Shown: positions 1 through 64,000 of the stretch, one piece after another | How positions within the stretch are numbered: position 1 is the first letter of the stretch | How the letters are laid out: every line of letters starts with the position of its first letter | Source of the DNA: a virus | Taxonomy: Duplodnaviria; Heunggongvirae; Uroviricota; Caudoviricetes | Length of the DNA: 64,000 bases | Reading direction: 5' to 3' (one strand) | IMG/VR virus record: IMGVR_UViG_3300029713_000003 | Coordinates: 17,710-81,709 of that record | Position numbers and translations under genes: made by a program | Notes under the pieces: generated by a model | Database searches by the model: none | What the model saw: the letters and a program-made list of their open reading frames with translations, nothing else | Told to the model about the DNA's origin: nothing

Positions 1-3000
1 CGTCTCCCGCCGCAAAAGAAATACTCTCGTTTGTCAAAAAGGCATGAGCTGTATTCTCGCCATTGGTGCCGGAGTAGGATACGTTATAGGTTGTAGCGGT
101 CGTTCCATCAGAATAGGTTACAATCGTCTTTGACCATAGGTAGGAACCTTCTGTTACAGATGGAATATCATCCTGCCACAAGGCGCTGTCTTCTGCCGGC
201 TGCTCGTTGCTGTCTGTCTTTGCATACTTCGTCACCGTAGAAGAAACCGTTACGCCTGTTCCGGCGTCGCCCTTCAGTCTTGACCATGTATACGCGCTGT
301 ACGCGATTGGCGCTGAGCTGGCGGTTCCTGTGTAGATGCCGATGTACGCCGTATCCTTTTCAGGAAGCCGCGTCATGCTGGATCCATCCGCATTCGCAGA
401 GTACCGTACATAAGTATAGTAAGATACGCCTGTGGCTCCCGTCTTTCCGTTATAGGAGACCGAGTAGGTACGCATCGTAGACTTGTCTGAGAAGGTCACG
501 GTTGTCCGCGCCCATAGGAAATATCCCTCGGTCAGCGTCGGTACTTCGGTGTTCCAGCCAGCGTCATCGTCATCAGGTCTTCCCGGCTTTTCAGCGCTCA
601 CCTGATTGTACTCTACTAACGTAGACTCAACCGTGATGTCGCTGCCTACATACTTGCTCCATTTGAAGGCGGTGTAAGGGGGAACGGTTTCAGATGGGCC
701 AGCGTATGAACCGATATACTTGGTATCGACGGTCGGTGCTTCCTTCATCTGCCGTCCATCAGCATAAGCCGAATAGCGGATGTAAGCATAGTAGGATGTT
801 CCCGCGTCGCCCGTCGCACCGTTCCGTACTTTATACAGGGAGAAAATATCGTACACAGAATTGTCGGATGTTATAACCTTGATGGTGCATATATCGTTGA
901 CGAACAGGTTTTCATCCGTAGCGTTTACTGTCAGGGTACTTCCTGTTCCACTCCCCGGAACCTTCGCATATGAGCCGTCTGCTTGGCGGTATTGCCACTC
1001 CACAATTGTTACGTTCACCACGCTGCACGCAATGGTCTGGCTGTTCGGGTTCACAACTCCGTCTGTGTATTTGAACACATTTCCACCGGACAAAACACAG
1101 CTCTTTGTTTTTTCGGCGGCTACTACCTGCGTAAAGCTCAGGGAGTCCTGTCCCATCGTTTCGCCATTGTAAGATACCGCACAAATATATGTCACGCTGT
1201 CTGCGCCAAGCACATTCCCATTGATCGTCAGCTTTCCGGTAGAAGCATCAACTGCTTCATAACTGCCAAGCGCCGTCTCTGTTGAGCCGACCATCTTTTT
1301 CCAAGTGACAACGATTGCGTTATTGACTCCCGGTGTTGTCGCCGTACCGTATAGAAAAATGTATGGTTCAATCTCAACGGGCGTCGCTGCCCAATCAGGC
1401 GTATAGCCGCCTCCAAGGTTCGGGTCGTATACCTGTGTCACTGGAGCATTGCTGCTTAGATAAAAACGGAAGTCCTCGTCTGTCAGATTCGCAACCGCGA
1501 CAGTATCAAAATATAGTCTGGACAAATCTTCGTCCACATCAATAGTAATCTGGCACTCAAACGTTGCGCTTACAGGAACGTCGGTATTGGTCAGTGTAAT
1601 GGAACGCATGCCAATATGCGCCGCATTCCATACGGCATCCGAAGCGTCGTCGCCAGAGGAGCGTAGCCATTTGAATTTACTGGCGTCATATTTCTTCGTC
1701 ACATTTTCACCGTTGGCATACACATCTGCCGTCAGCGTTGTTTCGGCTACTGACTTGGAAAAGAATAAGCCGTTGTCGGATGTGATCTTCAGCTGATAAG
1801 TCACCATACTGTCAACCGCATCCTTGACAGTTAGGCGCACCGATTCGTTGCTGGAAAGGTCAAGGCTTTTCCCGACGTCGCTTGCCAGTTTGCTTGCGGT
1901 GATGGATCCTGCCTCAATGCGTTCGGCGCTCAGGTATCCGGTATAGATCGCGTCCGCAACAATGCCTTTGCCGGACGCTGCCGTTCTCCAGTTCCAGTTG
2001 CCGTCTTCTTTCTTTCCGTCAGCAATCATCCATCCGTCTCCGCATAGCTGCATGGCGCTGGAGCCATCGACGGATTCAAAGATGATATTGCCGTTGTCGT
2101 CTGTGTACCATGAACTCACCGAAGAGGAGAACCGCGTCACCAGCAAATCAATCGCGCCGTTCAGTCGTTCGGTCGCCAGCGTTCCTTCGGATGTAATCGC
2201 CTCAGAACGCTCGAACAATGTTTTCTTCTGCTCAATCAGATTGGCGATGGAGGTAATGCGGCTAAAGATGCTGTCAAAGTTGGCGGAGATATTTACTTCC
2301 TCGTTTGTAATCTCAACAGAACCTTGATCCTTGCGGTCAATGTACCGCTCGATCTTGTTCACATAAACCGTATCGTTGATTTCAAGCTCTGGGTCATAAA
2401 TGCGAACCTTGGAATTGAGCTCCACTTGCCCCGGCGTATATCCCATTGCATCCGACATCACCATCAGCGATACCGTATATTTGATGGTTGGCTTGGAAAC
2501 TTCCTTCATCACGTCAAGAGCGTCGTTGTAAAGATACTGCTCCTGTCCCTTGATGTAGTTGTCGTCGTTCCAATATCCATCACGGAGCAGATCGCCCATA
2601 GCTAAAACAAAATCAGCTTCGATGTTGTTCTGGTTTTTGATCTGTTCCTTCTGCGTGTTTGACAGAATACCGACCTCGGCTGCCAGTTTTACCGCACGGG
2701 CAAACTGCTCATATAGACCATAAGCCACAGCACTTACCGTCATGGTAAAGGTCGTGCCGTATAGCGTCGCTACTACTCCTGTAGAGTTACTGCTGCACTT
2801 GAGCTGAATCTTCTTAGCGACAGAAGAAACATTCAAAATGTTCGCAGGCAAGTCGTAAACGCTCTTGTCTTTAATCTCAGCAGCGGCAGCGCTCTCCGCA
2901 AGTGCATCAGTAATACCATAGTCGCCAAAAGAAAACTTCACGTCGTTAGCGTTTACCACAACGGTTTTGTCAGAGGCAAGCGCAGCGTCTGTACTGCTCA

Positions 3001-4471
3001 GTTTGTAGGACGCTGTGTTCAGAGTAACAGATGTGCTGGTTCGAGCAAGCTCCGCCTCTACCTCTGTTCCGTTCTGCAGCTCCTGTGCTCCTGTAACTTT
3101 TACCGTGTAGGCATGTTTCTCAATCTCGCCAGTGCCGTTGTAGACACCCTGAATCGAAGCGCGGGTAGCATTGATCGTTTCATTGTTCTTGGCTTTCGTG
3201 GCTTCAGAGGTTGTTTCTTTGGCGTTCTCTTTTTCCAGTTCGTCAATCGTTTGCTGCTTAGCCTCAATCGCGACTTCCTTTGCACCGATGGAACCGTTGC
3301 ACTTGCCAATGAATTTCAGAATGTGCGTTACGTTGGATGCGAACGTCAGCTTTGTGTCTGCAGTTACCGCCTGTGTTGTGTACTTCCCATCGTTGGTAAA
3401 CACGTACATCGTATCGCCAATCTCGAAGCTCTCTTGTGCGGTTTCTACTGTACCGCCAATATACTTTTCAGTCGGTGTCCCGTCCTTGACTGTCCAAAGC
3501 ACATAGTTCACACTGCCCCAAAGCAAAGAAAGCTCGCTGGACTTTGCAGATAAATCTGTTGCTGTCGCCATGGTTTCTTTCTTGATGGCTTTGATATCGG
3601 TCATATATTTATCCAGCGCTGCCTGATGAGCATCCGTAAAAGCGCCGATGCTTTTATAGTAATCGAAGTTCATCAGATAAGAAAGACCTGTGGGGTTCAC
3701 ATCGTCAATGCCGACATACTCTTTCTCATCATAGTCACCCTCGACATAAAGCCGCGTTACAATATTCTCGCTGTTTGATTCCTTGCTTAGCGCTGTCAGG
3801 TTCTTGCCTACTTCCATTTCCCAAAGGGGCTTCTTGTTATTCAGGTCAAAGCAGGCCACCTTTTTATTCACCGCATCATATACTGGATAGGCATTAAACA
3901 AGTCGCAGACCGATGCAATTAAAGAGTAAGCGCCCGCCTTGCTGTCCGAGCTGAGCGAGCGCTTCTTTTCTACTTTCTCTGCGGATTCATCCGTGGCATA
4001 GTTTTCATAGAAAACATCAGAGCCATCCTCATCAAATGTCCAGGCGGTTCCTGCAAGGATCTGATTCATCAGATAAGGAAGTGTACCGATGCCGTTCGTG
4101 TCATCAAAATATAAATACAGGTTCTTGGTCTTTAGCGTTCCAGATAGATGCCCACACTCCACGGTTCCGTTGATCTTCTTGCTGGACTTGCTCTTCTTGG
4201 GCGAGGTAATAATAAACCAGTCTTCTTTATTGCCTTCTTTTAACCGCACCTGATATTCTGCTTTGATGTATTTCCAACGCCAGTTATCTTCCTCTGCGGC
4301 ATCGTCTTTCTTCACCAGATAGGGTAAGGTAAAGTTCAGCGTCTTCCATCCAGAGAGCTCTGTCGTTACTGAAATGTCAAACGCCTGTCCCGGTGTCTGA
4401 ACCGTGCTGTCATACAGGTCGCAAACTTTCTTTCCTGAATAATCAAATACAGAAAGACTTTTCTGTTCCAT
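1..4471 (-). CDS. Tail fibre / Tal-like receptor-binding protein, N-terminal ~1490 aa (gene continues past window start)
   Basis: Continuous minus-strand reading frame with no stop from the ATG at 4471-4469 (RBS GGAGTGAAGGAAG) to position 1. Lies directly downstream of the TMP and Dit-like genes. C-terminal part is tandem ~126-aa repeats with a Y.Y.RYS..ADG ... TEG..LW ... T.Y.VSY.G pattern. Confidence 0.6.
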   Translation of the reverse strand, partial: MEQKSLSVFDYSGKKVCDLYDSTVQTPGQAFDISVTTELSGWKTLNFTLPYLVKKDDAAEEDNWRWKYIKAEYQVRLKEGNKEDWFIITSPKKSKSSKKINGTVECGHLSGTLKTKNLYLYFDDTNGIGTLPYLMNQILAGTAWTFDEDGSDVFYENYATDESAEKVEKKRSLSSDSKAGAYSLIASVCDLFNAYPVYDAVNKKVACFDLNNKKPLWEMEVGKNLTALSKESNSENIVTRLYVEGDYDEKEYVGIDDVNPTGLSYLMNFDYYKSIGAFTDAHQAALDKYMTDIKAIKKETMATATDLSAKSSELSLLWGSVNYVLWTVKDGTPTEKYIGGTVETAQESFEIGDTMYVFTNDGKYTTQAVTADTKLTFASNVTHILKFIGKCNGSIGAKEVAIEAKQQTIDELEKENAKETTSEATKAKNNETINATRASIQGVYNGTGEIEKHAYTVKVTGAQELQNGTEVEAELARTSTSVTLNTASYKLSSTDAALASDKTVVVNANDVKFSFGDYGITDALAESAAAAEIKDKSVYDLPANILNVSSVAKKIQLKCSSNSTGVVATLYGTTFTMTVSAVAYGLYEQFARAVKLAAEVGILSNTQKEQIKNQNNIEADFVLAMGDLLRDGYWNDDNYIKGQEQYLYNDALDVMKEVSKPTIKYTVSLMVMSDAMGYTPGQVELNSKVRIYDPELEINDTVYVNKIERYIDRKDQGSVEITNEEVNISANFDSIFSRITSIANLIEQKKTLFERSEAITSEGTLATERLNGAIDLLVTRFSSSVSSWYTDDNGNIIFESVDGSSAMQLCGDGWMIADGKKEDGNWNWRTAASGKGIVADAIYTGYLSAERIEAGSITASKLASDVGKSLDLSSNESVRLTVKDAVDSMVTYQLKITSDNGLFFSKSVAETTLTADVYANGENVTKKYDASKFKWLRSSGDDASDAVWNAAHIGMRSITLTNTDVPVSATFECQITIDVDEDLSRLYFDTVAVANLTDEDFRFYLSSNAPVTQVYDPNLGGGYTPDWAATPVEIEPYIFLYGTATTPGVNNAIVVTWKKMVGSTETALGSYEAVDASTGKLTINGNVLGADSVTYICAVSYNGETMGQDSLSFTQVVAAEKTKSCVLSGGNVFKYTDGVVNPNSQTIACSVVNVTIVEWQYRQADGSYAKVPGSGTGSTLTVNATDENLFVNDICTIKVITSDNSVYDIFSLYKVRNGATGDAGTSYYAYIRYSAYADGRQMKEAPTVDTKYIGSYAGPSETVPPYTAFKWSKYVGSDITVESTLVEYNQVSAEKPGRPDDDDAGWNTEVPTLTEGYFLWARTTVTFSDKSTMRTYSVSYNGKTGATGVSYYTYVRYSANADGSSMTRLPEKDTAYIGIYTGTASSAPIAYSAYTWSRLKGDAGTGVTVSSTVTKYAKTDSNEQPAEDSALWQDDIPSVTEGSYLWSKTIVTYSDGTTATTYNVSYSGTNGENTAHAFLTNESISFAAGD
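20..800 (-). repeat. Tandem ~380-nt (~126-aa) repeat units inside the tail-fibre gene (at least two near-identical units; further copies likely beyond window start)
   Basis: Long near-identical DNA stretches, e.g. 'gacttgtctgagaaggtcacggttgtccgcgcccataggaaatatccctcggtcagcgtcggtac' seen twice, and repeating protein blocks GATGxxxSYYxYxRYSAxADG. Confidence 0.5.
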
Positions 4472-4484
4472 CTTCCTTCACTCC

Positions 4485-5537
4485 TTAATGAACAAGCGGG
4501 GTGTACTCCATTTCAAATTTGGTCAGGGTCACGTTCCCCTCGATAGCCATTTGGTTCATGACAACAATCGTCGAGGATTCTTCACCACTGGCTTCCATGT
4601 TACCATTGAGAACGACGCCGTTTTTCGTGACGGCAATAATTCTCATCCACTTACCGCCGAGGTAAAGATACCTACCCACATGGCTCTGATCCAGTTCCTT
4701 GTTGTAGACGGTAACTGTGTTGCTGCCGGATGTATAGGCTACAAGCACTTCATCATAAAGAAGTCCCGATGGCTCCAGATCAATGAAGCCATAATCGTGA
4801 TACTCAAACATCAGCTCGCGTTGATTAGTGCTGGGGTCAACAAGCGTCACGCTCCCTTTCTGGCTGTCCAGTTCCAGATATGCAGGAGATGGGGGAAGAG
4901 CGATCAGCCTGCACTTCTGACCAGTTGTCTCGTTGCGGATCATAAAACCGTCCTTATCTGTTGCACCGCCAACTCGAATGATCGTCGGGGCGGTTTCTGT
5001 TCCGCAGTTATAAAAGATAAAACGTCTGTCGCTTAATTCCGGCGCAGCAGGCAGCTTGCTTTTTTCAAGCATTCCGCAGTATCTCGTAACGCCGTCTGTA
5101 TCAATGGTATCATAAGAACTGTACTCCAGTTTTCCAAACGGTTCATAAGCCGTAAAGGTAATAGAGAAAGTCCCGGAATACAGCGGTTCCATTCCATGCT
5201 CATGCTGCGAATACTGCTTGCCGGATGGCTTCTTTGTTATATACACATCGTAATACTTCCATGGCTTATCATCGAAGATCAGTCGCCCTGAACGCCTGCC
5301 GCTCAACCATTGTTTCATCTTTTCATAGGTCTTGCGCGGAATATCTTCATAATAGCAATTCAAAGAAAACTCTCGCGGCTTTGCCTTCCTGCCGTAATAA
5401 ATTCCGCCGTCATGCCAGTCAACGTCTTCGTCATACACTTCGTAGTCAGATCTATCGTCAAATAATGAACTCTCGTCCGGGATGTAGTACACACCAAAAG
5501 CACTGCTGTGTATTCCCATAAAAGAAAAACCATTCAT
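4485..5537 (-). CDS. Distal tail protein (Dit)-like / phage tail family protein
   Basis: ORF between the TMP and the fibre gene, which is the conserved siphovirus order TMP-Dit-Tal. Start taken at the internal ATG (MNGFSFMG) preceded by GGAGTG. The track ORF begins further upstream at 5585. Confidence 0.45.
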   Translation of the reverse strand: MNGFSFMGIHSSAFGVYYIPDESSLFDDRSDYEVYDEDVDWHDGGIYYGRKAKPREFSLNCYYEDIPRKTYEKMKQWLSGRRSGRLIFDDKPWKYYDVYITKKPSGKQYSQHEHGMEPLYSGTFSITFTAYEPFGKLEYSSYDTIDTDGVTRYCGMLEKSKLPAAPELSDRRFIFYNCGTETAPTIIRVGGATDKDGFMIRNETTGQKCRLIALPPSPAYLELDSQKGSVTLVDPSTNQRELMFEYHDYGFIDLEPSGLLYDEVLVAYTSGSNTVTVYNKELDQSHVGRYLYLGGKWMRIIAVTKNGVVLNGNMEASGEESSTIVVMNQMAIEGNVTLTKFEMEYTPLVH

Positions 5538-5649
5538 TATGAAACACTCCTTCCTTTTGTCCTCCCTATGTCCCTTATTAAACAACTTGCATTTTTGAAA
5601 TCAAACAAAAAAAGAGGAGGAGACCTTTCGACCTCCTCCTCAATCCAGC

Positions 5650-8600
5650 TTATAAAGCAATGCCGCCGACGGCGCGTCCACGGGTCATGGACTCCACGAT
5701 GGATTCCTTCACCTTGTCTGCCAAATCCTCAATGTCGCGGTCGCTGTCAAGCCGCTCCACTTTGATATTGATGTCGCCAAAGTTGTAGCCGTAGGACTTG
5801 TTGTTCGTTACGGCCTCGCCGTTATACTTCATTGGCGCTACACGAACTCGGTTCATTTGCTCCAAAGAAGCAACCAAGCCCTCGAACAGTTTTGTTTGTG
5901 TAGCAGACAAAATCCGTTCAGGATTAGCCTTGGTTCCATCAATCTGGATGGGCCCTGTAAAGTCGGCAATACCGCCGCGAGCATATTTCTTGACGGTGAT
6001 TTTGTCGTAGAACGTCCGCGCCCATTGTCCTATTGCGCTGGAACTGCTTCCTGAAAGCTGACGGCAAATAGAGTTGATCTTACTCTTGGTAGCAGCAATA
6101 GCCGCTTCCTCTGTGTCGTAACCCTTCAGGGTTCCGCCCTTTGCGCTTCCGATTGCAGGATAGGTCGCAGAGTATTTTTTCTTTCCTCCGCTGCCACCTC
6201 CGCTGGAACCACCTCCAGAAGAACCAGAGCTGCTTCCATCGTCGTCCGATCCGCCCCACTTGGTGTTATTGATGAACTTGCTGTTATCCAGCAGATTCGT
6301 CTGCATATCCTCGTAAGCCTTGCGGATCTTGTCAAACATATCCTGCCATCCTTCGATGTATGCTTCCTGCTGGAGCTTGCTCGCCTCACGGTATTTGTTG
6401 GAGTTCTCTTTCAGGAACGCAATTACCGCCTCATCACCCTGAGAGATAATATCCTGCACTTCTTGCCAGTGGTCGTGGATGATACCGTTCATCGTATCAA
6501 GCGTTTCTTTCCAGCCGTTCTCCATATCCGTCCGCGTGTTATCCGTGGAGTTCTTATAGTCCGTGCTGTTCTGCTCCAGCCAAGTCAAGATATCCTCCTG
6601 ACTCATCTTCAGGATGCTGTTCACTTGATCGATAAAGTTGCGCGGGTTATTCAACAGGTCTTCATAGTACTGCTCAATATAATCGCGGTAATCTTCCAGT
6701 GAAGAAATCTGCTGCTCAATGGATTTCTGCTGAGCCTCGCTTTCATTCTCCGCCTGATCCCAAGCAATTTCATCGCGCAGGTCGTCGATCTGGTCAAGAA
6801 TATCCTGTGCATCCTTGGCGCGTGTCGGGTCAGCCACAATACGGGAGTACTTTGCTTGCAGCTCTTGCAGCTGTGCCAGTTTGTCTTCCTGATCCGCCTG
6901 CTCCTTACGTGCGTCCAGCAATTCGGAAACCGCATCCTTCTCTTTGTTCAGCGCGTCGATTTGAGCGTCAATCGCATCAAGAATTGCCTGCTCCGCATCC
7001 TCCGCCTGAGCTTTCAAGATATCAAGGATAGTTTCCTCCATATCAATTCTAGCCTGCAGCATGTCGTCAATCCGCTGTTCACGGTCTTCGATAGCTTCTA
7101 GAATCTCATTCTCCAAGTCGAGCTTTAGCTGACGGATGGAATCATTCAGATCGTCAATCTTCTGCTTGTTGGACACAATGGAGGCTTCGTTTTCTGTCAG
7201 CTTCTGCGTCCAATCAGTGATGGCGTCCTGAATGGTATTCACCCGGCTCAAGATAGCGTCATACGCTTCGGTATCCGGGGTTGTGGAGTTGAACTGGTCA
7301 ATCAGTGCCGGCAGTCGTGCCTGCGCTTCTGCGATCTTCTCACGCAGAATCTTGTCCTGATCTTCCAGCATCTCATTCACCTGACCAAGCGCTTTGATCT
7401 CTGCGGTGAAGTAACCTTCAGAATCCCAGATGTTCATAATCGTATTCAACTGAGACATGCGATCCGTGATCCGCTTGACGGTGTTATCAACCTGCTCTAC
7501 CCAGCGCTCTTCCTCCGTGCGGGAACTGTCTTTTTTAGAGCTGCTATTGTTCTTGGAGCCGCTTCCACCACCGCCACCACTGCTCTTGGTGCTGGCTTTA
7601 CGATGAGAACCGGAGGAGAAGGGGTTGTTGCCAGTTGGCTTCAAAACCTTGTAAGTACCGTTGACCTGTCTGCTCACAAAGTCTCTTACTGTGCTGTCCC
7701 ATACTTTTGCAACACTGTTCACGGGGATCGTTTCCACTTCAAACTGGCCTGTCTTGATTAACGTATCCAGCATTTCCTGCGCCATGTTATCCACAATCAC
7801 AATGCCGTTCTCAAGGTCAGAGAAATCAACAGAAGACGTACCGGTAATGTTGAAGAACGCCTCTTGGTTTAGCAAGTCAAGCGCACTCAATCCATCTTGC
7901 GCATATTGCTGAAGCATGGCCGGAATTTGATCCCACGCCTGTAGAACCGCTTGGGGACTCATGCTCAGCACGCTCGCAATCTTGCTCACGTCAGAATACA
8001 AAATCTGATCCGCGCTGGAATATTTCTTGGCGAGGTTCTCATATTCCTGTGCAGCTTCAGCGTAGTTGTCTGCCATGGTGTAAACCTTGTCATAAGCACT
8101 TAAGACAGCAGCGCTGCTATCCGTTGCCTCGGTCATCTTCTCGATTTGCTTCGTAACATCATCGAAGTGCGTGTCGGCAACCTCTCGGTTCAAATCACTG
8201 AAGGCATCCTTCATGTCTTTCATAGCAGATGAGGCCGCGTCCGTATCGCCTGTGTCCAAAGCCTTCTTGTACCGTTCCCATGCGGTGCTGAACTTTAGAA
8301 TTGCATCGCTGTTATCAAGCATCCACTTTTGCTCTTCGGCTGAAGCAGATGCGAACTTTTCAATATAAGCATCCAGCCCGTCCAGCGTGCCATCTTCGCC
8401 AATGCTCATTAGGTTAGAAAACTCACTGAGCAGCGACTTCCCGTCTTCGTCTGTAACACCGCTATGGCTTTCCCTGTAATTATTCAATGCCACCAGCATT
8501 TGGTCAGAAGCGTTGGCAACCGCATCAGAAAAGCCTTCAAGGTTCTCGCCGGTTTCGCTGAGTCCGCCATTATCTCCAAGCTCTGCGATCTCTTTCAAAT

Positions 8601-11600
8601 AAGCTGTGAACTGTGGGAATACCTCAAGGAATTTTTCAAGGTTGCTGCTGTCAAGTCCTTGCATCCAAGCAAACAAAGCAGAACCGTCCACTGTTCCATC
8701 CTCGTTGATAAAACTCCGCAATTGGTCTATCCAGCTCTTGAAGTTACTGTTCTGTAGTGCTTTCAGCTCGTTATCGCTCGTCTGGTTCGCCAAAACTTTT
8801 GCAAGTTTAGAAGAGAGCTTTTCAACGTCAGTGCTCGCATCGTCTGCGGCGTCCCCAATATCCGCAAGCCCAGACGCTACGCCGCCAAAACTTTCTTTGG
8901 ATGGTAACTGAACAAAGAAGTCGTCGCCGTATTTTTCTTTGAGTGCATTATATGCAACTTCCAAACTGGCATATGCTGAATCAAATTCATCAGTACCATA
9001 CTTCGAATTGACGGCGTTCAGAGCTTTGATCCAATTGGCACCCCACTCAGTCTGTAACATCTTTTCTGAATATTCACTAGCACCCTGAAGAAGTTTCAAC
9101 ATCACGCCATTGATAGTCTCGTCGCCTTGTTTCATGGCTTCGACAAGCTGATCGATATAAGTTACGCCTGCGTCCTGAGCAGAGCCGACAACTGCATCTT
9201 TAATGCTGACTCCGTATTGAACCGATAGTGTTTCCAGTTCGTCGAACGCTTGGGCCAATGCGCCATCTTTGCCGACGTAATGCATGGCCTCGCCGGTCTT
9301 GATGGCTTCATCGCCAATATCAGCCAGAAGGTTTTTGATGATTTGCCCATCAATTTCAAGCCCTTCAGCATCTAGTGCAAACAGTTCTTCATTTGTCCAA
9401 GAACCATCTTCGTTTGCTTTATCAATAAGTCCCCAGATGTATTCATCTACTGTATTTGCATCCAGCAGCTTTGCGCCTTCTGGAGTTTGCAGTATTGGAG
9501 TAAAAGCAATTTCAATGCCATCATAATCCGCAGATGTTCCCATGACTGTTGATATACTTCCTTTTAAGTCATCAACAGTATATCCCCAAGATTCGTAGGC
9601 ATCTTTGAAAGCCTCAAGATTTTCTTCTGTCCATTCAAGCACCTGACGATTATTGGTATCAATATTTCCGTAAATCGTTTTACCAATATCTACGCCTAAA
9701 TCATCTGCTTCTTTACGAATGGCTTGGTAATCCCGAACGGCTTGTTTCAAATCATTTGGAATGCCAATAAACGTTCCAATCGTACCGTCTGTAAACATAT
9801 TCTCAAAGTAAGATTCAAACAATGCTTGGCTTCCGAAATCCATGTTGTCCCAATCCATTGGTTTCATTGAGTCAAACATGCTTTCAAATAATTGCTGTGC
9901 ATAGGTCTTTGCAGCTTCGTCCGCAGCCTCGTCATTCTGTGAACTCTGAACGGCATCAATAATAAATTGGCCGAGGTCAAGATCGTTTTCAGATGCATCA
10001 AGCGCTTCTTTGTAGGCAGTCACAAACTGTGACACGAACTTGGTAGCAAGGTTGGTGCCTTCGATGAGCCCCTTGTCGGAGTACAGCGCCTGTCTCACAT
10101 TTTCAACTACGCCATATTGTGCTTGCGTTATTTCGTTTACAATCTGCGTAACGGACATTTTGCCCCACCAGTGCTCATCGTTCATATTTGGGATGAGCTG
10201 TCCAATGGTTGAGATAGCGCTTTGGCCGGATTTAGAATCATACAGTCTGCCAATATTTGCGCTCAATGCAGGATCATTGATAATATCATAGCTATTATAT
10301 TTCTTCTGATCGGTTCGATACGCATCCATAATCTGCTTGATGCTGAGCTTGTTTGCTGCAGTTACTACACCGTTATAGCTCTGGGCAAGTCGATCCAGTT
10401 CTTCTCGCAGCGCTTTGGTTACGCCTTCCTGATTCTCCATACCGCCAGACACGTTAGAGAGCGCCATGGCTAATGTTGGTGAGAAGGTCTGCAGCTTCTT
10501 CCAAACTTCTTTTAGCTGAGCCTCTTCTTCTTGCGTGCGGTTTGTGATGGAAATTAGCTTCGTATACTCGCTTTGGAGTTTACTCAAAGAGGAATAATTC
10601 GTGGTGATATCTGCTTGCTTTTTCTGAAGCTCTTGCAATTTCTGCGCTTCATCGTGCGCGTTCCTGTATGCGCCAACAAGTGTCACAACACCAGCCGTGA
10701 TAGCAGCCAAAGTTCCTACTACAAGCGCCACCTTACCGCCAGTTAGGATTTTAGCAATATCGCCGATGCCTTTTGCAGCGCGAAGCGCTTTAACAACAGA
10801 GACAAGTTTACTAACCAGAAGCACAGCCGAGCCAACCGCAGCAGAGAAGACAAGGACATTCTTTGTCACCTGACCAAATCCTGTTTCCATACCGCTTGCA
10901 AAATTATCTGCCAATGAAGCCATTGTGGTATAAAAACTCTTAAGCGTTTCATTATCAAGGATAGTGGTGTACAAACGTTCGAGGGAAACGTTTAGATTTC
11001 CTTGTGCAGCAGCAACAGAATCCAGCCAGACCTCATACTTTTCTGTAACCGTTCCCGCTGATTCCATTGCACCGGCCAGCAGTTCATACATCCGGCTTCC
11101 GTTTTCAGCACCCTTGGCCATGTCGCCCATCAGTGCCAAGAAAACGTTTTGCTGTTTTGTACCAGCCATTGTTGTTGCAATATAAGACTTCTGCGCCGCA
11201 TCGAGCCCATTCCATTTAGATGCAATCTCATCAAGCACCGCAGCCATATCTTTCCACTGGCCATTCTCAAACAGATTGATTCCAAGAACATCACCCAGTG
11301 CTTTGGAAATATCGTTGGCTCCTGTTGTCGTTCCATCATCATTGGTCGTGTAGCCAGTTTTCTTGATACTGTGCCAACGAGCAATAATTGTATTAAATGC
11401 AGTACCAATAGACGCCGCATCCTGACGTGTCGTTTCAGAAACCGTTGCAATGTATGCGCCCAGATGCTTAAAGTCCAAACCGAAAGCCGCAGCCGCTGCA
11501 GCAGCTTTCTGCATTGCCGTGCCGATTTCTGAACCGGACGAAGCGGATGCGTCGCCGAGATAAGTGAACAAATCAACAACCTCTTGCGCGGAAACGCCCA

Positions 11601-14600
11601 TAGAGTTTGTGGACGCAGTGATCTGCGTAGCAGCTTCATCAAACGACTGGGCTGTAATCTTCGCATACATAGATGCCCACTTGGTACGAGACATCGTTTC
11701 TTCTTCGTCCAAGCCCTGACGCCAGAACTCAACAGCTGCTGTGGCAATATCAGTAGAAGAAATCTGGAGTTCTTTTGCAAGATTGCGATACGATTGGCTT
11801 AGCGCCTCAATCTGACTATCCGTCTGCATCGTAACAATCTGAATCTCGTTCAGCTTGTCAAAGTATTCCGTTGCATAAGAAATCGCGTTAGTCCAAATGC
11901 TGCGAAGCGCTCGTGCTACGATCATCGTTTTTGCCATCTGGACAATTTGATTCAGCAGCTTTTCACTAACCTCGCCAGTCTTGAGGCTTAAGTCGTTTTC
12001 CAGACGAACACGCTGCTCCTGTATCTGCTTCAGTTTGGTTTGCGTATCAAGACCAGTTTTATCCATGCTATTGACCTGCTGAGCAATGCGTTCTTCTTCC
12101 TGACGCAAACGGTTAATCTCAGCCTGACGTGCAGCACGTTGTGCTCCTGTTCCTTTGCCTGACTGGTTTTCAAGTGTGAGCCTACGCTTTTCATATGACC
12201 ATTGTTCTTCCAAAAGCTGATTATATTCTTTTTGGCGGGTAGCAACGCTATTCGAATTTACAGCAGCGGCATACCGCTTTTGAGCTTCAGTGGCAGCGTC
12301 AATGTAACTTTGCTCTTGAGCCAATGCGGAATTCTTTTTCAAAATGTCTTTGATCTCGGCATCAAGGTTTTGAGCGCGGCGGGTGTATTCGTCTTTGTCA
12401 ACAGTTGTTGTTGCCGTTTCCGCTTTGGTCATGAGATCCCAGTACTCTGCCGTCTTGCTAATCAGGGCGCTTAGATTGCTTGATTGATTCGCACTCTGCT
12501 GTTTTGCAGAAAGATTATCCAAAGCGTCGGATGTCTTTTGTTCTGCTTCAGTCCAAGCATTTTGAACCGCAACAGAATTGCGTACCGTATCAGAGTAAGA
12601 ATCGTAAGAGGCTTTCGCACGATTGATCTGCTCTTGGAGCGTAGCAAATTCCGGTGAATCCGTCTTGAATTTTGCCTGTGTCTTTTGCAGACTATGGTAC
12701 TCGTTCAGTGCCTTGATGCAACCCTTAATCTGATCCTGTTCATATGCAAGGCTTTGTTTGTACTCGGTATCCGCTTCTTTTTGAGCAATCTTATCCGTTG
12801 TGTCACGATAAGCCTGAACAGCGGCAGCCTGTGCTTTCACGTAAGCGTTCGTAGCGTCTGTCTGTGCCTGAAGGATAGCTGCAGAGTTGCGACGTTTATC
12901 GTCCAAACCATCCATTGCCCTTTCAGCTTGATTGATTTTTTCAATAGCCTGGTCGTATAGATCAGCAGCCAGATCTTCATCTTTTGCAGAGAAAGACTGT
13001 GAGATCAAAGTCCCAGCACTCTTGTAAAGAGATACAATCTCATCAACAGCAGATTTTTGATTGGCTGTGCCACGAATCACTTGGCTGGTTATTTGAGCGG
13101 CGGTATTATAATACTGAGTGATGCTACGGTTGGCTTCGTTCCATCCTGTTGCGACCGCTCCAGTAACAGATCCATCTCTTCCATAAGTGACCTGAAGATT
13201 ATGAAGACGAGTGATGCGGTTCTCCAGTTGGTTGACCTGTTCACCAGATGCCTCAGCCTGAGCGCCGATGTTAGAAATATTCGTGCCGGAAGAATTGATG
13301 TTCTCTTTAATAACCGACAAAAGATGTTCGCCTTGTGTGTTGTTTTGATTACTGTTGAGCAACTGAGAAATAGTATCCATTACAACACGGAGCCTTTCAG
13401 GATCCAGATGCGTAATGGCTTCGCCCATAGAAGATATTGCCTGCGCAATACCATTCAAACCATCACGAAGGTTTGCCGTCATCGACTCGGAGAGCTTGGT
13501 ACTCATAGAGTCAGCCAAAGTAAGACCATCCGTAGCACCAAGCGCTGTCTTAATTTCTTCCAGCTTCTCTGCTGTTTTCTGTAAATCAGTTAGAGAACTT
13601 TCGATTTTGCTAAAGCCAGTTTCCTCGTTCTTTACCGCAAACAAATCATGCAGCGCTGCGACAAGTTCACTCAGCTTCTTTGTATCGAAAGCAGCCAGCG
13701 TTTGAGCCACAGCTTGTAGATTAACCGCGAACTGTTTCATGTCTCCGCTGTTTTGAAAGCCGGTAAAGAAACCATTCGCCTTTGTTAAGCTGGTCTGGCT
13801 CAGGTCGCGGAACTTGGATATATACTTGTTGGTATCCTGAATAAATGCCGCTGCTGGATCGGTAGAAAACATTTCTTTGATAGATGCAGAGAAGGAACCA
13901 GAAGTCTGAGCCACCACACGATTCAGCGCATTCTCACTCACATTAACATCTTGGAGTGCGTTTTTGAAATCCTCTACATTGATGGTTGCGGTTGTTGTCT
14001 CTGTGGATAGCTTACGGATATGTTCGGCAAATGTAGCCTGTCCCTTTACATCGATATTGAAATCATTCAGAGCCGCTTCATAACTTTCGTAATCTGTAAA
14101 GATATGAGTAATCAGTGTCCCGATTTTCTCAAGTTCTTCGGCAAAATTGACAAGGCCAGCGGTGGCGTCTGTCGGATCGGCCATGATGAATGCGTCAATA
14201 TTATTCCGAGATCCTTCAAGCGCATCAATAAAAGATATAACTTCTTGTTTGGATTTGTTTATATCTGATACTGTTTTGCCGACAAATACATTCGTTACCG
14301 CATTGCCAACATCCGTCATTTCTTTTGTTAGTTTTTTGAAGCTCTCGGTAAGCTGCTCTACTTGCCCGTCGCTCAAACCATTCAGTTTTTGAGCAAACTT
14401 GTCAAGCTGCTTTTCATCAGATAGAGTTTTAAGGGCGGCTGCAATAGCGGCAATATCTCGACCAACTGTAATCTTAGCCTTATTGCTACCATTCTGTACT
14501 GTAGCAAGCCCTTTAATAATTGTTCCAATAGCCTTTTCTAACTCGGAAGTATCGCCAATAAAGTCTTCAGCTGAAGCATCCTTGGTTTTATTTTGAGCAT

Positions 14601-15873
14601 TAGTAATTGCTTCCGCACTTTTATTTGTTGCAGTCAATGCCTGGTTAGCATTTGTTTTCATCTTAATCAGTTCATCAACGACTCCACTGACAGATTCTGC
14701 TGCCTCATGCATTGCCCCAGCAAAATTCTTGGTATTTTCAACTTGTGTAGTAGTTAGCGTGTTGTTTTTTAGAGCCGAGAGTACATCATTCAGTTGCTCT
14801 GCTTTTGACTTGGTTGTATTCAGCGCTTTGTCAACTTGACCAGTAACTTTTGAGGCGTCACTTCCTTTGACAATCGCAGCGGAGATTTGACTGCCGATAG
14901 AAAGAATATTCTGCTTAATATCTTCAAGATGTTCACTAATTGATCGAAATGTCACAAGGTCATCTGAATTTACCAGATTGCCATTCTTGTATTTTATTCC
15001 AGAAACTTCTCTGAAAGCGTTTGCAAGATAACCAACAGCGCTTGAGAGATTTGCAAGCCGCTGATCATCAGGCAATGCTTTTGTTATATCCACGCCGCCT
15101 GCCGCGTCTCTTGCTGCAATAGCCTTCTCAGCGACTACATCAAGAGACTTTGCAAGTTTGCTGAACGCGCTTCCATCAACCGATCCATCAAACTCTGCCA
15201 GTTTGCCAATAGCATTCACAAGCGTAGTGATCTTCCGGTCAACATTTGTCAGTCCGTCCATGGCGTCAACGAAATCTCGTACCTGCTCGGCGAGGGGTGA
15301 TAGGTCTATCACACTCCCTTCGCTGTCCTTACCCATTCCTGCAAGCACGCTGTTCAGCTTGCTTAGATCTATGGTGGCAATGTTCTTAAGTGCAGTCGCA
15401 TAATCACGGAGAGCAGAAGATGCCTTTTGAACATCGTCGCTCTTAAAGGCTTTTAGAAAGTCTTCACTCTGAATGAGCGCACTGAACTTCTTAATGCTAT
15501 TCTGTAAATCAGCTAACTGATCTTGCACTTCAGTTAATTTAACCTTGTTTACGTCAGCCATGGAGTCTGCCATCTTCTCCATATAGGAATCAATACTACC
15601 TACGATCTTGCCAACGTTTGTATCAAGGCTCTGCAAATTCCGCGCTACCTGAGAAAGATCAATCGTGTTCGTAATCTTGCCAATCTCAGTTTGAATGGTT
15701 GTGGCTGCCTGCACAACACGATTCGCCAACGAAGAAAATTCATTCTTCACCTGTGCAAAGTCAGCAGCACTGTTCACATTGTCAACCGTCTGCTGAATTG
15801 CCTTGGCTCCTTTTTGAATAGAGCGCAGGCTCAGCTCTATGCTGGCTGACAAAATATTGCTTTCATTTGCCAT
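5650..15873 (-). CDS. Tail tape measure protein, giant (3407 aa)
   Basis: Single 10.2-kb ORF. Has long coiled-coil-like Q/A/K/E-rich N-terminal region. The central block (...FGLDFKHLGAYIATVSETTRQDAASIGTAFNTIIARWHSIKKTGY...) is typical of the TP901-family TMP core. Hydrophobic segments (VLVFSAAVGSAVLLVSKLVSVV..., VALVVGTLAAITAGVVTLVGAY) and Gly/Ser-rich linkers are present. Position between the chaperone genes and Dit/Tal fits a TMP. Confidence 0.8.
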   Translation of the reverse strand: MANESNILSASIELSLRSIQKGAKAIQQTVDNVNSAADFAQVKNEFSSLANRVVQAATTIQTEIGKITNTIDLSQVARNLQSLDTNVGKIVGSIDSYMEKMADSMADVNKVKLTEVQDQLADLQNSIKKFSALIQSEDFLKAFKSDDVQKASSALRDYATALKNIATIDLSKLNSVLAGMGKDSEGSVIDLSPLAEQVRDFVDAMDGLTNVDRKITTLVNAIGKLAEFDGSVDGSAFSKLAKSLDVVAEKAIAARDAAGGVDITKALPDDQRLANLSSAVGYLANAFREVSGIKYKNGNLVNSDDLVTFRSISEHLEDIKQNILSIGSQISAAIVKGSDASKVTGQVDKALNTTKSKAEQLNDVLSALKNNTLTTTQVENTKNFAGAMHEAAESVSGVVDELIKMKTNANQALTATNKSAEAITNAQNKTKDASAEDFIGDTSELEKAIGTIIKGLATVQNGSNKAKITVGRDIAAIAAALKTLSDEKQLDKFAQKLNGLSDGQVEQLTESFKKLTKEMTDVGNAVTNVFVGKTVSDINKSKQEVISFIDALEGSRNNIDAFIMADPTDATAGLVNFAEELEKIGTLITHIFTDYESYEAALNDFNIDVKGQATFAEHIRKLSTETTTATINVEDFKNALQDVNVSENALNRVVAQTSGSFSASIKEMFSTDPAAAFIQDTNKYISKFRDLSQTSLTKANGFFTGFQNSGDMKQFAVNLQAVAQTLAAFDTKKLSELVAALHDLFAVKNEETGFSKIESSLTDLQKTAEKLEEIKTALGATDGLTLADSMSTKLSESMTANLRDGLNGIAQAISSMGEAITHLDPERLRVVMDTISQLLNSNQNNTQGEHLLSVIKENINSSGTNISNIGAQAEASGEQVNQLENRITRLHNLQVTYGRDGSVTGAVATGWNEANRSITQYYNTAAQITSQVIRGTANQKSAVDEIVSLYKSAGTLISQSFSAKDEDLAADLYDQAIEKINQAERAMDGLDDKRRNSAAILQAQTDATNAYVKAQAAAVQAYRDTTDKIAQKEADTEYKQSLAYEQDQIKGCIKALNEYHSLQKTQAKFKTDSPEFATLQEQINRAKASYDSYSDTVRNSVAVQNAWTEAEQKTSDALDNLSAKQQSANQSSNLSALISKTAEYWDLMTKAETATTTVDKDEYTRRAQNLDAEIKDILKKNSALAQEQSYIDAATEAQKRYAAAVNSNSVATRQKEYNQLLEEQWSYEKRRLTLENQSGKGTGAQRAARQAEINRLRQEEERIAQQVNSMDKTGLDTQTKLKQIQEQRVRLENDLSLKTGEVSEKLLNQIVQMAKTMIVARALRSIWTNAISYATEYFDKLNEIQIVTMQTDSQIEALSQSYRNLAKELQISSTDIATAAVEFWRQGLDEEETMSRTKWASMYAKITAQSFDEAATQITASTNSMGVSAQEVVDLFTYLGDASASSGSEIGTAMQKAAAAAAAFGLDFKHLGAYIATVSETTRQDAASIGTAFNTIIARWHSIKKTGYTTNDDGTTTGANDISKALGDVLGINLFENGQWKDMAAVLDEIASKWNGLDAAQKSYIATTMAGTKQQNVFLALMGDMAKGAENGSRMYELLAGAMESAGTVTEKYEVWLDSVAAAQGNLNVSLERLYTTILDNETLKSFYTTMASLADNFASGMETGFGQVTKNVLVFSAAVGSAVLLVSKLVSVVKALRAAKGIGDIAKILTGGKVALVVGTLAAITAGVVTLVGAYRNAHDEAQKLQELQKKQADITTNYSSLSKLQSEYTKLISITNRTQEEEAQLKEVWKKLQTFSPTLAMALSNVSGGMENQEGVTKALREELDRLAQSYNGVVTAANKLSIKQIMDAYRTDQKKYNSYDIINDPALSANIGRLYDSKSGQSAISTIGQLIPNMNDEHWWGKMSVTQIVNEITQAQYGVVENVRQALYSDKGLIEGTNLATKFVSQFVTAYKEALDASENDLDLGQFIIDAVQSSQNDEAADEAAKTYAQQLFESMFDSMKPMDWDNMDFGSQALFESYFENMFTDGTIGTFIGIPNDLKQAVRDYQAIRKEADDLGVDIGKTIYGNIDTNNRQVLEWTEENLEAFKDAYESWGYTVDDLKGSISTVMGTSADYDGIEIAFTPILQTPEGAKLLDANTVDEYIWGLIDKANEDGSWTNEELFALDAEGLEIDGQIIKNLLADIGDEAIKTGEAMHYVGKDGALAQAFDELETLSVQYGVSIKDAVVGSAQDAGVTYIDQLVEAMKQGDETINGVMLKLLQGASEYSEKMLQTEWGANWIKALNAVNSKYGTDEFDSAYASLEVAYNALKEKYGDDFFVQLPSKESFGGVASGLADIGDAADDASTDVEKLSSKLAKVLANQTSDNELKALQNSNFKSWIDQLRSFINEDGTVDGSALFAWMQGLDSSNLEKFLEVFPQFTAYLKEIAELGDNGGLSETGENLEGFSDAVANASDQMLVALNNYRESHSGVTDEDGKSLLSEFSNLMSIGEDGTLDGLDAYIEKFASASAEEQKWMLDNSDAILKFSTAWERYKKALDTGDTDAASSAMKDMKDAFSDLNREVADTHFDDVTKQIEKMTEATDSSAAVLSAYDKVYTMADNYAEAAQEYENLAKKYSSADQILYSDVSKIASVLSMSPQAVLQAWDQIPAMLQQYAQDGLSALDLLNQEAFFNITGTSSVDFSDLENGIVIVDNMAQEMLDTLIKTGQFEVETIPVNSVAKVWDSTVRDFVSRQVNGTYKVLKPTGNNPFSSGSHRKASTKSSGGGGGSGSKNNSSSKKDSSRTEEERWVEQVDNTVKRITDRMSQLNTIMNIWDSEGYFTAEIKALGQVNEMLEDQDKILREKIAEAQARLPALIDQFNSTTPDTEAYDAILSRVNTIQDAITDWTQKLTENEASIVSNKQKIDDLNDSIRQLKLDLENEILEAIEDREQRIDDMLQARIDMEETILDILKAQAEDAEQAILDAIDAQIDALNKEKDAVSELLDARKEQADQEDKLAQLQELQAKYSRIVADPTRAKDAQDILDQIDDLRDEIAWDQAENESEAQQKSIEQQISSLEDYRDYIEQYYEDLLNNPRNFIDQVNSILKMSQEDILTWLEQNSTDYKNSTDNTRTDMENGWKETLDTMNGIIHDHWQEVQDIISQGDEAVIAFLKENSNKYREASKLQQEAYIEGWQDMFDKIRKAYEDMQTNLLDNSKFINNTKWGGSDDDGSSSGSSGGGSSGGGSGGKKKYSATYPAIGSAKGGTLKGYDTEEAAIAATKSKINSICRQLSGSSSSAIGQWARTFYDKITVKKYARGGIADFTGPIQIDGTKANPERILSATQTKLFEGLVASLEQMNRVRVAPMKYNGEAVTNNKSYGYNFGDINIKVERLDSDRDIEDLADKVKESIVESMTRGRAVGGIAL

Positions 15874-15900
15874 TTCCTCTACACCTTTCCCTTCTCAAGT

Positions 15901-15930
15901 AAAAAGAAAAGGGACTGCCTTCACAGTCCC
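15901..15930 (-). terminator. Rho-independent terminator-like hairpin (minus strand) between the 209-aa gene and the TMP start
   Basis: GGGACTG ccttca CAGTCCC stem-loop followed on the minus strand by TTTTCTTTTT. Confidence 0.45.
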
Positions 15931-15938
15931 TCATATCA

Positions 15939-16568
15939 TCAATTCTTTTTTGTTCTCTTCTTTGCAAGGTTAATCACTGCGCCGCCATCCAAAGCAATCT
16001 TGTCGTTCTTAGCCGGCTGGTTTTCTTTGCGCTCCATCGCAGCTCCGATCATATCAATCATTTGGCTGTTCACAGCTTCACTCTTAGCAATACTCTCCGT
16101 AATATCCTCATCAGTCAGGAGTGAAGCAAAGGATTTCTTGATCTTTGCAGAAAGAGTGTGGCTTTCTTCATATGAATGATAGGTTGCATAGCGCATCAAG
16201 ATATAAAGCTCACGAACAAGTTTGTAATCCTGCTCAACCGTACTAAACAATTCATGATAGATTCCGTTCATAGTCAGCCAGTCAATCAATAGCTTCCAGT
16301 CCTTCTCTTCTGCCATCTCAGAAACATCAATGTTGGTGTAGTACTTTGCCACCAATGCACATTCGAGCAGCGGCTTCTTATAACTGTCATACATAATTTC
16401 TGCCGCATCATCCGTCACGCTGGTATACATAGCCAACTCAAGCGCCATGGCTTCCTTGCTGTCATATGGGATATGCTCTTTCACTTCAATATGCGAACCG
16501 TCTTTGCAGGTCAAAGTAATAATGCCAACATTCGGGATATTCTCAGCAGCGATTTTAATCTTTTCCAT
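15939..16568 (-). CDS. Hypothetical protein (209 aa) inserted between the G/GT chaperone genes and the TMP
   Basis: ORF with RBS GGAG N9 ATG; no recognisable motif. Confidence 0.5.
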   Translation of the reverse strand: MEKIKIAAENIPNVGIITLTCKDGSHIEVKEHIPYDSKEAMALELAMYTSVTDDAAEIMYDSYKKPLLECALVAKYYTNIDVSEMAEEKDWKLLIDWLTMNGIYHELFSTVEQDYKLVRELYILMRYATYHSYEESHTLSAKIKKSFASLLTDEDITESIAKSEAVNSQMIDMIGAAMERKENQPAKNDKIALDGGAVINLAKKRTKKN

Positions 16569-16569
16569 T

Positions 16570-16911
16570 TTATTTTTCTCCTTTTCCCTTTATATGAATA
16601 TCTGCCTTGCCAAAGAAATCAGCAAGAGAGTGCATGGTTTTGCTGTTTGATGCTGTGCCATTCTCGGCAATGTTGAACGGATTGCTGTCTGAAATCATCT
16701 GCCAGCTTTTCTCGCAGAAACTGTTTCCAGCGTAGTTCACAACCGCCTCATAGTTCAGGCGGTGTCCGAGTTCATGAAGCACATCATCAAAGAAAACATA
16801 GGACATGTTATTGATCTCATCTTCATTGATTACGCCAAGATGAGCTGCAACAATTGCGACGGCGCGGTCGAGACTTACACCGCCCCCTTCCGATCCGTCT
16901 CCATGTTTTTT
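16570..16911 (-). CDS. T extension of the G/GT chaperone, reached by a -1 programmed frameshift (fusion about 270 aa)
   Basis: The -1 frame is open from the slippery site at 16911-16905 through to 16570. The downstream track ORF (16570..16806) is in exactly the -1 frame relative to G. The extension contains an HELGH (HEXXH) motif. Confidence 0.5.
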   Translation of the reverse strand, partial: KKHGDGSEGGGVSLDRAVAIVAAHLGVINEDEINNMSYVFFDDVLHELGHRLNYEAVVNYAGNSFCEKSWQMISDSNPFNIAENGTASNSKTMHSLADFFGKADIHIKGKGEK

Positions 16912-17393
16912 AGCTTCTCGTCCTTTTCGGTAATCCTGTTGACACGTTTGAAGATCACAAGGATCTTCTCAATCGTCTCTGTGTCCATGTCATCATAGTT
17001 TTCCGTAATCAGCTTTTCATCGTCGGTTGCCGCAATCAGCCAATCCATTACAGCCTTATCGCCGTCTCGCTCGTCGCCAAACTGACCTGCATCCATAGCC
17101 AAAATATCAGTCAGAGGATAGAGATCCAAAATACGATAAAATGTCGCGGTGCGATTGCGCTGGTACTTCAGTTTTGTAGCTTTTATTTCAATAGGTCTCC
17201 CGCCAATAATCACTGTGTTCTCAGGGTTTCTAATAGCGGGGAGACTCTTTGTTTTCGTTTTTGAATCGGGCATCGGCTTCGCCGTGCTTTCGGTCGTAGG
17301 GGTTTCCTTCGTGGTATGATCCACTTCTGGTAGTTGCTTTTGATTCTGCTCAATATCCGGCAGACTCTTTTTGCGTGGAGCCATATGCTGCAC
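16875..17393 (-). CDS. Tail assembly chaperone (G-like), 172 aa
   Basis: Sits between the major tail protein and the TMP. Ends 9 codons after an A_AAA_AAC slippery heptamer. Confidence 0.55.
   Translation of the reverse strand: MQHMAPRKKSLPDIEQNQKQLPEVDHTTKETPTTESTAKPMPDSKTKTKSLPAIRNPENTVIIGGRPIEIKATKLKYQRNRTATFYRILDLYPLTDILAMDAGQFGDERDGDKAVMDWLIAATDDEKLITENYDDMDTETIEKILVIFKRVNRITEKDEKLKNMETDRKGAV
16905..16911 (-). promoter_or_regulatory. Slippery heptamer A_AAA_AAC (programmed -1 ribosomal frameshift site)
   Basis: Plus-strand gtttttt, which reads AAAAAAC on the minus strand in X_XXY_YYZ phase of the G frame. Confidence 0.55.
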
Positions 17394-17415
17394 CTCATTC
17401 CTTCAAACCTTCAAT

Positions 17416-17456
17416 ATAAAAAGAAAAAGGGAGGTTCCCGAAAATGAGAACCTCCC
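17416..17456 (-). terminator. Rho-independent terminator downstream of the major tail protein gene
   Basis: GGGAGGTTC ... GAACCTCCC stem followed on the minus strand by TTTTTCTTTTT. Confidence 0.55.
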
Positions 17457-17462
17457 AAACGA

Positions 17463-18257
17463 TTAAGCCGCGACCGCCTCGTAGGACAGGTCGAACATCT
17501 TCTCGTCCGCACGCTTCGGGTCAAGCGCAGTAAAAGTCACGCCGTGTGTAGACGCAGACTTATATGAGTTGTCAAAACCGGGCAACGCTGTAACACGCAC
17601 GCGAGGGATAAACAGATGCACCCAGCCTTTGATTGCAGCTTCTGTGCAGTCTGTACCAGAAGAGTAGACCGGCCAGTGAGCATACAGAGCACCCTTGGCG
17701 GTGGTAGACTTGGTAGTCACAGAAACAATGCTCGCCTTATCACCAATCACGCGACGGTAAGCAATGCGGATTGTATCTCCATCAGCAAGATCGCCGTCAT
17801 GGAAAGTAACGGTAGCCTTGGACGCTTCGATCTTCACAGAGATCTTCCCTTCCGCGCTCGGCGTGTCCGCAGCATCCAGCTCGAAGCCATTGATCTTCAC
17901 ACTGCCGGCAGTCACAACATACGGGATCTCTGCCTTGTTGCCCTTGACCTCAAACAGCTTGGACTCAAGGGTATCGTAAGCCGCGTCGCCTTCCTTGATG
18001 TTAGACGCATTTGCCATGGCGAACATATCCAATGAGAACGCTGAAGAGTCAAACGTAAACTCCAGTGTACGAGACGTATCGATGATAGCCAGTGGGAAGT
18101 TGGACTGACCGCCGTTAATGGTCAGGGACTCTGACTGGTCGTTCATTGAAGCGGTGTTCACTTCATCATAAGAGAACACCTTGCCGTCACAACGCTCGAA
18201 CTCAATGTTCGGGTTGTCAGCAATATAGCCCTTTAGCTTTTCAACATAAACAGCCAT
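17463..18257 (-). CDS. Major tail protein (264 aa)
   Basis: Position upstream of G/GT; followed by a strong terminator; beta-rich composition. Confidence 0.5.
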   Translation of the reverse strand: MAVYVEKLKGYIADNPNIEFERCDGKVFSYDEVNTASMNDQSESLTINGGQSNFPLAIIDTSRTLEFTFDSSAFSLDMFAMANASNIKEGDAAYDTLESKLFEVKGNKAEIPYVVTAGSVKINGFELDAADTPSAEGKISVKIEASKATVTFHDGDLADGDTIRIAYRRVIGDKASIVSVTTKSTTAKGALYAHWPVYSSGTDCTEAAIKGWVHLFIPRVRVTALPGFDNSYKSASTHGVTFTALDPKRADEKMFDLSYEAVAA

Positions 18258-18323
18258 TATATTTCCTCCTTGTAATTTGCCGCATAAGAAATAAGCCCAG
18301 CCTCCTAAAACAAGGCTTAAGGC

Positions 18324-18797
18324 TTACACGGTCGTCTTATAAGAAAAGACCACGTGATATCTTTTATATCCGGCGGTCTTTGTCCATAGATTATATGAAT
18401 TTCCAAACCTGAATCTCATATTGCAGACCACAGGTTCGTGAAGCAACAAATACTTTAACCGCTCACAAATCAAATCATATCTGTTCTGTAGACGATCTTT
18501 TGTTGCTGTATGAAGCACATCGTCTTTCACAAAGATATCAAACTCTTTATATCTGTTCAGCACGTCTTTGTTTCCCGTGTCAGATCCGTCTGAGTCATAA
18601 TAGATGATTCTTACTTTCTCATCCGTCAGCAACTCTGAACTAACAGCGTCTTCAATAAAGTACTTTTCAATAAACTTTGTAATCGGCGTATTCTTTGGAA
18701 CACACATCAGCGACAACAGTTTTTCATCAGGAAAGAATACATAGCGAATGATGTCGTTCCAATTGTCTTTCCAAGTTTTTGTTTTCTCAACATACAT
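18324..18797 (-). CDS. Head-tail connector region protein (tail terminator or completion candidate), 157 aa
   Basis: Position between the capsid and major tail protein genes. Confidence 0.35.
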   Translation of the reverse strand: MYVEKTKTWKDNWNDIIRYVFFPDEKLLSLMCVPKNTPITKFIEKYFIEDAVSSELLTDEKVRIIYYDSDGSDTGNKDVLNRYKEFDIFVKDDVLHTATKDRLQNRYDLICERLKYLLLHEPVVCNMRFRFGNSYNLWTKTAGYKRYHVVFSYKTTV

Positions 18798-19327
18798 TAC
18801 AGCATCTTTCCAATCTCGTCTCTGATTTTTCTTTGAGCCACAAGAACATTATCATTGAACCGATCCCTGTAAAGTTTTGTGGCGTTTGCCATAAAGTTCT
18901 GCCCAGAGGGATGGTTAAAACTCTCTGGAAGTGGTTCTGGTTTTTCGCCAGCTGGAACATGTACAGACTTTTCATCAATATTTCCGTTCCATGTTTTTTG
19001 ACCCGGCTTTGTAAACAATGGGCCTCCCGCTTGGTTGCCAGTAGCCAGCACCATTGCACGAACGTAATCACCGTCATCATGGTCTTCTGGCATGTAAACC
19101 TTTCCAATCACCTTTTGCGAATGAGGGTCATAATATGGCTCCTCCGCAACAAGAGAATCGGCAATGTCGGCAGCCCAGTTCTTTTTCTTTTTGCTTGAAT
19201 GTTCAGACTGTATTTCACTCATCACACGAGCTTTGTATTCAGCTTGCGACTGCCGGACAGTATCGAGAGCAATGTCAATTGCCAACTGCATAAAATCAAT
19301 GGCCATTGACAGCACCGCCTGCTTCAC
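18797..19327 (-). CDS. Hypothetical connector-region protein, 176 aa
   Basis: ORF in the structural operon; start overlaps the neighbouring gene. Confidence 0.4.
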   Translation of the reverse strand: MKQAVLSMAIDFMQLAIDIALDTVRQSQAEYKARVMSEIQSEHSSKKKKNWAADIADSLVAEEPYYDPHSQKVIGKVYMPEDHDDGDYVRAMVLATGNQAGGPLFTKPGQKTWNGNIDEKSVHVPAGEKPEPLPESFNHPSGQNFMANATKLYRDRFNDNVLVAQRKIRDEIGKML

Positions 19328-20108
19328 GCCTCGCCTGCAAATACAGGCAACCGTGCGTTTTGTGAATGTTTACTTCCGCCGTATATACATTCTGAATAAC
19401 ATAAGTGTAGCTGCCAATTTCCACCGTATCATCAATACGGATGTCTTTGGTCTTGCAATTCCATTGCACATAGATGTTAATCAGGTTATTAGCATTCACA
19501 CCGGCATAACTTTCAGAAACAGAATACTCCGGTCGTCCAGCATATTCAGAATGAGATGCAGGAATTTCTTTGACAATAATCTCGCGCCCCTTCTCATCAA
19601 GCTCAACGCCCGGTTCATCATCTATTTCAAAGCCATACTGGTTTGTCGCCACATGGTGTTCACGGGTAAAAGTTAAAAAGTCATTGCATTCTACAACCTG
19701 ACTGGATTGATTGTTGGGGTGAAGCGTTACGTTCCAGTTCAGTAAGTAAATGGTTCCGTCTTCACGGACTGCAATATCGCCTTTGAAAATCTGATGGTCA
19801 AATGACGTTTTGAAATTGGTGCTCATATCCGAGTTACCAATTTTAGATTTCCAATCGATAGGCGTTTGCTGCGCCCGAATGAATACAGGCTCATAGTCAT
19901 CTTCCTGCGCCGCATACCAGTCGTGAATCAACTCAAACGTAAAATTCGTGTGAGGGACATCGTGTTCAAGCAAGCGCTTAAAATCAGATTCCAAAGTAGG
20001 TGGAGGTCTGAAGTCTCGGTGGCTTGCTTTCTTGATGCCCGGAATGAGCTTATAAGCATCCTTCAGATCAGCGATTCGCTCATCGGTAATCCATTGGGGT
20101 CTTGCCAT
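19296..20108 (-). CDS. Hypothetical structural-module protein, 270 aa
   Basis: ORF in the structural operon. Confidence 0.45.
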   Translation of the reverse strand: MARPQWITDERIADLKDAYKLIPGIKKASHRDFRPPPTLESDFKRLLEHDVPHTNFTFELIHDWYAAQEDDYEPVFIRAQQTPIDWKSKIGNSDMSTNFKTSFDHQIFKGDIAVREDGTIYLLNWNVTLHPNNQSSQVVECNDFLTFTREHHVATNQYGFEIDDEPGVELDEKGREIIVKEIPASHSEYAGRPEYSVSESYAGVNANNLINIYVQWNCKTKDIRIDDTVEIGSYTYVIQNVYTAEVNIHKTHGCLYLQARREAGGAVNGH

Positions 20109-20386
20109 TATTCATCACCCACAAGGTCATCCGGGAGCCGTCCGATAGAACCGGCTTTGTCCAGCAGCTTATGTCGAATGCGCTGGAAAGCCGTCCATGT
20201 ATCGTCGCTCCATTCGTCTTTCGGTTTATTTCCATTTGTTATATAGACTAAATCTTCAATGTCGGCTATAACGCGAAGAATATCCATCTTCAGCATATCT
20301 GTATAGTCATGAAGCAAATAAGTCTTTTCAGAGGTTGGATTCAGATTGCGATCTCTGTACACAACCTTTACTTTCAAATCATCCAT
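20108..20386 (-). CDS. Small connector-region protein, 92 aa
   Basis: ORF with ATG start, translationally coupled to its neighbours. Confidence 0.45.
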   Translation of the reverse strand: MDDLKVKVVYRDRNLNPTSEKTYLLHDYTDMLKMDILRVIADIEDLVYITNGNKPKDEWSDDTWTAFQRIRHKLLDKAGSIGRLPDDLVGDE

Positions 20387-20398
20387 GCACTCACCGCC

Positions 20399-20833
20399 TC
20401 ACAAAAGATGATAGCGCCCCATCTTGTACCAGATGGATCTGCGCATGGATTCCAAATCAGTAATGGTCTGCTGGAGATTCGCATAGGGTTTATCGCCATG
20501 CGTAATGCTCATCGCATCGGTCGTATAGCTTGTCAGATCATCCACGCTGCTTTGTACCTTTCGCAAAAAGGCAATCTGTGCAGATAGAATTACGTACTCA
20601 CGCTCGTCCAATGGGAGGTCTGCTGAAAACTCAGTATAGATACCGTTCTCATCTGAAGTAAACATACTTTCAGAAAAGAGCAACGCCCGACCTGTCATTG
20701 TGTATAAATGCCGGATCGCATCAGCAATATACTTTGTCATATCGTTGATGGTCACGGGGTCTGGTACGTTCTGCCATTCAATCCGATCAAAAAGCACTTT
20801 CGCAAGGATTTTCATATCTGTCATACCTTGCAC
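20399..20833 (-). CDS. Head-tail adaptor/connector candidate, 144 aa (GTG start)
   Basis: Position shortly downstream of the capsid gene. Confidence 0.4.
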   Translation of the reverse strand: MQGMTDMKILAKVLFDRIEWQNVPDPVTINDMTKYIADAIRHLYTMTGRALLFSESMFTSDENGIYTEFSADLPLDEREYVILSAQIAFLRKVQSSVDDLTSYTTDAMSITHGDKPYANLQQTITDLESMRRSIWYKMGRYHLL

Positions 20834-20844
20834 CCAGCTTTCTA

Positions 20845-21315
20845 TTACTCTCCGATAAAGTCACGCTCCGGCATCTTTGCCTTCAGCACCTTCAGCTTAG
20901 GAGCAGTCAGATTATCCATAGACATCGCCACATCATACACGCGATCCAAAACAAACGGCTCGGTAATCGTATCAAGCCACTCGCCGATTTTCTTGGGCGT
21001 AGATGCAAGATGCTTACGAATATCCTCATCATCGGAAAAATGAGGATCGTGTTCCGGGTCAATGCCAATGGACATTTCCACCTCATGGGCTGTATCATTG
21101 GTATCTCCAGAAAGATTTTCAATACGCAGCAAACCGCGCTGAATGATATTTGAAATGCTTGAAATGTAGCTCACATCATCCGTGGAGACAAGAACAAAAG
21201 AACCTGCCTTGATGTTCATGCCCATCGGTCTGTCCTGTGTACGAACTCCAACGTCGAATTTCTGTGGGTTTACGAGCTTAATCTTATCTGCCATATTTGT
21301 TCCTCTCTCCTTCAA
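20845..21315 (-). CDS. Hypothetical head protein, 156 aa
   Basis: ORF immediately downstream of the capsid gene. Confidence 0.4.
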   Translation of the reverse strand: MKERGTNMADKIKLVNPQKFDVGVRTQDRPMGMNIKAGSFVLVSTDDVSYISSISNIIQRGLLRIENLSGDTNDTAHEVEMSIGIDPEHDPHFSDDEDIRKHLASTPKKIGEWLDTITEPFVLDRVYDVAMSMDNLTAPKLKVLKAKMPERDFIGE

Positions 21316-21353
21316 AAAGAAAAAGTAAAAGGATGCTCCACCCGAAGCACCCT
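21314..21353 (-). terminator. Terminator-like hairpin downstream of the major capsid gene
   Basis: Imperfect 8-bp stem (GGTGCTTC ... GGAGCATC) followed on the minus strand by TTTTACTTTTTCTTTTT. Confidence 0.4.
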
Positions 21354-21368
21354 TTTACCAATCATCTC

Positions 21369-22379
21369 TTAGTTGCCCTGATAGACGCCGATGTACGGAC
21401 GGTCGCCAACCACAATGCCTGCGCCGATGTACTGATCCAGACGGACTTCATACACCATGTCATCGATATCCTGATTGTCCTTGCTGGTCACGTCGCCCTC
21501 AAAGAGAACCTTTAGCGGGCGCATACCTGCATCAATACCGCTCGGCAGGATGAACAGCTTGTTGGTGTCGAACACCGGAGTATCCGTGCCATCAATCAGC
21601 GGGTTCACCAGATTCACAACCTTGCAGCCGCCATACACGCCAATCATACCGGTCGCGTTGTACTCGTCCATGATGGAATCAGAGAACTGCTTTGATGTTG
21701 TAGAGGCAGTAAAGCCAGTCAGTTCTGCCAGCTGAGAAACCATATCAATGTCGCCCAGCAGGGTCGGAGCAGCGCCGCCGCTCATGCGCATCCAATGACG
21801 GATCATCGGATCCAGCGTCGCCTTAACGATGCCAGAACCAGTGCCGTAGTAAGGAGTCACAAACGGAGCAGTACCCAGCGCTGCATTCATCGTGCCCTGA
21901 ATGTACTGGTAGTAAGCCAGTTCCATCTGGTAAGCAGCGTCGTTAATCAGCGCAGCCATATCCGCCTGACTATTCTGCATCTCAACAAGGTTCACACTCG
22001 GACGAGCGCTGACCGCTACGGTATCCAGCGTAATGGTCTTGTTGGCAACCTTGCTGCGGGCAGGAGTTCCGCCCTTAGCGCCAACGTAAGCGCGGATACC
22101 CTCCAGACGAACCTTGAACTGAGCCTTCTCGCCGTAGCCAACGCGCTTGGCATCAGCAATCTGATCCAGCCAGTTGGTCTTCGGACGCACGATCTCGTTC
22201 ACAGCAAATCCGATTAGCTGCGCAATCTGATAACGGTTGTGCGGGTTCGGCTCCTTTGCCAGTTCCGCAATCATTTCATTTGTGCGCTTCGCCACGTCAG
22301 AGTCAACGCTCTCATGCTTGGCCTGCGCAACCAGCGTCTTCACGACGTTGGAATTTTTCTTGATCTCAATATAATCCAT
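21369..22379 (-). CDS. Major capsid protein (HK97-fold candidate)
   Basis: About 340 aa ORF downstream of scaffold, followed by a terminator. Start taken at MDYIEIKK with GAGGTG RBS; the track start is 22400. Confidence 0.55.
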   Translation of the reverse strand: MDYIEIKKNSNVVKTLVAQAKHESVDSDVAKRTNEMIAELAKEPNPHNRYQIAQLIGFAVNEIVRPKTNWLDQIADAKRVGYGEKAQFKVRLEGIRAYVGAKGGTPARSKVANKTITLDTVAVSARPSVNLVEMQNSQADMAALINDAAYQMELAYYQYIQGTMNAALGTAPFVTPYYGTGSGIVKATLDPMIRHWMRMSGGAAPTLLGDIDMVSQLAELTGFTASTTSKQFSDSIMDEYNATGMIGVYGGCKVVNLVNPLIDGTDTPVFDTNKLFILPSGIDAGMRPLKVLFEGDVTSKDNQDIDDMVYEVRLDQYIGAGIVVGDRPYIGVYQGN

Positions 22380-22400
22380 TACTTTTGCACCTCGTTTCAA

Positions 22401-22838
22401 TTAGGACGCCTTGGCAACGAGGCCATCAGCCGTAACCTTCAAGGTATCGCCAACCGCAAGCGTTTCAGCAAGCGAATGCTCAACGGTGATAATCATGCGC
22501 TCGCCAATCAGCGGACGATGCATGCGGACATAGTGGCCCTTGTCAACGGTGTATTCCGCTGTGTTGTACTCGCCTGCGTCTTCGTAAACTTCCCACTCGT
22601 TCTCCACGAGGAAGATTTCGTCAGCGCCAACCGCAATGACATCCAGAACCAGCGCATCCTTGCGCCACAGGGTCGTCTTCTCAACAACCTTCAGTTTGGT
22701 GTCGCAATCAGCAGCAGTCAGGATCACGTCACCGTTTGTATCAATCTTGACGAACATACCGTTCGCAAGGCCATCCACGCCAGACTTATGCTGGAAGTCG
22801 TAGATATGGCCGTTCAGTCGATTCATATAACCAGCCAT
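22401..22838 (-). CDS. Head protein (decoration protein or unknown), 145 aa
   Basis: Strong RBS AAGGAGGAAAACAA-ATG; lies between the scaffold and capsid genes. Confidence 0.4.
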   Translation of the reverse strand: MAGYMNRLNGHIYDFQHKSGVDGLANGMFVKIDTNGDVILTAADCDTKLKVVEKTTLWRKDALVLDVIAVGADEIFLVENEWEVYEDAGEYNTAEYTVDKGHYVRMHRPLIGERMIITVEHSLAETLAVGDTLKVTADGLVAKAS

Positions 22839-22850
22839 TTGTTTTCCTCC

Positions 22851-24026
22851 TTAGTCAGAAACAGCAAGCAGATCATCATACTTGCCGCCCTTCATTTCAA
22901 AGCCGTCCGTCATAATGCTTGCAACAGCAACGCCATTGGTTTCCGGCTTATCGTTTGCCATGCACATTTCCGCAATGGCCTGATAGTTCAATTCCGCAAT
23001 CGCCTTGGCAACGTCTTTATCTTCCACGTCAAGGCCCTGCTTCTCTGCAAATGTCTTTGCCTTCGCCTGATTAGCCGCAAGTTCGGCAGCAGCCTTTTCC
23101 TGCTTCATCGTTTCAAGCTCGGCCTTTGCAGCCTTCAGTTCCTCGCAAGAGGCTTCCAGCTCTTCAATTTTTGCATCGCGCTCGGCAATAGTCGCCTCTG
23201 CCTTAGCAAGATCTTCCTTGGTGCTGTCATCCGCAGGAGTTTTCTCGGCGGTTGCATCTTTCGGATCTTCCTCTTTCTTATCCTCGACGGGGGGCTTTGC
23301 AGCTTCCTCGGCAAGTTTCTGTTCAGCCTTCTCTGCACGAGCCGTCAGAGACGCAATCTGCGCATCCTTTTCAGCCAGAGAAGCCATCGCTTCTTCCAAA
23401 GTCATCTTGTTTTCAACTCCTTCAGCTTCCATTCCGTTTTCTTCGTTTTTCTCAGCCACAAGATTAAGCGCAACTGATTCCTTATAAGCAGGTATAGAAA
23501 CAACCGCAACGCCAGTGAGAGCATTGTTTTCATTCACATCGACATACAGCACGCCATCTTTCTCTATGGTTGCGTCTTTGTCATACTTGATTTCAAAGGA
23601 AAATTTCAGACAACCGCACCGGTACAACTCCATTAGCGCTTCGCATACGCCTGCCTCGCGTTTCGGGATGCGACCTTCGGCAATCAGTGATGTGCCGTAT
23701 TCGCCATCCTCTTTGCGAAACAAGGTAATGCTGCCAATTTGCTTTGTACCAAAGGTGCCGGTGTCAGCGTTATACATGTGTCCAAGATGCAGGTAATCCC
23801 CGCTCAGAAGTCTTTCAACATCAGCATATAAAGGCAGACAAGCGTACTTCTCCGGATGGGCAACCACCTCATCAATAAACTGTGGGGTTACGCCCTCCGC
23901 ATTACCATTGGGCTGTGTGGAGAGGATTCTCATCTCGACCAGTAGAAAAATGTCATTCGACTTCTGCTCTGATATGGCAACGTCGGAAGCCAATACATAA
24001 AGTTTCTCATCTGCCATATTGTTCAT
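22851..24026 (-). CDS. Scaffolding protein with Ala/Glu/Lys-rich coiled-coil C-terminus, possibly fused to an N-terminal prohead-protease-like domain
   Basis: C-terminal ~180 aa is AEKAEQKLAEEAAK... coiled coil. Position between portal and capsid. Confidence 0.45.
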   Translation of the reverse strand: MNNMADEKLYVLASDVAISEQKSNDIFLLVEMRILSTQPNGNAEGVTPQFIDEVVAHPEKYACLPLYADVERLLSGDYLHLGHMYNADTGTFGTKQIGSITLFRKEDGEYGTSLIAEGRIPKREAGVCEALMELYRCGCLKFSFEIKYDKDATIEKDGVLYVDVNENNALTGVAVVSIPAYKESVALNLVAEKNEENGMEAEGVENKMTLEEAMASLAEKDAQIASLTARAEKAEQKLAEEAAKPPVEDKKEEDPKDATAEKTPADDSTKEDLAKAEATIAERDAKIEELEASCEELKAAKAELETMKQEKAAAELAANQAKAKTFAEKQGLDVEDKDVAKAIAELNYQAIAEMCMANDKPETNGVAVASIMTDGFEMKGGKYDDLLAVSD

Positions 24027-24119
24027 TCCTTGCTTTTACAAAATCGTGTTAGGAGGTCACGATCTGGTAAATAAAATATAATTAAAGGAACGCGCTTGAA
24101 CACGTTCCCTCAATCCAAA

Positions 24120-25700
24120 TTATTGTGTTTCCTGTTCTACGCTGCCATCAGGGTTGGACGGCTTAGGCTGTCGGCCTGTCTGAGAGTTTGCGGGATCACT
24201 GTGCCGCTCCTCTTCGTCCAGCGTTGGCCTTCCGCGAACGCCGTTATCGGCAGCTTTATCTGCGGTTTCTCTGCAATTGTCTTTGTCAGAAGGAGCAAGC
24301 ACCGCATGTACGCCTTGCGCCTCTTCCGTCTTCTTGCGCTCAACTTCCTGATTCATATCCAAACCATAAGACTGCATCAGCGTCTCATGAGAAAGAACAC
24401 CTTCCTGCCACAGTTTGAGGCAGGTATCTTGAAACGCCTTGGAACCAGATAGATCCGTAGGCGGGAATGTAAAGCGTGGAATCTGATCGTTGGCACTATG
24501 CTTCAGTGTGTTGCCAACACGGAAGTTTAACCTCCGATTGATCTTATCCATCATATCGCAAAAAGAATCTTTCGCCTGCTTGATTCGCATGGCTGCAGTC
24601 TGCATGCTCACTTGAGCAGAAGCAAATGTTGAACCATCTTCGGCATGACCGGAAACAATAATTCCTGAAATGCCACCGGCAGAAAGAATGTCGCTGTTGA
24701 CGCCTTTGTATTTGTCATACTCGAAAATGTCGTCCGTCTTCGGCTGGATTACTTCGGCGCTGCACCAGTTGTTGGTGACAGCCAATGCCGTTCCAGTCAT
24801 TGCAGACTTGAACAGTTTGCTGACCTGATTCAGCACATTGACATCCGGAAGGACTTCCTGATTTTTATCGCCATACTTGACATGAACAAAGGAGCGAGCC
24901 GCCAAGTCAATCAGAGAATCCTCATAGTTGGAAATGCGTTCCTTTTTCTCGAAAGCCTTTAGACAGGCAGCTACCATCGGTACGGCGTATCGCATCCAGC
25001 CTTCCTTCAGATCCTGCATAACAAATGTGTTGGCAGGATTTAGCTGAACCCATTCTTTCCACTCAGTCTTAATGGCAAGCGCCACTTCCGGCGGATAACC
25101 GCTCAGGCGAACATCAAGATCTTCATCTTCGACCCATTGCTTAAAGGTCTGCCCGCAACGCTTAATCAAATCGTCCCGAACGGATCGGCAGTTAAATTCC
25201 ACCACAGGCTCTCCGTCGATTGAAACATTTCCAATCCTGCATAAGTGGATGGGCAAAACAATCAGCCGGTCATTCGGCATCATGTACACGACCACATTGG
25301 CATACTTATAAAACTCAAGAAATACATCCTCCATAAATTGACGGAAGCCGATTCTCTCATAGTAATCTATGTATTTCTTTTTTACTCGTTCGTTTGCGCC
25401 TACAAGCCGGAAACCGTCGCTGATACTAAACGGGGTATAGACTTCTTTGATAATTCCCCTAAATACAGGATCTGCATCTGAATAGTAGTCCGACAATTCA
25501 TACAGCTGCAGGATATGCTTTTGCTTGTTTCGCAAAATCGCCCGGTAGTTATAACCAGCCAGACATCCTTGAAAAGTGATGTCACGATCTGCAAATGTCA
25601 TAGACACATTTGCGTCAGGTCCAACAAAGACCTCTTTTGGCTTATCTGGTTCTGGAGGCGGAGCTGGAGGCTTTGCCTTAAACCAATCAAATATTCCCAT
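24120..25700 (-). CDS. Portal protein, 526 aa
   Basis: Size and position immediately downstream of TerL; acidic and Pro-rich tail; RBS GGAGGAATGA. Confidence 0.55.
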   Translation of the reverse strand: MGIFDWFKAKPPAPPPEPDKPKEVFVGPDANVSMTFADRDITFQGCLAGYNYRAILRNKQKHILQLYELSDYYSDADPVFRGIIKEVYTPFSISDGFRLVGANERVKKKYIDYYERIGFRQFMEDVFLEFYKYANVVVYMMPNDRLIVLPIHLCRIGNVSIDGEPVVEFNCRSVRDDLIKRCGQTFKQWVEDEDLDVRLSGYPPEVALAIKTEWKEWVQLNPANTFVMQDLKEGWMRYAVPMVAACLKAFEKKERISNYEDSLIDLAARSFVHVKYGDKNQEVLPDVNVLNQVSKLFKSAMTGTALAVTNNWCSAEVIQPKTDDIFEYDKYKGVNSDILSAGGISGIIVSGHAEDGSTFASAQVSMQTAAMRIKQAKDSFCDMMDKINRRLNFRVGNTLKHSANDQIPRFTFPPTDLSGSKAFQDTCLKLWQEGVLSHETLMQSYGLDMNQEVERKKTEEAQGVHAVLAPSDKDNCRETADKAADNGVRGRPTLDEEERHSDPANSQTGRQPKPSNPDGSVEQETQ

Positions 25701-25715
25701 CTCTCATTCCTCCAT

Positions 25716-27404
25716 TTAGAATGTTGTCACAACACCAATGCACACATTGTTATAATTGCGTGCAAGTTTCACTTTGCGTTCTTCCTCCAGTTCGGAGACA
25801 TATCTTAGTCCCATAGCCAGCGAAGACCATCTGTCTTTGTGCTGTGTTGATTTTGCAGTATCATAAACGATTGCACCGGACGCCGTCTCACGGGAAACAA
25901 CGTTTCCCATCTCAATTTGCAAAGCATCTGTTTCAACGAAGATTGCTTTCTCTGCTTGCGTCAAGTTGCGTTGATTCTTCGGCGAATCTCCTTCGTCGTC
26001 TTCATCAGGGCGCACAACAGTGTTTCCCAAAATATAACGGCTGTTTATCGGTATCTGAATCAGTTCCCGCTCAAAGTTAATCGTTGTCTGGGAAACAAGC
26101 TGCTGGTTAATCTGGTTGTTTGCAGCACATGGGCGCAACAGCGGAACCGCATCATGAATGATAGAATGTTCCGTGTCCATGACCAGAGGCGGATATTCTT
26201 TATTTGTCTCCGGGTCTGTCCATGGTTGAGACAGAAACTGAGGAAACGCATCTCCAAGACCGCGATAGTCAAATACAACCTTGATGGTGTTTGGGAAGCG
26301 AACCAAGAGCTTGCGAAGCTCAACCGCCAGCGCATCCAAGCGTTTTCCGTGGTAAGACCGAATGTATACCAGCTTCTTGATGTACATGCCGTCCTCGCGC
26401 TCGATTAGCTTCAGCACGGTAATCACCGCGTTGTCCGCATGCTTTGCAGCGGAGGTCGCAAGGTCAAGGGTGATTACATACTGGGATGTGCTCTTTGCTG
26501 GCTGCGCAGTTTCAACTTCCGTCAGGTTCCGGCATCGTTCAGTGAGCTCGTATGGGAAGATGGAACCGCTTTCTGCACCCATGAAGATCGTTCCATATTC
26601 CATTCGGAAGTTTACTTCAGGTAACGTCTCACGTTCCTTTTCAAAGAACTCCATTTTCGTAATACCAACACGCGCCGCCGACTCATAGTCCAGCGCACAG
26701 GCGAAATAGGATGTATCACCCTGCCCCAGTTTTTTCAACGCATCGCAGAACGCAGTGTAGAAATAGTTCGACTTCAAACAAGCCGATGTAATGCTTACCA
26801 GTTTTGAAGGGTAATCAGGGATGTCGTTTGCAACACAATGGGAACGTGTCGTATTACGAACAGGCTTGACAACCTTGGAGAGGACATACTCTTTTACTTC
26901 TGGCGCTTCGTCCACAACAATAACCTTTGCACGAGAACCAAGAAAGGTTCCAAGCGAATAGCTCTCAATCTTAGAACCATTGCCGAAGCGGACAACGCCT
27001 TTGTTGGCATTCACGTTCACGGGTTTTTTGCCGCTGCCGTAATCCAGTTCTTTCCTGATATTCTCATTGTCCGCAAACTCATCTTCAATCTTTTTAAGCA
27101 TGAGGGTCGCTTGCTGCGCGGTGGCGGAAACAACCGCGATAAAACTTCTTGGATATAGAATCGCAAGCGCGATGCAGCAAATGGCGCAGATCCATGTCTT
27201 GCCATAGCCACGAGATTGCGTCAAAAAAAGCGTGTCACCATTGCCAAAAGCTCTGGCTTCAACACGCTGCGTATCTTTAAGCGGCACATGCAGATAGTCT
27301 ACAATAAACACATCCAAGTGTGTCCGCCAATACCAAACCATTTCTGTCCAGCCAGCAATGTTCGCGATCTCTCGAACGTTGTTGACCTGACTTTCCATCG
27401 ACAT
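25716..27404 (-). CDS. terL: Terminase large subunit
   Basis: 562 aa with an N-terminal ATPase region (GYGKTW Walker-A-like, VIVVDEA Walker B) and a C-terminal nuclease-like region (VITLDLATS...D). Followed by the portal gene. Confidence 0.8.
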   Translation of the reverse strand: MSMESQVNNVREIANIAGWTEMVWYWRTHLDVFIVDYLHVPLKDTQRVEARAFGNGDTLFLTQSRGYGKTWICAICCIALAILYPRSFIAVVSATAQQATLMLKKIEDEFADNENIRKELDYGSGKKPVNVNANKGVVRFGNGSKIESYSLGTFLGSRAKVIVVDEAPEVKEYVLSKVVKPVRNTTRSHCVANDIPDYPSKLVSITSACLKSNYFYTAFCDALKKLGQGDTSYFACALDYESAARVGITKMEFFEKERETLPEVNFRMEYGTIFMGAESGSIFPYELTERCRNLTEVETAQPAKSTSQYVITLDLATSAAKHADNAVITVLKLIEREDGMYIKKLVYIRSYHGKRLDALAVELRKLLVRFPNTIKVVFDYRGLGDAFPQFLSQPWTDPETNKEYPPLVMDTEHSIIHDAVPLLRPCAANNQINQQLVSQTTINFERELIQIPINSRYILGNTVVRPDEDDEGDSPKNQRNLTQAEKAIFVETDALQIEMGNVVSRETASGAIVYDTAKSTQHKDRWSSLAMGLRYVSELEEERKVKLARNYNNVCIGVVTTF

Positions 27405-28258
27405 TAGATCTGTGCTCCTACCGCAACAGCCACATGCCGGTAATCTGCCATAACCTTGTCAATATCATCTTCTGGGAATATGAAAGGATTGATATCTAAC
27501 TGATGATTGATTTCAAGATTATAAATGATATTGCCCAGCGATGTAAGTCCGGTTGACGAACCGGGCTTTCGGGCGCAGGCAGCAAAGTTGCTGGACTTAG
27601 ATAAGTTGTCAAAAATCTTTTGAACCTCATTGTATTCACTGGCGGAGATCTCGCCGCGCCGCATCTTGTCTTCGGCAATGTCCGCGTTCAATGACGCCTT
27701 CGCAACTTTGCGGGCATAATCACGAACACTGACATTTCCAAGATCGAAGTCACGCTCGTATTCTTCGTAAGTGGCGTCCAGTATGGCAATTTGGTCTTTG
27801 GTAAAATAACCGCGCCATACCTTACTGTATTCCATCTTCGTGTCGCGCTCTTCAATCTTCTGTGCCTCAAAAACATCGTTTGTTTTTACGTTATCAAGAT
27901 ACGTATAAAATGACTTCATGTTCATCAACGTAAAGAACTGCCGGCATGTTGCTTCATCAACAATAGCCTTTTTCTTTTCCGTTGGTGTTTTTGGATTTAC
28001 GTAAAGAGGATTGTTGCTCAAATAATATTGAGCCTTCTTGTAGGAAGAATCCCAATAGCTATCCTCCCACTTGCGGTTGTTCTCAAAGCAATATTGTTTT
28101 AACGATTCCTGATCGGTACAATAGCGCTGCGCACATTCTTTGCACCATGCGTCATGGTAACTTTGTGCTGCCCATTTCTTGTTGGGATAAAACTCACTCA
28201 GTGGGAGAGAACGATTGCATTTAATACACAGCTTATAATTCGCTGACGCTTTTGCCAT
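27404..28258 (-). CDS. Terminase small subunit candidate, DNA-binding protein with N-terminal CxxC...CxxC zinc ribbon
   Basis: Immediately upstream of TerL and overlapping its start; call is position-based only. Confidence 0.35.
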   Translation of the reverse strand: MAKASANYKLCIKCNRSLPLSEFYPNKKWAAQSYHDAWCKECAQRYCTDQESLKQYCFENNRKWEDSYWDSSYKKAQYYLSNNPLYVNPKTPTEKKKAIVDEATCRQFFTLMNMKSFYTYLDNVKTNDVFEAQKIEERDTKMEYSKVWRGYFTKDQIAILDATYEEYERDFDLGNVSVRDYARKVAKASLNADIAEDKMRRGEISASEYNEVQKIFDNLSKSSNFAACARKPGSSTGLTSLGNIIYNLEINHQLDINPFIFPEDDIDKVMADYRHVAVAVGAQI

Positions 28259-28302
28259 TTACGCTTCCCTCCTTTAATATTAAAAAAGAGCTGATTTTGA
28301 AA

Positions 28303-29508
28303 TCAACTCTCTGTTCCTAAATCAATTGGGTAAACAACTTGGCGTCCATACTTGGGTGACATCACAAAGGCGGTTGCACCAGCACGTCCGCCATAACCTT
28401 TGCTCTGCGCGTACTTATCCATGCCGCACAGAGACGGCACTCGAATAATTACAGAATTTCCATCACTGGTATATCCAGATGGGAATTCCTGCTCTTTATG
28501 CAAATGACCACAAACAAAATAATCTACACGCTCGCCATATAGGTTCACCGTATTTCGAGCAATCTGGTCGATACTCTTCTCTCCATCACCATGAAGCAGC
28601 ACAAAGTTATATCCGCAAATGGTGATCTTGGACATTTGCCCGCAATCGCGCATCACGATCACGTTGTCATTGTCCTTGAGCCGTTCATCTAAAAACCAGA
28701 AGACGATCTTCTCCAGATTCTCATCCGGGAACTCACGTGCTTTTGATTTGAAAGGGCGAACTTCAGAATGGTTGCCCGTTACACCCATAACACCAACCGT
28801 GGCATAACCAGATAACTGATTGATCCATCTCGATAAGTACTCAGAAAGGTGAATGACAGATTCAACCAATCCATATTCCAATTTCATCAGCTGGCTCTGG
28901 CGAAGCATTCCATCCACCAAATCTCCCATAAAGAAGAGGTTTACAAATCCGATTTCTTCACGCTTAATGATCCAGATAATATCATCAAGAAGTTTTTGCA
29001 TGCGAGTTTCAAAAACTTCACTGTTGTAGCGGTTCAGGCATTCTCCATATAAACCGCGAACGTCAATGTCCGCTCCGTAATGAAAGTCGCCCATGGCAAC
29101 TACAAGCTCTCGTGCTCTATGCTCCTTGTCTTGCGGCATCGGCTGAATTTCGATTTCCGGCAAACTGGGCAACTGCTGTACCGCCTGCTGCACTGTCTCG
29201 CGCAATAACTGGCTCCGCGATTCGGAGCGATAAGCGGCGTTCAGCTTATTTCCCAAGTCCCGCATCTTCTGGCGTTCCATGTACTCGGTGCCAGACTCAT
29301 CGGAGTTACCGCAGAAAGACATTCCAGCATCGCTTGCCAGCTTTACGCCAACTCCGGCCTTCCGAAGTGTTTCCGCATTTACCGTCAGATCAAACTCCTC
29401 ACAGATTTCTGCCCAGTCTTTATCGGACGCACCGTTCTTTTTGTCAATCATTTCGCCTACTAGATTTCGTTTCGCTTCTGATGGAAGCTCGTCAATCGTA
29501 TAACCCAT
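28303..29508 (-). CDS. Calcineurin-like metallophosphoesterase with ~120-aa N-terminal extension
   Basis: Motifs GDFHYG, GDLVDG, GNHS and GHLH, which are the metallophosphatase signatures. First gene of the late arm after the tRNA array. Confidence 0.65.
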   Translation of the reverse strand: MGYTIDELPSEAKRNLVGEMIDKKNGASDKDWAEICEEFDLTVNAETLRKAGVGVKLASDAGMSFCGNSDESGTEYMERQKMRDLGNKLNAAYRSESRSQLLRETVQQAVQQLPSLPEIEIQPMPQDKEHRARELVVAMGDFHYGADIDVRGLYGECLNRYNSEVFETRMQKLLDDIIWIIKREEIGFVNLFFMGDLVDGMLRQSQLMKLEYGLVESVIHLSEYLSRWINQLSGYATVGVMGVTGNHSEVRPFKSKAREFPDENLEKIVFWFLDERLKDNDNVIVMRDCGQMSKITICGYNFVLLHGDGEKSIDQIARNTVNLYGERVDYFVCGHLHKEQEFPSGYTSDGNSVIIRVPSLCGMDKYAQSKGYGGRAGATAFVMSPKYGRQVVYPIDLGTES

Positions 29509-29537
29509 CCTGTCACATCCTTCGTCGCCTTATCAAC

Positions 29538-29613
29538 TGGTGCCAGCGGTCGGACTTGAACCGACAAATCAACGGGTTAGATCCGTTTGCATATGCCATT
29601 CTGCTACACTGGC
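29538..29613 (-). tRNA. tRNA with anticodon CUA (candidate amber suppressor; isotype undetermined, possibly Gln-derived)
   Basis: 76-nt cloverleaf: acceptor GCCAGTG/CGCTGGC, discriminator A, CCA encoded. Anticodon stem AACGG/CCGTT is perfect. Anticodon loop is AUCUAAC with U33, C34-U35-A36 and A37. T arm is GTCGG-TTCAAGT-CCGAC. Confidence 0.6.
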
Positions 29614-29617
29614 AAAT

Positions 29618-29692
29618 TGGAGCCGGACACGGGACTCGAACCCGCAACCTGCTGATTACAAGTCAGCTGCTCTACCATTGAGCTAATCCGGC
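29618..29692 (-). tRNA. tRNA-Thr (anticodon TGT)
   Basis: Cloverleaf with D stem GCTC/GAGC, anticodon loop CTTGTAA and T loop TTCGAGT. Confidence 0.7.
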
Positions 29693-29807
29693 ACATGGCG
29701 TACTTGATATTTGGTGACGAAGACAAGTACACGAACTACTCCGGGAGACTGCGGGCGATCAACTCCGCTTGCTGGTTTTACAGTCAAGGTGGCTTCCTTC
29801 ACCTTTC

Positions 29808-29891
29808 TGGTGCGGACAAAGAGACTTGAACTCTTACGAGATAACTCACCAGATCCTAAGTCTGGCGCGTCTGCCATTCCGCCACGCCCGC
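29808..29891 (-). tRNA. tRNA-Leu (anticodon TAG), class II
   Basis: 84 nt with a long variable arm; anticodon loop CTTAGGA; T arm AAGAG-TTCAAGT-CTCTT. Confidence 0.65.
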
Positions 29892-29904
29892 ATAATCTTT
29901 ACAA

Positions 29905-29980
29905 TGGCAGGGCCTAAAGGATTCGAACCTTTATCTTCTCGTTTTGGAGACGAGTGTTTTACCAGTTATACTAAAACCCC
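29905..29980 (-). tRNA. tRNA-Trp (anticodon CCA)
   Basis: Anticodon stem CTCGT/ACGAG, loop CTCCAAA, T loop TTCGAAT. Confidence 0.7.
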
Positions 29981-30087
29981 ATATGGCGGTTTGAAAATTT
30001 CGGAGGTGCCGCCAATCCATCATCCGAACGTAAGCAAGGATTGCCACGACAATCCCAGAAACCTTTTCTACACTAGTAGATAGGCAA

Positions 30088-30164
30088 TGGTGCGCCATCT
30101 GAGGTTCGAACTCAGGGCTCCGTGATTAAAAGTCACGTGCTCATACCAACTGAGCTAATGGCGC
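30088..30164 (-). tRNA. tRNA-Lys (anticodon TTT)
   Basis: Acceptor GCGCCAT/ATGGCGC is perfect; loop CTTTTAA; T loop TTCGAAC. Confidence 0.7.
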
Positions 30165-30246
30165 ATAAATGGCTGGTTGCCCCTCCCACCAACCAATATC
30201 CTGATCTCCATGGGACACATCACCCAATCAGGCACCCACATCGGTT

Positions 30247-30717
30247 TTAGTTCAGAATGATTTTCTCTTTCTGCGATTGCTCTGCATAATCCTGAAACAT
30301 GATATTACCGGCGAGTAATTCGTCATAGCTGATACAAGAAGTGCAGCCGTTCCGAACCATCAGGGACTGTTCCTGAACACCGGGCATCACAACAAGCAGA
30401 ATCGGCTTTTCTTTTGCAAAGGCATAGCCGGCTTCCCAAGCAGTACCGCAAGTTCCATTCCTGCCAAAGTCAAACACGACCACTGTATCAGATTGGTCGA
30501 TTGCAAGAACATCTTCGGTAAACACGCATCGCGCCCATTCGCTCTGCGGCATGTTCCATGCGTTGGGAATCTTTAGCTTTCTAGGATTGTAGATGTTTGC
30601 CTGACGACCGAGCTTGTCCTGAACATATTTTTCAAGAACCAAGATGGCGTCGTCAATTTGACCGCGCTTGCTGCACGACAGTCCGACAACCGGCGCGGCA
30701 ATATAAAAATCAAACAT
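30247..30717 (-). CDS. Nucleoside 2-deoxyribosyltransferase-like protein, about 156 aa
   Basis: Strong RBS AGGAGGG-N5-ATG at the internal Met; the track ORF extends upstream across tRNA-Tyr. Motifs FYIAAP ... FDFGRNGTCGTAWEAGYAFAKEKPILLVV resemble the NDT family signature. Family assignment is from memory. Confidence 0.5.
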   Translation of the reverse strand: MFDFYIAAPVVGLSCSKRGQIDDAILVLEKYVQDKLGRQANIYNPRKLKIPNAWNMPQSEWARCVFTEDVLAIDQSDTVVVFDFGRNGTCGTAWEAGYAFAKEKPILLVVMPGVQEQSLMVRNGCTSCISYDELLAGNIMFQDYAEQSQKEKIILN

Positions 30718-30739
30718 AAACCCTCCTGATAAAACAAAA

Positions 30740-30825
30740 TGGTGGGAGAGGAAGGACTCGAACCTTCGGCGTTTCAGTCGTGGGGGATTTACAGTCCCTT
30801 GCCTTCGCCACTGGGCTACTCTCCC
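30740..30825 (-). tRNA. tRNA-Tyr (anticodon GTA), class II
   Basis: 86 nt with a long variable arm; loop CTGTAAA; T arm GAAGG-TTCGAGT-CCTTC; CCA encoded. Confidence 0.7.
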
Positions 30826-31086
30826 ATAATGGTACTCCATCCCGGTAACGATCCGGGTAGTCCTGCGTGAGAGGCAGGCGGCTCAACCTTTTGCCTTATG
30901 GAGCATAAAATTGTAGTCTGTCCATGTATAGCCGTCTATCACATCGCCTCGTTTAATGACGGTCGCAGGATCAGATGTCCCGCACTGGCCGAGTCACGCA
31001 GCAAGCTCGCTTCTAAAAGGCACTCGACTAATTCTCCGCTTGCCCGGATGCCGGCGTCACCATCGCCGGAGGGGACAGACTCAATT

Positions 31087-31161
31087 TGGTACTCCGTGAG
31101 GGAATCGAACCCTCGACAGCAGCTTGAAAGGCTGCCCGCTTGGCCACTTGCGTAACGGAGC
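31087..31161 (-). tRNA. tRNA-Glu (anticodon TTC)
   Basis: Anticodon stem GCAGC/GCTGC, loop CTTTCAA, T arm GAGGG-TTCGATT-CCCTC. Confidence 0.65.
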
Positions 31162-31165
31162 ATAA

Positions 31166-31240
31166 TGGCGGTCTATCCGGGAGTTGAACCCGGCTCTTAG
31201 CCGTGACAGGGCTACATCCTTACCGATGAACGAATAGACC
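31166..31240 (-). tRNA. tRNA-Asp (anticodon GTC)
   Basis: Acceptor GGTCTAT/ATAGACC; loop CTGTCAC. Confidence 0.7.
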
Positions 31241-31245
31241 ATAAT

Positions 31246-31321
31246 TGGTGGGACAGAAGAGATTCGAACTCTTAGTCGGACGGGTTTGAGCCGTCTGCGT
31301 CTGCCGTTGCACCACTGTCCC
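31246..31321 (-). tRNA. Class-I (short variable arm) tRNA with anticodon CAA, an atypical combination
   Basis: 76 nt. Acceptor GGGACAG/CTGTCCC and anticodon stem GACGG/CCGTC are both perfect. Loop is CTCAAAC with a 5-nt variable loop, T arm AAGAG-TTCGAAT-CTCTT and CCA encoded. Confidence 0.55.
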
Positions 31322-31323
31322 AA

Positions 31324-31398
31324 TGGTGGAGGCACCGGGAATCGAACCCGGATTTACGGCTTGCAAAGCCGTCACACGAACCATTATGTTATGCCCCC
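31324..31398 (-). tRNA. tRNA-Ala (anticodon TGC)
   Basis: G3:U70 pair present in the acceptor stem; loop TTTGCAA. Confidence 0.7.
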
Positions 31399-31408
31399 AA
31401 TCGGGGTA

Positions 31409-31484
31409 TGGTGGGCTATGCAGGGATTGAACCTACGCGCAGCCGTTTATGAGACGGCAGCTCTACCACTGAGCTAATAGCCCG
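31409..31484 (-). tRNA. tRNA-Met/fMet/Ile2 (anticodon CAT)
   Basis: D stem GCTC/GAGC; loop CTCATAA; T loop TTCAATC. Confidence 0.65.
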
Positions 31485-31520
31485 TAAAATCCGGAGCGGA
31501 TGAACCGCCCCAGAAAAAAA

Positions 31521-32453
31521 TTACTCAATACTTCCAATGTCTACGATGGGAGTGCTGCCGCCGGAAACCTTCGGTACAGAACCGTCCCACTTTTCGTACT
31601 TGATCTTTTCAATCAGCTCAGGGGTAAGCGAAGCAGCAATCTTCTTGTTCGCGTCGGCTTCCGCTTCTGCCGCAATACGCAATGCTTCAGCGTCCGCCTG
31701 CGCAGCGATCAGCTTTTTGTCCGCCTCAATCTGAGCAACTTCCTTGTCTCGTTCTGCGTTGATTTGCGCAATGTTCCGATCCTTCTCTGCTTTGATACGA
31801 TCTGTTTCTGCCTCAATCTCCGCCAGCTCTTTATCCTGCTGAGCATTGACCTTCTTCTGGATAGCCGCTGCGGTTTCCTCGTCCACAGAAATATCTGTAA
31901 AGTTTACCGTATCAATGATGATGCCGTACTTATCGAACTTCTCTCGCAGATAAACGTCCAACTCCGCATTGATCTTGGTGCGCTTGTCGCCAAAGATATC
32001 TGTCACCGGGTAGTTCGCAGAAACTTCCTGCGTCCATGCAATGATCTTCGGTTTGATAAAGGTTTCCTTGATCTGCTCGCCGCTCTTGCCCTTGAACTGA
32101 ACAAAGGTATCGGACACTCGGTCGGCGTCGAAACGATAAGAGAACTCAAGGTTCACACGAACCGTCTTGCCATCCGATGTCGGAATCACAAAGCTCTCAT
32201 CCTTGGGAGAATCACCTTTAGAGTCAGTGGTCAAATAGCTCTGCTCAATGCCGATAGAATAGAGCGTCACATTCTTCGTCGGTGAGATCACATGCCAGCC
32301 TTGTGAAAGCGTATCGCCTTCAATACCGCCGTTCATGTTGTACACAACGCCGACATAGCCGGCTGGAACACGTTCCGTGCAGAAACCAACGCACACCAGA
32401 ATGACGACCATCACAACGCCCAGAACAATCGCACCTACAGTACCTTTTCTCAT
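31521..32453 (-). CDS. SPFH/band-7 (prohibitin/HflK-like) membrane protein, 310 aa
   Basis: N-terminal transmembrane helix, then an SPFH-like core (GYVGVVYNMNGG...) and a long charged coiled-coil C-terminus. Confidence 0.6.
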   Translation of the reverse strand: MRKGTVGAIVLGVVMVVILVCVGFCTERVPAGYVGVVYNMNGGIEGDTLSQGWHVISPTKNVTLYSIGIEQSYLTTDSKGDSPKDESFVIPTSDGKTVRVNLEFSYRFDADRVSDTFVQFKGKSGEQIKETFIKPKIIAWTQEVSANYPVTDIFGDKRTKINAELDVYLREKFDKYGIIIDTVNFTDISVDEETAAAIQKKVNAQQDKELAEIEAETDRIKAEKDRNIAQINAERDKEVAQIEADKKLIAAQADAEALRIAAEAEADANKKIAASLTPELIEKIKYEKWDGSVPKVSGGSTPIVDIGSIE

Positions 32454-32614
32454 ACTTCCTTCTGCGCTCCTTCGTCCTTATCTTCTTCTAGGATTTTTTC
32501 TTTTGCGTCGCGATAAATACGTTGGAAGAGTATACCGAGCGGTTGAAACAGTGCTGAAGCACAAAACCAGATTCCGACAGCCGCTACCACAACCAGAAAA
32601 TAAAACACCGGCAT
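32450..32614 (-). CDS. Small membrane protein (NfeD-like partner candidate) upstream of, and overlapping, the SPFH gene
   Basis: Internal start with strong RBS AAGGAGGAAG. Hydrophobic MPVFYFLVVVAAVGIWF... The track ORF extends across tRNA-Asn. Confidence 0.4.
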   Translation of the reverse strand: MPVFYFLVVVAAVGIWFCASALFQPLGILFQRIYRDAKEKILEEDKDEGAQKEV

Positions 32615-32643
32615 ATAATCTTCCTCCTTGTTTATCACACGCA

Positions 32644-32720
32644 TGGCTGGCCGGGTGGGACTTGAACCCACGACCCTCCGCTTAACGGGCGGACGCTCTA
32701 ACCAACTGAGCTACCGGTCA
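32644..32720 (-). tRNA. tRNA-Asn (anticodon GTT) with C33 (atypical)
   Basis: D stem GCTC/GAGC; anticodon stem TCCGC/GCGGA; loop CCGTTAA; T arm GTGGG-TTCAAGT-CCCAC. Confidence 0.55.
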
Positions 32721-33524
32721 ATATAAAAGGGAAAGCCTGAGACTTACTTGAGCTCTCCATGCTCTCTTCTCCTGTCGTTGGAAACAGCCAGTCACACACC
32801 GGGTTAGGGTGTAGAGAGCAACCACACTGGTTTTGAGAAAGCCAGCAAAATCTTGCAATGGAGTATTATAGATTTTCTTTCAGCACATCGCTCCTTGCGG
32901 GATGCAGAGCTTGCGGGCTCTTACGGTTGCACCTACTTGTACTTTCTTACATGTCGCCTTGCGAGCTTCATGCACGTTCATATTCCAGAACGATAAGTGG
33001 TTTGTTTCTCCAAAGCCACATACACTTTTGCTTCTTCATTTCTCAATAACATTAGAAATTCATGCTGCTTTTTCAAAAGCTAAGTGTATGTTCTGGATGA
33101 CGGGGTATGTGCTTGACCATTCGTGCCTTTTGAACACGACCCAGCCGCCGCCACCCTGCGCGTCTTGCTATCGACGCCCTTCCTGTGCGGCACCTTTCTT
33201 TCGATATGAGATGCCCGTCCACAGGATCCGTACAGCACTCACCCTTGCGAAGCTCGCACCATACGTCGGTTCATGCATTCTACTCATTTCTGAGATTAGG
33301 TTTCTAGCGCTTTTCCCATAGCGCCCATCCGACCATAGTCATCAGCAGTTGCCCTCTGACCGCAGGCAGGATGTATGCAGATACCGGTTTTCCGTTGCAG
33401 TGTCCAAGACACTCGCACAAGGTACAACCCTTGTGCTTTATACGTATCACTACGCTTATCTAAGGAGCCGAAACCACCCCGTCCCTTGTTTCATTTCAGG
33501 CTGAAACAGGGAATAAAAGAACCA

Positions 33525-33600
33525 TGGTAGCAGACTTGGGAGTCGAACCCAATCCTCAAGGAGCATGAATCCCGCGACTTAACCGCTTGTCCTGTCTGCT
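33525..33600 (-). tRNA. tRNA-like with CAT anticodon; degenerate (imperfect anticodon stem, G37), possible pseudo-tRNA
   Basis: 76 nt. Acceptor AGCAGAC/GTCTGCT is perfect and the T arm TTGGG-TTCGACT-CCCAA is good. The anticodon stem has a mismatch and a wobble pair. Confidence 0.4.
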
Positions 33601-33703
33601 GTAAACTAGAGTAGCCACCCATCTCAACTACTCCCATGTGCCTTCGCTTTATACTGATGTAATCCGATGCAGATTGGCTACTGCTTCAGGCACTCCACGT
33701 TAT

Positions 33704-33958
33704 TCACTCGCAAATTTTCCAATCTGCAGCCAACATATCTGCTTGAGACGCAAGCCAGCCCATCTGTATGCCGCCGGTTCCAACAAACGCAATCGCCTGA
33801 TTCCCAATCGCGTCATGTTCGCAGTTGACAATTTCGTTCCGGCTGTTGATGTAGCTGATGCAGGTTGCTAGTTCAATATACTGGTTTTTACCGTTCCACC
33901 CGCTGCGCTGCACACGTGCTCCGCACTTCATTGCCTCAATCGCTTCTCCGAATTTCAT
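33704..33958 (-). CDS. DUF2829 / Tad2-like small protein (candidate anti-Thoeris sponge), 84 aa
   Basis: MKFGEAIEAMKCGARVQRSGWNGK ... SQADMLAADWKI matches my recollection of the DUF2829 N- and C-terminal signatures. RBS GAAGGAG; sits inside the tRNA array. Confidence 0.5.
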   Translation of the reverse strand: MKFGEAIEAMKCGARVQRSGWNGKNQYIELATCISYINSRNEIVNCEHDAIGNQAIAFVGTGGIQMGWLASQADMLAADWKICE

Positions 33959-33979
33959 CTCAAGACTCCTTCATTTCTC

Positions 33980-34053
33980 TGGTCGAAAACGTCGGACTCG
34001 AACCGCTACTCGTCGTCCCAGGCGACGCGTGTTACCATTACACCACGTTCTCG
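33980..34053 (-). tRNA. tRNA-Pro-like (anticodon TGG) with C33 and a weak T stem; possibly degenerate
   Basis: Anticodon stem CGTCG/CGACG is perfect; loop CCTGGGA; acceptor pairs. The T stem has only 3 bp. Confidence 0.4.
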
Positions 34054-34235
34054 TTATCCGGTGAGATTTGGATCATACCAAATCAAACACCCGTCTCTTC
34101 AGCTCTTCCATATTGCCATCCGCCTCATAGAGACCGGCAATCCTCGCAGCGCTGAAGAACATCTTCACCATCTTCAAAAACATGATCTTCAACCTTTTGT
34201 TTTTTATTATTTGTGCAGGTCTGGGCACCGCACAT

Positions 34236-34309
34236 TGGAGTGCGATATGGGGATTGAACCCACGATTTCAGCTTGGAAGGCTGACGTGTTACCTCTACAC
34301 TAATCGCAC
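34236..34309 (-). tRNA. tRNA-Gly (anticodon TCC)
   Basis: Acceptor GTGCGAT/ATCGCAC; loop CTTCCAA; discriminator U. Confidence 0.7.
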
Positions 34310-34313
34310 ATCA

Positions 34314-34387
34314 TGGCTACCGAGGCTGGAGTTGAACCAGCAATACAGGAGTCAAAGTCCCGTGCCTTGCCGTTTGGCTACTCGGCA
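34314..34387 (-). tRNA. tRNA-Gln (anticodon TTG)
   Basis: Loop CTTTGAC; discriminator G; T arm GCTGG-TTCAACT-CCAGC. Confidence 0.65.
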
Positions 34388-34509
34388 ATGATTGGTAAAA
34401 AAGATGCCTTTCTCATTCACTCCGCAAAGTGCGAGCTTTCACCAAGCCGTCTTACCATGTATGGCAGACCTGTCGCCGCTATGGCTGCCGTAGCAGTACC
34501 GGAGGGCGC

Positions 34510-34600
34510 TGGCGGAGACGGTGTGATTCGAACACACGGTAGAAAATTTCCCTACGACGGTTTAGCAAACCGCTGCCATAAACCACTCGGCCACGTCTCC
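34510..34600 (-). tRNA. tRNA-Ser (anticodon GCT), class II
   Basis: 91 nt with a long variable arm; loop TTGCTAA. Confidence 0.65.
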
Positions 34601-34856
34601 AGAAACAGAGTGCAGTTTTTCAGCTCTTAATGTCTGTTGCCCTGCACCGTGGCGTCCTCTCATTATGGACTTATCGGCGTTGCTCTCCGTCGTGTCGCAA
34701 TTGCTATCGGTTTGTGTTCCGTCCGGCTCTGCGCTTTTAAGCGCAACTACGGAAGGGAGCGACCCTGCACATTGAGGGGAAACGGGTTTCGAACACCCCT
34801 CTAAACCCAGGGTTCCGGACACCTGGTAAATCATTGTCACCCGTTATTTTTTATAG

Positions 34857-34923
34857 ACCAGCCGCCCGGACTTGAACCGGGGTCGCACGCTGTACAGCCG
34901 TGTGCAGCCACCTGACCAGCTGG
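34857..34923 (-). tRNA. Short tRNA-like element (67 nt, reduced D arm, possible GTA anticodon); likely pseudo or atypical
   Basis: Good T arm CCCGG-TTCAAGT-CCGGG and a pairing acceptor stem, but the D loop is only 4 nt and the anticodon stem is imperfect. Confidence 0.3.
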
Positions 34924-34927
34924 ATCA

Positions 34928-35012
34928 TGGTGCCGACAGCGGGACTTGAACCCGCACGGGATAACCCATGGGATTTTAAGTCCCAAACGTCTGCCAATTC
35001 CGTCATGTCGGC
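34928..35012 (-). tRNA. tRNA-Leu (anticodon TAA), class II
   Basis: 85 nt; anticodon stem TGGGA/TCCCA; loop CTTAAAA; long variable arm; CCA encoded. Confidence 0.7.
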
Positions 35013-35114
35013 ATAGTGCTTGTTCTCGGACAGCGGCAGCTCCTGTCCCGTACCCGAAGGCCAAGCAAAGCCTGCATCTTTAGCAGTTCTACCTTGAGGG
35101 AAAGATGCTGAAAT

Positions 35115-35188
35115 CGGATCGTGCCGGATTCGAACCGACGCCCTTCGGTTGCGCTGACCAACGCTCTGACCAGCTGAGCTAACCACCC
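35115..35188 (-). tRNA. tRNA-like (Arg-like D arm; anticodon loop CAGCGCA, i.e. GCG with A33 and C37); probably degenerate
   Basis: D arm TAGCTCAGCTGGTCAGAGC and T arm GTCGG-TTCGAAT-CCGGC are good. Acceptor has 6 of 7 pairs; the anticodon loop is non-canonical. Confidence 0.35.
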
Positions 35189-35242
35189 GAAATCAGCTAT
35201 AGACTTGAAGAGCCCCTCTTGCTCTTCGCACGGTACGTTCTT

Positions 35243-35330
35243 TGGCGGGGCAGGTAGGATTTGAACCCACGGACGGTTGCCCGTCAAGAGTTTTCAAGAC
35301 TCCCGCCTTAAGCCACTCGGCCACTGCCCC
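35243..35330 (-). tRNA. tRNA-Ser (anticodon TGA), class II
   Basis: 88 nt; loop CTTGAAA; long variable arm; acceptor GGGGCAG/CTGCCCC. Confidence 0.7.
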
Positions 35331-35358
35331 GAAGGAATCCATGAGAGGATTCCGAAAA

Positions 35359-36204
35359 TCATTGACACTCGATAGCGTCATCAGGAATGCGTTCTAGTTC
35401 AGCGTCATAGAACTGAACGGCTCCGGACGCAGCAACCGCGCAGTAAACTGTGTCCATGTCGTAGAGTTCGCCAGCTTTTGTTTTCTTGGGACTGTATTTG
35501 TCGTACTGCTCAGGAATGATCCTGTATCGGTTTCCAAGAAACGAGAAAGCGTTCTCTGTATCCACAACCGCAGAGACGAGCTCCTTAACGCCGTTGTCGC
35601 GGCGGATGCTCATGCTCCGGTCTAGTTTTGTTCGGCTCGCTTTTTTCTTTCGCGGCTTCACGCCGTATCTTTTTTCAGCCTTGTTGTCCGCATGCTCCAT
35701 CATACCGCGAAAGCAATCATCTTCTGCTTTCATCAGCATATCATTTCTGTTCACATGTACGCCACTATATACAGTGTCTTCCACAAAGGATGGGCAAGAC
35801 GATACAGGAATTTCTCGCTTCCCATTCATAATCTGTTTGTAGTCGGTCACTATATCGTCAGCGCTGCCCATGATTAAAAAGTATCCTAAACTGGAAAGGA
35901 ACATCTTGACTTTGTTCTCTGGAGAATACGGATTAGAACTTGTAATGCCTACCCAATTCTTCTCACAATACCAAGCCCATTCGTTCAGAAGGTCTTTGAC
36001 AATCTGAATGCGTTCATCCAGACAAGACGCCTTCACCTTCTTTACCGTGCCATTGGGCTGGAGGATGTTATATCCCGTTGCCAATACGCTATCCCTTCCC
36101 TCAGTATATATTAAACAAGATCGCTTTTTGAAATCAAAGGCTATATGGAACCGCGCTTCTTGAAAAACGCTTGCATGGTTTAGAGACTGCAGTTGGCAGC
36201 GCAT
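35359..36204 (-). CDS. Hypothetical protein (start uncertain; track ORF begins with TTG at 36249)
   Basis: Long ORF between the tRNA array and the small late-arm genes; no recognisable motifs. Confidence 0.35.
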   Translation of the reverse strand: MRCQLQSLNHASVFQEARFHIAFDFKKRSCLIYTEGRDSVLATGYNILQPNGTVKKVKASCLDERIQIVKDLLNEWAWYCEKNWVGITSSNPYSPENKVKMFLSSLGYFLIMGSADDIVTDYKQIMNGKREIPVSSCPSFVEDTVYSGVHVNRNDMLMKAEDDCFRGMMEHADNKAEKRYGVKPRKKKASRTKLDRSMSIRRDNGVKELVSAVVDTENAFSFLGNRYRIIPEQYDKYSPKKTKAGELYDMDTVYCAVAASGAVQFYDAELERIPDDAIECQ

Positions 36205-36394
36205 AGTAGTCAGCCCTGCAGCACAAACCCCAGTCACCGTTTGGGCCAATGAAATGTTCGCAGTTGCCGCAGATATTCTTGCCGCTCAAGTCAGCGTTAT
36301 AGAAAGCACAGCCTCCAGCGCTTTTACTTGGCAGACACATCGCTGCGGTTAACTGACACCATTGTCCTTTGGCATATTTACAACCCTCACACAT
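36134..36394 (-). CDS. Cys-rich small protein (about 86 aa; CxxC, CGNC motifs)
   Basis: RBS GAGGAG upstream of the internal ATG. Overlaps the neighbouring ORF in another frame, so one of the two starts is wrong. Confidence 0.35.
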   Translation of the reverse strand: MCEGCKYAKGQWCQLTAAMCLPSKSAGGCAFYNADLSGKNICGNCEHFIGPNGDWGLCCRADYYALPTAVSKPCKRFSRSAVPYSL

Positions 36395-36662
36395 CCTGCC
36401 AGAACTCCTCTCGCGAATCTCCAAGCACACCCGGATTATCGCGGAAGAATTCGAAGAAGTTTGCCTCGTCCGATTTATTATCGCAGAACAATTCTAAATC
36501 GTTGTTGCAGTTCTGAATCAGAAGTGCCAATGCAACGTACCGCGAGATAAACGACTTCAGGTTGAAGCGGCTCCCGTCAGAGCCTATCAGCCACACAGCG
36601 CCATGGCTCTTTTGAACCACACGTTCAAATGCAGAAACTTCGACATCACTTCTTAATCTCAT
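36387..36662 (-). CDS. Hypothetical protein, 91 aa
   Basis: ORF in the late-arm leader operon. Confidence 0.4.
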   Translation of the reverse strand: MRLRSDVEVSAFERVVQKSHGAVWLIGSDGSRFNLKSFISRYVALALLIQNCNNDLELFCDNKSDEANFFEFFRDNPGVLGDSREEFWQDV

Positions 36663-36773
36663 TTCTTCCAGACTCCTTGTCCACGTAGGAGTATTCCGTG
36701 CCAGAATCGTTTGATGGCAGCATGGTGGATAAAATCCTCATCAGCAGCATACGAAGCGATTCTGGCCTAGAAT

Positions 36774-37019
36774 TCACAGACAGTACTGAGGGTTCTCATT
36801 TGCCGGCAGTTCTCCGTGCCAATATGCCCATTGGTCATTGTACTCGCGGATGATCTTCTGGACTGCACGGCGGTAGTAACCTCCATAGGCTTGGCGTGTA
36901 CCTCCGTAGGATTCAGATAGGTCAACAATCGAATACCCTTCCATCAGCTTTTCGACCACGAAACGTTCACTTTGTGATAACTTCGTAACCGCAAGCAGAC
37001 GGTCGAAATCAATGTACAA
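36774..37019 (-). CDS. Small sigma-70 region-4-like HTH protein (putative transcription regulator), 81 aa
   Basis: LSQSERFVVEKLMEGYSIVDLSESYGGTRQAYGGYYRRAVQKI resembles a sigma region-4 helix-turn-helix. Confidence 0.45.
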   Translation of the reverse strand: MYIDFDRLLAVTKLSQSERFVVEKLMEGYSIVDLSESYGGTRQAYGGYYRRAVQKIIREYNDQWAYWHGELPANENPQYCL

Positions 37020-37191
37020 GCAAATGATATCCTCGATTAAGGGAGCAACATCGGCTGCATCAATGATGCTCCCAGAGGTTTCACGAATAGGCGCGAGCTT
37101 CGCCCTCTGTTCGATCTACGTCTTAACGACTACCTCATCGCTCAGCGGAGCGTATGCAAAATTGATACTGCCTTTCGTCACTCCCATCACC

Positions 37192-37476
37192 TCACTTTGT
37201 TTTGTGTGAGGCCATCGAAGCCTTCAGCTCTTTGTACTGGGCGTCAGCGTCATCCAGCGCAGCTTGCAAAGATTCGATGTCGCGGCGCAGCATGTTCAGT
37301 TCTTTTTCGGCTTCATCGACGCGCTGCATGTTTTCCAGAATGCCGGAGACATGGTTGAACAGCAGATTGGAAAGCCGCGTTCTCGCTCCGGAAATTCCGT
37401 TACCGCGACGCTCTGCGTCATGAAGTGCCTCCAGCGCATTGGAGATATCGTTGTACAATCCACTCATGCGTAGCAC
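37192..37476 (-). CDS. Coiled-coil protein, 94 aa
   Basis: ORF with heptad-like Leu/Glu/Ala composition. Confidence 0.45.
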   Translation of the reverse strand: MLRMSGLYNDISNALEALHDAERRGNGISGARTRLSNLLFNHVSGILENMQRVDEAEKELNMLRRDIESLQAALDDADAQYKELKASMASHKTK

Positions 37477-37477
37477 C

Positions 37478-37888
37478 TCATTGGAGCAAGCTATTCAGCG
37501 TATCACTAATCAACGCCTTGGTGATTCCTTTCAGAATCTCGTTGGCAACAGCCCCGCGATCTGCGTTCAAGCCTTTACTGATCACATCGCCGATAGCATA
37601 CGCCAGTGCATAAGTCACATCCGCCAGAGTCTTCGCGTCGCTTACATCAGTCGGAAAGATGACATGCGCATCTGAATCTTCGTCATTCTCGGTATACGCC
37701 ACCGTGATGAGATTGGTTTTCTTCTCTTCGACAGGCTTCTCGGCGGGAGTCTTTTCCTTCTCCGGCTCGACAGGCTTTTCTTCCGTCTTGCCGACCTCGT
37801 TGGCAACGGCATCGCACATGCCTTTCAGGATCGCAGCCATCGCCTCGTCACAGTTCATTCCACGGGTCAGCGCATCAAACATCGTCAT
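37478..37888 (-). CDS. Hypothetical protein, 136 aa (first gene of the leftward arm)
   Basis: ORF adjacent to the divergent control region. Confidence 0.45.
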   Translation of the reverse strand: MTMFDALTRGMNCDEAMAAILKGMCDAVANEVGKTEEKPVEPEKEKTPAEKPVEEKKTNLITVAYTENDEDSDAHVIFPTDVSDAKTLADVTYALAYAIGDVISKGLNADRGAVANEILKGITKALISDTLNSLLQ

Positions 37889-37899
37889 GATTTCAAATC

Positions 37900-38215
37900 C
37901 TCCAGTCGTTTAATAGAGTAATAATTAAATACAATATATAGAGTTTACTTTATACTGTTAACTCAATATATCATATTTGTTTATTTACATACTTAAATCA
38001 ATAGACAAATAAATATTTAATCAATATATTGTACAGGTTAGTTTTAGTATTTAGTATCTATTGAAACCTTACTCACATAAATATTAACTATTTATTGTTT
38101 TACTTATCTTATTCAATCTTACTTATCTTACTAAATCAATCTATTGTATTACTCAGTTAAATCAATTTACTATAAGCTGTTGTTATTGTTGTTGTTGATG
38201 TTGCCGTTACACCTA
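37900..38215. repeat. AT-rich block with short direct repeats (TAAATCAAT three times, CTTATCTTA-like, TGTTGTTATTGTTGTTGTTGATGTTG)
   Basis: About 75% AT and devoid of ORFs. Lies between the leftward sigma-type promoter copy and the first leftward gene. Confidence 0.5.
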
Positions 38216-38249
38216 TAATTGGGGCGATTTTTCAAAAAACGTTCCGGGT
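38212..38249 (-). promoter_or_regulatory. Copy 1 (leftward-facing) of bipartite motif ACCCGGAAC-N14-CGCCCCAATTATA; putative promoter for the phage-encoded sigma factor driving the late arm
   Basis: Same two boxes and spacing as the copies at 44123 and 61352; oriented toward the minus-strand genes. Confidence 0.45.
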
Positions 38250-38540
38250 AAAATAAAACTTTTTGAAAAAACTTTTGCAGGACAATATAAGAGTATGTAC
38301 CTCTTTTTTGAGTTTCTACTGGAGGACTCTGGCTGGAGGTAAAGCATAGAACAAACGTAATCCATACACCTGTAATACATAGCACATTACTTGAGCGGTT
38401 TCTGGATTAGAATGCTATATAAGAATAACGATAGTGTCATAACCGCCATAGAAATTGTGTGCGGTTTTGCTTCGATTGGCGTCGAACTCAAAAAGAGAGT
38501 TTCATCTAGTTATATGACAGGCATATGGTTTCTAAAAGTA

Positions 38541-38549
38541 TGCTATACT
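38541..38549 (+). promoter_or_regulatory. Extended -10 promoter candidate TGcTATACT (rightward). A similar TGcTATATA lies at 38413-38421.
   Basis: Matches the TGnTATAAT extended -10 consensus. The same TGCTATAAT type recurs at 56171. Confidence 0.35.
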
Positions 38550-38622
38550 TTTTCAACGTAAAATACAGTTATGTTAAATTGATTTTATTTCTTTTTCGGG
38601 TAAATCGCCGTTTTCGTGTTAC

Positions 38623-39046
38623 CTTGTCAATGTCGAAAGCGACAAGCCGAAAGGCAAGTAGCCGACGATATATCCCCTGCACCTTGACAACCGCATAGCA
38701 GTAGCCCCTGCAACAAAAAAGGGCATGATATGCAACGCATAGCAAGTTTGTACTATGCTTGTTGTGTTAAGTGGCTGATGTTCAAATAGAGCAAATGACG
38801 CCCACAATGGCTACACCCTTGACAGGGCAACCCGTCTAAATCGCGGGGATAAGTGTAGAGCTTTGCAGACGCAACGAACCATAGGCAAATACTACCTTGT
38901 GTTATGTATCAAGTGGGCATTGCGTAGAACCTTGTTCCCCTTTGGGGAAAGTGGGTATTACTGTGTGGCTATATGCCACTGTGATAAAGCTAAAACAATG
39001 CGGCAGTATACCCTACGCCCACACTGTCAAAGTAGGTCTTGACAGC
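38623..39046. promoter_or_regulatory. Operator-like inverted repeats containing TTGACA half-sites (CTTGTC-N12-GACAAG near 38623; CTGTCAA-N8-TTGACAG near 39023), plus extra CCTTGACA copies at about 38681 and 38816
   Basis: Seen directly in the divergent leader upstream of the first rightward gene. Confidence 0.35.
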
Positions 39047-39110
39047 CTTGCATAGGTTTTCAGAATTTGACATTAGAACAAAAATTCGACTGTGAAAGGA
39101 AGAAAACATT

Positions 39111-39968
39111 ATGAAGTATATTGCTATCAAGAACACTGAACTGGACGCTATGTTTGATAAGGTCTCCACTGCAAGCCGCGAATTTGCCAAAGCGGCAAGC
39201 GTCAAGGTTTCTGACGAAAAGAAAGAAACTCTGACCATGACAAAGAAGAAATATCAAGCCGCTATCAATACGGCGGCTATTGCATACTGGATTGACTCCG
39301 CTGAACATGGTGACGGCATGAAAAACATGTTGGCGGATGCTCAGCGTCCAGAGATTAAAGGCACAAAAACGTTGTCTTTGTTGGATTCGCCTATCAAAGG
39401 CTATCGGTTCATCAAAGAATTTATTTCTTGTGAACTGACGGCTGAACAGGCGAAAAAACGTGAAGCCTGCGAACCGTCTACCGACTGGGAACAGCTGGTA
39501 GAAATCGCAAGGAAATACTGTGTCGGTTTCGTCAGTATGACGGAACTGTCTGAAGAAAAGGCAAAAGATTATGTGTCTGACTTTGAAAATACATGGAAAA
39601 GCAAGCGTTCTGATGTGACGGCTTGCAAGATGGAAGAAGGCGAAAAAACATTCTCAAAGCGCGGATGCAAGCGCGTTTTGCAGGACATGTTCAACGCTAT
39701 CATCGTCAATCATGACGGAATGGCGTTGAAAACGGAACATGTTGAATCTGTTCTTGCTAAAATTAGCAAGGCAGAAGGCGCAGTGTCTGCCTATGTGGAT
39801 ACCCCCGAAAAGTTCCTTGAAGCCTGCTTGCCTGCATTGCGGGCTTATGTTACCGGTGAAGGTATCAAGCAGCGTATCAACAAGCTGTCCAAGGAAGAAA
39901 AAAAGGCAAAAGAACAGGAACTGCCTGTCACCGAAAAGCCTTCTAAAAATAATAAAACCACCAAGTGA
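39111..39968 (+). CDS. Hypothetical protein, 285 aa (first gene of the rightward early operon)
   Basis: RBS AAGGAAG; long ORF; Lys/Glu-rich C-terminus. Confidence 0.55.
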   Translation: MKYIAIKNTELDAMFDKVSTASREFAKAASVKVSDEKKETLTMTKKKYQAAINTAAIAYWIDSAEHGDGMKNMLADAQRPEIKGTKTLSLLDSPIKGYRFIKEFISCELTAEQAKKREACEPSTDWEQLVEIARKYCVGFVSMTELSEEKAKDYVSDFENTWKSKRSDVTACKMEEGEKTFSKRGCKRVLQDMFNAIIVNHDGMALKTEHVESVLAKISKAEGAVSAYVDTPEKFLEACLPALRAYVTGEGIKQRINKLSKEEKKAKEQELPVTEKPSKNNKTTK

Positions 39969-39974
39969 CACAAA

Positions 39975-39995
39975 GACAACCTGTGCAAGGTTGTC
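39975..39995 (+). other. Perfect 8-bp hairpin GACAACCT-gtgca-AGGTTGTC immediately after the stop of the 39111 gene (no U-tract)
   Basis: Seen in sequence. Confidence 0.4.
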
Positions 39996-40087
39996 AAGAC
40001 TTACTTTGACACCACTTCACGCAAAGAAGATTGACTCTTTGGCTATGAAAAGTCAGTTTGTCTGATGGGTGAACCTGTGCAGGCGTT

Positions 40088-40161
40088 CGACGTTCGGTGA
40101 ACGTGAACTTTAGCTTGGGGAAGTGTCTGCACTCCAAGAATACGACGTTCGGTGAACGTGT
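40088..40161. promoter_or_regulatory. Two direct copies (40088-40105 and 40144-40161) of the 18-bp element CGACGTTCGGTGAACGTG, each containing the palindrome ACGTTC-ggt-GAACGT; putative repressor operators
   Basis: Exact 18-bp repeat spaced 56 bp apart, upstream of the gene at 40259. Confidence 0.5.
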
Positions 40162-40258
40162 ATTCTCAAATCGACCAGCTTGACCAAGTAGTTAAATAAA
40201 ATCTGATTTGCAACCAAAGTGTCCATATCAGCGCCCGAATAAGAAAGGGTGTTAGTAT

Positions 40259-40567
40259 ATGAAAAATTGGAAGCGTAATAAAAAGTGGATGCGTCGTCTC
40301 TGGAATGCGATGGCGTATTATGAAACGCAAAACATATTTGCTGGGATGGAGTGTTACTTCACTCCAGCGAAAAAGCCAATAAGCGGAAAATCTGCACGTC
40401 GGCTAGTAGGATCCATGTATCGCAGACTGGACGCCTATGAAGGCGGCTGGCTTTTCTGCGAGCGTCCGAAATTCTGCAAGGGTACGCGGTATATTATCCT
40501 TGCAGAAAACGAAGATGGGCAGCCCGAAAAGTTGCGCATCTGTAAAGCGCAGGATAATTATTTCTAA
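40259..40567 (+). CDS. Hypothetical basic protein, 102 aa
   Basis: ORF downstream of the operator pair. Confidence 0.45.
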   Translation: MKNWKRNKKWMRRLWNAMAYYETQNIFAGMECYFTPAKKPISGKSARRLVGSMYRRLDAYEGGWLFCERPKFCKGTRYIILAENEDGQPEKLRICKAQDNYF

Positions 40568-40569
40568 AA

Positions 40570-41043
40570 ATAAATGTGACGGGCGTTGATATGGGCGCTT
40601 TGGTGAAGTGGTAACAGGTGTGGAATTGCCCACGCCCCATCCAGTACGCATACGAAATGCGGAAATTTGGGGCAAAACTGCGTAGCACCTAACGCGCACA
40701 GTACGGGAGTGACAGTCCCTTGTGACAGGCTGTGCGTGAGTCGAACTTTGGGTCGATGGAATAGACGGTTCCATAGGCACACGTCTATACAAAGATACCG
40801 GACATTTGCCGGCGTTATGCGCGGAATTTGTGCAGACGCGACAGGTCTATACGGCGGTTTCTGCGTCTTTCGGGAGTCGTCCCGTTTGGCGTGCAAGTAT
40901 ACGAGAGCCTATCTTCCGTCTGTGGTGACGGGCAAACTGTACAATGCGGAATTTCTGTGTTGTGCGGTTATGCCTGTCCATATAAGGGCGCGGAAAATCT
41001 GTGCCTTTATATGGGCAGACTATGCCCTAGGAGGTGAAAATCT
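40570..41043. repeat. Iteron-like repeat field: at least 5 copies of GCGGAAWWTYTGTG (about 40659, 40821, 40946, 40990, 41031) plus repeated ATATGGGC / CCATATAAGGGCG motifs; candidate replication origin or regulator-binding array
   Basis: 474 nt without a credible ORF. Repeats are irregularly spaced at 162, 125, 44 and 41 nt. Confidence 0.45.
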
Positions 41044-41352
41044 GTGATTTCTACGAATGTGGAGGCGTTAGCGGACATGCAGCGCCTCCAGCCGGGAACC
41101 CTTGGGCGCATTCTGTTCTGGGAACAGGGGCACTTTGGGGAAACGGCAGGCATTACCGTAACCGTTCGGACATATGACACGTCGGAAGAAGTGGACGTGT
41201 ACTATGCAGGCGGCGGAATTATCGGTATGCTCTGCAATAATACGGGCAGTCTGTCTAATTTTTGTGTGGACGATATGGATTTTCGTTCACTCAAAAATGC
41301 GGAGATTTTGCCCGAAATGTACAGGAGGTGTTTGCATGAGCAAACGGCTTGA
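41044..41352 (+). CDS. Hypothetical protein, 102 aa (GTG start)
   Basis: RBS GGAGGTG followed by GTG. Confidence 0.45.
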   Translation: MISTNVEALADMQRLQPGTLGRILFWEQGHFGETAGITVTVRTYDTSEEVDVYYAGGGIIGMLCNNTGSLSNFCVDDMDFRSLKNAEILPEMYRRCLHEQTA

Positions 41353-41557
41353 CCTGTACGACCCATATGTCATCCGCAAGTCTACCCATCCGGCAGATGT
41401 GCGGCGATATGCAGTGATAGACATGAAGAAAATCCGTCCTGTCTATATCTGCAATGGGTATGGAGGGGCGGAACTCTACATGCGCTCATTGGGCGACCCT
41501 GTGCGCTATATGGTGACGGCGTACAATGGGCGCAGACCGAACGGCGTGCAGGCTTAA
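41336..41557 (+). CDS. Hypothetical small protein, 73 aa
   Basis: RBS GGAGGTG-N6-ATG at an internal Met of the track ORF. Confidence 0.45.
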   Translation: MSKRLDLYDPYVIRKSTHPADVRRYAVIDMKKIRPVYICNGYGGAELYMRSLGDPVRYMVTAYNGRRPNGVQA

Positions 41558-41629
41558 TCTGTGCGGTTTGGAAAGAGGTTGTTTCTGTTGAAATAACCTC
41601 TTATTTTTGTACGAAAAATGGAGGCTTAT

Positions 41630-41914
41630 ATGGAAAAATTCTATCTTCGACCTGTCGATGGGCGCAAATCCTTCTATCAAAAGGCGGTTGTACTGGAAGA
41701 AGGCAACCGTCTGATTCTCCGTTCCTACAATACGGACGTTGCAGAGTTTGACCGCACGACCGGAAAAATCAAGCGGCTTTGGTCGGGCTATTCGGCAACG
41801 ACTATGCGTCACATCAACGCATTTGTACATCATTGCGGACTTGCATGTGTTGGCGGGAAAAAATGGTGGGATTCTCTCTCGTGTGGAAAGGAGGAATATG
41901 TATGCGGAGAATGA
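41630..41914 (+). CDS. Hypothetical protein, about 94 aa
   Basis: RBS GGAGG then ATG. Confidence 0.45.
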   Translation: MEKFYLRPVDGRKSFYQKAVVLEEGNRLILRSYNTDVAEFDRTTGKIKRLWSGYSATTMRHINAFVHHCGLACVGGKKWWDSLSCGKEEYVCGE

Positions 41915-42084
41915 TTGCGATTTTGATGTCATTCATATTCTCTTTGGTTGCCATGTTTGCGTTTGGAATGTGGACAATGTGGAGCTGGATCAACCCGGAT
42001 CATATGGAGGTGTGGGACGATGGCACATTCTACTATGTGCAAACCGCAGATGGAAACGTCTGGCTGTACGATATGGAGGAATGA
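41902..42084 (+). CDS. Small membrane protein, 60 aa
   Basis: RBS AGGAGG; hydrophobic MRRMIAILMSFIFSLVAMFAFGMW. Confidence 0.45.
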   Translation: MRRMIAILMSFIFSLVAMFAFGMWTMWSWINPDHMEVWDDGTFYYVQTADGNVWLYDMEE

Positions 42085-42087
42085 AGA

Positions 42088-42324
42088 ATGAGACCGGAAT
42101 TTATTATCTGGGCAGGCGACGTGCTGGCAACCCTGTTTAGACTTGGCATTGCTGGAGGCGTACTGATTCTTGTGTTCGCGTTCGTAGGCTGTGGATTTTG
42201 CGATGATGCGGACAATGCGGCGTTTGCCAAGGCTTGCGAATTGGCGAAGGCACAGCCTCAGATTCGCAGGCGGAAGAAAGTCGTCAGGAATGTGAGGCGG
42301 GAAAACCATGCAGGATTGCTATAA
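42088..42324 (+). CDS. Small membrane protein, 78 aa
   Basis: RBS; one transmembrane segment. Confidence 0.45.
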   Translation: MRPEFIIWAGDVLATLFRLGIAGGVLILVFAFVGCGFCDDADNAAFAKACELAKAQPQIRRRKKVVRNVRRENHAGLL

Positions 42325-42502
42325 AACCATTGGCAAACATCTGTTCATTGCTTACCCACTGTATGCGGAAACCTATAATCCGATCATCATTCTTGCCAAC
42401 ACGCAAAAAGAAGCAGAAACCATCGCTTCTGAGCATTGGCGTGACCGGAAATTATTGGTGCGCCGTGCGCAACAGTTGGAGAATGCGCAGGTATATGAAT
42501 GA
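42308..42502 (+). CDS. Hypothetical small protein, 64 aa
   Basis: ORF with overlapping start. Confidence 0.4.
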   Translation: MQDCYKTIGKHLFIAYPLYAETYNPIIILANTQKEAETIASEHWRDRKLLVRRAQQLENAQVYE

Positions 42503-42517
42503 GAAAGGAGAGATGAT

Positions 42518-42766
42518 ATGAGTCTGTTTGAGCGTGAAACTTTCTGTGAAATCCAGAAATCTGGCAAGACCATCACCGTGTCTTGTTTTGAGAAGCGTTA
42601 TAACTATCGTGGCGAGGCGTACTATGCGCGGTTCAATGGCATTCAGTCCAAACAGCGCAAGCGTGTGCTTGATTGGGCAGATAGTATGCCAATGGATATT
42701 CGGAAATCTGTGTGGAGTTTCTTCGGAGTGGGAGGTCGGCAGTATGGCAAAGTGGCAGAGTTATAA
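42518..42766 (+). CDS. Hypothetical small protein, 82 aa
   Basis: RBS AAAGGAGAG. Confidence 0.45.
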   Translation: MSLFERETFCEIQKSGKTITVSCFEKRYNYRGEAYYARFNGIQSKQRKRVLDWADSMPMDIRKSVWSFFGVGGRQYGKVAEL

Positions 42767-43139
42767 GCGGTTTCGTATCGTCGATACGATCAGCCGTGAG
42801 TACGTGGATACCATCGACGCGACGAACGGGAAGGTTGCTATGCAAAAATTCCGTCACCGCATGATGAACACCGGCATTTATGAGATTCGCAAGATGGGCA
42901 ATGAATGGCACATGCTGTCCTCCTATGGGTCTCACTTCAAAACCGAACTGGTGTGCGGTATCAGCGGTAAAGTCGTACAAAAAATCGAAAAACGGAACGG
43001 ATGTATGGTTGTCAATGGCATCTGTGGAGAAGCCAGCTTTGTTGGCGCAAATGCGAAGGTCGCAAAGGAACAATATATTCGTATGTGCATTGACGATGCG
43101 CTTCGGCACCTCCCGGAATGTCTTAGAGGAAGAATTTAA
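42744..43139 (+). CDS. Hypothetical protein, 131 aa
   Basis: RBS GGGAGG at an internal Met of the track ORF 42528..43139. Confidence 0.45.
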   Translation: MAKWQSYKRFRIVDTISREYVDTIDATNGKVAMQKFRHRMMNTGIYEIRKMGNEWHMLSSYGSHFKTELVCGISGKVVQKIEKRNGCMVVNGICGEASFVGANAKVAKEQYIRMCIDDALRHLPECLRGRI

Positions 43140-43210
43140 GCGATGAAGGCGCATAATATTTCTGCCTGTCGGTTTGAAAATGGTGACATTTGGAAAGTTA
43201 GGTATTCGAT

Positions 43211-44080
43211 ATGTATACAACTTCAAAGAAGTGGGAAAGTTTTGAACCTCAAAAACTTCCCGGCGTTGAAATCTATGGGGCAAAAGAAATTGCACAGGTT
43301 TTTGGAATCGGTTTATCAACGGTTACTCTCTGCATGACTAACAAAAACTCTTACAATAAAATTCTTGTACAAAAGGTTAGAAAATTTGCAAAGGAAGTTG
43401 GATATAAACAGAAAAATGCAAAGTATTGGGAGAATTTTGAACCTCAAAAACTTCCGGGCGTAGAGGTCTATACTGCTGCGGATATTGCGAAAATTTTTGG
43501 AATTTCTGAGGGTTATGTTTGGAATATTATGGGAGGAATCAAAACTTGTTCCGCTCCTCTTCGGGAAAAGGTTTTACAATTTGCACAATCAGTTGGTTAT
43601 GATGGCAAAACATCTTGCTGCACACGAGGTGCAAAGCTGCGTGGGTTTTCTTCTATGGAGCAACGCGATGAGCATCTTAGAAAGTTACGTGAAATGGGAT
43701 ACTCAAATGCAGAAATTGCCAAACTCTCTGGATATGGATATGAACACATATGTGAATTGCTTGGCCCTCAGCCAAAAGAGATCACGCAGAAATCTAGGGC
43801 TCGCGCTGGGAAAATCCGCTCCATGAAAGCGCAAGACCGCAAAGAAGCATCTGCTGAAATAAAGCGCAAACAGGAGATTGCGGAAGCTAACGTCAAGGTC
43901 GAAGAATACCATGCGGCGCTGGATAAGTTAACCGCTCTTGATGAAGAACTTGCACAGCTCAAGATGAAGTATCTTTCTGCCAAGGCGGAAACTAAGAAGC
44001 TCCGTAAGGCAATCCCGAAATGCGCAACCGTACCCATTCGGGAGCTTACTCAGCAAATTCCAATGGGAATTGAACATTAA
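43211..44080 (+). CDS. Putative DNA-binding regulator with two tandem duplicated HTH-like modules, a third HTH-like segment and a C-terminal coiled coil; 289 aa
   Basis: Internal ~60-aa direct repeat WE(S/N)FEPQKLPGVE(I/V)Y...I(A)(Q/K)(V/I)FGI..., also visible as a DNA repeat at 43229-43290 and 43421-43480. Confidence 0.45.
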   Translation: MYTTSKKWESFEPQKLPGVEIYGAKEIAQVFGIGLSTVTLCMTNKNSYNKILVQKVRKFAKEVGYKQKNAKYWENFEPQKLPGVEVYTAADIAKIFGISEGYVWNIMGGIKTCSAPLREKVLQFAQSVGYDGKTSCCTRGAKLRGFSSMEQRDEHLRKLREMGYSNAEIAKLSGYGYEHICELLGPQPKEITQKSRARAGKIRSMKAQDRKEASAEIKRKQEIAEANVKVEEYHAALDKLTALDEELAQLKMKYLSAKAETKKLRKAIPKCATVPIRELTQQIPMGIEH

Positions 44081-44122
44081 ACACAGGGAGCCGGAATTTC
44101 TGGCTCTCTCTTTTAGTGCTCG

Positions 44123-44160
44123 ACCCGGAACAAATCGGCACTATATCGCCCCAATTAAAA
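44123..44160 (+). promoter_or_regulatory. Copy 2 of bipartite motif ACCCGGAAC-N15-CGCCCCAATTAAAA, about 20 nt upstream of the gene at 44180
   Basis: Seen in sequence. Confidence 0.45.
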
Positions 44161-44179
44161 CCGAAAAGGAGGAATTGTC

Positions 44180-44428
44180 ATGAAAGTATGTGACGAAGGG
44201 GTTCGCAATCTGGCTTGCGGAGTGTGCGCCAAAGCGGTGGAGGATTATGTCCGGCTGAAAAAGCGGATCCGCAAAGCAGAACATGCTAAACCGGATGAGC
44301 TGTTCCGCTATCGGCAGGTAAAAGAATTTATTCGCAGTCAGACCTTCACGGAGTATTCCGGTGGTCTGGATGGGCGCAAGGTTATTGCGGAGTTGGATAG
44401 GAGGCATGGCAAACATGCGGCACAGTGA
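44180..44428 (+). CDS. Hypothetical protein, 82 aa
   Basis: RBS AAAGGAGGAATTGTC-ATG. Confidence 0.5.
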   Translation: MKVCDEGVRNLACGVCAKAVEDYVRLKKRIRKAEHAKPDELFRYRQVKEFIRSQTFTEYSGGLDGRKVIAELDRRHGKHAAQ

Positions 44429-44606
44429 CCGAACCATGCGTCTCATTCGCAAGATGGAGGAGCGCGGCTATCACTATGACGAGCTGGAATCTCATTCTGG
44501 CTGGTGGCATTTCTTCGGTGCGTACAGCACCATGGCATTCCAGACATGGAAAGAAGTAGAGGCATGGTTGAAAGAAACGGAGGATTTGTATGGAGCAGAA
44601 AGTTGA
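44406..44606 (+). CDS. Hypothetical protein, about 66 aa
   Basis: RBS GGATAGGAGG-ATG. Confidence 0.4.
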   Translation: MANMRHSDRTMRLIRKMEERGYHYDELESHSGWWHFFGAYSTMAFQTWKEVEAWLKETEDLYGAES

Positions 44607-45504
44607 CATTTATCAGGAGATCACCAATCGCGTAATTGCTGCGCTGGAAAACGGAACCGTTCCGTGGCAGCAGCCTTGGGTTTCTGTCAACGGCATAGGC
44701 GCATATAACCGCGTCAGCAGAAAGCCCTATTCTCTGCTCAACCAGATTATTCTCGGTCAGCCGGGTGAATGGGCGTCCTTCAAACAGTGGCAAGCGGCAG
44801 GTGCTCATGTCAAGAAGGGAGAGAAATCCTCGCTCAATGTGTGGTGGAGTGTCTTGACCTTTCCGAAGAAGGATGATTCCGGCAATGTGGAACGGGATGG
44901 GAACGGCAGTCCCGTTATGGTATCCGTCCCGAAACTCAAGTGGAATCGCGTGTTCCATATCTCGCAGGTGGAGAAAAATGAGGGCGGCGTTATGGAACCC
45001 GTCATTCAACCGGAACCCTTGCCCAATGGCGTGAAGCCTGTGGAGCTGGCAGATAAAACGTTTCTGGAATATCTGGACAGGGAGCATATCCGTTTGGAAG
45101 AAGGCGGCGACCGCGCCTGCTATTCTCCATCGTTTGACCGCATCTGTCTGCCGGAACGCGCTCAGTTCAAGAGTACGGCAGAGTATTATTCCACCGCATT
45201 CCATGAGGCGGTTCATTCCACCGGGCATAAGTCACGGCTGAACCGGATTGAAAAAGACGCGCATTTTGGAAACACGGAATACAGCAAGGAAGAACTCTGT
45301 GCGGAAATGGGCAGCGCTATGATTCTTCATACGCTGGGTGTGGATACAGAATCCAGCTTTGCCAACACGGCGGCATATATCAAAAGCTGGCTCAGGGTTC
45401 TTAAGGGTGACAATAAATTTGTCGTCGGCGCGGCATCCCGTGCGGAAAAAGCCGCAAAGTTCATTCTCAATATTGAGGAAAAAAGGAGCGTTGAAAATGC
45501 GTGA
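44590..45504 (+). CDS. ardC: ArdC-like antirestriction protein (N-terminal ssDNA-binding domain plus C-terminal HExxH zincin-like domain)
   Basis: N-terminus DIYQEITNRVIAALENGTVPWQQPW matches the ArdC-N signature. C-terminal FHEAVHSTGH is an HEXXH motif. Confidence 0.65.
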   Translation: MEQKVDIYQEITNRVIAALENGTVPWQQPWVSVNGIGAYNRVSRKPYSLLNQIILGQPGEWASFKQWQAAGAHVKKGEKSSLNVWWSVLTFPKKDDSGNVERDGNGSPVMVSVPKLKWNRVFHISQVEKNEGGVMEPVIQPEPLPNGVKPVELADKTFLEYLDREHIRLEEGGDRACYSPSFDRICLPERAQFKSTAEYYSTAFHEAVHSTGHKSRLNRIEKDAHFGNTEYSKEELCAEMGSAMILHTLGVDTESSFANTAAYIKSWLRVLKGDNKFVVGAASRAEKAAKFILNIEEKRSVENA

Positions 45505-45754
45505 AGAGCTTGAGCTTTCGTCGGAACAGTGCGCTCGTATCGACGAGATTGACGCCAAGGTGTATGAACTGTGCAAACTTCTTACGGAGGATTGCAATTT
45601 GCCGTGGGATATGGAACTGATTGGGCCTATCGCCGATTATGCGTCGGAATGGCTGACAAAATGCGGCAAGCGCGTTCGTTTTCCCGCTATCGTGTGGGAC
45701 GATCAGGGTGAGGAAAGTTGTATCGAGGAATATGTTGGGGAGGGTCAGCCGTGA
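45497..45754 (+). CDS. Hypothetical acidic protein, 85 aa
   Basis: RBS AAAAGGAG; ATG lies inside the track ORF 45338..45754. Confidence 0.45.
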   Translation: MREELELSSEQCARIDEIDAKVYELCKLLTEDCNLPWDMELIGPIADYASEWLTKCGKRVRFPAIVWDDQGEESCIEEYVGEGQP

Positions 45755-46125
45755 ATACGAAGGTTGTTGTGGAAATTAAGCAGGGCGCAACACGTTTGGA
45801 GGAACTGTTTTATTTCAACGCCTATATCCTCCAGCCTGTCTTTGAGGCGGTCAAGCAGAACACTGTTTCTTACGAATCCGATTTGGCGTATGACATTTTG
45901 AATATCTATCAGTGTTTGGAAAAAATGAGCATTCAGGATTTCAAAAATCAGGAGGTGCAAATCTATCGTCTTGGCGTTCGCAAATGTGGAACGGACAGTG
46001 AATCTATTATGAAAATTCGCGGAGATTCGCTTGCTTATATTGGCGGCGTGTTTGTTCTTACTGGTTACTGGGATGAGGAACAGAACACTTTTACACTCCG
46101 TTTGCGCAAAGAAAAGGATGGTTGA
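45751..46125 (+). CDS. Hypothetical protein, about 124 aa (GTG start)
   Basis: RBS GGGGAGGG-N6-GTG. Confidence 0.4.
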   Translation: MNTKVVVEIKQGATRLEELFYFNAYILQPVFEAVKQNTVSYESDLAYDILNIYQCLEKMSIQDFKNQEVQIYRLGVRKCGTDSESIMKIRGDSLAYIGGVFVLTGYWDEEQNTFTLRLRKEKDG

Positions 46126-46129
46126 TGAT

Positions 46130-46660
46130 ATGTTTATCTACACAGATGATATCTGGACTCGTTTCGGCACTCTTGATTACACCAAGAGCATTATGGAAGA
46201 GCTGGAAGATCATAAGAAGAAAGCGTCTGAGTTCACAGACGAAGAAGCCTATGAGTTTGCGGACAATGAGGCTCTCGGCGATTGGGAATATCTGATGGAG
46301 TGCGTTCGGGAGCTGGATGCAAAGTTGCCGTCTTATTGGATTGCAAAAGGGGATCTTGGGTTATGGAATGTTCATCATGCTGGCGGCAAGATATTTGACC
46401 GATTGTATACGGCAATCACGGAAATGACGCTCGGAATGGATTCTGTCACCATTAACGAGGACAGGCGTGGGAATGTGACGGTGAAGTGTACGTATCACGA
46501 TAGCGTGTATACATCCAAAATTCGCCGTTTGAATAAGAGAGGTTCCTATACTTATGAGCACAGTTCCGTTTCTAAAGACCTGCGAACAAAGATTGAGCGT
46601 TTGTTCAAACCAACATACAGCAACAGCGCTCGTCTTGCAGAAGCTATCGGTTGGTGGTAA
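46130..46660 (+). CDS. Paralog A of a tandemly duplicated gene pair (about 176 aa)
   Basis: Shares MxIYT(D/N)xxW ... WNVHHAGGKIF ... RRLN ... Y.EHSSV ... R..E.L.KP.YS.(S/N)ARL..A.GW with the next gene. Confidence 0.5.
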   Translation: MFIYTDDIWTRFGTLDYTKSIMEELEDHKKKASEFTDEEAYEFADNEALGDWEYLMECVRELDAKLPSYWIAKGDLGLWNVHHAGGKIFDRLYTAITEMTLGMDSVTINEDRRGNVTVKCTYHDSVYTSKIRRLNKRGSYTYEHSSVSKDLRTKIERLFKPTYSNSARLAEAIGWW

Positions 46661-46674
46661 GGAGGGTTGACAAT

Positions 46675-47205
46675 ATGTTGATTTATACGAATAATCTCTG
46701 GAAACTGTATGGAGATCTTGAGAATGTGAAAAAGGTCATGGAAGAAATTGACGACGACGGCAGAACTGCCGACGATTTTACTGATGACGAGGCGTACTCC
46801 TTTGCTTATCAGGAGATGGATGACGAATGGGATAACCTGATGGAAAACATCCGTATGCTTGATAAGAAGTCTCCGTCCTGCTGGGTTGTCGCGGCAGATT
46901 TGGAACTCTGGGATGGTCATCATGCCGGCGGTAAGATTTTTCAGAAGTTGGAAGACGCCATCTATGGGATGGTCAGCAAGATGGATTACATCACCATCGA
47001 AGAAAGTGCATACGGCAATGTGGAATTGTCCTGCTCTCATCATGACGGAACGAATCGGTTTGTTATTCGCAGGCTGAACAGTACCGGAGAGTACGCCTAC
47101 CTTCACAGTTCCGTTTTTGATGACCCGCGAACTGTTGTAGAACGTCTGAGAAAGCCGAAGTACAGCAGCAACGCACGTCTGATGTCTGCCTTTGGTTGGA
47201 GGTAA
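46675..47205 (+). CDS. Paralog B of the tandemly duplicated gene pair (about 176 aa)
   Basis: RBS GGTAAGGAGGG; about 45% identical to paralog A by eye. Confidence 0.5.
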   Translation: MLIYTNNLWKLYGDLENVKKVMEEIDDDGRTADDFTDDEAYSFAYQEMDDEWDNLMENIRMLDKKSPSCWVVAADLELWDGHHAGGKIFQKLEDAIYGMVSKMDYITIEESAYGNVELSCSHHDGTNRFVIRRLNSTGEYAYLHSSVFDDPRTVVERLRKPKYSSNARLMSAFGWR

Positions 47206-47209
47206 TGTC

Positions 47210-47734
47210 ATGGCAACCGCCTACAAACTTTTTCGATTGAAAAGTGGTCGATTATATCCACTTTATGTCCTGCCAAATCAAGAAGTGCCGCTTGGCGTAT
47301 GGCTGCAAGCTCAATCGGGTGAACGCCTACCCTCCGGTAAGGTCAAGGCAAAGCTGGGCAAAGGGCTCGCCTATCGCCCAGGCTGGCATTGCTCGGATAT
47401 CCCACTGGCTACCCATATCGGCAGGAAGAATGCGGAGGGCAACATCGTGTCCATGCATCCGGATACCGTTTGGGCAGAGGTGGAATACGCAGATTCGGTT
47501 TCCTATGCGCCGGAGGCAATAGCTAACGGGATGCGCGGCACAAGATTTAATCCGCAGAAGGCTTGCCTCGATCATATTCCAGAGGATGGATTCTATCGCT
47601 ACAAGACCAACCCCAAAATGTTGGGCGAATGGATTATCTCTGGCGCTATTCGCGTTAACAGGATTCTCACTGATGCGGAAGTAGCACAAATTTGCAGAGC
47701 GCACGGTTATGAGCCGCAAAGAAGAGCTGTTTAA
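47210..47734 (+). CDS. Hypothetical protein, 174 aa
   Basis: RBS GGTTGGAGG. Confidence 0.45.
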   Translation: MATAYKLFRLKSGRLYPLYVLPNQEVPLGVWLQAQSGERLPSGKVKAKLGKGLAYRPGWHCSDIPLATHIGRKNAEGNIVSMHPDTVWAEVEYADSVSYAPEAIANGMRGTRFNPQKACLDHIPEDGFYRYKTNPKMLGEWIISGAIRVNRILTDAEVAQICRAHGYEPQRRAV

Positions 47735-47744
47735 GGAGGATTTT

Positions 47745-48404
47745 ATGGGACAGTATTATATGCCGACGTTGATTTCTCAGGATGGTACGATTCATTCTTT
47801 GTATTCTCATTTTTATGGCAATGGATTGAAGCTGATGGAGCATTCTTACATCGGCAACGACTTTGTCAATGCAGTCTGCACGCAGATCTGGCATAAGCCT
47901 ACGGTCGTCGCATGGATTGGAGACTATTCCGACGAGCCGTATGAGGGTGAGTATTGCAAAGATATTCCAGAAGATCAGTTCATGGAAATTTACCGCGCAG
48001 TATGGGGCGAAAACAAGGAAAGAACCCAGATTTATCCCAAACCATACGGACATCTGACCATGAAAAATCGCCGTCGCTATTTGGTCAACCACACAAACCA
48101 GACCTATATCGACATGCAGGAATACATCCAGCGCAATCAGTGGCATGAAAGCGGAACTTGGACGAAGAGATATAAGAATGGGCGAGTTGACCAGAAACGA
48201 TACGACTATGATATGTGTGTTCATCCGCTCCCACTGCTTACTGCTTGCGGAAATAGTCGCGGCGGCGGTGACTACCATGATTGCTTCCCGGACTATGACA
48301 AGGTTGGAACATGGGCGTTTTGCGAAATTGAGTTGACGGGAAAGAGACCGAAAGATTACGAGCAGGTCATGTATCACTTCACAGAACAGGAAAGGAGCGA
48401 GTGA
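47745..48404 (+). CDS. Hypothetical protein, 219 aa
   Basis: RBS TAAGGAGG. Confidence 0.45.
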   Translation: MGQYYMPTLISQDGTIHSLYSHFYGNGLKLMEHSYIGNDFVNAVCTQIWHKPTVVAWIGDYSDEPYEGEYCKDIPEDQFMEIYRAVWGENKERTQIYPKPYGHLTMKNRRRYLVNHTNQTYIDMQEYIQRNQWHESGTWTKRYKNGRVDQKRYDYDMCVHPLPLLTACGNSRGGGDYHDCFPDYDKVGTWAFCEIELTGKRPKDYEQVMYHFTEQERSE

Positions 48405-48406
48405 TT

Positions 48407-48850
48407 ATGAGCTATCATTACTGGACGACGGATGGCTTTGGGTTTTGCGTGGACGATATTCATACTACGCCGAAGCGGTTAATGGAATTGGCTGCGATGA
48501 ATAAGAAAGTGCTGCGCCGGGTTGAAGAATATCTGAATGAAGAGCATCCCGGATGGACGATTGAATCCTTGAATATGGAAGATTTCAACGATCTGGAAGG
48601 TGATTACGGAGAAACTGGTTTGGCATATGTCCTTTATGAAGTTATCTTTGCAGAGTTGACTGTTACTGTCACATCGGATTTCGACAACAGGTACTATATT
48701 CTGTATGAACCGTCCTATCCGTGGTCTATTCCGGATGGCGAAGAACACCTAACAGAAGACGACGTTTTGAGGGTATTCCTGAAATACATTTCGGTTGTAA
48801 CGGATGAGAATATCTTCATTTACTATCAGAGTGTGGAAAATGGAGGCTGA
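48407..48850 (+). CDS. Hypothetical acidic protein, 147 aa
   Basis: RBS AAAGGAG. Confidence 0.45.
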   Translation: MSYHYWTTDGFGFCVDDIHTTPKRLMELAAMNKKVLRRVEEYLNEEHPGWTIESLNMEDFNDLEGDYGETGLAYVLYEVIFAELTVTVTSDFDNRYYILYEPSYPWSIPDGEEHLTEDDVLRVFLKYISVVTDENIFIYYQSVENGG

Positions 48851-48855
48851 TTATA

Positions 48856-49152
48856 ATGGAACAAAAGCTGGTCATGAATTGCGGCAAGTTCCGAATTGTT
48901 GCTGAAATTTATCCGAATAATGGAACGGATATTCCACCAGAGATGTGCGTCTATCTGGAAGATCAGGAGGGAAAGTTGCAGCAGGATATCTGCCTTGTTC
49001 GTAAGCACTTGCAATGCGATGTTAAAACGATGCAGTTCAAAACCTACGACAACTTGCTTGATTTGCTCATATGGGGTGATGGTGATAGCGAGGATTATAC
49101 TCATCACCAAATGATTGCCATTCATGATTTCGAGGAGGATGAAGATTCTTGA
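48856..49152 (+). CDS. Hypothetical protein, 98 aa
   Basis: RBS AATGGAGG. Confidence 0.45.
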   Translation: MEQKLVMNCGKFRIVAEIYPNNGTDIPPEMCVYLEDQEGKLQQDICLVRKHLQCDVKTMQFKTYDNLLDLLIWGDGDSEDYTHHQMIAIHDFEEDEDS

Positions 49153-49355
49153 CAATTACAAAGGCATTCAATGATATCCGCCAAGTCAAAGGGTGGAAGA
49201 TGAATGAAATCATTAAAACCAGAGAGCCGCGTGGTTTGTTCTGGTATTTTGACGAGCAGGCTCATGTGTACGTCGGTTGTGACAACCAGTATGGCGATGC
49301 ATGGACGGAAGAATTTGCCACGCGGTCTAATTGTATTGCATGGCTGAACCAATAA
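49149..49355 (+). CDS. Hypothetical protein, 68 aa (TTG start; alternative ATG at about 49200)
   Basis: ORF with overlapping start. Confidence 0.35.
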   Translation: MTITKAFNDIRQVKGWKMNEIIKTREPRGLFWYFDEQAHVYVGCDNQYGDAWTEEFATRSNCIAWLNQ

Positions 49356-49369
49356 AGGAGGAAAGATTT

Positions 49370-50073
49370 ATGAGTCATTTTCTGGTGGGCGTTTTCTGTA
49401 CGGATATTGAAGACGTGGACAACCTGCTGGCTCCTTATGATGAGCAGAATGAGGACTACTTCGAGTTCCAAGAAGACGCAAGCGAAGATCTGGAAACCCT
49501 GCGCAAAAACTATGAAGAAGATGAAGAGAAGGATAACATGACCTTTGAAGAGTGGTTGAAGGAATATAACGGCTATGTCTTGCAGGATGGTAAGATCGGT
49601 TATAGGTCTAATCCGAACGCCAAATGGGATTGGTATGACGCAGATGGCGGTCGGTGGAGGAATGCGGGTTTGTATCGCCTCAAACCCGGTGAAAAGCCGG
49701 ACGAGTGGAACCGCGTTAAAGTAAAGCAGATGGATTTCTCCCAAATCAGGAGGAATATCGGCAGGCAGAGATATTTTGGGATGAATATGTAGAAGGCAAA
49801 GCACCTGAAAAATATCCGCATGCGTTTTTGGAGCCGGAATATTACCGCAGAACTTACGGCACCAAGGAGTTTTATGTCAGCTATAACGCCGATGTCACCC
49901 GCCCTTACGCTTTCGTCACACCGGATGGCGAATGGCATGAACAGGGACAGATGGGATGGTTTGGCATCAGCACGGCCTCTCAGGAATCTATTGCACAGAA
50001 TGCCGACGATTGGCAGGAAGCTATTCAGGATTATCAAGGGCTGTATCTGGTCTATGTGGATTGCCACATCTAA
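49370..50073 (+). CDS. Hypothetical acidic protein apparently split across two frames (0 frame to 49792, then -1 frame 49720-50073). Either a frameshifted gene or a site of recoding.
   Basis: RBS AAAGGAGG at 49370. The -1 frame is open from 49720 and reads like real protein (EEYRQAEIFWDEYVEGKAPEKYPHAFLEPEYY...) with no start codon or RBS of its own. The 0 frame ends in TAG only 16 codons later. Confidence 0.4.
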
Positions 50074-50085
50074 GGAGGGTTCATC

Positions 50086-50466
50086 ATGCTGAAGGACTGC
50101 GTTCCCGCTCATCCGGAAATTCATACGGAATATTATCTCGTCTTCGACGATGGGCATGGCAATGGGTTCTGGTTTCCATGCAACCATAAAGGTGCGTTTG
50201 CAAAACCGCTGAGTCCATGCGCACAGCGGAACTACGATGACTGTCTGCAAAATCCGCATCGGTTCGTCCGTTATAACGAGGTCGTCAAGGAGGTGCGTCA
50301 TTTTACTGTCCCGGCGAGTGGCAAGTGTCGGTGCGGCAATACCGTGGAACTGATCGATGAATACTGCGGCGCTTCTCAATGCCATCAGTGTGGACAGTGG
50401 TATAACCTTTTTGGAGAAGAACTTCTTCCGCCCAGTGAGTGGTGTGAAAGTTGCAATGATTACTAA
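50086..50466 (+). CDS. Cys-rich protein, 126 aa (several CxxC motifs)
   Basis: RBS TAAGGAGGG. Confidence 0.5.
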   Translation: MLKDCVPAHPEIHTEYYLVFDDGHGNGFWFPCNHKGAFAKPLSPCAQRNYDDCLQNPHRFVRYNEVVKEVRHFTVPASGKCRCGNTVELIDEYCGASQCHQCGQWYNLFGEELLPPSEWCESCNDY

Positions 50467-50477
50467 GGAGGGACATT

Positions 50478-50660
50478 ATGAAGTACATTATGAGGCTCTT
50501 TATCAGAGATAAGGCGGCTGCGCAAGCCATCATCGACGCTTATCAGCAGTGCCGCAACTGTTCTGATTGTATTCTTCATACGCCGGAAGGGTGGAGGTGT
50601 TCTTACCAGTATGAATGTGCCATGCGGTATCTGGAAGATCATCAGGAGGACAAGCTATGA
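50478..50660 (+). CDS. Small Cys-rich protein, 60 aa
   Basis: RBS TAAGGAGGG. Confidence 0.45.
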   Translation: MKYIMRLFIRDKAAAQAIIDAYQQCRNCSDCILHTPEGWRCSYQYECAMRYLEDHQEDKL

Positions 50661-50959
50661 ACTTTGTTCTTGTTGAGGCGCGTGTTGGCCATATTACTTC
50701 CTGGTTCTTTCAGACTTATACAGAAGCTCATCGCTATATGATGAATCTGCTCAAGCAAACATTAGATACCTATTACAGCGATGAAGAAATTCCGTATTGG
50801 GAAGAAATTATACTGTGGGAGCAGTATAACGGTGGATTCTTCGGCTTTTTCGGTGATTGTGCTTATGCCAATACCGGTTGCTATACACATGAATGGCAAA
50901 TTTTTTCTGTGCATCAGGAAGAGCATGGCTGTCCACTCATAAAGAAGGTGGAGAAATGA
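50657..50959 (+). CDS. Hypothetical protein, 100 aa
   Basis: RBS CAGGAGG at the internal Met. Confidence 0.45.
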   Translation: MNFVLVEARVGHITSWFFQTYTEAHRYMMNLLKQTLDTYYSDEEIPYWEEIILWEQYNGGFFGFFGDCAYANTGCYTHEWQIFSVHQEEHGCPLIKKVEK

Positions 50960-51087
50960 ACTATCAGATCAACCGCGTTCAGGATCACTATGAAGTCTAC
51001 TCCTATGGGCGGTTTGTGTGCAGTGCCGACACCTTGGAGGAAACCGTTCAGGAATTGGAACATGAAAAGGAGAAGCTGGAATCATGA
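50956..51087 (+). CDS. Small protein, 43 aa
   Basis: RBS GGTGGAG; overlapping starts and stops. Confidence 0.3.
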   Translation: MNYQINRVQDHYEVYSYGRFVCSADTLEETVQELEHEKEKLES

Positions 51088-51404
51088 AGATTGTTGTGCC
51101 GTGCGACGTGGAAATCCGCCGCTTCTATCGTACCTATGTGACTGTGGATGAGGATACTTCCGATGCGGAGATTGTCCTCAAAGCTAAAGCGGAGATTTTG
51201 GAACATCAGGATGCTGTTTTATCACCCGACCCCGACCTTGATATTGAGGCGCATGATATTTTGAATGTCTGTTTGGATTCGGAAAACTGGCTTGAAGATA
51301 TGGATGACGAGGGCGAACTTTATACGCCGTCCTCGTATCATGGCGACTATAGTCCCGGTAATCCGTGGGACGCACCCGGCATGAGCATTCGCGATTTTAT
51401 CTGA
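51084..51404 (+). CDS. Hypothetical acidic protein, 106 aa
   Basis: RBS AAGGAGAAG. Confidence 0.45.
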   Translation: MKIVVPCDVEIRRFYRTYVTVDEDTSDAEIVLKAKAEILEHQDAVLSPDPDLDIEAHDILNVCLDSENWLEDMDDEGELYTPSSYHGDYSPGNPWDAPGMSIRDFI

Positions 51405-51416
51405 GGAGGGTTTACT

Positions 51417-51665
51417 GTGTTCAGTTTGTATAATGTGCTGGTCAGTTTGCTGGGGAATCGGTTTTATCGCTACAGAAATAAAGGAAAAATCCGGTCGGAT
51501 GGTGAGCAGCTGCTTACAGAGACAGAGGAGCTTGCCAATGCACTTGCGGACTTGATTGATTTGGTAGATGATTGCCAAACAACAACCGGATATTACGACC
51601 CGGAAGAAGACGCAAAGTCTGGCGAAGTAGACGAATACACTGGCTATTATTATGTGTCGCTGTAA
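51417..51665 (+). CDS. Hypothetical protein, 82 aa (GTG start)
   Basis: RBS GAGGAGGG. Confidence 0.4.
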   Translation: MFSLYNVLVSLLGNRFYRYRNKGKIRSDGEQLLTETEELANALADLIDLVDDCQTTTGYYDPEEDAKSGEVDEYTGYYYVSL

Positions 51666-51677
51666 GGAGGTTTTGTT

Positions 51678-52265
51678 ATGGGACAAAGACTTGTTGTTTC
51701 AGTAAGGCATCTCGGCGAGGATATCGCCCGAATCTATTATCATTGGTCGGCTTTTTCCGTCTCCGCTTTGGAGGAGGCGCGGAAAGTGGTAGAAACCATC
51801 TACGATGATGACGATATGTCTGTCAGGGCATTGCAGCTCCGCCTTATCCGTATGGTAGAGGAATCCGGAGGAGGTATTGACGGAGGGAAAAACGGCACTG
51901 AACTGGCGCGGATTGTCCCCATGTTCCCAGAGGAAGAGTTTAAGGAGAGCGGTGCCAGCCGGAATAATGGCTTAATTGCATTGAGTAAGAGCGGTATGGA
52001 GCATTTGCTGTATTGGGCAGAGGGAACCGTCACGATTGATCTTGATGAAGACATGATCGAAAACGACGTGTACTATGACTATGATCTTGAATCCTATATG
52101 GAAGAAAACGACGCTGGTCAGGTGCGTTTAGATGACTTTCCTGATATCGGTGTGGAGCTTTCATATTTCCCAGTGTCTTATTTGGATCATGTTCTTGAAA
52201 AACTGCAACATCCTTATCTGAATGCCGTCCGTCATGGCAGTAGCATTTACCAGTTGATCGAGTGA
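51678..52265 (+). CDS. Hypothetical protein, 195 aa
   Basis: RBS TAAGGAGG. Confidence 0.5.
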   Translation: MGQRLVVSVRHLGEDIARIYYHWSAFSVSALEEARKVVETIYDDDDMSVRALQLRLIRMVEESGGGIDGGKNGTELARIVPMFPEEEFKESGASRNNGLIALSKSGMEHLLYWAEGTVTIDLDEDMIENDVYYDYDLESYMEENDAGQVRLDDFPDIGVELSYFPVSYLDHVLEKLQHPYLNAVRHGSSIYQLIE

Positions 52266-52279
52266 AAGGAGATTTTATT

Positions 52280-52732
52280 ATGGGTTATTATGTCCAGCAA
52301 AAAGAAACGAGCGTTACCATTACCAAAGCAAACTGGGACAAGCTCCATATCGATCATCCGGAATTGTTTATGGAAAAGCCAGAACACGATGGTCTGTTTG
52401 CGGAACTATTTGATGTAGATACACGATACGATAACGGCGATGTGATTTCGCTTTTCTATATGCCGGAGAAATGGTATGGCGACGATGTAGAAGAATGCCT
52501 GTCTATCATTGCTCCTTATGTGGAGGATGAATCCATGCTTTCTTTTGTTGGCGAAGATAACGCCATGTGGGGCTATTCATTCCGGCATGGGACATGGCAC
52601 GAAATGTATGGCTCGCTGGTCTGCTCGGATGTAAGGTTGAACCTTCCTCATCTGAAGGAATACGTCTTGAAGTATCTGCCAGACAGTTCGGAACGTCAAC
52701 AAATGCTGGATATTCTCGCCCAACTGCAATAA
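52280..52732 (+). CDS. Hypothetical protein, 150 aa
   Basis: RBS AAAGGAG. Confidence 0.45.
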   Translation: MGYYVQQKETSVTITKANWDKLHIDHPELFMEKPEHDGLFAELFDVDTRYDNGDVISLFYMPEKWYGDDVEECLSIIAPYVEDESMLSFVGEDNAMWGYSFRHGTWHEMYGSLVCSDVRLNLPHLKEYVLKYLPDSSERQQMLDILAQLQ

Positions 52733-52743
52733 GGAGGCTTTCC

Positions 52744-52959
52744 ATGAAAAATACAGATCGGATGAGTTGGAAAGACGGCTGGCATGTATTCGGGGATATG
52801 GGATACTACGTCGAAAACGGAAAGCTGATGCGCGGAATGATGGATGGTCGCACGGTTTATCCCTATCTTCCTGTGTCTAAGAGGTATGGCGGTGGCTGGG
52901 ATGATGCCAGTGGGATTGTTGCTAGCCGCCGAAACTTTGACCGTGTAAGCTGGTTCTAA
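52744..52959 (+). CDS. Hypothetical protein, 71 aa
   Basis: RBS TAAGGAGG. Confidence 0.45.
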   Translation: MKNTDRMSWKDGWHVFGDMGYYVENGKLMRGMMDGRTVYPYLPVSKRYGGGWDDASGIVASRRNFDRVSWF

Positions 52960-52970
52960 GGAGGAACAGT

Positions 52971-53141
52971 ATGAAGAAGTACGTTGTAGAAGCCGTTTTG
53001 CGCAAGGAAGTTACGGCAGAATCGGAGGATGAAGCCGTCGATATTGCTTTTGAAGAGTGGGATAACGAGCTGATGGAAACTCCCATCTCCGTTGCCGAGA
53101 ACAGCTTTAGTGTTAAGGAGGCTAAGAACGATGAAAACTAA
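52971..53141 (+). CDS. Small protein, 56 aa (below the ORF-track cutoff)
   Basis: RBS TAAGGAGG-N6-ATG; open frame MKKYVVEAVLRKE... Confidence 0.35.
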   Translation: MKKYVVEAVLRKEVTAESEDEAVDIAFEEWDNELMETPISVAENSFSVKEAKNDEN

Positions 53142-53433
53142 TCCTTTGTTTTCTTTGGGAATGATGGTGGCAACCCGTGCAGTTGCTGATGCCATGGAGG
53201 GAGCGCCTGATACCTTTGGTGCTTTTGCCAAACAGTGTATGCACCGTCACAGGACTGGTGACTGGGGCGACATGACAGAAGATGACAAGGCTATGAATGA
53301 TGAGGCAGTTCGTCAGGGTAACCTCCGTATCTTCTCTGCCTATGAGAATCCGAACAATCCGGAATGGAATCTCTGGATAATCACCGAGGCAGACCGCAGC
53401 GTTACAACCCTTTTGTTTCCGGGCGAATATTAA
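53131..53433 (+). CDS. Hypothetical protein, 100 aa, with TGDWGD motif
   Basis: RBS TAAGGAGG. Confidence 0.45.
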   Translation: MKTNPLFSLGMMVATRAVADAMEGAPDTFGAFAKQCMHRHRTGDWGDMTEDDKAMNDEAVRQGNLRIFSAYENPNNPEWNLWIITEADRSVTTLLFPGEY

Positions 53434-53445
53434 GGAGGATAAATT

Positions 53446-53961
53446 ATGCACGGTAGGATTTATCAACTTATTGAGGAATCGAAGACGGGTCAGTTTGACC
53501 GTATTTCCGCTGACACTTTTGATTATGAAGACTTTTTTCTTCGGGAAGTGGCGGATTATGTGGACGCTGTCGAGCCGGAACACTACGATTACGAACAGGA
53601 AGTCTTTTTCAAAAACGTGACGGAGCTTTGCACACCTTATATTCAGCTCTTTCACGATCAGAGTACCGTTGGGTTCATCCTGCGGGACGGGTTCCGCGAA
53701 AAGTACTTTGAAAAGAACTACGAAACCTTCCTGCATTGCTTGGAAGACTTGAATCAGAACACTTCTTTGCAGGCTTTTGCCAAAGGAGAGTTTGAAGGGG
53801 CGGTTTTGAGAATGGAAGCTGTTATGGATGATAAGTTCGGCTCGTATGTTGTCTGTTCAGACTGGTCTGGGGATATCGAAACACTGGATCACTTCATGCG
53901 GTATACAGCGAAGCCTGACGTCAGGTATAATCTTGAAAATATTTTGGATTACCATTGGTAA
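53446..53961 (+). CDS. Hypothetical protein, 171 aa
   Basis: RBS TAAGGAGG. Confidence 0.5.
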   Translation: MHGRIYQLIEESKTGQFDRISADTFDYEDFFLREVADYVDAVEPEHYDYEQEVFFKNVTELCTPYIQLFHDQSTVGFILRDGFREKYFEKNYETFLHCLEDLNQNTSLQAFAKGEFEGAVLRMEAVMDDKFGSYVVCSDWSGDIETLDHFMRYTAKPDVRYNLENILDYHW

Positions 53962-53969
53962 GGAGGTAC

Positions 53970-54323
53970 ATGATGAATCGTCTTTCCATTTGCAGGGACG
54001 GCAAGTCCATTCAATTAACCGCAGAGGAAATGCTGGAAGCCTATCGGCGTGTTCGGGAAGACTTGATTGAGCAGGATCTCCTTCTTCGTTTCTCGGATTC
54101 GGATGTTCTGGACAATCTGTCCGAAGTCCTCTTCCTCAGTAACTCGGAGCGTGGTATTTTGGAAGATATTCTCCTCGTGCCGGGCAGTGCTTTCTTGCAT
54201 GGCGTTTCGGATAGCGTGGCGCATATGCAAGACTTTGAAACCTACGAAGATGCCTATGCGGATATGCTCTATGAAACATTGATGGATGACCTCCGCGCTT
54301 ACTTTAACGCCTATCGCAACTAA
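53970..54323 (+). CDS. Hypothetical acidic protein, 117 aa
   Basis: RBS TAAGGAGG. Confidence 0.45.
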   Translation: MMNRLSICRDGKSIQLTAEEMLEAYRRVREDLIEQDLLLRFSDSDVLDNLSEVLFLSNSERGILEDILLVPGSAFLHGVSDSVAHMQDFETYEDAYADMLYETLMDDLRAYFNAYRN

Positions 54324-54420
54324 TCTTTTAGCAAAAACAGAATACGGTCTCTCTGGAACTGGGTCGGTCTTGTCCGGCTCAGTTCTTTTTCATGGGTCTT
54401 TGTTGGGAAAGGAAAACATT

Positions 54421-55164
54421 ATGGCAATCAAACCGGAAACCATTCGCAAAATCAAGGAAGCACGGGAGCTGTTTGTTTCTCATCCGGAAGGCAAGATGCA
54501 CGATATTCCCGCTATTACGGAATCTTGTCTGTGCAATCCGTTTTGCGAAAAAATGTCAAAGGATGCGGCTAACGTCTGTTCCAAGTGCTATGCCAGAAAC
54601 GGTCTTGGTTTTGAACAAGCGGCAGCGCTTCGCTACGCCCGTAACACGGAACTTCTCAGCCAGAGCGAGATTCCCGACTACTATCTGCCCCGCTTCTATA
54701 CGGATGTGGCACGGTTCGAAACTCATGGCGATTGGGTTAATCTGCAATCTGCACTCAATGAAATCAAGATTGCCCGCTTCAATCCCATGACGCACTTCAC
54801 CGTTTGGACGAAGCGAGTAGATATTCTGCGTCAGTTGGCGGAAGCCGGTGTGCAGCAGCCAGCTAACTTTCACGTCAAGGTTTCCTCTCCTCTGCTTAAT
54901 CAGTGCCTTCCGCAGACTGTTAAGGAAGAACTGGCAAAAAACGGATGGCATGTCTCCTACTTCACGGTACTTTCGCTGGACACGCTGCTTGAGAAGTATG
55001 GAAAGGAATACCTCCAGCAGCACGGCGATCAGGTAATTACCTGCGGTGGTCGGGATTGCCGAAACTGTATGCGTTGCTATGGCGATCATCCCATGGAGGA
55101 TGTGGTGGAGCTGCTCAAGCAGGATGCGGCGAAAGCACGTCGGCTTGGTATAAAGATTGCGTAA
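54421..55164 (+). CDS. Cys-rich protein, 247 aa (CLCNPFC, CSKC and CGGRDCRNCMRC clusters; possible metal or Fe-S binding)
   Basis: RBS GGAAAGGAAAAC at the internal Met. The upstream part of the track ORF has no RBS. Confidence 0.45.
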   Translation: MAIKPETIRKIKEARELFVSHPEGKMHDIPAITESCLCNPFCEKMSKDAANVCSKCYARNGLGFEQAAALRYARNTELLSQSEIPDYYLPRFYTDVARFETHGDWVNLQSALNEIKIARFNPMTHFTVWTKRVDILRQLAEAGVQQPANFHVKVSSPLLNQCLPQTVKEELAKNGWHVSYFTVLSLDTLLEKYGKEYLQQHGDQVITCGGRDCRNCMRCYGDHPMEDVVELLKQDAAKARRLGIKIA

Positions 55165-55183
55165 TCGAAAGGAGAAATCAATC

Positions 55184-55543
55184 ATGCAGAAAATGACTTG
55201 GCAAAAAATGACGAAACTGTTCCGTGGATACAACAAAACGAAACCGCCTGTGGATCCCGTTATTGGCTACATCATCTTTGCTCCGGAAAGTTACCGAATG
55301 GAATACTCTTTGGAGTCCCGCACTTATATGGTGTGCAGCAATTGCAACTGGTTCAATGATCGAATCAGCAGTTCGCTCTATGGTGACTGTCTGGATGGGA
55401 CGGATCGTGGCGTTCGTTTGGATTGGTATATGAAGGACTTTGGTAATCAAGGCGAATGGATTGTGGCGGATTGTTATGTAGATGATTTCGTCATGGAAAA
55501 GATTCTGGCGGCAAAAACGAAAAACAACAAGGAGGCTTTGTAA
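55184..55543 (+). CDS. Hypothetical protein, 119 aa
   Basis: RBS AAAGGAGAAA. Confidence 0.45.
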   Translation: MQKMTWQKMTKLFRGYNKTKPPVDPVIGYIIFAPESYRMEYSLESRTYMVCSNCNWFNDRISSSLYGDCLDGTDRGVRLDWYMKDFGNQGEWIVADCYVDDFVMEKILAAKTKNNKEAL

Positions 55544-55788
55544 TGCATAAGGTTTATGATCCAAAACTCCAATGGAACCCAGATGTTCAGTACGATATTG
55601 AAGAGTACTGCCCGGAATGCGGCAATATGATTGCTGTGGAGATCGACCGAGGAGATTCTCGGTTCTTCGTTACCTGTCCTGTTTGCGGACGAAAGCTGCT
55701 ACTCTGCTCCATGTGCGCCGAGCGCTGCGATTGGAATGAAGAAACCGGATGTCATATGAAAGATAGAAAGGTGGATTGGGATTTATGA
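55543..55788 (+). CDS. Zinc-ribbon protein, 81 aa (two CxxC pairs)
   Basis: RBS CAAGGAGG. Confidence 0.45.
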   Translation: MHKVYDPKLQWNPDVQYDIEEYCPECGNMIAVEIDRGDSRFFVTCPVCGRKLLLCSMCAERCDWNEETGCHMKDRKVDWDL

Positions 55789-56153
55789 TGAAGCCGGACG
55801 AATGGATTTTGACCGATGACGATTGCGCTCAGTATTTGCGCTCGATTGGTAACGCGCATTATGAAGGATGGATGATGGCAGAAGTAGCAGATGATGACAC
55901 CTACGAAGTTCACCATGTCTTTATCAATTTTGAAGATTATGAAATTGACTCTGAAGATTTTGAAGCAGAGTATCTGAATCCTTATGGTTATGCCAATCTT
56001 GAGGATGTTTGTTCTCAGTATGGGGATGAGTGGGAGCAGATCGTCGTGGAATGCATCATGGAAACGGAACTTTTTGAGACGCCTTGCTCGTTTGTTGGAA
56101 CCTTCGATGAGTGCAATCGTTATATTGTAAGAGTAATTTCATCAGACTATTGA
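55785..56153 (+). CDS. Hypothetical acidic protein, about 122 aa
   Basis: ORF with overlapping start. Confidence 0.4.
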   Translation: MMKPDEWILTDDDCAQYLRSIGNAHYEGWMMAEVADDDTYEVHHVFINFEDYEIDSEDFEAEYLNPYGYANLEDVCSQYGDEWEQIVVECIMETELFETPCSFVGTFDECNRYIVRVISSDY

Positions 56154-56161
56154 CGGATGGT

Positions 56162-56179
56162 TTGACACAGTGCTATAAT
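56162..56179 (+). promoter_or_regulatory. Extended -10 promoter TGcTATAAT (a TTGACA lies immediately upstream, too close to serve as a -35) in a 140-nt intergenic gap
   Basis: GTGCTATAAT at 56170-56179. Confidence 0.45.
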
Positions 56180-56292
56180 GCCAAAACAAATACCAAATAA
56201 TACAAATCTAAATCAACTTCTTATTGCCAACCTTGCTTTATGCGGCTAGGTTTGTTTTCTGTTTCGCTATTTGGAAAGGAGGATTTGGAACA

Positions 56293-56439
56293 ATGATGGC
56301 TTTGGACGTGCTGTATATTATCCTGCTGGCTTTTGTGGCAGGGCGTATCTCCTGCGTGATTGTTCCTGTCAAGCTGGACGCTGTAATCCATTGGTTTACC
56401 GACGTTGAGGAAGAAGAGGAGGATGACGACGATGTATGA
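56293..56439 (+). CDS. Small membrane protein with poly-acidic tail (EEEEEDDDD), 48 aa
   Basis: RBS GGAAAGGAGG. Confidence 0.4.
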   Translation: MMALDVLYIILLAFVAGRISCVIVPVKLDAVIHWFTDVEEEEEDDDDV

Positions 56440-56707
56440 GACGGCTGTTTATTATATGAGCGACGATGCTTTTGCCCGCATCTCGACCAATGAAATCAAA
56501 TGGAAAAACTGGGCGCACAAGATGGCAGAGGAACATCCGCAGGAAGTCCGCATTCAGTCGGAAAGCGAGAGCTATCTTGTTGCGCAGTTTCCCAAGCGTT
56601 ACCTCAAGCTGAGCCCGCCGCGCCAGATGTCCGAGGAACAACGTCAGAAGGCAGCAGAGAGGCTGTCGGCTTACCGTCCTAACAAAGGAGGCGCATCTCA
56701 TGATTGA
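56432..56707 (+). CDS. Hypothetical protein, about 91 aa
   Basis: RBS GAGGAGGATGACGACG-ATG. Confidence 0.4.
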   Translation: MYETAVYYMSDDAFARISTNEIKWKNWAHKMAEEHPQEVRIQSESESYLVAQFPKRYLKLSPPRQMSEEQRQKAAERLSAYRPNKGGASHD

Positions 56708-57485
56708 TCGTCCAAATGATTTGGGTAATCTGATTGCCTATTATGTACCGCCCCTTGCGGAAATGCAGATGTCGAAAAAGGAATATCACCCTTATGCCAA
56801 CTGGGTGCGTGTTCTTCGCCCGGTGGAACGGGATTCTGTATATGTGCAGGAGTACCGGCTCCGTCCTTTTGATTTGTATGACGGCGTCCCTCCGTGGGAG
56901 TTCAGTACGGATACCAGGTGGAAGAAACTGCCCAAAGACTGGACTTATTCTACTGATTTGATGGCTTCCCGCCGCACCATCGACGAAAAACTCAAGGCGG
57001 AATGGCAGGAGTTCGCCAAGAATGCCAGCACGAAAGACCCGGAAAGCCTGCTTCTGGCTATTGAGAAAGGTTTCTTTGTTCCGCGAAACTGCACTCGCTG
57101 TCATGTGGAGGCGGAGATTATCAAAAACCAGTACCGCCTCATCTATGCAGCTGATCGTACACTGAATGATAATGATACCCGCATCATTCCCCGTTCTAAA
57201 CTTTACTACACCTATGAGGAGGCTTTTGTTCAGGCAGAAGGAGTGATTACCGACCGCTTGAATGAGCTGGAAAGCCTGCATCGAGCGGATGTTGTCAACG
57301 ATATTTGCGAAATCCTTGCCAAGGTGCCGGAAGTCCACCGCAAAGAGGTCAATTTCCTGCTCCGCAATAGGGAATACCCTTGCGGTTTCTCCCTTCGCTA
57401 TTTTGATGGTAAGGTTCTGTTTCGCTCTCGTCCTGGCAAGGACTGGGAAGTTCTTTGGGAGGTGCCGAAATGCTTCGAGAAATAA
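56700..57485 (+). CDS. Hypothetical protein, 261 aa
   Basis: RBS AAAGGAGG. Confidence 0.5.
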   Translation: MIDRPNDLGNLIAYYVPPLAEMQMSKKEYHPYANWVRVLRPVERDSVYVQEYRLRPFDLYDGVPPWEFSTDTRWKKLPKDWTYSTDLMASRRTIDEKLKAEWQEFAKNASTKDPESLLLAIEKGFFVPRNCTRCHVEAEIIKNQYRLIYAADRTLNDNDTRIIPRSKLYYTYEEAFVQAEGVITDRLNELESLHRADVVNDICEILAKVPEVHRKEVNFLLRNREYPCGFSLRYFDGKVLFRSRPGKDWEVLWEVPKCFEK

Positions 57486-57808
57486 TCTCAACCCAGAAAT
57501 GTGTGGAGCGACATGGTGCGCTGGTTGAAAAGTTGAGCGCCGAAGAACGTCTGAAGTTCATCAGCGAAATTCTTGTGGATTATGATGGAGCACGCAGTAT
57601 TGACGGCTTGTGTGACCTGATGGACGAGGTTCGTGGCTATGCCGCAGCAGTTCTTCCTACCGCAGAGTGGAAGAAGGATGGAACATGTTCCCATTGCGGA
57701 GGCGAAATGCTGGTAGACGCTGAGTTTGAGGAATGGAAACATAGCTCTTATTGTCCACACTGCGGTATAAAAATGAGAAACAACGATGACGAAAGCGAGG
57801 ATGATTGA
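57470..57808 (+). CDS. Zn-ribbon-containing protein, 112 aa
   Basis: RBS GGGAGGTG; C-terminal CSHCGG...CPHCG. Confidence 0.45.
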   Translation: MLREIISTQKCVERHGALVEKLSAEERLKFISEILVDYDGARSIDGLCDLMDEVRGYAAAVLPTAEWKKDGTCSHCGGEMLVDAEFEEWKHSSYCPHCGIKMRNNDDESEDD

Positions 57809-57810
57809 TA

Positions 57811-57954
57811 TGCAGAACATTGCCAAGCAAGACCTGATGCAGCTTATCGAGTTCCGTCAGGCGGTGTTGAACCTGCGCAATAACGGTCTCAATGAAAACC
57901 GCGCCATAGAACTGGTCAGGGAGGCTTTCCTCCGCCAGTTCAGTCATGCTTGAA
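57811..57954 (+). CDS. Small protein, 47 aa (below the ORF-track cutoff)
   Basis: RBS GAGGATGA-N5-ATG. Confidence 0.3.
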
Positions 57955-58170
57955 GCTCGCGCCGTTAAGGAGGCGCTGGTCTTTGACCGCTATTACGATG
58001 TGAATGAGTTTGCCAAGGAATTGTTTGTCACACCTTCAACGGTTCGACAGTGGCATAGGAGGGGCTGTTTGCCAACCGCCGTAAAAATCGGAAACATGCT
58101 TTTCATTCCCGTCGGCACACCGTATCCTGTCCGAACTCGCAAGTTTGACAGGTACATGGCACAAGGATAA
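57946..58170 (+). CDS. xis: Excisionase-family HTH DNA-binding protein (Xis-like), 74 aa
   Basis: FAKELFVTPSTVRQWHRRGCLPTAVKIGNMLFIP matches the excisionase/MerR-type winged HTH pattern. Confidence 0.5.
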   Translation: MLEARAVKEALVFDRYYDVNEFAKELFVTPSTVRQWHRRGCLPTAVKIGNMLFIPVGTPYPVRTRKFDRYMAQG

Positions 58171-58196
58171 CCCGTTGACTCTAAGAGGAATTTTCT

Positions 58197-58820
58197 ATGG
58201 ATTACATGGCTTACGATCAGCAAAACGATATGTATCTGGTGTTGGCTGGCACCAGCTGGGTTCCGTCCAAACGAAGGGATCTGGTCAAACCATCCTCTAA
58301 AGAAAAGCTGGAACGTATGATAAATCAGGTGTCCAAAGCCTATGATGGTCACTTCGACATCGTTCCTGTTCCTGACCCAGCGCCTTCCGCTCTTTCTGTT
58401 TTTGACCCTGCACTTGATAGGGTAAATGAGAAGAATCCGCCCAAGCCGAAGGTTTCCGTGGTTCACAATATGGAAGTGGACAAACCTGTCCAACTTCTCA
58501 TTGAAGCGATAGACGCGTTGGTCACTGCCGCAGAGCAGGCGGATGCCACCAGCTACTCTAACGCTCAATCGAAAATCGATTTGGAAATCAGCCGTCTTTA
58601 TCATCGTATCGAAACCGGAAAGCCGGACGCTGTTGAAATGGTCAAGACCTATAAACAACTGAAAGAGCTTTTGCTGGAGCGCCGCAAGATCAAGAATGCT
58701 TTGGCGGTGCTGCTTTATATTCACAGCAATCCGGGCTTGATACTTACCCGCATGGGGCTTGAAAAAATCCGCAGTCTTTCTGATCGCGCATGGGTTGAGG
58801 AGGAGAACAAAAATGACTAA
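58197..58820 (+). CDS. Hypothetical protein, 207 aa
   Basis: RBS AAGAGGAA. Confidence 0.5.
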   Translation: MDYMAYDQQNDMYLVLAGTSWVPSKRRDLVKPSSKEKLERMINQVSKAYDGHFDIVPVPDPAPSALSVFDPALDRVNEKNPPKPKVSVVHNMEVDKPVQLLIEAIDALVTAAEQADATSYSNAQSKIDLEISRLYHRIETGKPDAVEMVKTYKQLKELLLERRKIKNALAVLLYIHSNPGLILTRMGLEKIRSLSDRAWVEEENKND

Positions 58821-59163
58821 ACCCAAAGACCCGTTTGATACTTTCCGGGAAGCAAAACGAATCTTAAATCAAAGCACTTGTGTTACGGACGATGAATGCG
58901 AAGATGTTCTTCAAAATGTCTCGTGCATTCTCGGTGATTATCTGAATGTGGAACATAATAAGTGGAAGATGAGGAAAAACGTTACCAAGAATGTGCTTTT
59001 TGTCTTGTGTGTGCTTTCCTTTTGGGCAGGACTTTTGCTGTTTGGCTTTGGACTTGAAGCAATCTTTGAGGGAAAGCCGCTTCAAGCGCTGTTTGTCTTC
59101 CTTGTTGCAGCCGTTGACATGATTGCCTGCGCGATTTTTTATGGCATTCGTCAGAGTATGTAA
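58813..59163 (+). CDS. Membrane protein, 116 aa
   Basis: RBS GAGGAGGAG; two hydrophobic helices. Confidence 0.45.
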   Translation: MTKPKDPFDTFREAKRILNQSTCVTDDECEDVLQNVSCILGDYLNVEHNKWKMRKNVTKNVLFVLCVLSFWAGLLLFGFGLEAIFEGKPLQALFVFLVAAVDMIACAIFYGIRQSM

Positions 59164-59193
59164 TCAAAATTTGAAAGGAGCCTTATTCTAAAG

Positions 59194-59835
59194 ATGTTTG
59201 CTGCCTTTAATAACACCAAGAAGGCTTATCTCTGTCTGGATCGGATGCACCATTGGTCTCTTACCTGCAATCCTCACACCGCGTTTTGTACTACCAAGGA
59301 AAAGCTGATGAGTATTACAGCAACACAGGTCAAAATGATGCCGGATGATTGGGAATATCAGCAGGTCGAAAACGGAGTTCCTGTTTCCGGGCAAAAAGAA
59401 GCGGAGCCGGCAGAAAGCATCAACGTTCTGAAGCCGGTGGTCATCAGTGGAGAGTGGAAGGCGACCCAGGCCTATAACGAAATTCTGGATGCGGTTCAAA
59501 AGCTGTCCTCTGTTGTCAGCAAAACCCGTGCTTGCGAACTGGCGGCGGAAGTCAGCCGCTGCAACGCTGAAGTTATCGACATGGAGCACTTCATTGAGTT
59601 CAATGAGCTGGATGAAGTGCAGGGCTATGAGGCTTATCGGAAACTCCGTACCCTCCTCCAGCGCCGCAGGGATGTAAAGCAGCAGCTGGAACTGACCAAT
59701 CGCATCTTGGATAGCGGCGTTCGGCAGTTGACAGATGGGCACACCTTTGAACCTGCGCAGGATACCGTTACCAAGAACTATTATCCCCGTGGAGACGGCA
59801 CTATCTTTGCTGCATCCACTACCAACGAGTCATAA
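59194..59835 (+). CDS. Hypothetical protein, 213 aa
   Basis: RBS AAAGGAG. Confidence 0.5.
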   Translation: MFAAFNNTKKAYLCLDRMHHWSLTCNPHTAFCTTKEKLMSITATQVKMMPDDWEYQQVENGVPVSGQKEAEPAESINVLKPVVISGEWKATQAYNEILDAVQKLSSVVSKTRACELAAEVSRCNAEVIDMEHFIEFNELDEVQGYEAYRKLRTLLQRRRDVKQQLELTNRILDSGVRQLTDGHTFEPAQDTVTKNYYPRGDGTIFAASTTNES

Positions 59836-59848
59836 AAGGAGCATGACC

Positions 59849-60079
59849 ATGAACAAACTTCGTCGCAGCAGCATTCAGTCTATCATTGACGCTCTTGGAA
59901 CAGCCCAGTCGGATGTGGAAAATGTGCAGTATGAAGAGCAGGATTGTCTGGATAACCTCCCGGAGAATCTGCAGTCATCTGAACGCGCTGACCGTATGCA
60001 GGAGGCTATCGACGCCTTAGAGGAAGCCGCTGATCTGATTTCGCAGGCGGTTGAACAGCTGAACACGGCGATGGAATAA
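59849..60079 (+). CDS. Hypothetical acidic protein, 76 aa
   Basis: RBS AAAAGGAG. Confidence 0.45.
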   Translation: MNKLRRSSIQSIIDALGTAQSDVENVQYEEQDCLDNLPENLQSSERADRMQEAIDALEEAADLISQAVEQLNTAME

Positions 60080-60089
60080 GGAGGAGCCT

Positions 60090-60335
60090 ATGAAAAAGCC
60101 TGTGAATATTGGAGCTTTTCAGATTCGTGACCGAAGGCTGGAGCAATTCCTCTTCTATCACGATATCTTCTTTGTTGATTCTCATCAATGTGAGGATGGC
60201 TCCATGATTTGGGAGTATGAGGACTGTCCTTATTTTCGTGAAGTGCTTTTGGAGTGGAAGGAGATCTTGGTTCGCCGCAAGCAGCGCAGAATCAATGGCG
60301 AATATACCACTCCGCTTCCCAGAAAGAAGCATTAA
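60090..60335 (+). CDS. Hypothetical protein, 81 aa
   Basis: RBS TAAGGAGG. Confidence 0.45.
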   Translation: MKKPVNIGAFQIRDRRLEQFLFYHDIFFVDSHQCEDGSMIWEYEDCPYFREVLLEWKEILVRRKQRRINGEYTTPLPRKKH

Positions 60336-60347
60336 GGAGGGAGTATT

Positions 60348-61301
60348 TTGAGCACGGTTATTACTCTCAAGCGTTCCTTTGATCGGTATCCTATGATTAT
60401 GTTCTATGCCCAGTCCAGAAAGAAGCAGTGTTCGGAAACGACCAATCATCAGTGTGTGGAACGCCTGAATACCATTTTCGATGAGCTGATTGATAACTAC
60501 GGTGTCATTCTTCATGAGCGGTGGGTTGAAAAACTTACAGGTCATGTGCTGCAAAGCTGGTTTAATGATTTCGTGGATACCCGTAAACCATCTACCATCA
60601 ATAACTATCTTTCCTTCTTGAACCCTTTCCTTCGCTGGGCATTTAAGATTGGCTATATGCCGGATGACTTGACGGGTCTGCTTCGGACACTGCGCATCCC
60701 GTCTGTGGATAAAGTTCCGGAGTGGGATCGACCGCAGGAAAAATATCTTACCCATGCTCAAGTGGTACAGCTCCTTGAAAATATGGACATCGGCACTTAT
60801 GCCAAGAGAAACCGTGCCATTGCCGCACTGTTTCTCTTCTCCGGTATACGAGTCAGTGAACTTTGCAGCCTGACCATCGGCTCTGTTTTTGGCAGACCCC
60901 GTGGAACACTGTATTGTAAGCGAAAAGGCGGCACTTGGTGCGACGTTGAAATCAGCATGGATGTATATCCCTATCTGGAAGATTATCTGGAGACGCGGAA
61001 AGACCGTGACAACCTGTCCGCGCCGCTGTTCCTGTCGGCTCGCGGTAATCCAATGGATCGGTTCTCCGTGTATGCGGCTATCCGCCCTGTTCAGGAGAAG
61101 CTGGGCGTTGCCACAGGGCCCCATGCCTTGCGCCATACCTATATTTCGGAAGTGGAAAAGCTCAGCAGCCCTTCTGTAGCAAGAGATCTTGCCAACCACA
61201 AGTCTATTCGTATCACAAACCGCTATGACCATTCCAGTCCAGAGCAACGCAGAGATGCGGTGGATAAACTGCACTGGGGTAACGTTCCAAAGCTCGGCTG
61301 A
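60348..61301 (+). CDS. int: Tyrosine recombinase / phage integrase family protein, 317 aa (TTG start)
   Basis: C-terminal catalytic signature R...HALRHTYISE...HKSIRITNRY (R, H-x-x-R, H, Y). RBS TAAGGAGGG. Confidence 0.7.
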   Translation: MSTVITLKRSFDRYPMIMFYAQSRKKQCSETTNHQCVERLNTIFDELIDNYGVILHERWVEKLTGHVLQSWFNDFVDTRKPSTINNYLSFLNPFLRWAFKIGYMPDDLTGLLRTLRIPSVDKVPEWDRPQEKYLTHAQVVQLLENMDIGTYAKRNRAIAALFLFSGIRVSELCSLTIGSVFGRPRGTLYCKRKGGTWCDVEISMDVYPYLEDYLETRKDRDNLSAPLFLSARGNPMDRFSVYAAIRPVQEKLGVATGPHALRHTYISEVEKLSSPSVARDLANHKSIRITNRYDHSSPEQRRDAVDKLHWGNVPKLG

Positions 61302-61314
61302 TGGACGTTGTGGG

Positions 61315-61350
61315 AACCGGAGATGAAATAATCTCCGGTTTTTTATTTTT
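61315..61350 (+). terminator. Rho-independent terminator after the recombinase gene
   Basis: 10-bp stem AACCGGAGAT/ATCTCCGGTT with loop gaaata, followed by TTTTTTATTTTTT. Confidence 0.7.
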
Positions 61351-61351
61351 T

Positions 61352-61388
61352 ACCCGGAACGTTTCCATTTTTTTCGCCCCAATTAAAA
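61352..61388 (+). promoter_or_regulatory. Copy 3 of bipartite motif ACCCGGAAC-N14-CGCCCCAATTAAAA, about 50 nt upstream of the Sak4-SSB-sigma operon
   Basis: Seen in sequence. Confidence 0.45.
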
Positions 61389-61437
61389 GCGTACAATGTA
61401 AGGTTTTCCGCAACAAGCGGAAGCTAGGAGGTAAAAC

Positions 61438-62538
61438 ATGGCTACTCTTCAGTTCAAAAAGGCAAAACGAAGCCAAGTCGCAATCAAGATCGGCATCGGC
61501 GGCCCCAGTGGCTCCGGCAAGACCATGTCTTCGCTGCTGCTTGCCTATGGTTTGCTCAAGGCAGAGCATCCGGAATGGTCGGATGAGGAATGCTGGGATC
61601 ACATCTGCCTCATCGATACGGAGAACGGTTCCGGTTCGCTGTACACCGGAGACACCGTCGGCGAGACGCACATCGGCGAGTATAACACGATTGATATGGC
61701 TCCGCCTTTCACGCCGACTAGTTTCGTGGACGCCATCCATATGGCGGAGGAGCATGGGATGCGCGTCATCATCATCGACTCTCTGACCCATGCATGGACT
61801 GGTGAAGGCGGTTCGCTGGACAAGCAGGGCAAGATCGCTTCCCGTTCCGGTAATTCGTACACCGCATGGCGCGAGGTAACGCCGGAGCATAACCGGCTGG
61901 TGGATACCATGCTTCAGTCCAAGTGCCATCTGATTGCGGATATGCGAGCCAAGATGGATTACGAGCAGGTCAAGGGTGCGAACGGCAAATCTCAGGTGAA
62001 AGCCGTTGGCATGGGCGTCCAGATGCGCGAAGGCATCGAGTATGAGTTTACGACTTTCTTCATGCTGGATTATGAACACATCGCCAACGCCACCAAGGAT
62101 CGTACTCATATGTTCGATGGCGCGTACTTCACCATTTCGCCCAAGACTGGTCGCGCTTTCTATAATTGGCTGACCACAGGCGCTCCCATTAAGAAGGAAG
62201 AGAAGCAGGAAGCACCCGCTGTCCCGCAGCCCAAGAAAGCAGAAAAGAAGCCGCCTGTTTCCGAGCCGCCTGCTGCCGAGCCGTCTGCTGCACCCGAAAT
62301 GCCGGAGCCTCCGGCGGAGGATGACAGCTTGCCGTTTATGGATGATGAACCGACAGAAGCCGCTCACGTTACGATGGAACAACTGGATAAGGCAATTCGC
62401 TCTGCCTGCGCCGGTAAGACTACGGCAGAGAAGAAGGAAATCGGTGAGAAAATCAAGGCTGTCGCCGGCACCGGTAATTATATGAAGATTACCGATCAGA
62501 CAATCATTGACAAGCTCTACGAAATGTTTCAAGGATAA
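61438..62538 (+). CDS. RecA-core ATPase (Sak4 / AAA_24-like recombination protein) with a Pro/Glu/Ala-rich C-terminal extension
   Basis: Walker A GGPSGSGKT; Walker B RVIIIDS. Internal EDDSLPFMDDEP resembles an SSB C-terminal tail. Confidence 0.5.
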   Translation: MATLQFKKAKRSQVAIKIGIGGPSGSGKTMSSLLLAYGLLKAEHPEWSDEECWDHICLIDTENGSGSLYTGDTVGETHIGEYNTIDMAPPFTPTSFVDAIHMAEEHGMRVIIIDSLTHAWTGEGGSLDKQGKIASRSGNSYTAWREVTPEHNRLVDTMLQSKCHLIADMRAKMDYEQVKGANGKSQVKAVGMGVQMREGIEYEFTTFFMLDYEHIANATKDRTHMFDGAYFTISPKTGRAFYNWLTTGAPIKKEEKQEAPAVPQPKKAEKKPPVSEPPAAEPSAAPEMPEPPAEDDSLPFMDDEPTEAAHVTMEQLDKAIRSACAGKTTAEKKEIGEKIKAVAGTGNYMKITDQTIIDKLYEMFQG

Positions 62539-62549
62539 GGAGTATCATC

Positions 62550-62951
62550 ATGGCAGTTAACAAACTTCATACGATTGGCCGCTTGACCGCAGACCCCGAA
62601 ATGCGCGAGGCAGGCGGCGTCCCCTGCGTCAATTTCAACCTTGCTTCCGACACCCGCAATAAGGATGCCAGCGGTAATACGACGACGAACTACTATCGCG
62701 TTACGGCGTGGCGCAAAACCGCCGAGGTTATGGCAAAGTACTTGCATAAAGGCGACAAAATCTATATCGAGGGCGAGCTGGTTATTCGGGAGTACAAGGA
62801 TAATAACGGCAACAACCGCACGGCTGTCGGCATTACGGTTTCGGAGTTTGATTTCATTCAGACCAAGCGAAACGATCAGTCGGAATCGGCAAGCGCCGCC
62901 CCGAAACAGAGCGGTTTCACCGCTGTTGATGACGACGATCTCCCGTTCTAA
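62550..62951 (+). CDS. ssb: Single-stranded DNA-binding protein
   Basis: OB-fold-like N-terminus (NKLHTIGRLTADPE...), Gly/Asn-rich linker and the canonical acidic tail DDDDLPF. Confidence 0.75.
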   Translation: MAVNKLHTIGRLTADPEMREAGGVPCVNFNLASDTRNKDASGNTTTNYYRVTAWRKTAEVMAKYLHKGDKIYIEGELVIREYKDNNGNNRTAVGITVSEFDFIQTKRNDQSESASAAPKQSGFTAVDDDDLPF

Positions 62952-62988
62952 TCTCTTTTAATCCGCAGGGCGGTCACAAACACCGTCA

Positions 62989-63624
62989 ATGTCACCGTTC
63001 ATTAGAACGACTCACTGCCAACGTCACTTTGCTGGCCGCTCCTATGAAAGGAAGCGCATCAAAGTGGATGAACAGCGACTCATCGAGAAAAACAATCGTT
63101 GGATTTGGAAGAACGTGCATGCCTTTTCTCGTAAGCAAACCGGCTACGGCTCTATTCGGTATGATGAAGACGACCTCTATCAGGAATGTGTACTGTATTT
63201 ACTTCAGCGGTTCAGAAGATCAGGAAAAACCGTTGATGAATTTATGGTTTCCGATTTTGATCTGCGCCATGTCATGTGCGAATACATTCAGTCCCTGCTT
63301 CCCGTCACAACCCCAAAGACCGTCCGCAATTATTCCAAGATGATGACGGAGCATGGAGCGCAGAAAGTGGAACCAACCGAAGTTTTCTCTTCCGATATCA
63401 ATCAGGCTTCGGCGGACGCAGAGTTTGCGGTAGACATTCATCATTTGAAAGAGCGGCTAGACAAACGCGATCAGCAAGTTTTGAAATACATCCTGTTAGG
63501 GTATAGCTTTGCTGAAATCAGTAAGGAGATGACCATGCCAAAGGTTACACTGAATCGCGCTAAACAGCGCATAGGACGACAATATAACCAGTATATGGGA
63601 GGACGTTATGGAAAATTTGATTGA
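62989..63624 (+). CDS. Sigma-70 family (ECF-like) RNA polymerase sigma factor; possible alternative GTG start near 63063
   Basis: Region-2-like LYQECVLYLLQRF and region-4 HTH LDKRDQQVLKYILLGYSFAEISKEMTMPKVTLNRAKQRIGRQ. Confidence 0.55.
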   Translation: MSPFIRTTHCQRHFAGRSYERKRIKVDEQRLIEKNNRWIWKNVHAFSRKQTGYGSIRYDEDDLYQECVLYLLQRFRRSGKTVDEFMVSDFDLRHVMCEYIQSLLPVTTPKTVRNYSKMMTEHGAQKVEPTEVFSSDINQASADAEFAVDIHHLKERLDKRDQQVLKYILLGYSFAEISKEMTMPKVTLNRAKQRIGRQYNQYMGGRYGKFD

Positions 63625-63763
63625 TGTCTCGATGAGCAGAAGCCATTATGATGCACTTATCAAAACCTGTGGCTCTTACGAGAAGGCTGTGGCGTATGTC
63701 AACGATACCTATGGCTACCTCGGAACAGTCGTTAAGCTGGTTGTCACAGATTAAAGTAGAGTC
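63617..63763 (+). CDS. Small protein, 48 aa (below the ORF-track cutoff)
   Basis: RBS GGAGGACGTT-ATG overlapping the sigma gene stop. Confidence 0.3.
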
Positions 63764-63856
63764 GAACATGGAAACGTGTTCGACTTCTTTCAAACATGGG
63801 AGGAAGTGCTGTTCGGGTATGAGGCTAATGCAGATTATCAGTGTGGGTTCTTATGT

Positions 63857-64000
63857 ATGAATAGAAACGACGAGGCGAAGATCTTCGAACTTGCCGATCA
63901 ATACCTTGCCCCATATCGTATTAAAGAAAAGGCAGACGGACGGGAAATTGTTCCGCAGCTTTGCCCTTTTTGTCATGGCGGAGACCACGCAGACCAGCAG
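63857..64000 (+). CDS. DNA primase-like protein, N-terminal fragment (zinc-binding CPFCHGGDH); continues beyond the window
   Basis: Open frame to the window end; Cys-Pro-Phe-Cys-His motif. Confidence 0.3.
   Translation, partial: MNRNDEAKIFELADQYLAPYRIKEKADGREIVPQLCPFCHGGDHADQQ

Follow-up and report, generated by a model that had tools for sequence, protein, structure and literature searches.

A giant TP901-family tape measure protein with an inserted folded domain and a predicted tail of about half a micrometre in an SPβ-like siphophage

The tape measure locus and the integrity of its reading frame

We have analysed a 64,000-nucleotide stretch, hereafter the window, of the uncultured caudoviricete record IMGVR_UViG_3300029713_000003. 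The window shows the canonical tail gene order, with the tail tube, a tail assembly chaperone with a -1 frameshift site, the tape measure protein (TMP), the distal tail protein (Dit) and the tail-tip protein (Tal) (Table 1). The tube protein is 99.6% identical to an L002 gene bearing PF27173 YomU_Tube, and YonB, YomW and YomU_Tube are carried by L001 and L002 genes that are 98.7-99.6% identical to window ORFs. YOMG_N was detected directly on the window Tal, which is complete in L002. In the chaperone, the slippery heptamer A_AAA_AAC lies in frame at 16905..16911 on the minus strand, and the -1 frame is open from 16968 to a stop at 16570, with a predicted GT-like product of ~271 aa. This site is kept in L001, L002 and L015, and -1 frameshifting is predicted there. 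The small ORF between the chaperone and the TMP is 99% conserved in L002. Because the ORF listing of the window holds no sheath-sized gene between the capsid and the TMP, a myovirus identity was dropped.

Table 1. Positions of the tail genes and of the parts of the tape measure protein in the window
Feature	Position	Strand	Residues or size	Basis or remark
Tal / tail-tip protein	1..4471	minus	1490 of ~2015 aa	PF24049 YOMG_N, PF06605 Prophage_tail; cut by window edge
Distal tail protein Dit	4485..5537	minus	350 aa	phrog_33, PF05709 Sipho_tail
Terminator-like hairpin and T-run, directly 3' of TMP stop	5614..5641	minus	12-bp stem	strongest of the region
Tape measure protein (TMP) gene	5650..15873	minus	3407 codons + TAA stop	family matches, recovery in independent assemblies
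Conserved C-terminal module	5653..7521	minus	aa 2785-3407	homolog alignment, composition
Gly/Ser linker 2	6184-6237	minus	aa 3213-3230	
Variable middle region	7519..10386	minus	aa ~1830-2785	acidic, aromatic-rich
Gly/Ser linker 1	7555..7584	minus	aa 2764-2773	SSGGGGGSGS; composition
Globular alpha/beta domain cassette	9214..9792	minus	aa 2028-2220, ~193 aa	AF2
Two hydrophobic transmembrane-like helices	10666..10869	minus	aa ~1669-1697, ~1709-1736	Kyte-Doolittle
TP901-type core (PF10145 PhageMin_Tail)	11161..11796	minus	aa 1360-1571	PF10145 and TIGR01760 matches
N-terminal extension	12229..15873	minus	aa 1-~1215	lineage-specific, predicted mostly alpha-helical
Terminator-like hairpin and T-run, between ORF C and TMP ribosome-binding site	15909..15932	minus		
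ORF C, between chaperone and TMP	15939..16568	minus	209 aa	no family match
Tail assembly chaperone pair G/GT	16570..17384	minus		slippery site and open -1 frame
G-like ORF	16875..17384	minus	169 aa	
Tail tube protein (YomU_Tube type)	17463..18257	minus	264 aa	phrog_2729

The TMP gene begins with ATG and translates without an internal stop, which bears out the single uninterrupted 10.2-kb ORF described in the first-pass annotation. TMPs of 3403-3469 aa were recovered in more than 20 independent assemblies. The near-identical proteins form 21 clusters (92-99% identity, 3403-3460 aa; ENA, Logan, JGI and NCBI assemblies), a further copy in IMG/VR is 87% identical, and a GenBank TPA copy (DAF84009.1) has 3416 aa. 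Samples with near-identical contigs include ERZ28750540, ERR3450627 and SRR30282457. A giant ORF could nevertheless be an artefact of chimeric assembly, of repeats that had expanded or collapsed, or of sequencing errors that join separate genes. On the one hand, the gene is called as 597 aa and an overlapping 2826 aa in the L016 assembly, distant relatives such as Flintibacter muris L006 have a split TMP (1030 aa and 2154 aa), and a split TMP has been described in phage CB457P1 (PMC11035940). On the other hand, a single deletion of 2 nt in one contig accounts for the L016 split, and the TMP of Flintibacter, only distantly related, is divided by an inserted ~1 kb that carries an antisense ORF and matches no Rfam family. 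Neither the DNA nor the protein holds repeats that could collapse, since the gene lacks tandem repeats and meaningful direct repeats and BLAST of the protein against itself found no internal repeats. A complete stand-alone protein made of the N-terminal extension was never seen. Short N-terminal matches were considered as a separate gene and rejected, P0182/L016 being the full-length gene with the 2-nt frameshift. The short matches P0183, P0184, P0186 and P0187 begin at or near residue 1 or span a short internal stretch. Considering that four sources, with more than 20 independent assemblies between them, give the same unbroken ORF, we conclude that it is not chimeric, and homologs do not divide it into organised separate genes; an artefactual origin is exceedingly improbable.

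Codon comparisons also stand against an artefact. Between the TMP gene and that of L002, substitutions at the three codon positions number 30/18/165, the third position being dominant, with 162 synonymous and 41 non-synonymous codon changes. In comparisons with two relatives, synonymous changes outnumber non-synonymous ones in each 400-aa segment having more than one change. Judged by these counts, one frame is under purifying selection over its entire length.

The first-pass annotation had regarded the antisense ORFs inside the gene as artefacts of low complexity. The longest antisense stretch has 215 codons, a length attained in 139 of 200 synonymous-codon shuffles (242 +/- 57 codons). Only 71 of the 3407 codons are TTA, CTA or TCA, and because of this codon usage the antisense and alternative-frame ORFs are genuine open frames but chance products. 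Accordingly, they can still be set aside, but low complexity is not the cause, as the gene is without low-complexity repeats.

We also considered whether recoding of TAG alters the true boundaries of the TMP. The window contains a tRNA with a CUA anticodon (29538-29613, in a 20-tRNA cluster) and almost never stops at TAG, which ends 0 of 23 late-strand ORFs; in addition, a distantly related TMP core is found in phAss-1, a TAG-recoded phage. However, the TMP stop is TAA and is followed by the strong terminator-like hairpin, no in-frame TAG occurs in the TMP or the neighbouring structural ORFs, and reading TAG as sense merges no structural ORFs. Recoding was therefore rejected as a source of shifted boundaries and is hardly credible.

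Architecture of the tape measure protein

By its family matches, the 3407-aa protein belongs to the TP901-family tape measure proteins and is the product of a single gene. PF10145 PhageMin_Tail matches aa 1360-1571 (E=2e-25, 90.2 bits against a cut-off of 33.2 bits) and TIGR01760 tape_meas_TP901 matches aa 1328-1589 (89.3 bits against a cut-off of 28.8), in agreement with the core proposed earlier at about aa 1350-1650. Seven PHROG TMP families also match the ORF. In tblastn, TMPs of isolated phages were matched by this core and by no other part of the protein. No match was found by megablast of the gene against 50,697 GenBank phage records, a scan of the whole TMP against genome contigs confirmed no relative, the whole protein returned only low-complexity noise against PDB sequences, and Pfam searches with separate segments at E up to 10 returned only sub-threshold helical noise. 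Downstream of the core, the two hydrophobic helices are the only places where Kyte-Doolittle 19-residue windows exceed 1.6; the TP901-1 TMP depends on hydrophobic regions equivalent to these (PMC5099701). Proline accounts for only 28 of 3407 residues (0.8%). No muralytic domain (SLT, M23 or Rpf-like) was found with Pfam or NCBIfam, or in the segment searches at E up to 10.

The first-pass annotation had described coiled-coil-rich extensions on both sides of the core. This holds for the N-terminal side to the extent that AF2 predicts aa 1-1200 as 79% helix with no beta domains, albeit at low confidence (pLDDT 42.5, six-sequence alignment). Segment-wise Pfam searches gave no family match there, and phrog_167, a TMP family, weakly matches aa 8-554. 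In an exhaustive search of 1.84 billion representatives, only 12 clusters matched the extension, and the full-length matches align from residue 1 of proteins of 3169-3331 aa. Relative to L001, the indels of the TMP are confined to aa 298-413 and non-synonymous changes exceed synonymous ones in the extension, which evolves faster. Because the TP901 core starts at ~aa 1330 rather than ~aa 360 as in SPβ YomI, we attribute most of the size excess over YomI to this extension of ~1200-1300 aa.

The C-terminal side, by contrast, is a mosaic. It consists of the hydrophobic hairpin, a swappable middle of ~950 aa with a globular domain, two Gly/Ser linkers and a conserved module, which itself comprises a highly charged helical stretch, the second linker and an end of ~180 aa. 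The middle is swapped wholesale in P0022, P0023 and P0185. The C-terminal module is common to all relatives at 28-98% identity, including the 4504- and 4632-aa proteins P0027 and P0029. The Gly/Ser linkers could be cleavage sites.

Within the middle region, the ~193-aa cassette is, according to its AF2 model (pLDDT 92.7, pTM 0.84, globular alpha/beta), a folded domain inserted in the TMP. It carries the motifs YGNIDTNNRQVLEW ... EIAFTPILQT ... YIWGLID ... TGEAMHYVG, and it is precisely missing from the collinear homologs P0024 and P0026. Copies that are 55-67% identical occur in 61 other proteins, and the cassette is also found within phrog_1887 'tail protein' genes sited two genes downstream of a TMP. 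The cassette had no match in Pfam; its model found nothing related in the PDB by Foldseek (best E 0.77), its profile nothing significant among PDB sequences, and tblastn no match in the 50,697 phage records. Among its polar residues, invariance is limited to Asn, Arg and Tyr, and for this reason binding is favoured over catalysis. The giant TMPs of this clade are made of exchangeable blocks, among them this domain, which is highly conserved and whose fold is predicted with confidence.

Tail length and the extent of the ruler

Based on the ratios in SPβ, Tsamsa, TP901-1 and P23-45, we predict a tail of ~450-545 nm; isolate ratios of 0.139-0.160 nm per residue correspond to 475-545 nm. The SPβ tail is 320 nm (PMC8270828) for a YomI of 2295 aa, the Tsamsa tail is 440 nm for a TMP of 3123 aa (PMC3903500), and the P23-45 tail is 800 nm for a TMP of 5002 aa, or 0.16 nm for each residue of the whole protein. 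The earlier estimate of ~500 nm at ~0.15 nm per residue is arithmetically right and is bracketed by these isolates, the length itself remaining a prediction. Its description as exceptionally long was overstated, since Tsamsa and P23-45 had already been published many TP901 TMPs of 2400-4632 aa are present in the protein database, and metagenomes contain hundreds of TMPs of 2400-4600 aa. A tail of about half a micrometre is very long, yet inside the range documented for isolated phages.

During assembly, a few copies of the TMP, held by the G/GT chaperones, would line the inside of the tail tube as it grows, and polymerisation of the tube would stop on reaching the N-terminal end of the ruler. 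As the tube would grow until that end, tail length is expected to scale with protein length at ~0.14-0.16 nm per residue. The C-terminal module would sit within the Dit/Tal tip complex. At infection, the TMP would be expelled, and the helices at aa ~1669-1736 may enter the membrane and form or line a DNA conduit.

A different reading is that only part of the TMP is the ruler, while the N-terminal ~1300 aa, and possibly the middle too, are cargo or are processed, in which case the tail would be SPβ-like at ~300 nm. Such cargo has a precedent in P23-45, whose TMP has an RNA polymerase as its N-terminal part, and the distant homologs P0027 and P0029 have DFDGD/DVDGD motifs N-terminal to the core (at aa 982 and aa 940, respectively). 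The Tsamsa TMP gives two bands, of 280 and 100 kDa, which hints at processing (PMC3903500). The rarity and faster evolution of the extension, and the folded non-ruler domain in mid-protein, point in the same direction. However, the extension here is predicted to be helical, with no family match or beta structure but with the weak match to a PHROG TMP family, and the D.DGD motif (DxDGD) is absent from the entire TMP. A fused RNA polymerase of the P23-45 type was rejected because this motif is missing. In TP901-1, deletions and duplications in the TMP, N-terminal ones included, shift the tail length proportionally (PMC5099701), and in TM4 the loss of a 114-aa embedded motif makes the tail ~20 nm shorter (PMC1796659). 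The P23-45 tail itself fits the rule with the whole protein counted, and the total of 3169-3469 aa is kept across relatives despite module swaps. We consider that a partial ruler is improbable, although an N-terminal extension need not be just a ruler, given the globular polymerase cargo in P23-45 and apparently also in P0027 and P0029. The preferred reading, a genuine TP901-family ruler in an SPβ-like siphophage with a tail of ~450-545 nm and a folded domain inserted mid-protein, is likely.

With the whole protein taken as the ruler, the cassette, while inside the lumen, would probably still add to ruler length, by analogy with the embedded Mt3 of TM4. It would most probably be an accessory module that leaves the tail along with the TMP and acts at the cell envelope. 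A broader proposal, which we hold only tentatively and consider rather doubtful as a whole, is that the cassette founds a new virion-delivered family whose fold has no counterpart in the PDB and that moves as a unit, and that the ~0.5 µm tail is itself adaptive. If so, the cassette moves between TMPs and tail-tip proteins in phages of gut Clostridia and would have a new envelope- or host-directed function at infection; the extension would be maintained, as suggested by the constancy of total length under module exchange. The cassette is a concrete target for biochemical study, because TMP-embedded domains elsewhere (Mt3 of TM4, the polymerase of P23-45) proved to be infection effectors. In summary, few siphophages have predicted tails close to half a micrometre, and this phage is a robust, uncultured addition to them; our findings do not change how tail-length determination is currently understood.

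Comparison with known long-tailed phages

One of the closest known parallels is SPβ. Like YomI of Spbetavirus phages such as vB_BsuS-Goe11, the TMP has a TP901-type core followed by hydrophobic segments, and its neighbours belong to the same families (YomU_Tube, YomW, YonB, the YOMG_N Tal and the Sipho_tail Dit). A giant TMP and a long, flexible tail, predicted in the present case, are further points in common (320 nm for ~2290 aa in SPβ). YomI carries a transglycosylase annotation, whereas the searches revealed no lytic domain in the TMP here, and ~7 kb of other genes lie between the chaperone and yomI of Goe11, whereas the order here is compact. Compared with Goe11, the TMP core is 24% identical and Tal 28%, and no megablast match to Spbetavirus was found among the 50,697 phage records. 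Accordingly, the phage is a structural relative of SPβ and not a member of the genus, the similarity being at the level of profiles only. A YonO-type RNA polymerase was sought, and no further ORF of more than 600 aa was found in the window, which spans about half of the ~100-130 kb genome. The phage links gut-metagenome phages to the SPβ structural lineage.

vB_BanS-Tsamsa, a temperate giant siphovirus of Bacillus anthracis and thus also of a Firmicute host, shares a TMP of more than 3000 aa, and its measured tail fits the ruler rule (PMC3903500). The TMP described here exceeds that of Tsamsa by 284 aa and has the cassette in addition. In TP901-1, whose TMP is the founder of PF10145/TIGR01760, the core, the hydrophobic regions, the upstream chaperone frameshift and a C-terminal end that is needed at the tail tip are comparable. 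However, that TMP (937 aa, 118 nm) has 29 tandem repeats, whereas ours is 3.6 times longer and has none.

Two further systems bear on the idea of a TMP that brings extra functional modules into the cell. Like gp96 of the Thermus phages P23-45 and P74-26 (5002 aa, ~800 nm), the TMP is giant and has a large region N-terminal to its membrane and ruler parts, but it lacks a polymerase-like region and a metallopeptidase domain, its N-terminal part is predicted to be all-helical, and the host group is unrelated. Mt3 of TM4 gp17 is, like the cassette, an accessory motif within the ruler that is present or absent among homologs. On the one hand, Mt3 is a dispensable peptidoglycan-hydrolase motif that contributes to tail length and is related to known hydrolases and Rpf. 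On the other hand, no relative of known function was detected for the cassette, and none of its invariant residues is of the catalytic type.

Identity and integrity of the tape measure gene

We have confirmed the observation of the first-pass annotation that one ORF encodes a giant tape measure protein (TMP); its coordinates and length were exact, and it gave no strand. Its interpretation is correct in its core, although details need correcting. The TP901-type identity is borne out by matches of aa 1360-1571 to PF10145 (PhageMin_Tail, 90 bits) and aa 1328-1589 to TIGR01760 (tape_meas_TP901, 89 bits), and by hits from seven tape-measure families of PHROG. In tblastn, this core was the only region matching TMPs of isolated phages, with 36% identity to that of Psychrobacillus Perkons and 21-30% to those of Clostridium c-st, 140-kb Enterococcus phages, the Lactococcus 949 group, SPβ-like phages, Sundance, PMBT24, and phAss-1.

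The ORF is genuine on four lines of evidence. First, independent assemblies of ENA, Logan, JGI, and NCBI yielded 21 protein clusters of 3403-3460 aa with 92-99% identity, the contigs reaching 715 kb; further copies are an 87%-identical one on an IMG/VR contig and a 3416-aa one in GenBank (DAF84009.1, 'MAG TPA: minor tail protein [Caudoviricetes sp.]'). Second, neither tandem nor real direct repeats were found in the gene DNA, nor internal repeats in the protein, and there is therefore nothing for assembly to collapse or expand. Third, against the 99%-identical copy at locus L002, substitutions were distributed 30/18/165 by codon position; of the codon changes, 162 were synonymous and 41 were not, and synonymous changes prevailed in each 400-aa segment with more than one change. 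Fourth, the sole 'split' copy, L016 (Logan SRR30282457 contig, 3001-7794), was called as two overlapping products of 597 and 2826 aa owing to a single 2-nt deletion, located near nucleotide ~1761 of the gene and reflecting either an error of assembly or inactivation of a prophage copy. In addition, an exhaustive search of 1.84 billion representatives with aa 1-1200 matched 12 clusters, of which the full-length ones (3169-3331 aa) aligned from residue 1, and found no complete stand-alone version. Accordingly, neither of the two grounds for doubt that had been named, a chimera or split homologs, applies. An assembly artefact is effectively excluded by the independent clusters, the codon-position bias, and the 2-nt deletion of L016.

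The antisense ORFs within the gene had been considered artefacts of low complexity. They are artefacts, the longest having 215 codons versus 242 +/- 57 in synonymous-codon shuffles, but the cause is codon usage: TTA, CTA, and TCA are scarce (71 of 3407 codons together).

Tail module and its genomic setting

Features of the tail module and TMP (nucleotide positions refer to the window, aa to the TMP)
Feature	Position	Strand	Remarks
Capsid-type protein	21369-22400	minus	L002 ortholog with PF27364 YonB
Small head-tail genes	between capsid-type and tube genes	minus	include a YomW-type protein
Tube protein	after small head-tail genes	minus	YomU_Tube type, 264 aa
Chaperone	next after tube gene	minus	169 aa
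209-aa ORF	15939-16568, between chaperone pair and TMP	minus	conserved
TMP gene	5650..15873	minus	single ORF, 3407 codons, ATG start, TAA stop
N-terminal extension	aa 1-~1215		lineage-specific
TP901 core and two hydrophobic helices	aa ~1215-1830		broadly shared
Hydrophobic helices	aa about 1669-1697 and 1709-1736
Middle region	aa ~1830-2785		acidic, aromatic-rich; swapped wholesale in matching proteins P0022, P0023, P0185
Gly/Ser linker 1	aa 2764-2773		precedes C-terminal module
C-terminal module	aa 2785-3407		common even to 4500-aa relatives
Gly/Ser linker 2	aa 3213-3230		inside C-terminal module
Dit	next after TMP	minus	Sipho_tail
Tal	after Dit	minus	YOMG_N and Prophage_tail; at least 1490 aa, truncated by window edge

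The chaperone ORF contains an in-frame slippery heptamer (A_AAA_AAC, 16905-16911) that is kept at related loci L001, L002, and L015, with the -1 frame open between 16968 and 16570; the predicted products are those of a classical G/GT pair, 169 and about 271 aa long. The 209-aa ORF had no match in Pfam, PHROG, or NCBIfam. The three strongest terminator-like hairpins on the minus strand of the module lie in the gap after the tube gene (17429-17456), before the TMP gene (15909-15932), and after it (5614-5641). This arrangement could grade expression from the tube protein, with hundreds of copies, down to the TMP, with a few. A siphovirus particle is to be expected, as no gene of sheath size was found. 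The resemblance of the structural module to SPβ is confined to the profile level, with 24-28% identity to SPβ-like phage Goe11; the TMP gene had no nucleotide match among GenBank phages.

The sign of the GC skew and the coding strand both change at window ~38000, which therefore separates two divergently transcribed arms: to its left lie the structural and tRNA genes on the minus strand, to its right small genes on the plus strand. Twenty tRNA genes are clustered at 29538-35330 on the minus strand, including a suppressor-type tRNA with anticodon CUA (29538-29613, labelled Pyl by ARAGORN). TAG is almost never the stop codon: it ends none of the 23 ORFs of the late strand and 2 of the 39 in the other arm. 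The structural genes contain no in-frame TAG and thus give no clear indication of recoding; considering also that the TMP ends in TAA, stop-codon recoding is effectively excluded as an alternative reading of the TMP.

N-terminal extension and inserted cassette

In SPβ-like YomI (2295 aa) the core starts near residue 360, whereas in the window TMP it starts at about 1330; the N-terminal extension therefore accounts for most of the size excess. AlphaFold predicted this extension as 79% helix with no beta domains, though confidence was low (pLDDT 42.5; alignment of six sequences). The first proposal of coiled-coil-rich extensions on both sides is only partly right, as the protein is not simply coiled coil on either flank of the core alike. 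The extension is the fastest-evolving part of the TMP and holds every indel relative to L001. Against this 92%-identical copy, aa 1-800 (window ~13474-15873) carry 194 non-synonymous and 96 synonymous changes and no codon differs in aa 801-1200, a mosaic that suggests recent recombination inside the extension. The segment aa 164-229 (window ~15187-15384) matches 9-15 separate stretches each in P0188 (3657 aa), P0189, and P0190, which hints at a helical repeat unit common to other giant proteins.

The main live alternative to a ruler of full length is that the extension serves as cargo or is removed by cleavage; the tail would then be SPβ-like, at about 300 nm. Enzymes can occupy the region N-terminal to the core, as shown by the precedent of Thermus phage P23-45 and by DFDGD/DVDGD, the RNA-polymerase metal-binding signature reported for its TMP-fused virion polymerase, which occurs N-terminal to the core in P0027 (4504 aa, at aa ~982) and P0029 (4632 aa, at aa ~940), distant TP901-type homologs with large non-helical N-terminal regions. 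TMP-polymerase fusions may thus be widespread beyond Thermus phages. However, the extension of the window TMP carries neither such a motif nor a family match and is predicted to be all-helical, and we consider this alternative unlikely.

Within the middle region, the TMP aligns collinearly with P0024 and P0026 at about 50% identity on both flanks of aa 2028-2220, and both proteins lack exactly this block, which is therefore a cassette. A middle-region search returned 61 proteins (595-1778 aa, 47-67% identical) matching aa ~2041-2216 only. AlphaFold gave a compact α/β domain flanked by helices (pLDDT 92.7, pTM 0.84, 22-sequence alignment). There was no match in Pfam or, by tblastn, in 50,697 GenBank phage records, nothing significant in a profile search of PDB sequences, and a best E of 0.77 with Foldseek against PDB structures; BFVD held only unnamed proteins of uncultured gut siphoviruses. 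The domain was located in Flintibacter muris prophages and in MAGs whose assignments were Clostridia, Eubacteriales, Faecalibacterium, Peptococcaceae, and Paludibacteraceae (one). Its carriers are TMP-like giants or 596-874-aa proteins matching PHROG 1887 'tail protein', one of which lies two genes downstream of a 2051-aa TMP at L004. Only G2069, N2070, R2076, P2126, G2133, L2137, Y2145, G2171, and G2204 are conserved in all members, the most divergent included. Across them no Asp, Glu, His, Cys, or Ser is invariant, which argues against a standard hydrolase; we therefore lean, with low confidence, towards binding or an adaptor function at the envelope. Added interest comes from the cassette being a mobile and uncharacterised domain, with a confidently predicted fold, within the ruler.

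At L006 (Flintibacter muris DSM 110149, NZ_CALPCP010000004.1, 264-10833) a TMP-like region consists of two genes, one of 1030 aa that includes PF10145 and one of 2154 aa that includes the cassette. The break falls right after the hydrophobic segment, and the intervening stretch of about 1 kb bears an antisense 170-aa Cys-rich ORF and matched no intron family in Rfam. A similar split TMP has been described in phage CB457P1 (PMC11035940).

Predicted tail length

We calculated nm-per-residue ratios from published TMP/tail pairs: 0.139 for SPβ (2295 aa, YomI of Goe11; 320 nm; PMC8270828), 0.141 for Tsamsa (3123 aa; 440 nm; PMC3903500), 0.146 for TP901-1 (about 810 aa contributing; 118 nm; PMC5099701), and 0.160 for P23-45 (5002 aa; 800 nm). 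With these ratios the 3407 aa would correspond to 475-545 nm, or 448-514 nm with the cassette uncounted, and the earlier estimate of ~500 nm is therefore fair. The 114-aa motif embedded in the TMP of TM4 does contribute to length, as its deletion shortens the tail by about 20 nm (PMC1796659). The predicted tail would be about four times the typical siphovirus length, yet inside the published range, and the metagenome protein collection contains numerous giant TP901 TMPs of 2400-4632 aa. Accordingly, 'exceptionally long' overstates the case, as such a tail is not exceptional among known extremes such as those of Tsamsa and P23-45.

Follow-up and report, generated by a model that had tools for sequence, protein, structure and literature searches.

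A phage tRNA island with a GOLLD-class RNA and a putative amber-suppressor tRNA directly upstream of the late operon

That phage-encoded tRNAs act against tRNA-targeting defences has been put forward as a general hypothesis (PMC10264068); the tRNA-Lys of T5 acts against PARIS (PMC11464382) and a tRNA-Tyr acts against a retron (PMC11555353). The neighbourhood of tRNA islands in phages and prophages is moreover a known location of the large GOLLD RNAs, whose linker sometimes holds tRNAs, and in env-38 a Met-tRNA precedes the GOLLD RNA, which assembles into a 14-mer cage (PMC12286853). GOLLD is also found in a mycobacterial tRNA cluster, there with an internal pseudo-tRNA (PMC6582537). Suppressor tRNAs, finally, are often present in recoded phages, for which a gain in coding density of 5-10 points serves as criterion (10.1101/2021.08.26.457843; PMC10879173). 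Borges et al. described an order of events in which a stop codon is rare and a standard-code phage then acquires a suppressor (10.1101/2021.08.26.457843).

The 5.8-kb tRNA cluster at 29538-35330 of the window (the whole 64-kb stretch of DNA that was analyzed) is a genuine and, in kind, ordinary phage feature. It belongs to an uncultured phage of ~92 kb, the nearest cultured relatives of which infect Bacillota. ARAGORN identified 20 tRNA genes in this interval, all on the minus strand, and none elsewhere in the window. All but one of these (19) passed the Rfam gathering cut-off for tRNA of 29 bits, with scores of 42.5-69.8 bits and again none elsewhere in the window; the single call that failed, Glu(CUC), had no Rfam match even at E <= 1. 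A 21st tRNA was retrieved in the sensitive Rfam mode (33528-33600, 43.4 bits, E 1e-7) and is the same CCA-encoding element that ARAGORN reports at 80% stringency, and a degenerate relic constitutes the 22nd tRNA-type element. The preliminary description, which spoke of about 21 tRNA or tRNA-like elements at the head of the minus-strand (late) arm with protein genes in between, was thus accurate and its count far beyond chance; its limits coincide exactly with those from ARAGORN. By length, the island consists of tRNA (29%), coding sequence (32%), GOLLD RNA (13%) and other spacer (26%). The largest of the non-coding gaps mentioned earlier (33480-32734) is in fact a GOLLD-class RNA, which had been missed, as had the stop-codon-suppressor tRNA.

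Table 1. Features of the island and its downstream flank, in the order of the minus strand (positions in the window).
Feature	Position	Strand	Evidence and remarks
tRNA-Ser(UGA), first gene of the array	35243-35330	-	ARAGORN; Rfam 56.1 bits; CCA encoded
tRNA-like 'Arg(GCG)' (ARAGORN label), aberrant	35114-35189	-	ARAGORN; Rfam 47.3 bits
tRNA-Leu(UAA), class II	34928-35012	-	ARAGORN; Rfam 57.1 bits; CCA encoded
tRNA-like relic, degenerate	34856-34923	-	Rfam mascRNA-like match, 23 bits; ARAGORN at 80% stringency
tRNA-Ser(GCU)	34510-34600	-	ARAGORN; Rfam 57.1 bits
tRNA-Gln(UUG)	34314-34387	-	ARAGORN; Rfam 59 bits
tRNA-Gly(UCC)	34236-34309	-	ARAGORN; Rfam 68 bits
Spacer with possible small ORF	34054-34235	-	ORF 34073-34228, or 36 aa from internal ATG
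tRNA-Pro(UGG)	33980-34053	-	ARAGORN; Rfam 42.5 bits
Tad2-like (DUF2829) protein, 84 aa	33704-33958	-	Pfam PF11195; PHROG 1048/872
tRNA-like(CAU), upstream companion of GOLLD	33525-33600	-	Rfam 43.4 bits; relaxed ARAGORN
GOLLD-class large structured RNA, ~750 nt	32734-33480	-	Rfam RF02032; 17-sequence alignment
tRNA-Asn(GUU)	32644-32720	-	ARAGORN; Rfam 63.2 bits; 13 nt downstream of GOLLD 3' end
Small predicted membrane protein, 54 aa	32450-32614	-	ORF list; ATG behind AAGGAGGA site
SPFH/Band 7 protein, 310 aa	31521-32453	-	Pfam PF01145, E 5e-26; PHROG 200, E 4e-60
tRNA(CAU)	31409-31483	-	ARAGORN; Rfam 65.1 bits
tRNA-Ala(UGC) with G3:U70	31324-31398	-	ARAGORN; Rfam 65.8 bits
tRNA-Leu(CAA)	31246-31321	-	ARAGORN; Rfam 51.4 bits
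tRNA-Asp(GUC)	31166-31240	-	ARAGORN; Rfam 53.2 bits
tRNA-Glu(UUC)	31087-31161	-	ARAGORN; Rfam 61.5 bits
tRNA-Glu(CUC)-like paralogue	30830-30904	-	ARAGORN; T loop aberrant (AUCGUUA)
tRNA-Tyr(GUA), class II	30740-30825	-	ARAGORN; Rfam 56 bits
Nucleoside 2-deoxyribosyltransferase-like (NDT) protein, 156 aa from MFDFY start	30247-30717	-	Pfam PF05014; PHROG 7995
tRNA-Lys(UUU)	30088-30164	-	ARAGORN; Rfam 67.8 bits
tRNA-Trp(CCA)	29905-29980	-	ARAGORN; Rfam 60.6 bits
tRNA-Leu(UAG), class II	29808-29891	-	ARAGORN; Rfam 53.3 bits
tRNA-Thr(UGU)	29618-29692	-	ARAGORN; Rfam 69.8 bits
Putative amber-suppressor tRNA(CUA), ARAGORN label 'Pyl'	29538-29613	-	ARAGORN; Rfam 54.3 bits
Metallophosphoesterase/exonuclease, downstream flank	28303-29508	-	Pfam PF00149/PF12850; PHROG 284, E 9e-55

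The 18 canonical tRNA genes, tRNA(CUA) included, cover 14 amino acids and all have different anticodons, mostly with U34 or G34. Canonical tRNAs for Arg, Cys, His, Phe and Val are indeed absent, as had been claimed; the same cannot be asserted for Ile, since there are two CAU elements and the tools used do not distinguish Met from lysidine-type Ile2. The canonical one of the two is a non-initiator (G1:C72), and thus either elongator Met or Ile2. Four of the 22 elements are outright aberrant. Direct reading of the sequence showed that the 'Arg(GCG)' element, 98.7% conserved in the relative L002, combines the anticodon loop CAGCGCA (A33, C37) with a G3:U70-type pair and a single mismatch in the acceptor stem; it alone among the ARAGORN calls lacks an encoded CCA. 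The tRNA-like(CAU) has a weak D stem and G37, and the relic retains a 7-bp acceptor stem and a T arm without a proper D or anticodon arm and without CCA. A fifth oddity is Leu(CAA), which misses the long variable arm (its variable loop is only 5 nt, a class I shape) and has a T arm that matches the normal long-arm tRNA-Leu(CAA) of the relative L036. Some of these elements may be non-functional relics, and decay rather than selection may then prevail in part of the island.

The segment 33480-32734 is a GOLLD-class RNA with a covarying structure. It matches the whole RF02032 model (1-416) with 92.2 bits (E 1e-23), which is below the Rfam gathering cut-off of 150, and 33480-32762 is homologous to 16 other phage copies of GOLLD. 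In the alignment of these 17 phage sequences (A1), with 168 pairs in 26 helices, 97.7% of the cells are paired, versus 30-44% in slid controls; compensatory changes occur in 111 pairs, versus 21-26 in the slid controls, a level reached by none of 500 shuffles. The RNA is laid out as a 5' domain (~33480-33095), an A/U-rich linker (~33093-33031) and a 3' domain (33031-32734). Homologous CAU elements, tRNA-like and with a degenerate D arm, also precede GOLLD in L007, L009, L036, L051, L052 and L054, and in many relatives a tRNA-Asn (or another tRNA) follows it. Because GOLLD is bracketed by the tRNA-like(CAU) and tRNA-Asn, processing of a common precursor would also release GOLLD, and its 3' end would then be set by RNase P cleavage at tRNA-Asn. 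The upstream element encodes CCA, which argues against RNase Z as the maker of the 5' end. By homology with the solved GOLLD RNAs, the released molecule may self-assemble into an RNA cage.

The island contains four protein genes, and Pfam and PHROGs bore out the NDT, SPFH and Tad2 annotations given earlier, together with that of the flanking metallophosphoesterase. The Tad2-like protein contains the full PF11195 domain (E 3.9e-21; 75.8 bits against a cut-off of 25) and is a candidate anti-Thoeris sponge. The NDT-like protein matches Nuc_deoxyrib_tr (PF05014, E 4.5e-11). The gene of the small membrane partner of SPFH overlaps the SPFH gene start by 4 nt, and its product was without match in Pfam and PHROG searches.

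A comparison with related phages revealed both conservation and rapid change. Four independent viral contigs carry the island, among them a 92-kb contig and a diverged one of 102 kb. In L036, where the terminase is 77% and the exonuclease 59% identical, the order is the same: tRNA-like(CAU)-GOLLD ... Lys-Sup(CUA)-exonuclease-terminase-portal. The 97% identical L002 lacks 3044 nt, from GOLLD through the 5' part of NDT and including SPFH and eight tRNAs (nine tRNA-type elements if Glu(CUC) is included); a Tad2-like gene is absent as well. This natural 3-kb deletion shows that, in some settings at least, GOLLD, these tRNAs, SPFH and NDT can be done without. Bacterial chromosomes also have tRNA clusters with GOLLD (PMC6582537) and several elements of the array are degenerate, and one might therefore think of a captured host cluster, or an assembly chimera, without a role in the phage. 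However, same-strand phage genes lie on both sides, the anticodons are non-redundant, and rRNA or a typical bacterial operon context is absent. The synteny across the independent assemblies refutes that origin, which we regard as most improbable, in agreement with the earlier statement that the array is not a host cluster.

The ORF map places the island on the late strand, immediately before the exonuclease-terminase-portal-capsid operon for packaging and structure, which opens with the exonuclease gene. The GC skew switches at 38-39 kb. Promoter-like or terminator-like sites are not enriched in the island, and convincing internal terminators were not found there. With all parts on the late strand upstream of the operon and no such terminators between them, transcription as long precursors, presumably with late timing, is most likely, as far as gene order can tell. 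We consider it probable (roughly three chances in four) that this is a co-transcribed accessory translation island, serving to sustain late translation and to counter defences. The precursors would be cut by host RNase P and tRNA 3'-end enzymes. The resulting tRNAs, presumably aminoacylated, would keep the translation of late proteins running if the host pool is ill-matched, depleted or attacked, and the Tad2-like protein would blunt Thoeris-type immunity.

Codon usage gives weak internal support to a tuning role of the array. Two codons with a cognate phage tRNA are enriched in the late genes, CTA (OR 3.25, p = 4e-5) and ACA (OR 2.0, p = 1e-5), and late proteins are relatively enriched in the amino acids for which the phage has tRNAs (one-sided p = 0.04). 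The late-versus-early signal is limited to few codons, and several cognate codons are unbiased. It is possible, though we hold it only tentatively, that the tRNAs serve primarily in counter-defence, replacing host tRNAs cut by anticodon nucleases rather than tuning codons, with Tad2 and possibly NDT and SPFH as further anti-defence genes in the same hot spot. Nucleases named in this connection are PrrC, PARIS/AriB, retron-Eco7/PtuAB, Schlafen-like enzymes and others. A Tad2-like gene does sit within the array, the isoacceptors known as targets are present (Lys-UUU, Tyr-GUA, Asn, Asp, Glu, Gln, Met), gain, loss and mosaicism among 97%-identical genomes are fast, a typical trait of defence and counter-defence loci, and there are published precedents (PMC11464382, PMC11555353, PMC10264068). 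Nevertheless, the loop of Lys-UUU (CUUUUAA) has no obvious escape change, and a late-gene bias towards the phage tRNA set in codons and amino acids is not predicted by a defence role.

The last gene of the array, tRNA(CUA), has a canonical 7-nt loop (AUCUAAC, with U33 and A37), A73, a short variable loop and an encoded CCA, and the exonuclease start codon follows 29 nt downstream. The phage itself translates with the standard code and avoids TAG stops: 58 confident genes end with TAA (34) or TGA (24) and none with TAG (P = 0.006 versus the off-frame TAG share). Both TAG (obs/exp 0.42) and CTAG (obs/exp 0.09) are depleted genome-wide, so the missing TAG stops are partly a composition effect. 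In several recoded gut phages, crAss-like and Lak phages among them, a suppressor reassigns TAG and late or lysis genes with in-frame TAG are translated only late. A canonical tRNA(CUA) immediately before the late operon, the lack of TAG stops and the frequency of such tRNAs in recoded phages (10.1101/2021.08.26.457843; PMC10879173) would fit such a code switch. It is nonetheless very unlikely here and largely refuted by the coding density, which is 0.904 with code 11, 0.915 with code 15 and 0.894 with code 4, a gain with code 15 of 1.1 points against the 5-10 used as criterion, and by the late arm, which stays intact in the standard code all the way to its end, 20 kb of it outside the window on the 92-kb contig. 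Moreover, none of the confident genes needs TAG read-through, and in-frame TAG was not found in the portal, terminase and exonuclease of L036. The one sizeable TAG-terminated ORF (49331-49792) was rejected as a read-through gene, being a frameshift artefact.

Judging from the window and the rest of the late arm, tRNA(CUA) plays no part in decoding the phage's own genes, and with the standard code and no TAG stops the phage itself is immune to read-through at amber codons. The suppressor would then be either directed at the host, by read-through of TAG-ended host genes that disturbs proteins or defence factors, or a pre-adaptation, the first step to recoding after a purge of TAG; we regard this pair of options as conceivable rather than likely. 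In their favour are the canonical loop, the harmlessness of the suppressor to the phage and its conservation: the anticodon arm does not vary among L001-L003, and the more distant L036 has a homologue at the same position, just before the exonuclease gene; the intermediate published by Borges et al. (10.1101/2021.08.26.457843) fits exactly. On the other hand, the genome-wide TAG/CTAG depletion already accounts for part of the pattern, and a U6:U67 mismatch in the acceptor stem of the suppressor in L002 and L003 hints at relaxed constraint on that stem.

A markedly stable fold was found in only one spacer of the island, that between tRNA-Gly and tRNA-Pro (MFE z = -3.5), which is ~80% identical in L002 versus 97% for its flanks.

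The ARAGORN search of the whole 64-kb window identified 20 tRNA genes, all on the minus strand and all within 29538-35330, and none in the remaining 58 kb. Nineteen of these were confirmed by Rfam above the gathering threshold (42.5-69.8 bits versus a cut-off of 29). An additional tRNA was recovered at 33528-33600 by Rfam in sensitive mode (43.4 bits), and at 33525-33600, with its encoded CCA, by ARAGORN at 80% stringency. Together with a tRNA-like relic, these elements bear out the preliminary description, which had counted about 21 tRNA or tRNA-like elements between the same limits and had named failure of most calls in a covariance-model search as the outcome that would speak against it; the majority passed. 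This is a genuine array, of a type that is well known. By length, the island consists of tRNA (29%), coding sequence (32%), GOLLD RNA (13%) and other spacer (26%).

The GC skew and the ORF maps divide the window into two divergent arms, and the gene order and shared strand imply that the island heads the late arm and is co-oriented with it. The island is syntenic in independent phage assemblies, namely three close-relative IMG/VR contigs (L001-L003) and a diverged 102-kb relative (L036), and on this ground both a captured host cluster and an assembly chimera were rejected as explanations. The main features are listed in the table.

Features of the tRNA island and its surroundings (positions in the window)
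Feature	Position	Strand	Characteristics
Minus-strand arm	~38.3 kb down to position 1	-	small genes, island, exonuclease, terminase, portal, protease/scaffold, capsid, giant 3407-aa and 2017-aa proteins
Plus-strand arm	38.4 kb-64 kb	+	from GC skew and ORF maps
Canonical tRNA set, first part	island	-	Ser-UGA, Leu-UAA, Ser-GCU, Gln-UUG, Gly-UCC, Pro-UGG, Asn-GUU, Met/Ile2-CAU, Ala-UGC
Canonical tRNA set, second part	island	-	Leu-CAA, Asp-GUC, Glu-UUC, Tyr-GUA, Lys-UUU, Trp-CCA, Leu-UAG, Thr-UGU, CUA suppressor
"Arg(GCG)"	35114-35189	-	loop CAGCGCA (A33, C37); Ala-type G3:U70 pair; discriminator G; without CCA
Relic	34856-34923	-	acceptor stem and T arm only
CAU element	33525-33600	-	weak D stem, G37
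Glu(CUC)	30830-30904	-	T loop AUCGUUA; fails covariance model
Suppressor tRNA(CUA)	29538-29613	-	canonical loop AUCUAAC; A73; encoded CCA
Tad2-like gene	33704-33958	-	Pfam E 3.9e-21
Small membrane protein gene	32450-32614	-	precedes SPFH gene
SPFH gene	31521-32453	-	Pfam E 5e-26
NDT-like gene	30247-30717	-	Pfam E 4.5e-11
Metallophosphoesterase/exonuclease gene, flanking	28303-29508	-	PHROG E 9e-55

The 18 canonical elements carry 18 different anticodons. No canonical tRNA for Arg, Cys, His, Phe or Val is present, as had been described before; the reported absence of Ile, in turn, cannot be asserted, since the CAU anticodon may belong to Met or to Ile2. CCA is encoded in 20 of the 22 tRNA-type elements, the exceptions being the Arg-like element and the relic. 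Four of the 22 have an aberrant structure. Leu(CAA) at 31246-31321 on the minus strand makes a fifth unusual element, being class-I-shaped: its variable loop measures just 5 nt, and its T arm matches that of the normal long-arm Leu(CAA) in L036. The Arg-like element is 98.7% conserved in the 97%-identical relative L002 and may serve as a decoy or a processing element instead of decoding. Class-I-shaped tRNAs of 76 nt with Leu anticodons (CAA, UAG) also occur in unrelated phage arrays, for example at 633-708 and 777-852 of L008, another GOLLD-containing phage locus.

In its general make-up the island resembles the arrays of T5/T4, jumbo phages, Herelleviridae and mycobacteriophages, which likewise have many co-oriented tRNAs, one per anticodon, with spacers of 4-100 nt, interspersed small ORFs and accessory genes, and a content that varies among close relatives. 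The roles proposed here, codon supply and the replacement of tRNAs cut by defence nucleases, are also those put forward for phage tRNAs (PMC10264068, PMC11464382, PMC11555353). The island differs from the arrays of large virulent phages in its aberrant and class-I-shaped elements and in the addition of a GOLLD RNA, an amber suppressor and a Tad2 gene.

The largest of the gaps that had been taken as non-coding is a GOLLD-class RNA. The Rfam family RF02032 matched over its entire model (1-416) at 32734-33156 with an E-value of 1e-23 and 92.2 bits, a score that does not reach the gathering score of 150. A motif scan of IMG/VR yielded 48 loci, 28 of which have blastn homology to the window, and in the longest blastn alignments the homology covers 33480-32762, far past the Rfam model. 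The window copy belongs to a subfamily whose members (L007, L009, L022, L024, L039, L043 and L052) score 85-93 bits, versus 203-305 bits for classical copies of the same collection. For an alignment of 17 phage GOLLD sequences, the window copy included, RNAalifold predicted 170 base pairs. An independent count gave 168 pairs in 26 helices, 97.7% paired versus 30-44% with the partners slid, and compensatory changes in 111 pairs versus 21-26 when slid; the observed values were reached by none of 500 shuffles. The helices of the 3' domain (16-26) are 96-100% paired, with compensatory changes in 40 of their 65 pairs, and alignment to the Rfam consensus showed that the conserved 3'-domain motifs are present. 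The covarying helices and the homology extend over 33480-32760 and comprise a 5' domain (about 33480-33095), which a variable, A/U-rich linker (33093-33031) joins to the conserved 3' domain.

This layout agrees with that of GOLLD as defined for RF02032 (Weinberg et al. 2009) in the full-length 3' domain, which contains both the AAGCAAAAGU and the GCUCGCAAGG motif as well as the long-range helix, in the separate, less conserved 5' domain, in the A/U-rich linker and in the total length of about 750 nt, where the two-domain architecture calls for some 800 nt. It differs from classical GOLLD not only in its score but also in that its linker holds no tRNA; instead, a tRNA-like(CAU) element lies 44 nt upstream of the RNA and tRNA-Asn 13 nt downstream. 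The upstream element has a degenerate D arm, and its structure is conserved with covarying stems in L007, L009, L036, L051, L052 and L054. Downstream, tRNA-Asn is the usual neighbour in the relatives. Between tRNA-like(CAU) and the first GOLLD helix the window has a hairpin of its own of about 10 bp (CCCUGUUUCA…UGAAACAAGGG, 33481-33524, minus strand), which is absent from the relatives in the alignment. A contrast is offered by L008, where a classical GOLLD at 1923-2362 on the minus strand (203 bits) is closely surrounded by 13 tRNAs and has a tRNA-like element at 2206-2276, within its linker; the RNA is interrupted by this element in L008, whereas tRNAs flank it in the window subfamily.

GOLLD RNAs are known from phages, near tRNA islands, and the env-38 copy, which lies downstream of a Met-tRNA, forms a 14-mer cage by cryo-EM (PMC12286853); a GOLLD with an internal pseudo-tRNA has been described within a mycobacterial tRNA cluster (PMC6582537). 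Like env-38, the window copy is phage-encoded and lies within a tRNA island with a Met-type tRNA just upstream. The 14-mer cage is known for env-38 only. A blastn search of the GOLLD region against cultured phages gave no match, and a scan of genome contigs with the GOLLD motif matched 17 very diverse genomes, none of which holds the window subfamily. Routine Rfam annotation would miss such sub-threshold copies, even though their covariation is very strong in both domains. The remaining island spacers held no further Rfam family. One of them, at 34054-34235 (minus strand) between tRNA-Gly and tRNA-Pro, has an unusually stable fold (MFE z = -3.5, with the other spacers at -0.3 to -1.8), holds an ORF of 36-51 aa and belongs to the stretch in which the window and L002 are least alike.

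The relatives indicate how the island evolves. The three contigs L001-L003 are 95-98% identical to the window over the exonuclease region and have the same tRNAs. In L002, a 92-kb contig (IMGVR_UViG_3300045988_157779), window positions 33473-30430 are missing through a clean deletion of 3044 nt with 2-nt microhomology at the junction (L002 5051/5052). Lost with it are GOLLD, Asn, the SPFH pair, Met, Ala, Leu-CAA, Asp, both Glu, Tyr and the 5' part of the NDT-like gene, i.e. about nine tRNA-type elements, and both the tRNA-like(CAU) element and the suppressor have been kept. The Gln-Gly-Pro segment of L002 has diverged to about 80% identity, and the Tad2 gene is lacking. The island is a recombination hot spot. 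In L036, whose terminase and exonuclease are 77% and 59% identical to the window proteins, the array is headed by tRNA-like(CAU)-GOLLD, and Lys-Sup(CUA) directly precedes exonuclease-terminase-portal. GOLLD and the suppressor are therefore old in the lineage, and the island cargo turns over fast. What GOLLD contributes could be addressed by comparing the near-isogenic genomes that have or lack it, alongside the diverged relative in which it is retained. No cultured phage has DNA similarity to the window by megablast; for terminase and capsid the nearest proteins, at most 31-38% identical, all belong to Bacillota phages (such as Clostridium c-st, Geobacillus E3 and the SPbeta group), from which a Bacillota host may be inferred.

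The protein genes reported to be interleaved with the tRNAs, encoding a nucleoside 2-deoxyribosyltransferase-like (NDT-like), an SPFH and a Tad2-like protein, were recovered with Pfam and PHROGs. The Tad2-like protein scored 75.8 bits against PF11195 (gathering score 25), with residues 1-82 aligned to positions 1-72 of the 73-position profile. As in the Tad2 anti-Thoeris sponges, it is a single-domain protein (84 aa) that matches the whole profile; the likeness is one of sequence family alone, gcADPR binding and Thoeris inhibition being putative. The gene points to candidate counter-defence cargo in the island and, as a possible anti-Thoeris gene within an array, it supports the view of tRNA islands as hot spots for such cargo.

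The CUA suppressor is the last tRNA of the array; 29 nt separate it from the start codon of the exonuclease gene downstream. A ribosome binding site and the gene start directly follow it. An apparent TAG/TGA recoding in six-frame ORF maps (codes 11, 15 and 4) was rejected because it stemmed from wrong-strand shadow ORFs; strand-aware maps revealed dense genes in the standard code. Recoding was taken to require in-frame TAG within genes and a coding density increased by 5-10% or more under code 15, and this combination was not found: outside the island and on the correct strands the density is 0.904 (code 11), 0.915 (code 15) and 0.894 (code 4). On the 92-kb contig the late arm was followed 20 kb further, up to the point where it ends; it has no in-frame TAG, and the standard code is uninterrupted. 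The stop codons of 58 confident genes are TAA (34) and TGA (24), with TAG used by none (P = 0.006 against the off-frame TAG share), although TAG and CTAG are depleted genome-wide. Only 3 of the 69 ORFs of at least 60 aa end in TAG, none of them convincingly. With a standard code and no TAG stops, the phage would be immune to its own suppressor.

The origin of this tRNA was approached in several ways. A blastn search against cultured phages returned only partial matches to tRNA-Leu and tRNA-Thr, and a pattern scan with free anticodon (AACGGATNNNACCCGTTGA) found three close relatives and non-tRNA chance matches, nothing else. In an anticodon-masked comparison with 143 phage tRNAs, tRNA-Leu(CAA) was nearest by a negligible margin; the body is only marginally closer to tRNA-Leu(CAA) than to tRNA-Gln (0.62-0.68 identity). 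Borges et al. have postulated an intermediate in which a stop codon first becomes rare and a standard-code phage then gains a suppressor (10.1101/2021.08.26.457843), and the window phage matches this stage. It shares with the recoded gut phages (crAss-like, Lak, Agate/Jade; Borges, Peters, Kienbeck et al.) the CUA anticodon in a canonical loop, the position of the suppressor just before the late genes and the rarity of TAG stops. It differs in that its genome is not recoded and in that its suppressor has an encoded CCA, with the gene start directly behind it. In theta (minimal HDV-like) ribozyme-tRNA units, as defined with an RNArobo descriptor, an HDV-like ribozyme lies at most 5 nt from the tRNA 3' end (PMC10879173). 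A search of 29000-36000 with the Rfam HDV families (E <= 1) gave no match. A standard-code lineage that has a suppressor and lacks TAG stops bears on how recoding starts and on a possible host-directed role of the suppressor.

As to expression, the promoter and terminator scans gave sites no commoner than in shuffled sequence. The shared strand, the tight spacing and the lack of convincing terminators suggest long precursors, to be processed by RNase P and the enzymes that mature tRNA 3' ends. The conserved tRNA brackets suggest how GOLLD is cut from such a precursor: it would be freed by the same cuts, with its 3' end set by RNase P at tRNA-Asn. The encoded CCA of the upstream tRNA-like(CAU) element argues against RNase Z at the GOLLD 5' end.

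The most plausible role of the tRNAs would be to keep late translation going, whether through supply or as substitutes for host tRNAs that have been cleaved. The preliminary description had proposed codon tuning or escape from tRNA-targeting defences, both of them reasonable as proposals. Codon usage was compared internally, between late and early genes of the phage and without a host genome. CTA (OR 3.25, p = 4e-5) and ACA (OR 2.0, p = 1e-5), both with cognate phage tRNAs, are more frequent in late genes, and CCA, TAC and GAG are enriched more weakly in the same direction (p = 0.03-0.04); TCA and AAC fall short of p = 0.05, and the other cognate codons show no late-gene trend. Moreover, late proteins are relatively enriched in the amino acids that have a phage tRNA (one-sided Mann-Whitney p = 0.04) and depleted in Cys, His, Arg and Phe, which have none. 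These biases lend weak support to a supply role in late translation.

A more far-reaching reading, to which we assign a probability of only about 15%, is that the island is a unit for the takeover of host translation in which the parts other than tRNAs target this process as well. The conserved tRNA-like(CAU)-GOLLD-tRNA-Asn block would then be one functional unit, matured by tRNA processing, with an RNA cage that would act on the pool of tRNAs or ribosomes, and the suppressor would be the weapon of a standard-code, TAG-free lineage that forces read-through of host TAG stops. If this reading is true, the window and L002, which differ by the 3-kb GOLLD segment, would provide a direct handle on the role of GOLLD. 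Arrays of phage tRNAs, GOLLD RNAs and suppressor tRNAs of phages have all been described before, and no new category is founded here; the findings added here, namely the sub-threshold GOLLD subfamily with its tRNA brackets, the suppressor of a TAG-free lineage with the standard code and the natural deletion variant L002, all belong to known classes as members or variants. The value lies in the combination of known parts and in the comparative material.

Some additional observations concern the window at large. Its observed/expected ratios are 0.42 for TAG, 0.38 for CTA and 0.09 for CTAG (23 CTAG sites in 64 kb), a depletion that suggests avoidance of a restriction site or very-short-patch repair besides stop-codon effects. 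A gene at 49331-50088 on the plus strand is apparently split by a frameshift: its N-terminal part stops at a TAG (49790), and its C-terminal part (…YAFVTPDGEWHEQGQMGWFG…CHI*) follows in a different frame, reaching about 50088. The first ORF covers just half of the PHROG 10079 profile (344 positions), and the TAG-terminated ORF (49331-49792), being the front half of a frameshifted gene, was rejected as a read-through gene. The split could be due to a sequencing error, a pseudogene or programmed frameshifting. The giant late-arm ORF of 3407 aa occupies 5650-15873 (minus strand), and positions 1-4477 on the same strand encode the first ~1490 aa of the 2017-aa ORF, which runs off the window and is complete in L055 (7025-13078). 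Finally, the divergent intergenic zone at 38000-39000 is GC-poor (0.37), the GC skew changes sign there, and it has the best promoter-like sites of both strands (37961-37933 minus, 38002-38030 plus); it is likely to be the origin and early-promoter region.

Follow-up and report, generated by a model that had tools for sequence, protein, structure and literature searches.

Genes and RNAs around the tad2-like gene

The window analyzed here (the whole 64,000-nt stretch, positions 17,710 to 81,709 of IMG/VR record IMGVR_UViG_3300029713_000003) carries on its minus strand a short open reading frame (ORF) at positions 33704 to 33958, read from an ATG (33958 to 33956) to a TGA stop codon and encoding a protein of 84 amino acids (MKFGEAIEAMKCGARVQRSGWNGKNQYIELATCISYINSRNEIVNCEHDAIGNQAIAFVGTGGIQMGWLASQADMLAADWKICE) that consists of a single stand-alone PF11195 domain. 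An earlier note on this DNA had described an 84-aa protein with its own ribosome binding site, hidden between tRNA genes. Both terminal strings that it quoted were found in the translation, and a Shine-Dalgarno motif (AAGGAG, 33966 to 33971, minus strand) lies 7 nt 5′ of the ATG, within the spacer that separates the gene from the preceding tRNA. The flanking genes are indeed tRNAs: upstream, tRNA-Pro(UGG) (33980 to 34053, minus strand; ARAGORN; Rfam, 42.5 bits) ends about 21 to 22 nt before the start of tad2, and downstream, a tRNA(CAU) of the Met or Ile2 type (33528 to 33600, minus strand) follows 104 nt after the stop codon. The latter was not called by ARAGORN and was detected with Rfam (RF00005, 43.4 bits; gathering score 29), with the anticodon loop UUCAUGC in the Rfam alignment and a C-U mismatch atop the anticodon stem.

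The tad2-like ORF is a genuine, well-conserved gene. An identical protein is encoded by 22 public metagenome contigs (the longest of 124 kb), and a related 115-kb phage (L007), collinear with the window phage over 29-38 kb at 73-83% DNA identity, carries a syntenic copy that is 82% identical. Comparison of these two genes gave a dN/dS of 0.084, showing strong purifying selection.

The array in which tad2 lies comprises 21 tRNA genes (20 called by ARAGORN, plus one by Rfam) between positions 29538 and 35330, all on the tad2 strand. Read along the minus strand, tRNA-Pro is followed by tad2, tRNA(CAU), a GOLLD-like RNA, tRNA-Asn, a gene for a 54-aa single-transmembrane (TM) protein and an SPFH gene, and then by seven tRNAs, a nucleoside 2-deoxyribosyltransferase (NDT)-like gene, five tRNAs, an exonuclease gene and the terminase region. 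The NDT-like neighbor named in the earlier note was borne out (30247 to 30717, minus strand; 156 aa; PF05014, 43.4 bits versus 28.8; PHROG 7995). The same note had also listed an SPFH pair, which proved half right: there is one SPFH/Band_7 gene (31521 to 32453, minus strand; 310 aa; PF01145, E = 5.1e-26; PHROG 200), and its partner is the 54-aa single-TM ORF (32450 to 32614, minus strand), not a second SPFH gene. The stop of this small ORF overlaps the SPFH start; it was called as a gene on public contigs and is conserved in L007, and a profile search gave it no family match.

The array carries variable cargo slots, as shown by two positions that differ between the window phage and L007. In the window, a 51-aa ORF (34073 to 34228, minus strand) sits between tRNA-Gly and tRNA-Pro; it is not conserved in L007, where the same slot (9180 to 9751) contains an unrelated Cys-rich 51-aa ORF and a 141-aa ORF on the opposite strand; after the NDT gene, L007 has an extra Bro-N/ANT gene.

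At the far end of the array is a tRNA(CUA) with an encoded CCA end (29538 to 29613, minus strand), an amber suppressor labeled Pyl by ARAGORN. TAG is the rarest stop codon in the window (7 of 72 long ORFs). Recoding of TAG was considered and rejected, since reading it as sense chiefly extended ORFs on the wrong strand, and code 11 leaves the long structural genes uninterrupted.

The ORF-free gap of approximately 0.8 kb downstream of tad2 and tRNA(CAU) is occupied by a GOLLD-like large RNA. Its conserved 3′ half lies at 32734 to 33156 (minus strand) and matches Rfam model RF02032 over its full length (positions 1 to 416) with 92.2 bits (E = 1e-24), a score that falls below the gathering score of 150 for this family. 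The variable 5′ half probably fills the stretch from 33157 to approximately 33520, within which no credible ORF was found. A syntenic GOLLD-like copy is present in L007 (10828 to 11241; 78.8 bits), and the two copies seem to represent a diverged branch of GOLLD RNAs carried by Clostridia phages. GOLLD RNAs are known to occur near phage tRNA islands, and GOLLD env-38 lies downstream of a Met-tRNA; the window resembles it in that tRNA(CAU) stands directly 5′ of the GOLLD-like RNA.

The phage and the distribution of its Tad2 subfamily

The source of the window is a siphovirus-type phage of approximately 120 kb that has not been cultured and probably infects gut Clostridia. Its large terminase subunit shares 31% identity with that of Clostridium phage c-st, and a megablast comparison of the region with cultured phages matched a single tRNA and nothing else. 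The tape-measure ORF (5650 to 15873, minus strand; 3,407 aa) matches tape-measure protein families and is unusually long, implying a very long tail.

A word-indexed search with the 84-aa protein returned 3369 homologues at E ≤ 1e-3, of which the best 120 were 71-96% identical and mostly also 84 aa long. An exhaustive search at the same threshold gave 2959 cluster representatives (50% identity), many with N-terminal extensions or tandem copies. Among species-representative genomes, the subfamily occurred almost wholly in Clostridia of the gut and rumen, among them Lachnospiraceae, Oscillospiraceae, Blautia, Coprococcus and Ruminococcus, and the nearest homologues in cultured phages were those of Dorea and Ruminococcus gnavus phages. 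The 84-aa subfamily is very common in phages and prophages of gut Clostridia, with thousands of near-identical members. Five proteins (P0121, P0122, P0124, P0131 and P0141) are natural forms of approximately 164-180 aa that carry two Tad2 domains of this subfamily in tandem, and many others have unrelated N-terminal extensions. The tandem-domain forms could reveal which dimer interface is used.

Family assignment and predicted fold

The earlier note had proposed a DUF2829 signature and a Tad2-like protein, to be refuted by the lack of a significant DUF2829 match. This outcome did not occur, and profile comparison clearly agreed with the note: the 84-aa protein matched PF11195 with E = 3.9e-21 (75.8 bits; cut-off 25), the alignment spanning residues 1-82 of the protein and positions 1-72 of the 73 in the profile. 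PF11195, formerly DUF2829, is the family to which Pfam now gives the name “Tad2-like”. Taken with the 3369 homologues and the low dN/dS, this match shows that the DUF2829 assignment did not arise by chance. All sequence matches in the PDB were likewise Tad2 proteins (SptTad2, SPO1 gp34.65, HgmTad2/AcrIIA7 and ModTad2; E = 2.4e-11 to 5.6e-8).

AlphaFold2, run with 53 members of the subfamily, gave a model (pLDDT 88.7) with elements in the expected order helix, beta-sheet, helix (a helix at residues 3-11, six strands and a helix at residues 72-76). Structure comparison pointed to the same family, with the top 22 Foldseek matches of this model in the PDB all being Tad2 chains (probability 1.0; TM 0.54-0.72) and the first match after these having only E = 0.37. 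By sequence and by predicted fold, then, the 84-aa protein belongs to an already known family of phage proteins, Tad2 (DUF2829), and is not something new.

Membership in this family raises one reading that may be dealt with here. HgmTad2 was also named AcrIIA7, shares the domain with the window protein (PDB sequence match, E = 9.5e-11), and one homologue in a Klebsiella phage is annotated as “anti-CRISPR protein”, from which the window protein might be taken for an AcrIIA7-type inhibitor of Cas9. However, Li et al. could reproduce no Cas9 inhibition by HgmTad2 or any other Tad2, in vitro or in vivo, and Cas9 binding has never been demonstrated in the literature, where the anti-CRISPR reading is already largely refuted; for the window protein we consider its probability negligible.

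Conservation of the ligand pocket and length of the insertion

SPO1 Tad2 is a homotetramer in which two inter-protomer pockets hold 1''-3' gcADPR via W25, W73, N26 and D79, with T78 hydrogen-bonding the adenine and waters being held by D67, H71 and S76. The corresponding gcADPR pocket of HgmTad2 is formed by W21, N22, G23, W87, S90, T92 and D93. Residues W21, N22, G23, W68, S71 and D74 of the window protein align with pocket residues of these two proteins (W21, N22, W68, S71 and D74 with SPO1 W25, N26, W73, S76 and D79, respectively), and the core pocket residues were invariant across six functionally tested Tad2 proteins and 53 members of the subfamily. Around this core, the adenine-contacting Thr (SPO1 T78, HgmTad2 T92) is replaced by Ala73 in the window protein, the water-coordinating D67 of SPO1 by Gly63, and SPO1 H71 falls opposite a gap. 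With the equivalents of T78, D67 and H71 absent, the pocket of the window protein differs from those of the solved gcADPR complexes.

Tad2 proteins vary in their targets, with different members inhibiting type I, II and IV Thoeris, CBASS and Pycsar. The main target here could therefore be a CBASS cyclic dinucleotide (CDN) or Pycsar cUMP/cCMP, bound in a second pocket formed at the V-shaped dimer interface by the insertion between beta2 and beta5. It is at that interface that HgmTad2, SptTad2 and MoTad2 bind CDNs or cUMP, and eight insertion residues of the window protein (I34, S35, Y36, N45, H48, G52, N53 and A55) are invariant among the 53 subfamily members, suggesting a constrained surface. 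Against this, the CDN pocket of HgmTad2 is built by, and needs, an insertion of approximately 41 aa; the long insertion of the HgmTad2, SptTad2 and SaTad2 type is not present in the window protein, where approximately 27 aa (residues 30-56) are found instead. This is near the 24 aa of SPO1 Tad2, which binds no CDNs, and the middle region of the window protein did not align to HgmTad2 or SptTad2. Full conservation of the canonical pocket, moreover, implies that it is this pocket that is used, and we regard a CBASS or Pycsar signal as an improbable main target.

Probable ligand and proposed mechanism

Sequence relationships within the family suggest which signal the canonical pocket may hold. 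Among the homologues listed by Yirmiya et al. (Table S12) is a Tad2 from a prophage of Clostridium cadaveris (CcaTad2) with the signature NQYIELA...GWLASQADML, and the window protein is 69.5% identical to that sequence over 82 aa, with identical pocket positions. Identity to the Tad2 proteins of SPO1, R. callidus, T. morbirosei (TmoTad2) and M. odoratus (ModTad2) is only 32-42%, making CcaTad2, by sequence identity, the closest tested relative. CcaTad2 and TmoTad2, like ModTad2, were reported to inhibit type II Thoeris, which signals with His-ADPR (for CcaTad2, the B. amyloliquefaciens system); ModTad2 was reported not to inhibit type I Thoeris (Sabonis et al., bioRxiv 10.1101/2024.01.03.573942). 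Identity of the window protein to this type II-inhibiting group is uneven, being 69.5% to CcaTad2 and only 32-35% to ModTad2 and TmoTad2. His-ADPR occupies the canonical A-B pocket of ModTad2, and this is the pocket conserved in the window protein.

It is also worth noting that Sabonis et al. give the DNA sequence of CcaTad2 among their plasmids (Table S3, plasmids 19 and 20). Of these two, the plasmid labeled TmoTad2 has the AT-rich sequence assigned to C. cadaveris in Table S12 of Yirmiya et al., and the one labeled CcaTad2 carries a GC-rich sequence. To judge from the Yirmiya table and from GC content, the two labels appear to be swapped. As both constructs were positive, the apparent swap leaves the type II conclusion untouched.

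Because its nearest tested relative inhibits type II Thoeris and the His-ADPR pocket of ModTad2 is conserved, His-ADPR is more likely to be the ligand of the window protein than the gcADPR bound by SPO1 Tad2, an assignment based on a single plaque assay of one relative (CcaTad2) in a preprint. The reading closest to that of the earlier note is different: a sponge for the type I signals 3'cADPR/gcADPR only, in the manner of SPO1 Tad2, with no binding of His-ADPR. Four of the five first-tested homologues inhibited type I, and the window protein retains W, N, W and D of the pocket core. Yet its closest tested relative, with the same pocket residues, inhibits type II, and SPO1 T78, D67 and H71 are not kept. 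The protein that shows type I inhibition to be compatible with Ala at the Thr site, #82 of Hadary et al., comes from an R. callidus-like “KTAxN” group and not from the NQYIELA...VGTxGxQ subfamily of the window protein. On balance, restriction to type I signals seems rather unlikely; binding of 3'cADPR/gcADPR in addition to His-ADPR, or in its place, is possible.

A residue rule that would separate the two specificities (SQTD for type I; SQAD, SQGD or SVSD for type II) was tried and rejected: it held for seven proteins and was broken by Hadary #82, which has SQAD and inhibits type I and not type II Thoeris (Hadary et al.). The Thr is thus not strictly required for type I inhibition. The 84 proteins screened by Hadary et al. 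include a sole member of the window subfamily, #84, a construct of 60 aa (Table S2) that scored negative against each of the seven systems. This fragment lacks W68, S71 and D74, and the natural gene behind it (IMGVR_UViG_3300029850_000053, positions 7396-7650) encodes the full 84 aa. The negative result should not count as a property of the subfamily, which, given the shortened construct, is essentially unprofiled and may include inhibitors of type I. One test against type II Thoeris is the only one made of a full-length member of this abundant subfamily, and the largest specificity screen contained it as an inactive 60-aa construct; a ligand profile would be cheap and informative.

Drawing on these comparisons, we propose that the window protein probably acts as a stand-alone Tad2 sponge that blocks Thoeris. 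By homology, it would be expected to assemble into a homotetramer with inter-protomer pockets lined by W21, N22, W68, S71 and D74. There, an ADP-ribose-derived alarm molecule from a TIR protein of the host (ThsB), most likely His-ADPR, would be bound and sequestered without being degraded. Deprived of its signal, the Thoeris effector would stay inactive, and the abortive response of the infected cell would not set in. Such a role would mark the phage as carrying a countermeasure to TIR/Thoeris signaling, implying that its gut hosts use systems of this kind.

Expression from the tRNA array and the question of an anti-defense island

The suggestion in the earlier note that the tRNA array doubles as an accessory or anti-defense island is only partly supported. 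In its favor are the variable cargo slots and the occurrence of tad2 beside tRNAs in several lineages: an unrelated 158-kb phage (L016) has a tRNA on either side of the gene, at 32 nt upstream and at 7 nt downstream, and in several prophages a tRNA lies 110-170 nt downstream of it. Phage tRNAs are themselves known as counter-defense against tRNA-cleaving systems such as PARIS. On the other side, most loci with this subfamily (68 of 80 in IMG/VR and 69 of 80 in genomes) have no tRNA close by, comparison of the other array genes with anti-defense and defense models gave no match, and PADLOC and NCBIfam scans of tad2 and its neighbors returned nothing useful. The tRNA array of L016 also contains a skipping-rope RNA (RF02924; 8408-8472, plus strand; 38.6 bits versus a gathering score of 36.7).

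What looks like a clearer anti-defense cluster than that of the window is found in a 55-kb phage (L017), where a Tad2 of the window subfamily is encoded 1.4 kb from a PF25185 “Tad3” gene (3977-4645 and neighbors), with two Lar-like restriction-alleviation genes and a DNA methylase gene nearby.

The SPFH gene of the array is part of a further observation. In five large-phage contexts, an SPFH/Band_7 gene lies 0-2.5 kb downstream of tad2 on the same strand (31521-32453 in the window, 6276-7745 in L014, 8793-9641 in L016, 8266-9246 in L017 and 5251-6729 in L103), with the proteins belonging to different SPFH subfamilies. A general Tad2-SPFH linkage, suggested when the first four large-phage contexts all showed an SPFH gene no more than 3.5 kb downstream, was rejected, as HMM scans found SPFH in one of 80 IMG/VR loci and one of 80 genome loci and the SPFH proteins are of different subfamilies; SPFH near tad2 in large phages is an unexplained feature and not a general rule.

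Promoter and terminator scans gave counts at chance level, with no site directly upstream of tad2. It is conceivable, although we give the idea limited credence, that the array is a single counter-defense transcription unit in which tad2 has no promoter of its own and is transcribed together with the tRNAs and the GOLLD-like RNA, its mRNA being freed by RNase P/Z cutting of the flanking tRNAs (tRNA punctuation). The tight tRNA flanks of tad2 in L016 and the downstream tRNAs of the prophages are compatible with such a unit. If it existed, one early transcript would supply extra tRNAs (against PARIS and other anticodon nucleases), a sponge for the Thoeris signal, an SPFH membrane protein and a nanocage-forming RNA. 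With tad2 set between tRNAs and beside a GOLLD-like RNA, the window offers a defined locus for asking how the protein cargo of phage tRNA arrays is expressed.

The same setting might be read as a sign that the Tad2 fold serves a non-immune role here, for instance one tied to the tRNA and GOLLD RNA locus, given that tad2 is set among RNA genes in two unrelated large phages and that the function of the window protein is proposed by homology. However, 68 of 80 IMG/VR loci and 69 of 80 genome loci of the subfamily have no tRNA within 5-10 kb, so the function of tad2 cannot depend on tRNAs or GOLLD, and the characterized members of the family are all signal sponges. A non-immune role is accordingly very improbable, and a Thoeris-blocking sponge remains the preferred reading.

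Comparison with known signal sponges

The strategy proposed for the window protein, a small homo-oligomer that sequesters immune nucleotides, is shared by Tad1, Acb2, Acb4 and Sequestin; these have unrelated folds and gave no sequence or fold match to the window protein. Within the Tad2 family, the N- and C-terminal halves of HgmTad2/AcrIIA7 and SptTad2 (PDB 8KBI-8KBM and 8WJD) align well with the window protein (GWNGK... and GWLASQxDMLAxDW), and HgmTad2 pocket residues W21, N22, G23, W87, S90 and D93 are kept; the two differ from it in the longer insertion that forms their CDN pocket. ModTad2/MoTad2, from a Myroides odoratus prophage (PDB 8V3E and 9EIB), gave the lowest rmsd among the fold matches (3.2-3.6 Å) and founded the type II-inhibiting group in which CcaTad2 was placed. 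Its identity to the window protein is, however, only 32%, with SVSD in place of SQAD, and it additionally binds cUMP/cCMP and 2'cADPR.

SPO1 Tad2 (gp34.65; PDB 8SME, 8SMF and 8SMG) shares with the window protein the Pfam family, the fold, 40% identity and a short insertion, and is likewise a stand-alone protein of approximately 90 aa in a large Bacillota phage. Its insertion forms helix alpha2 with an F44 stack, whereas that of the window protein is predicted to form beta-strands. CcaTad2, for which a type II Thoeris phenotype alone is reported and no type I result was found in the literature, differs in having an annotated N-terminal extension of 9 aa and in being encoded in a prophage, outside any tRNA array. 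It resembles the window protein in its 84-aa core, its NQYIELA...AFVGTxGxQxGWLASQADML signature and its origin in a Clostridia host.
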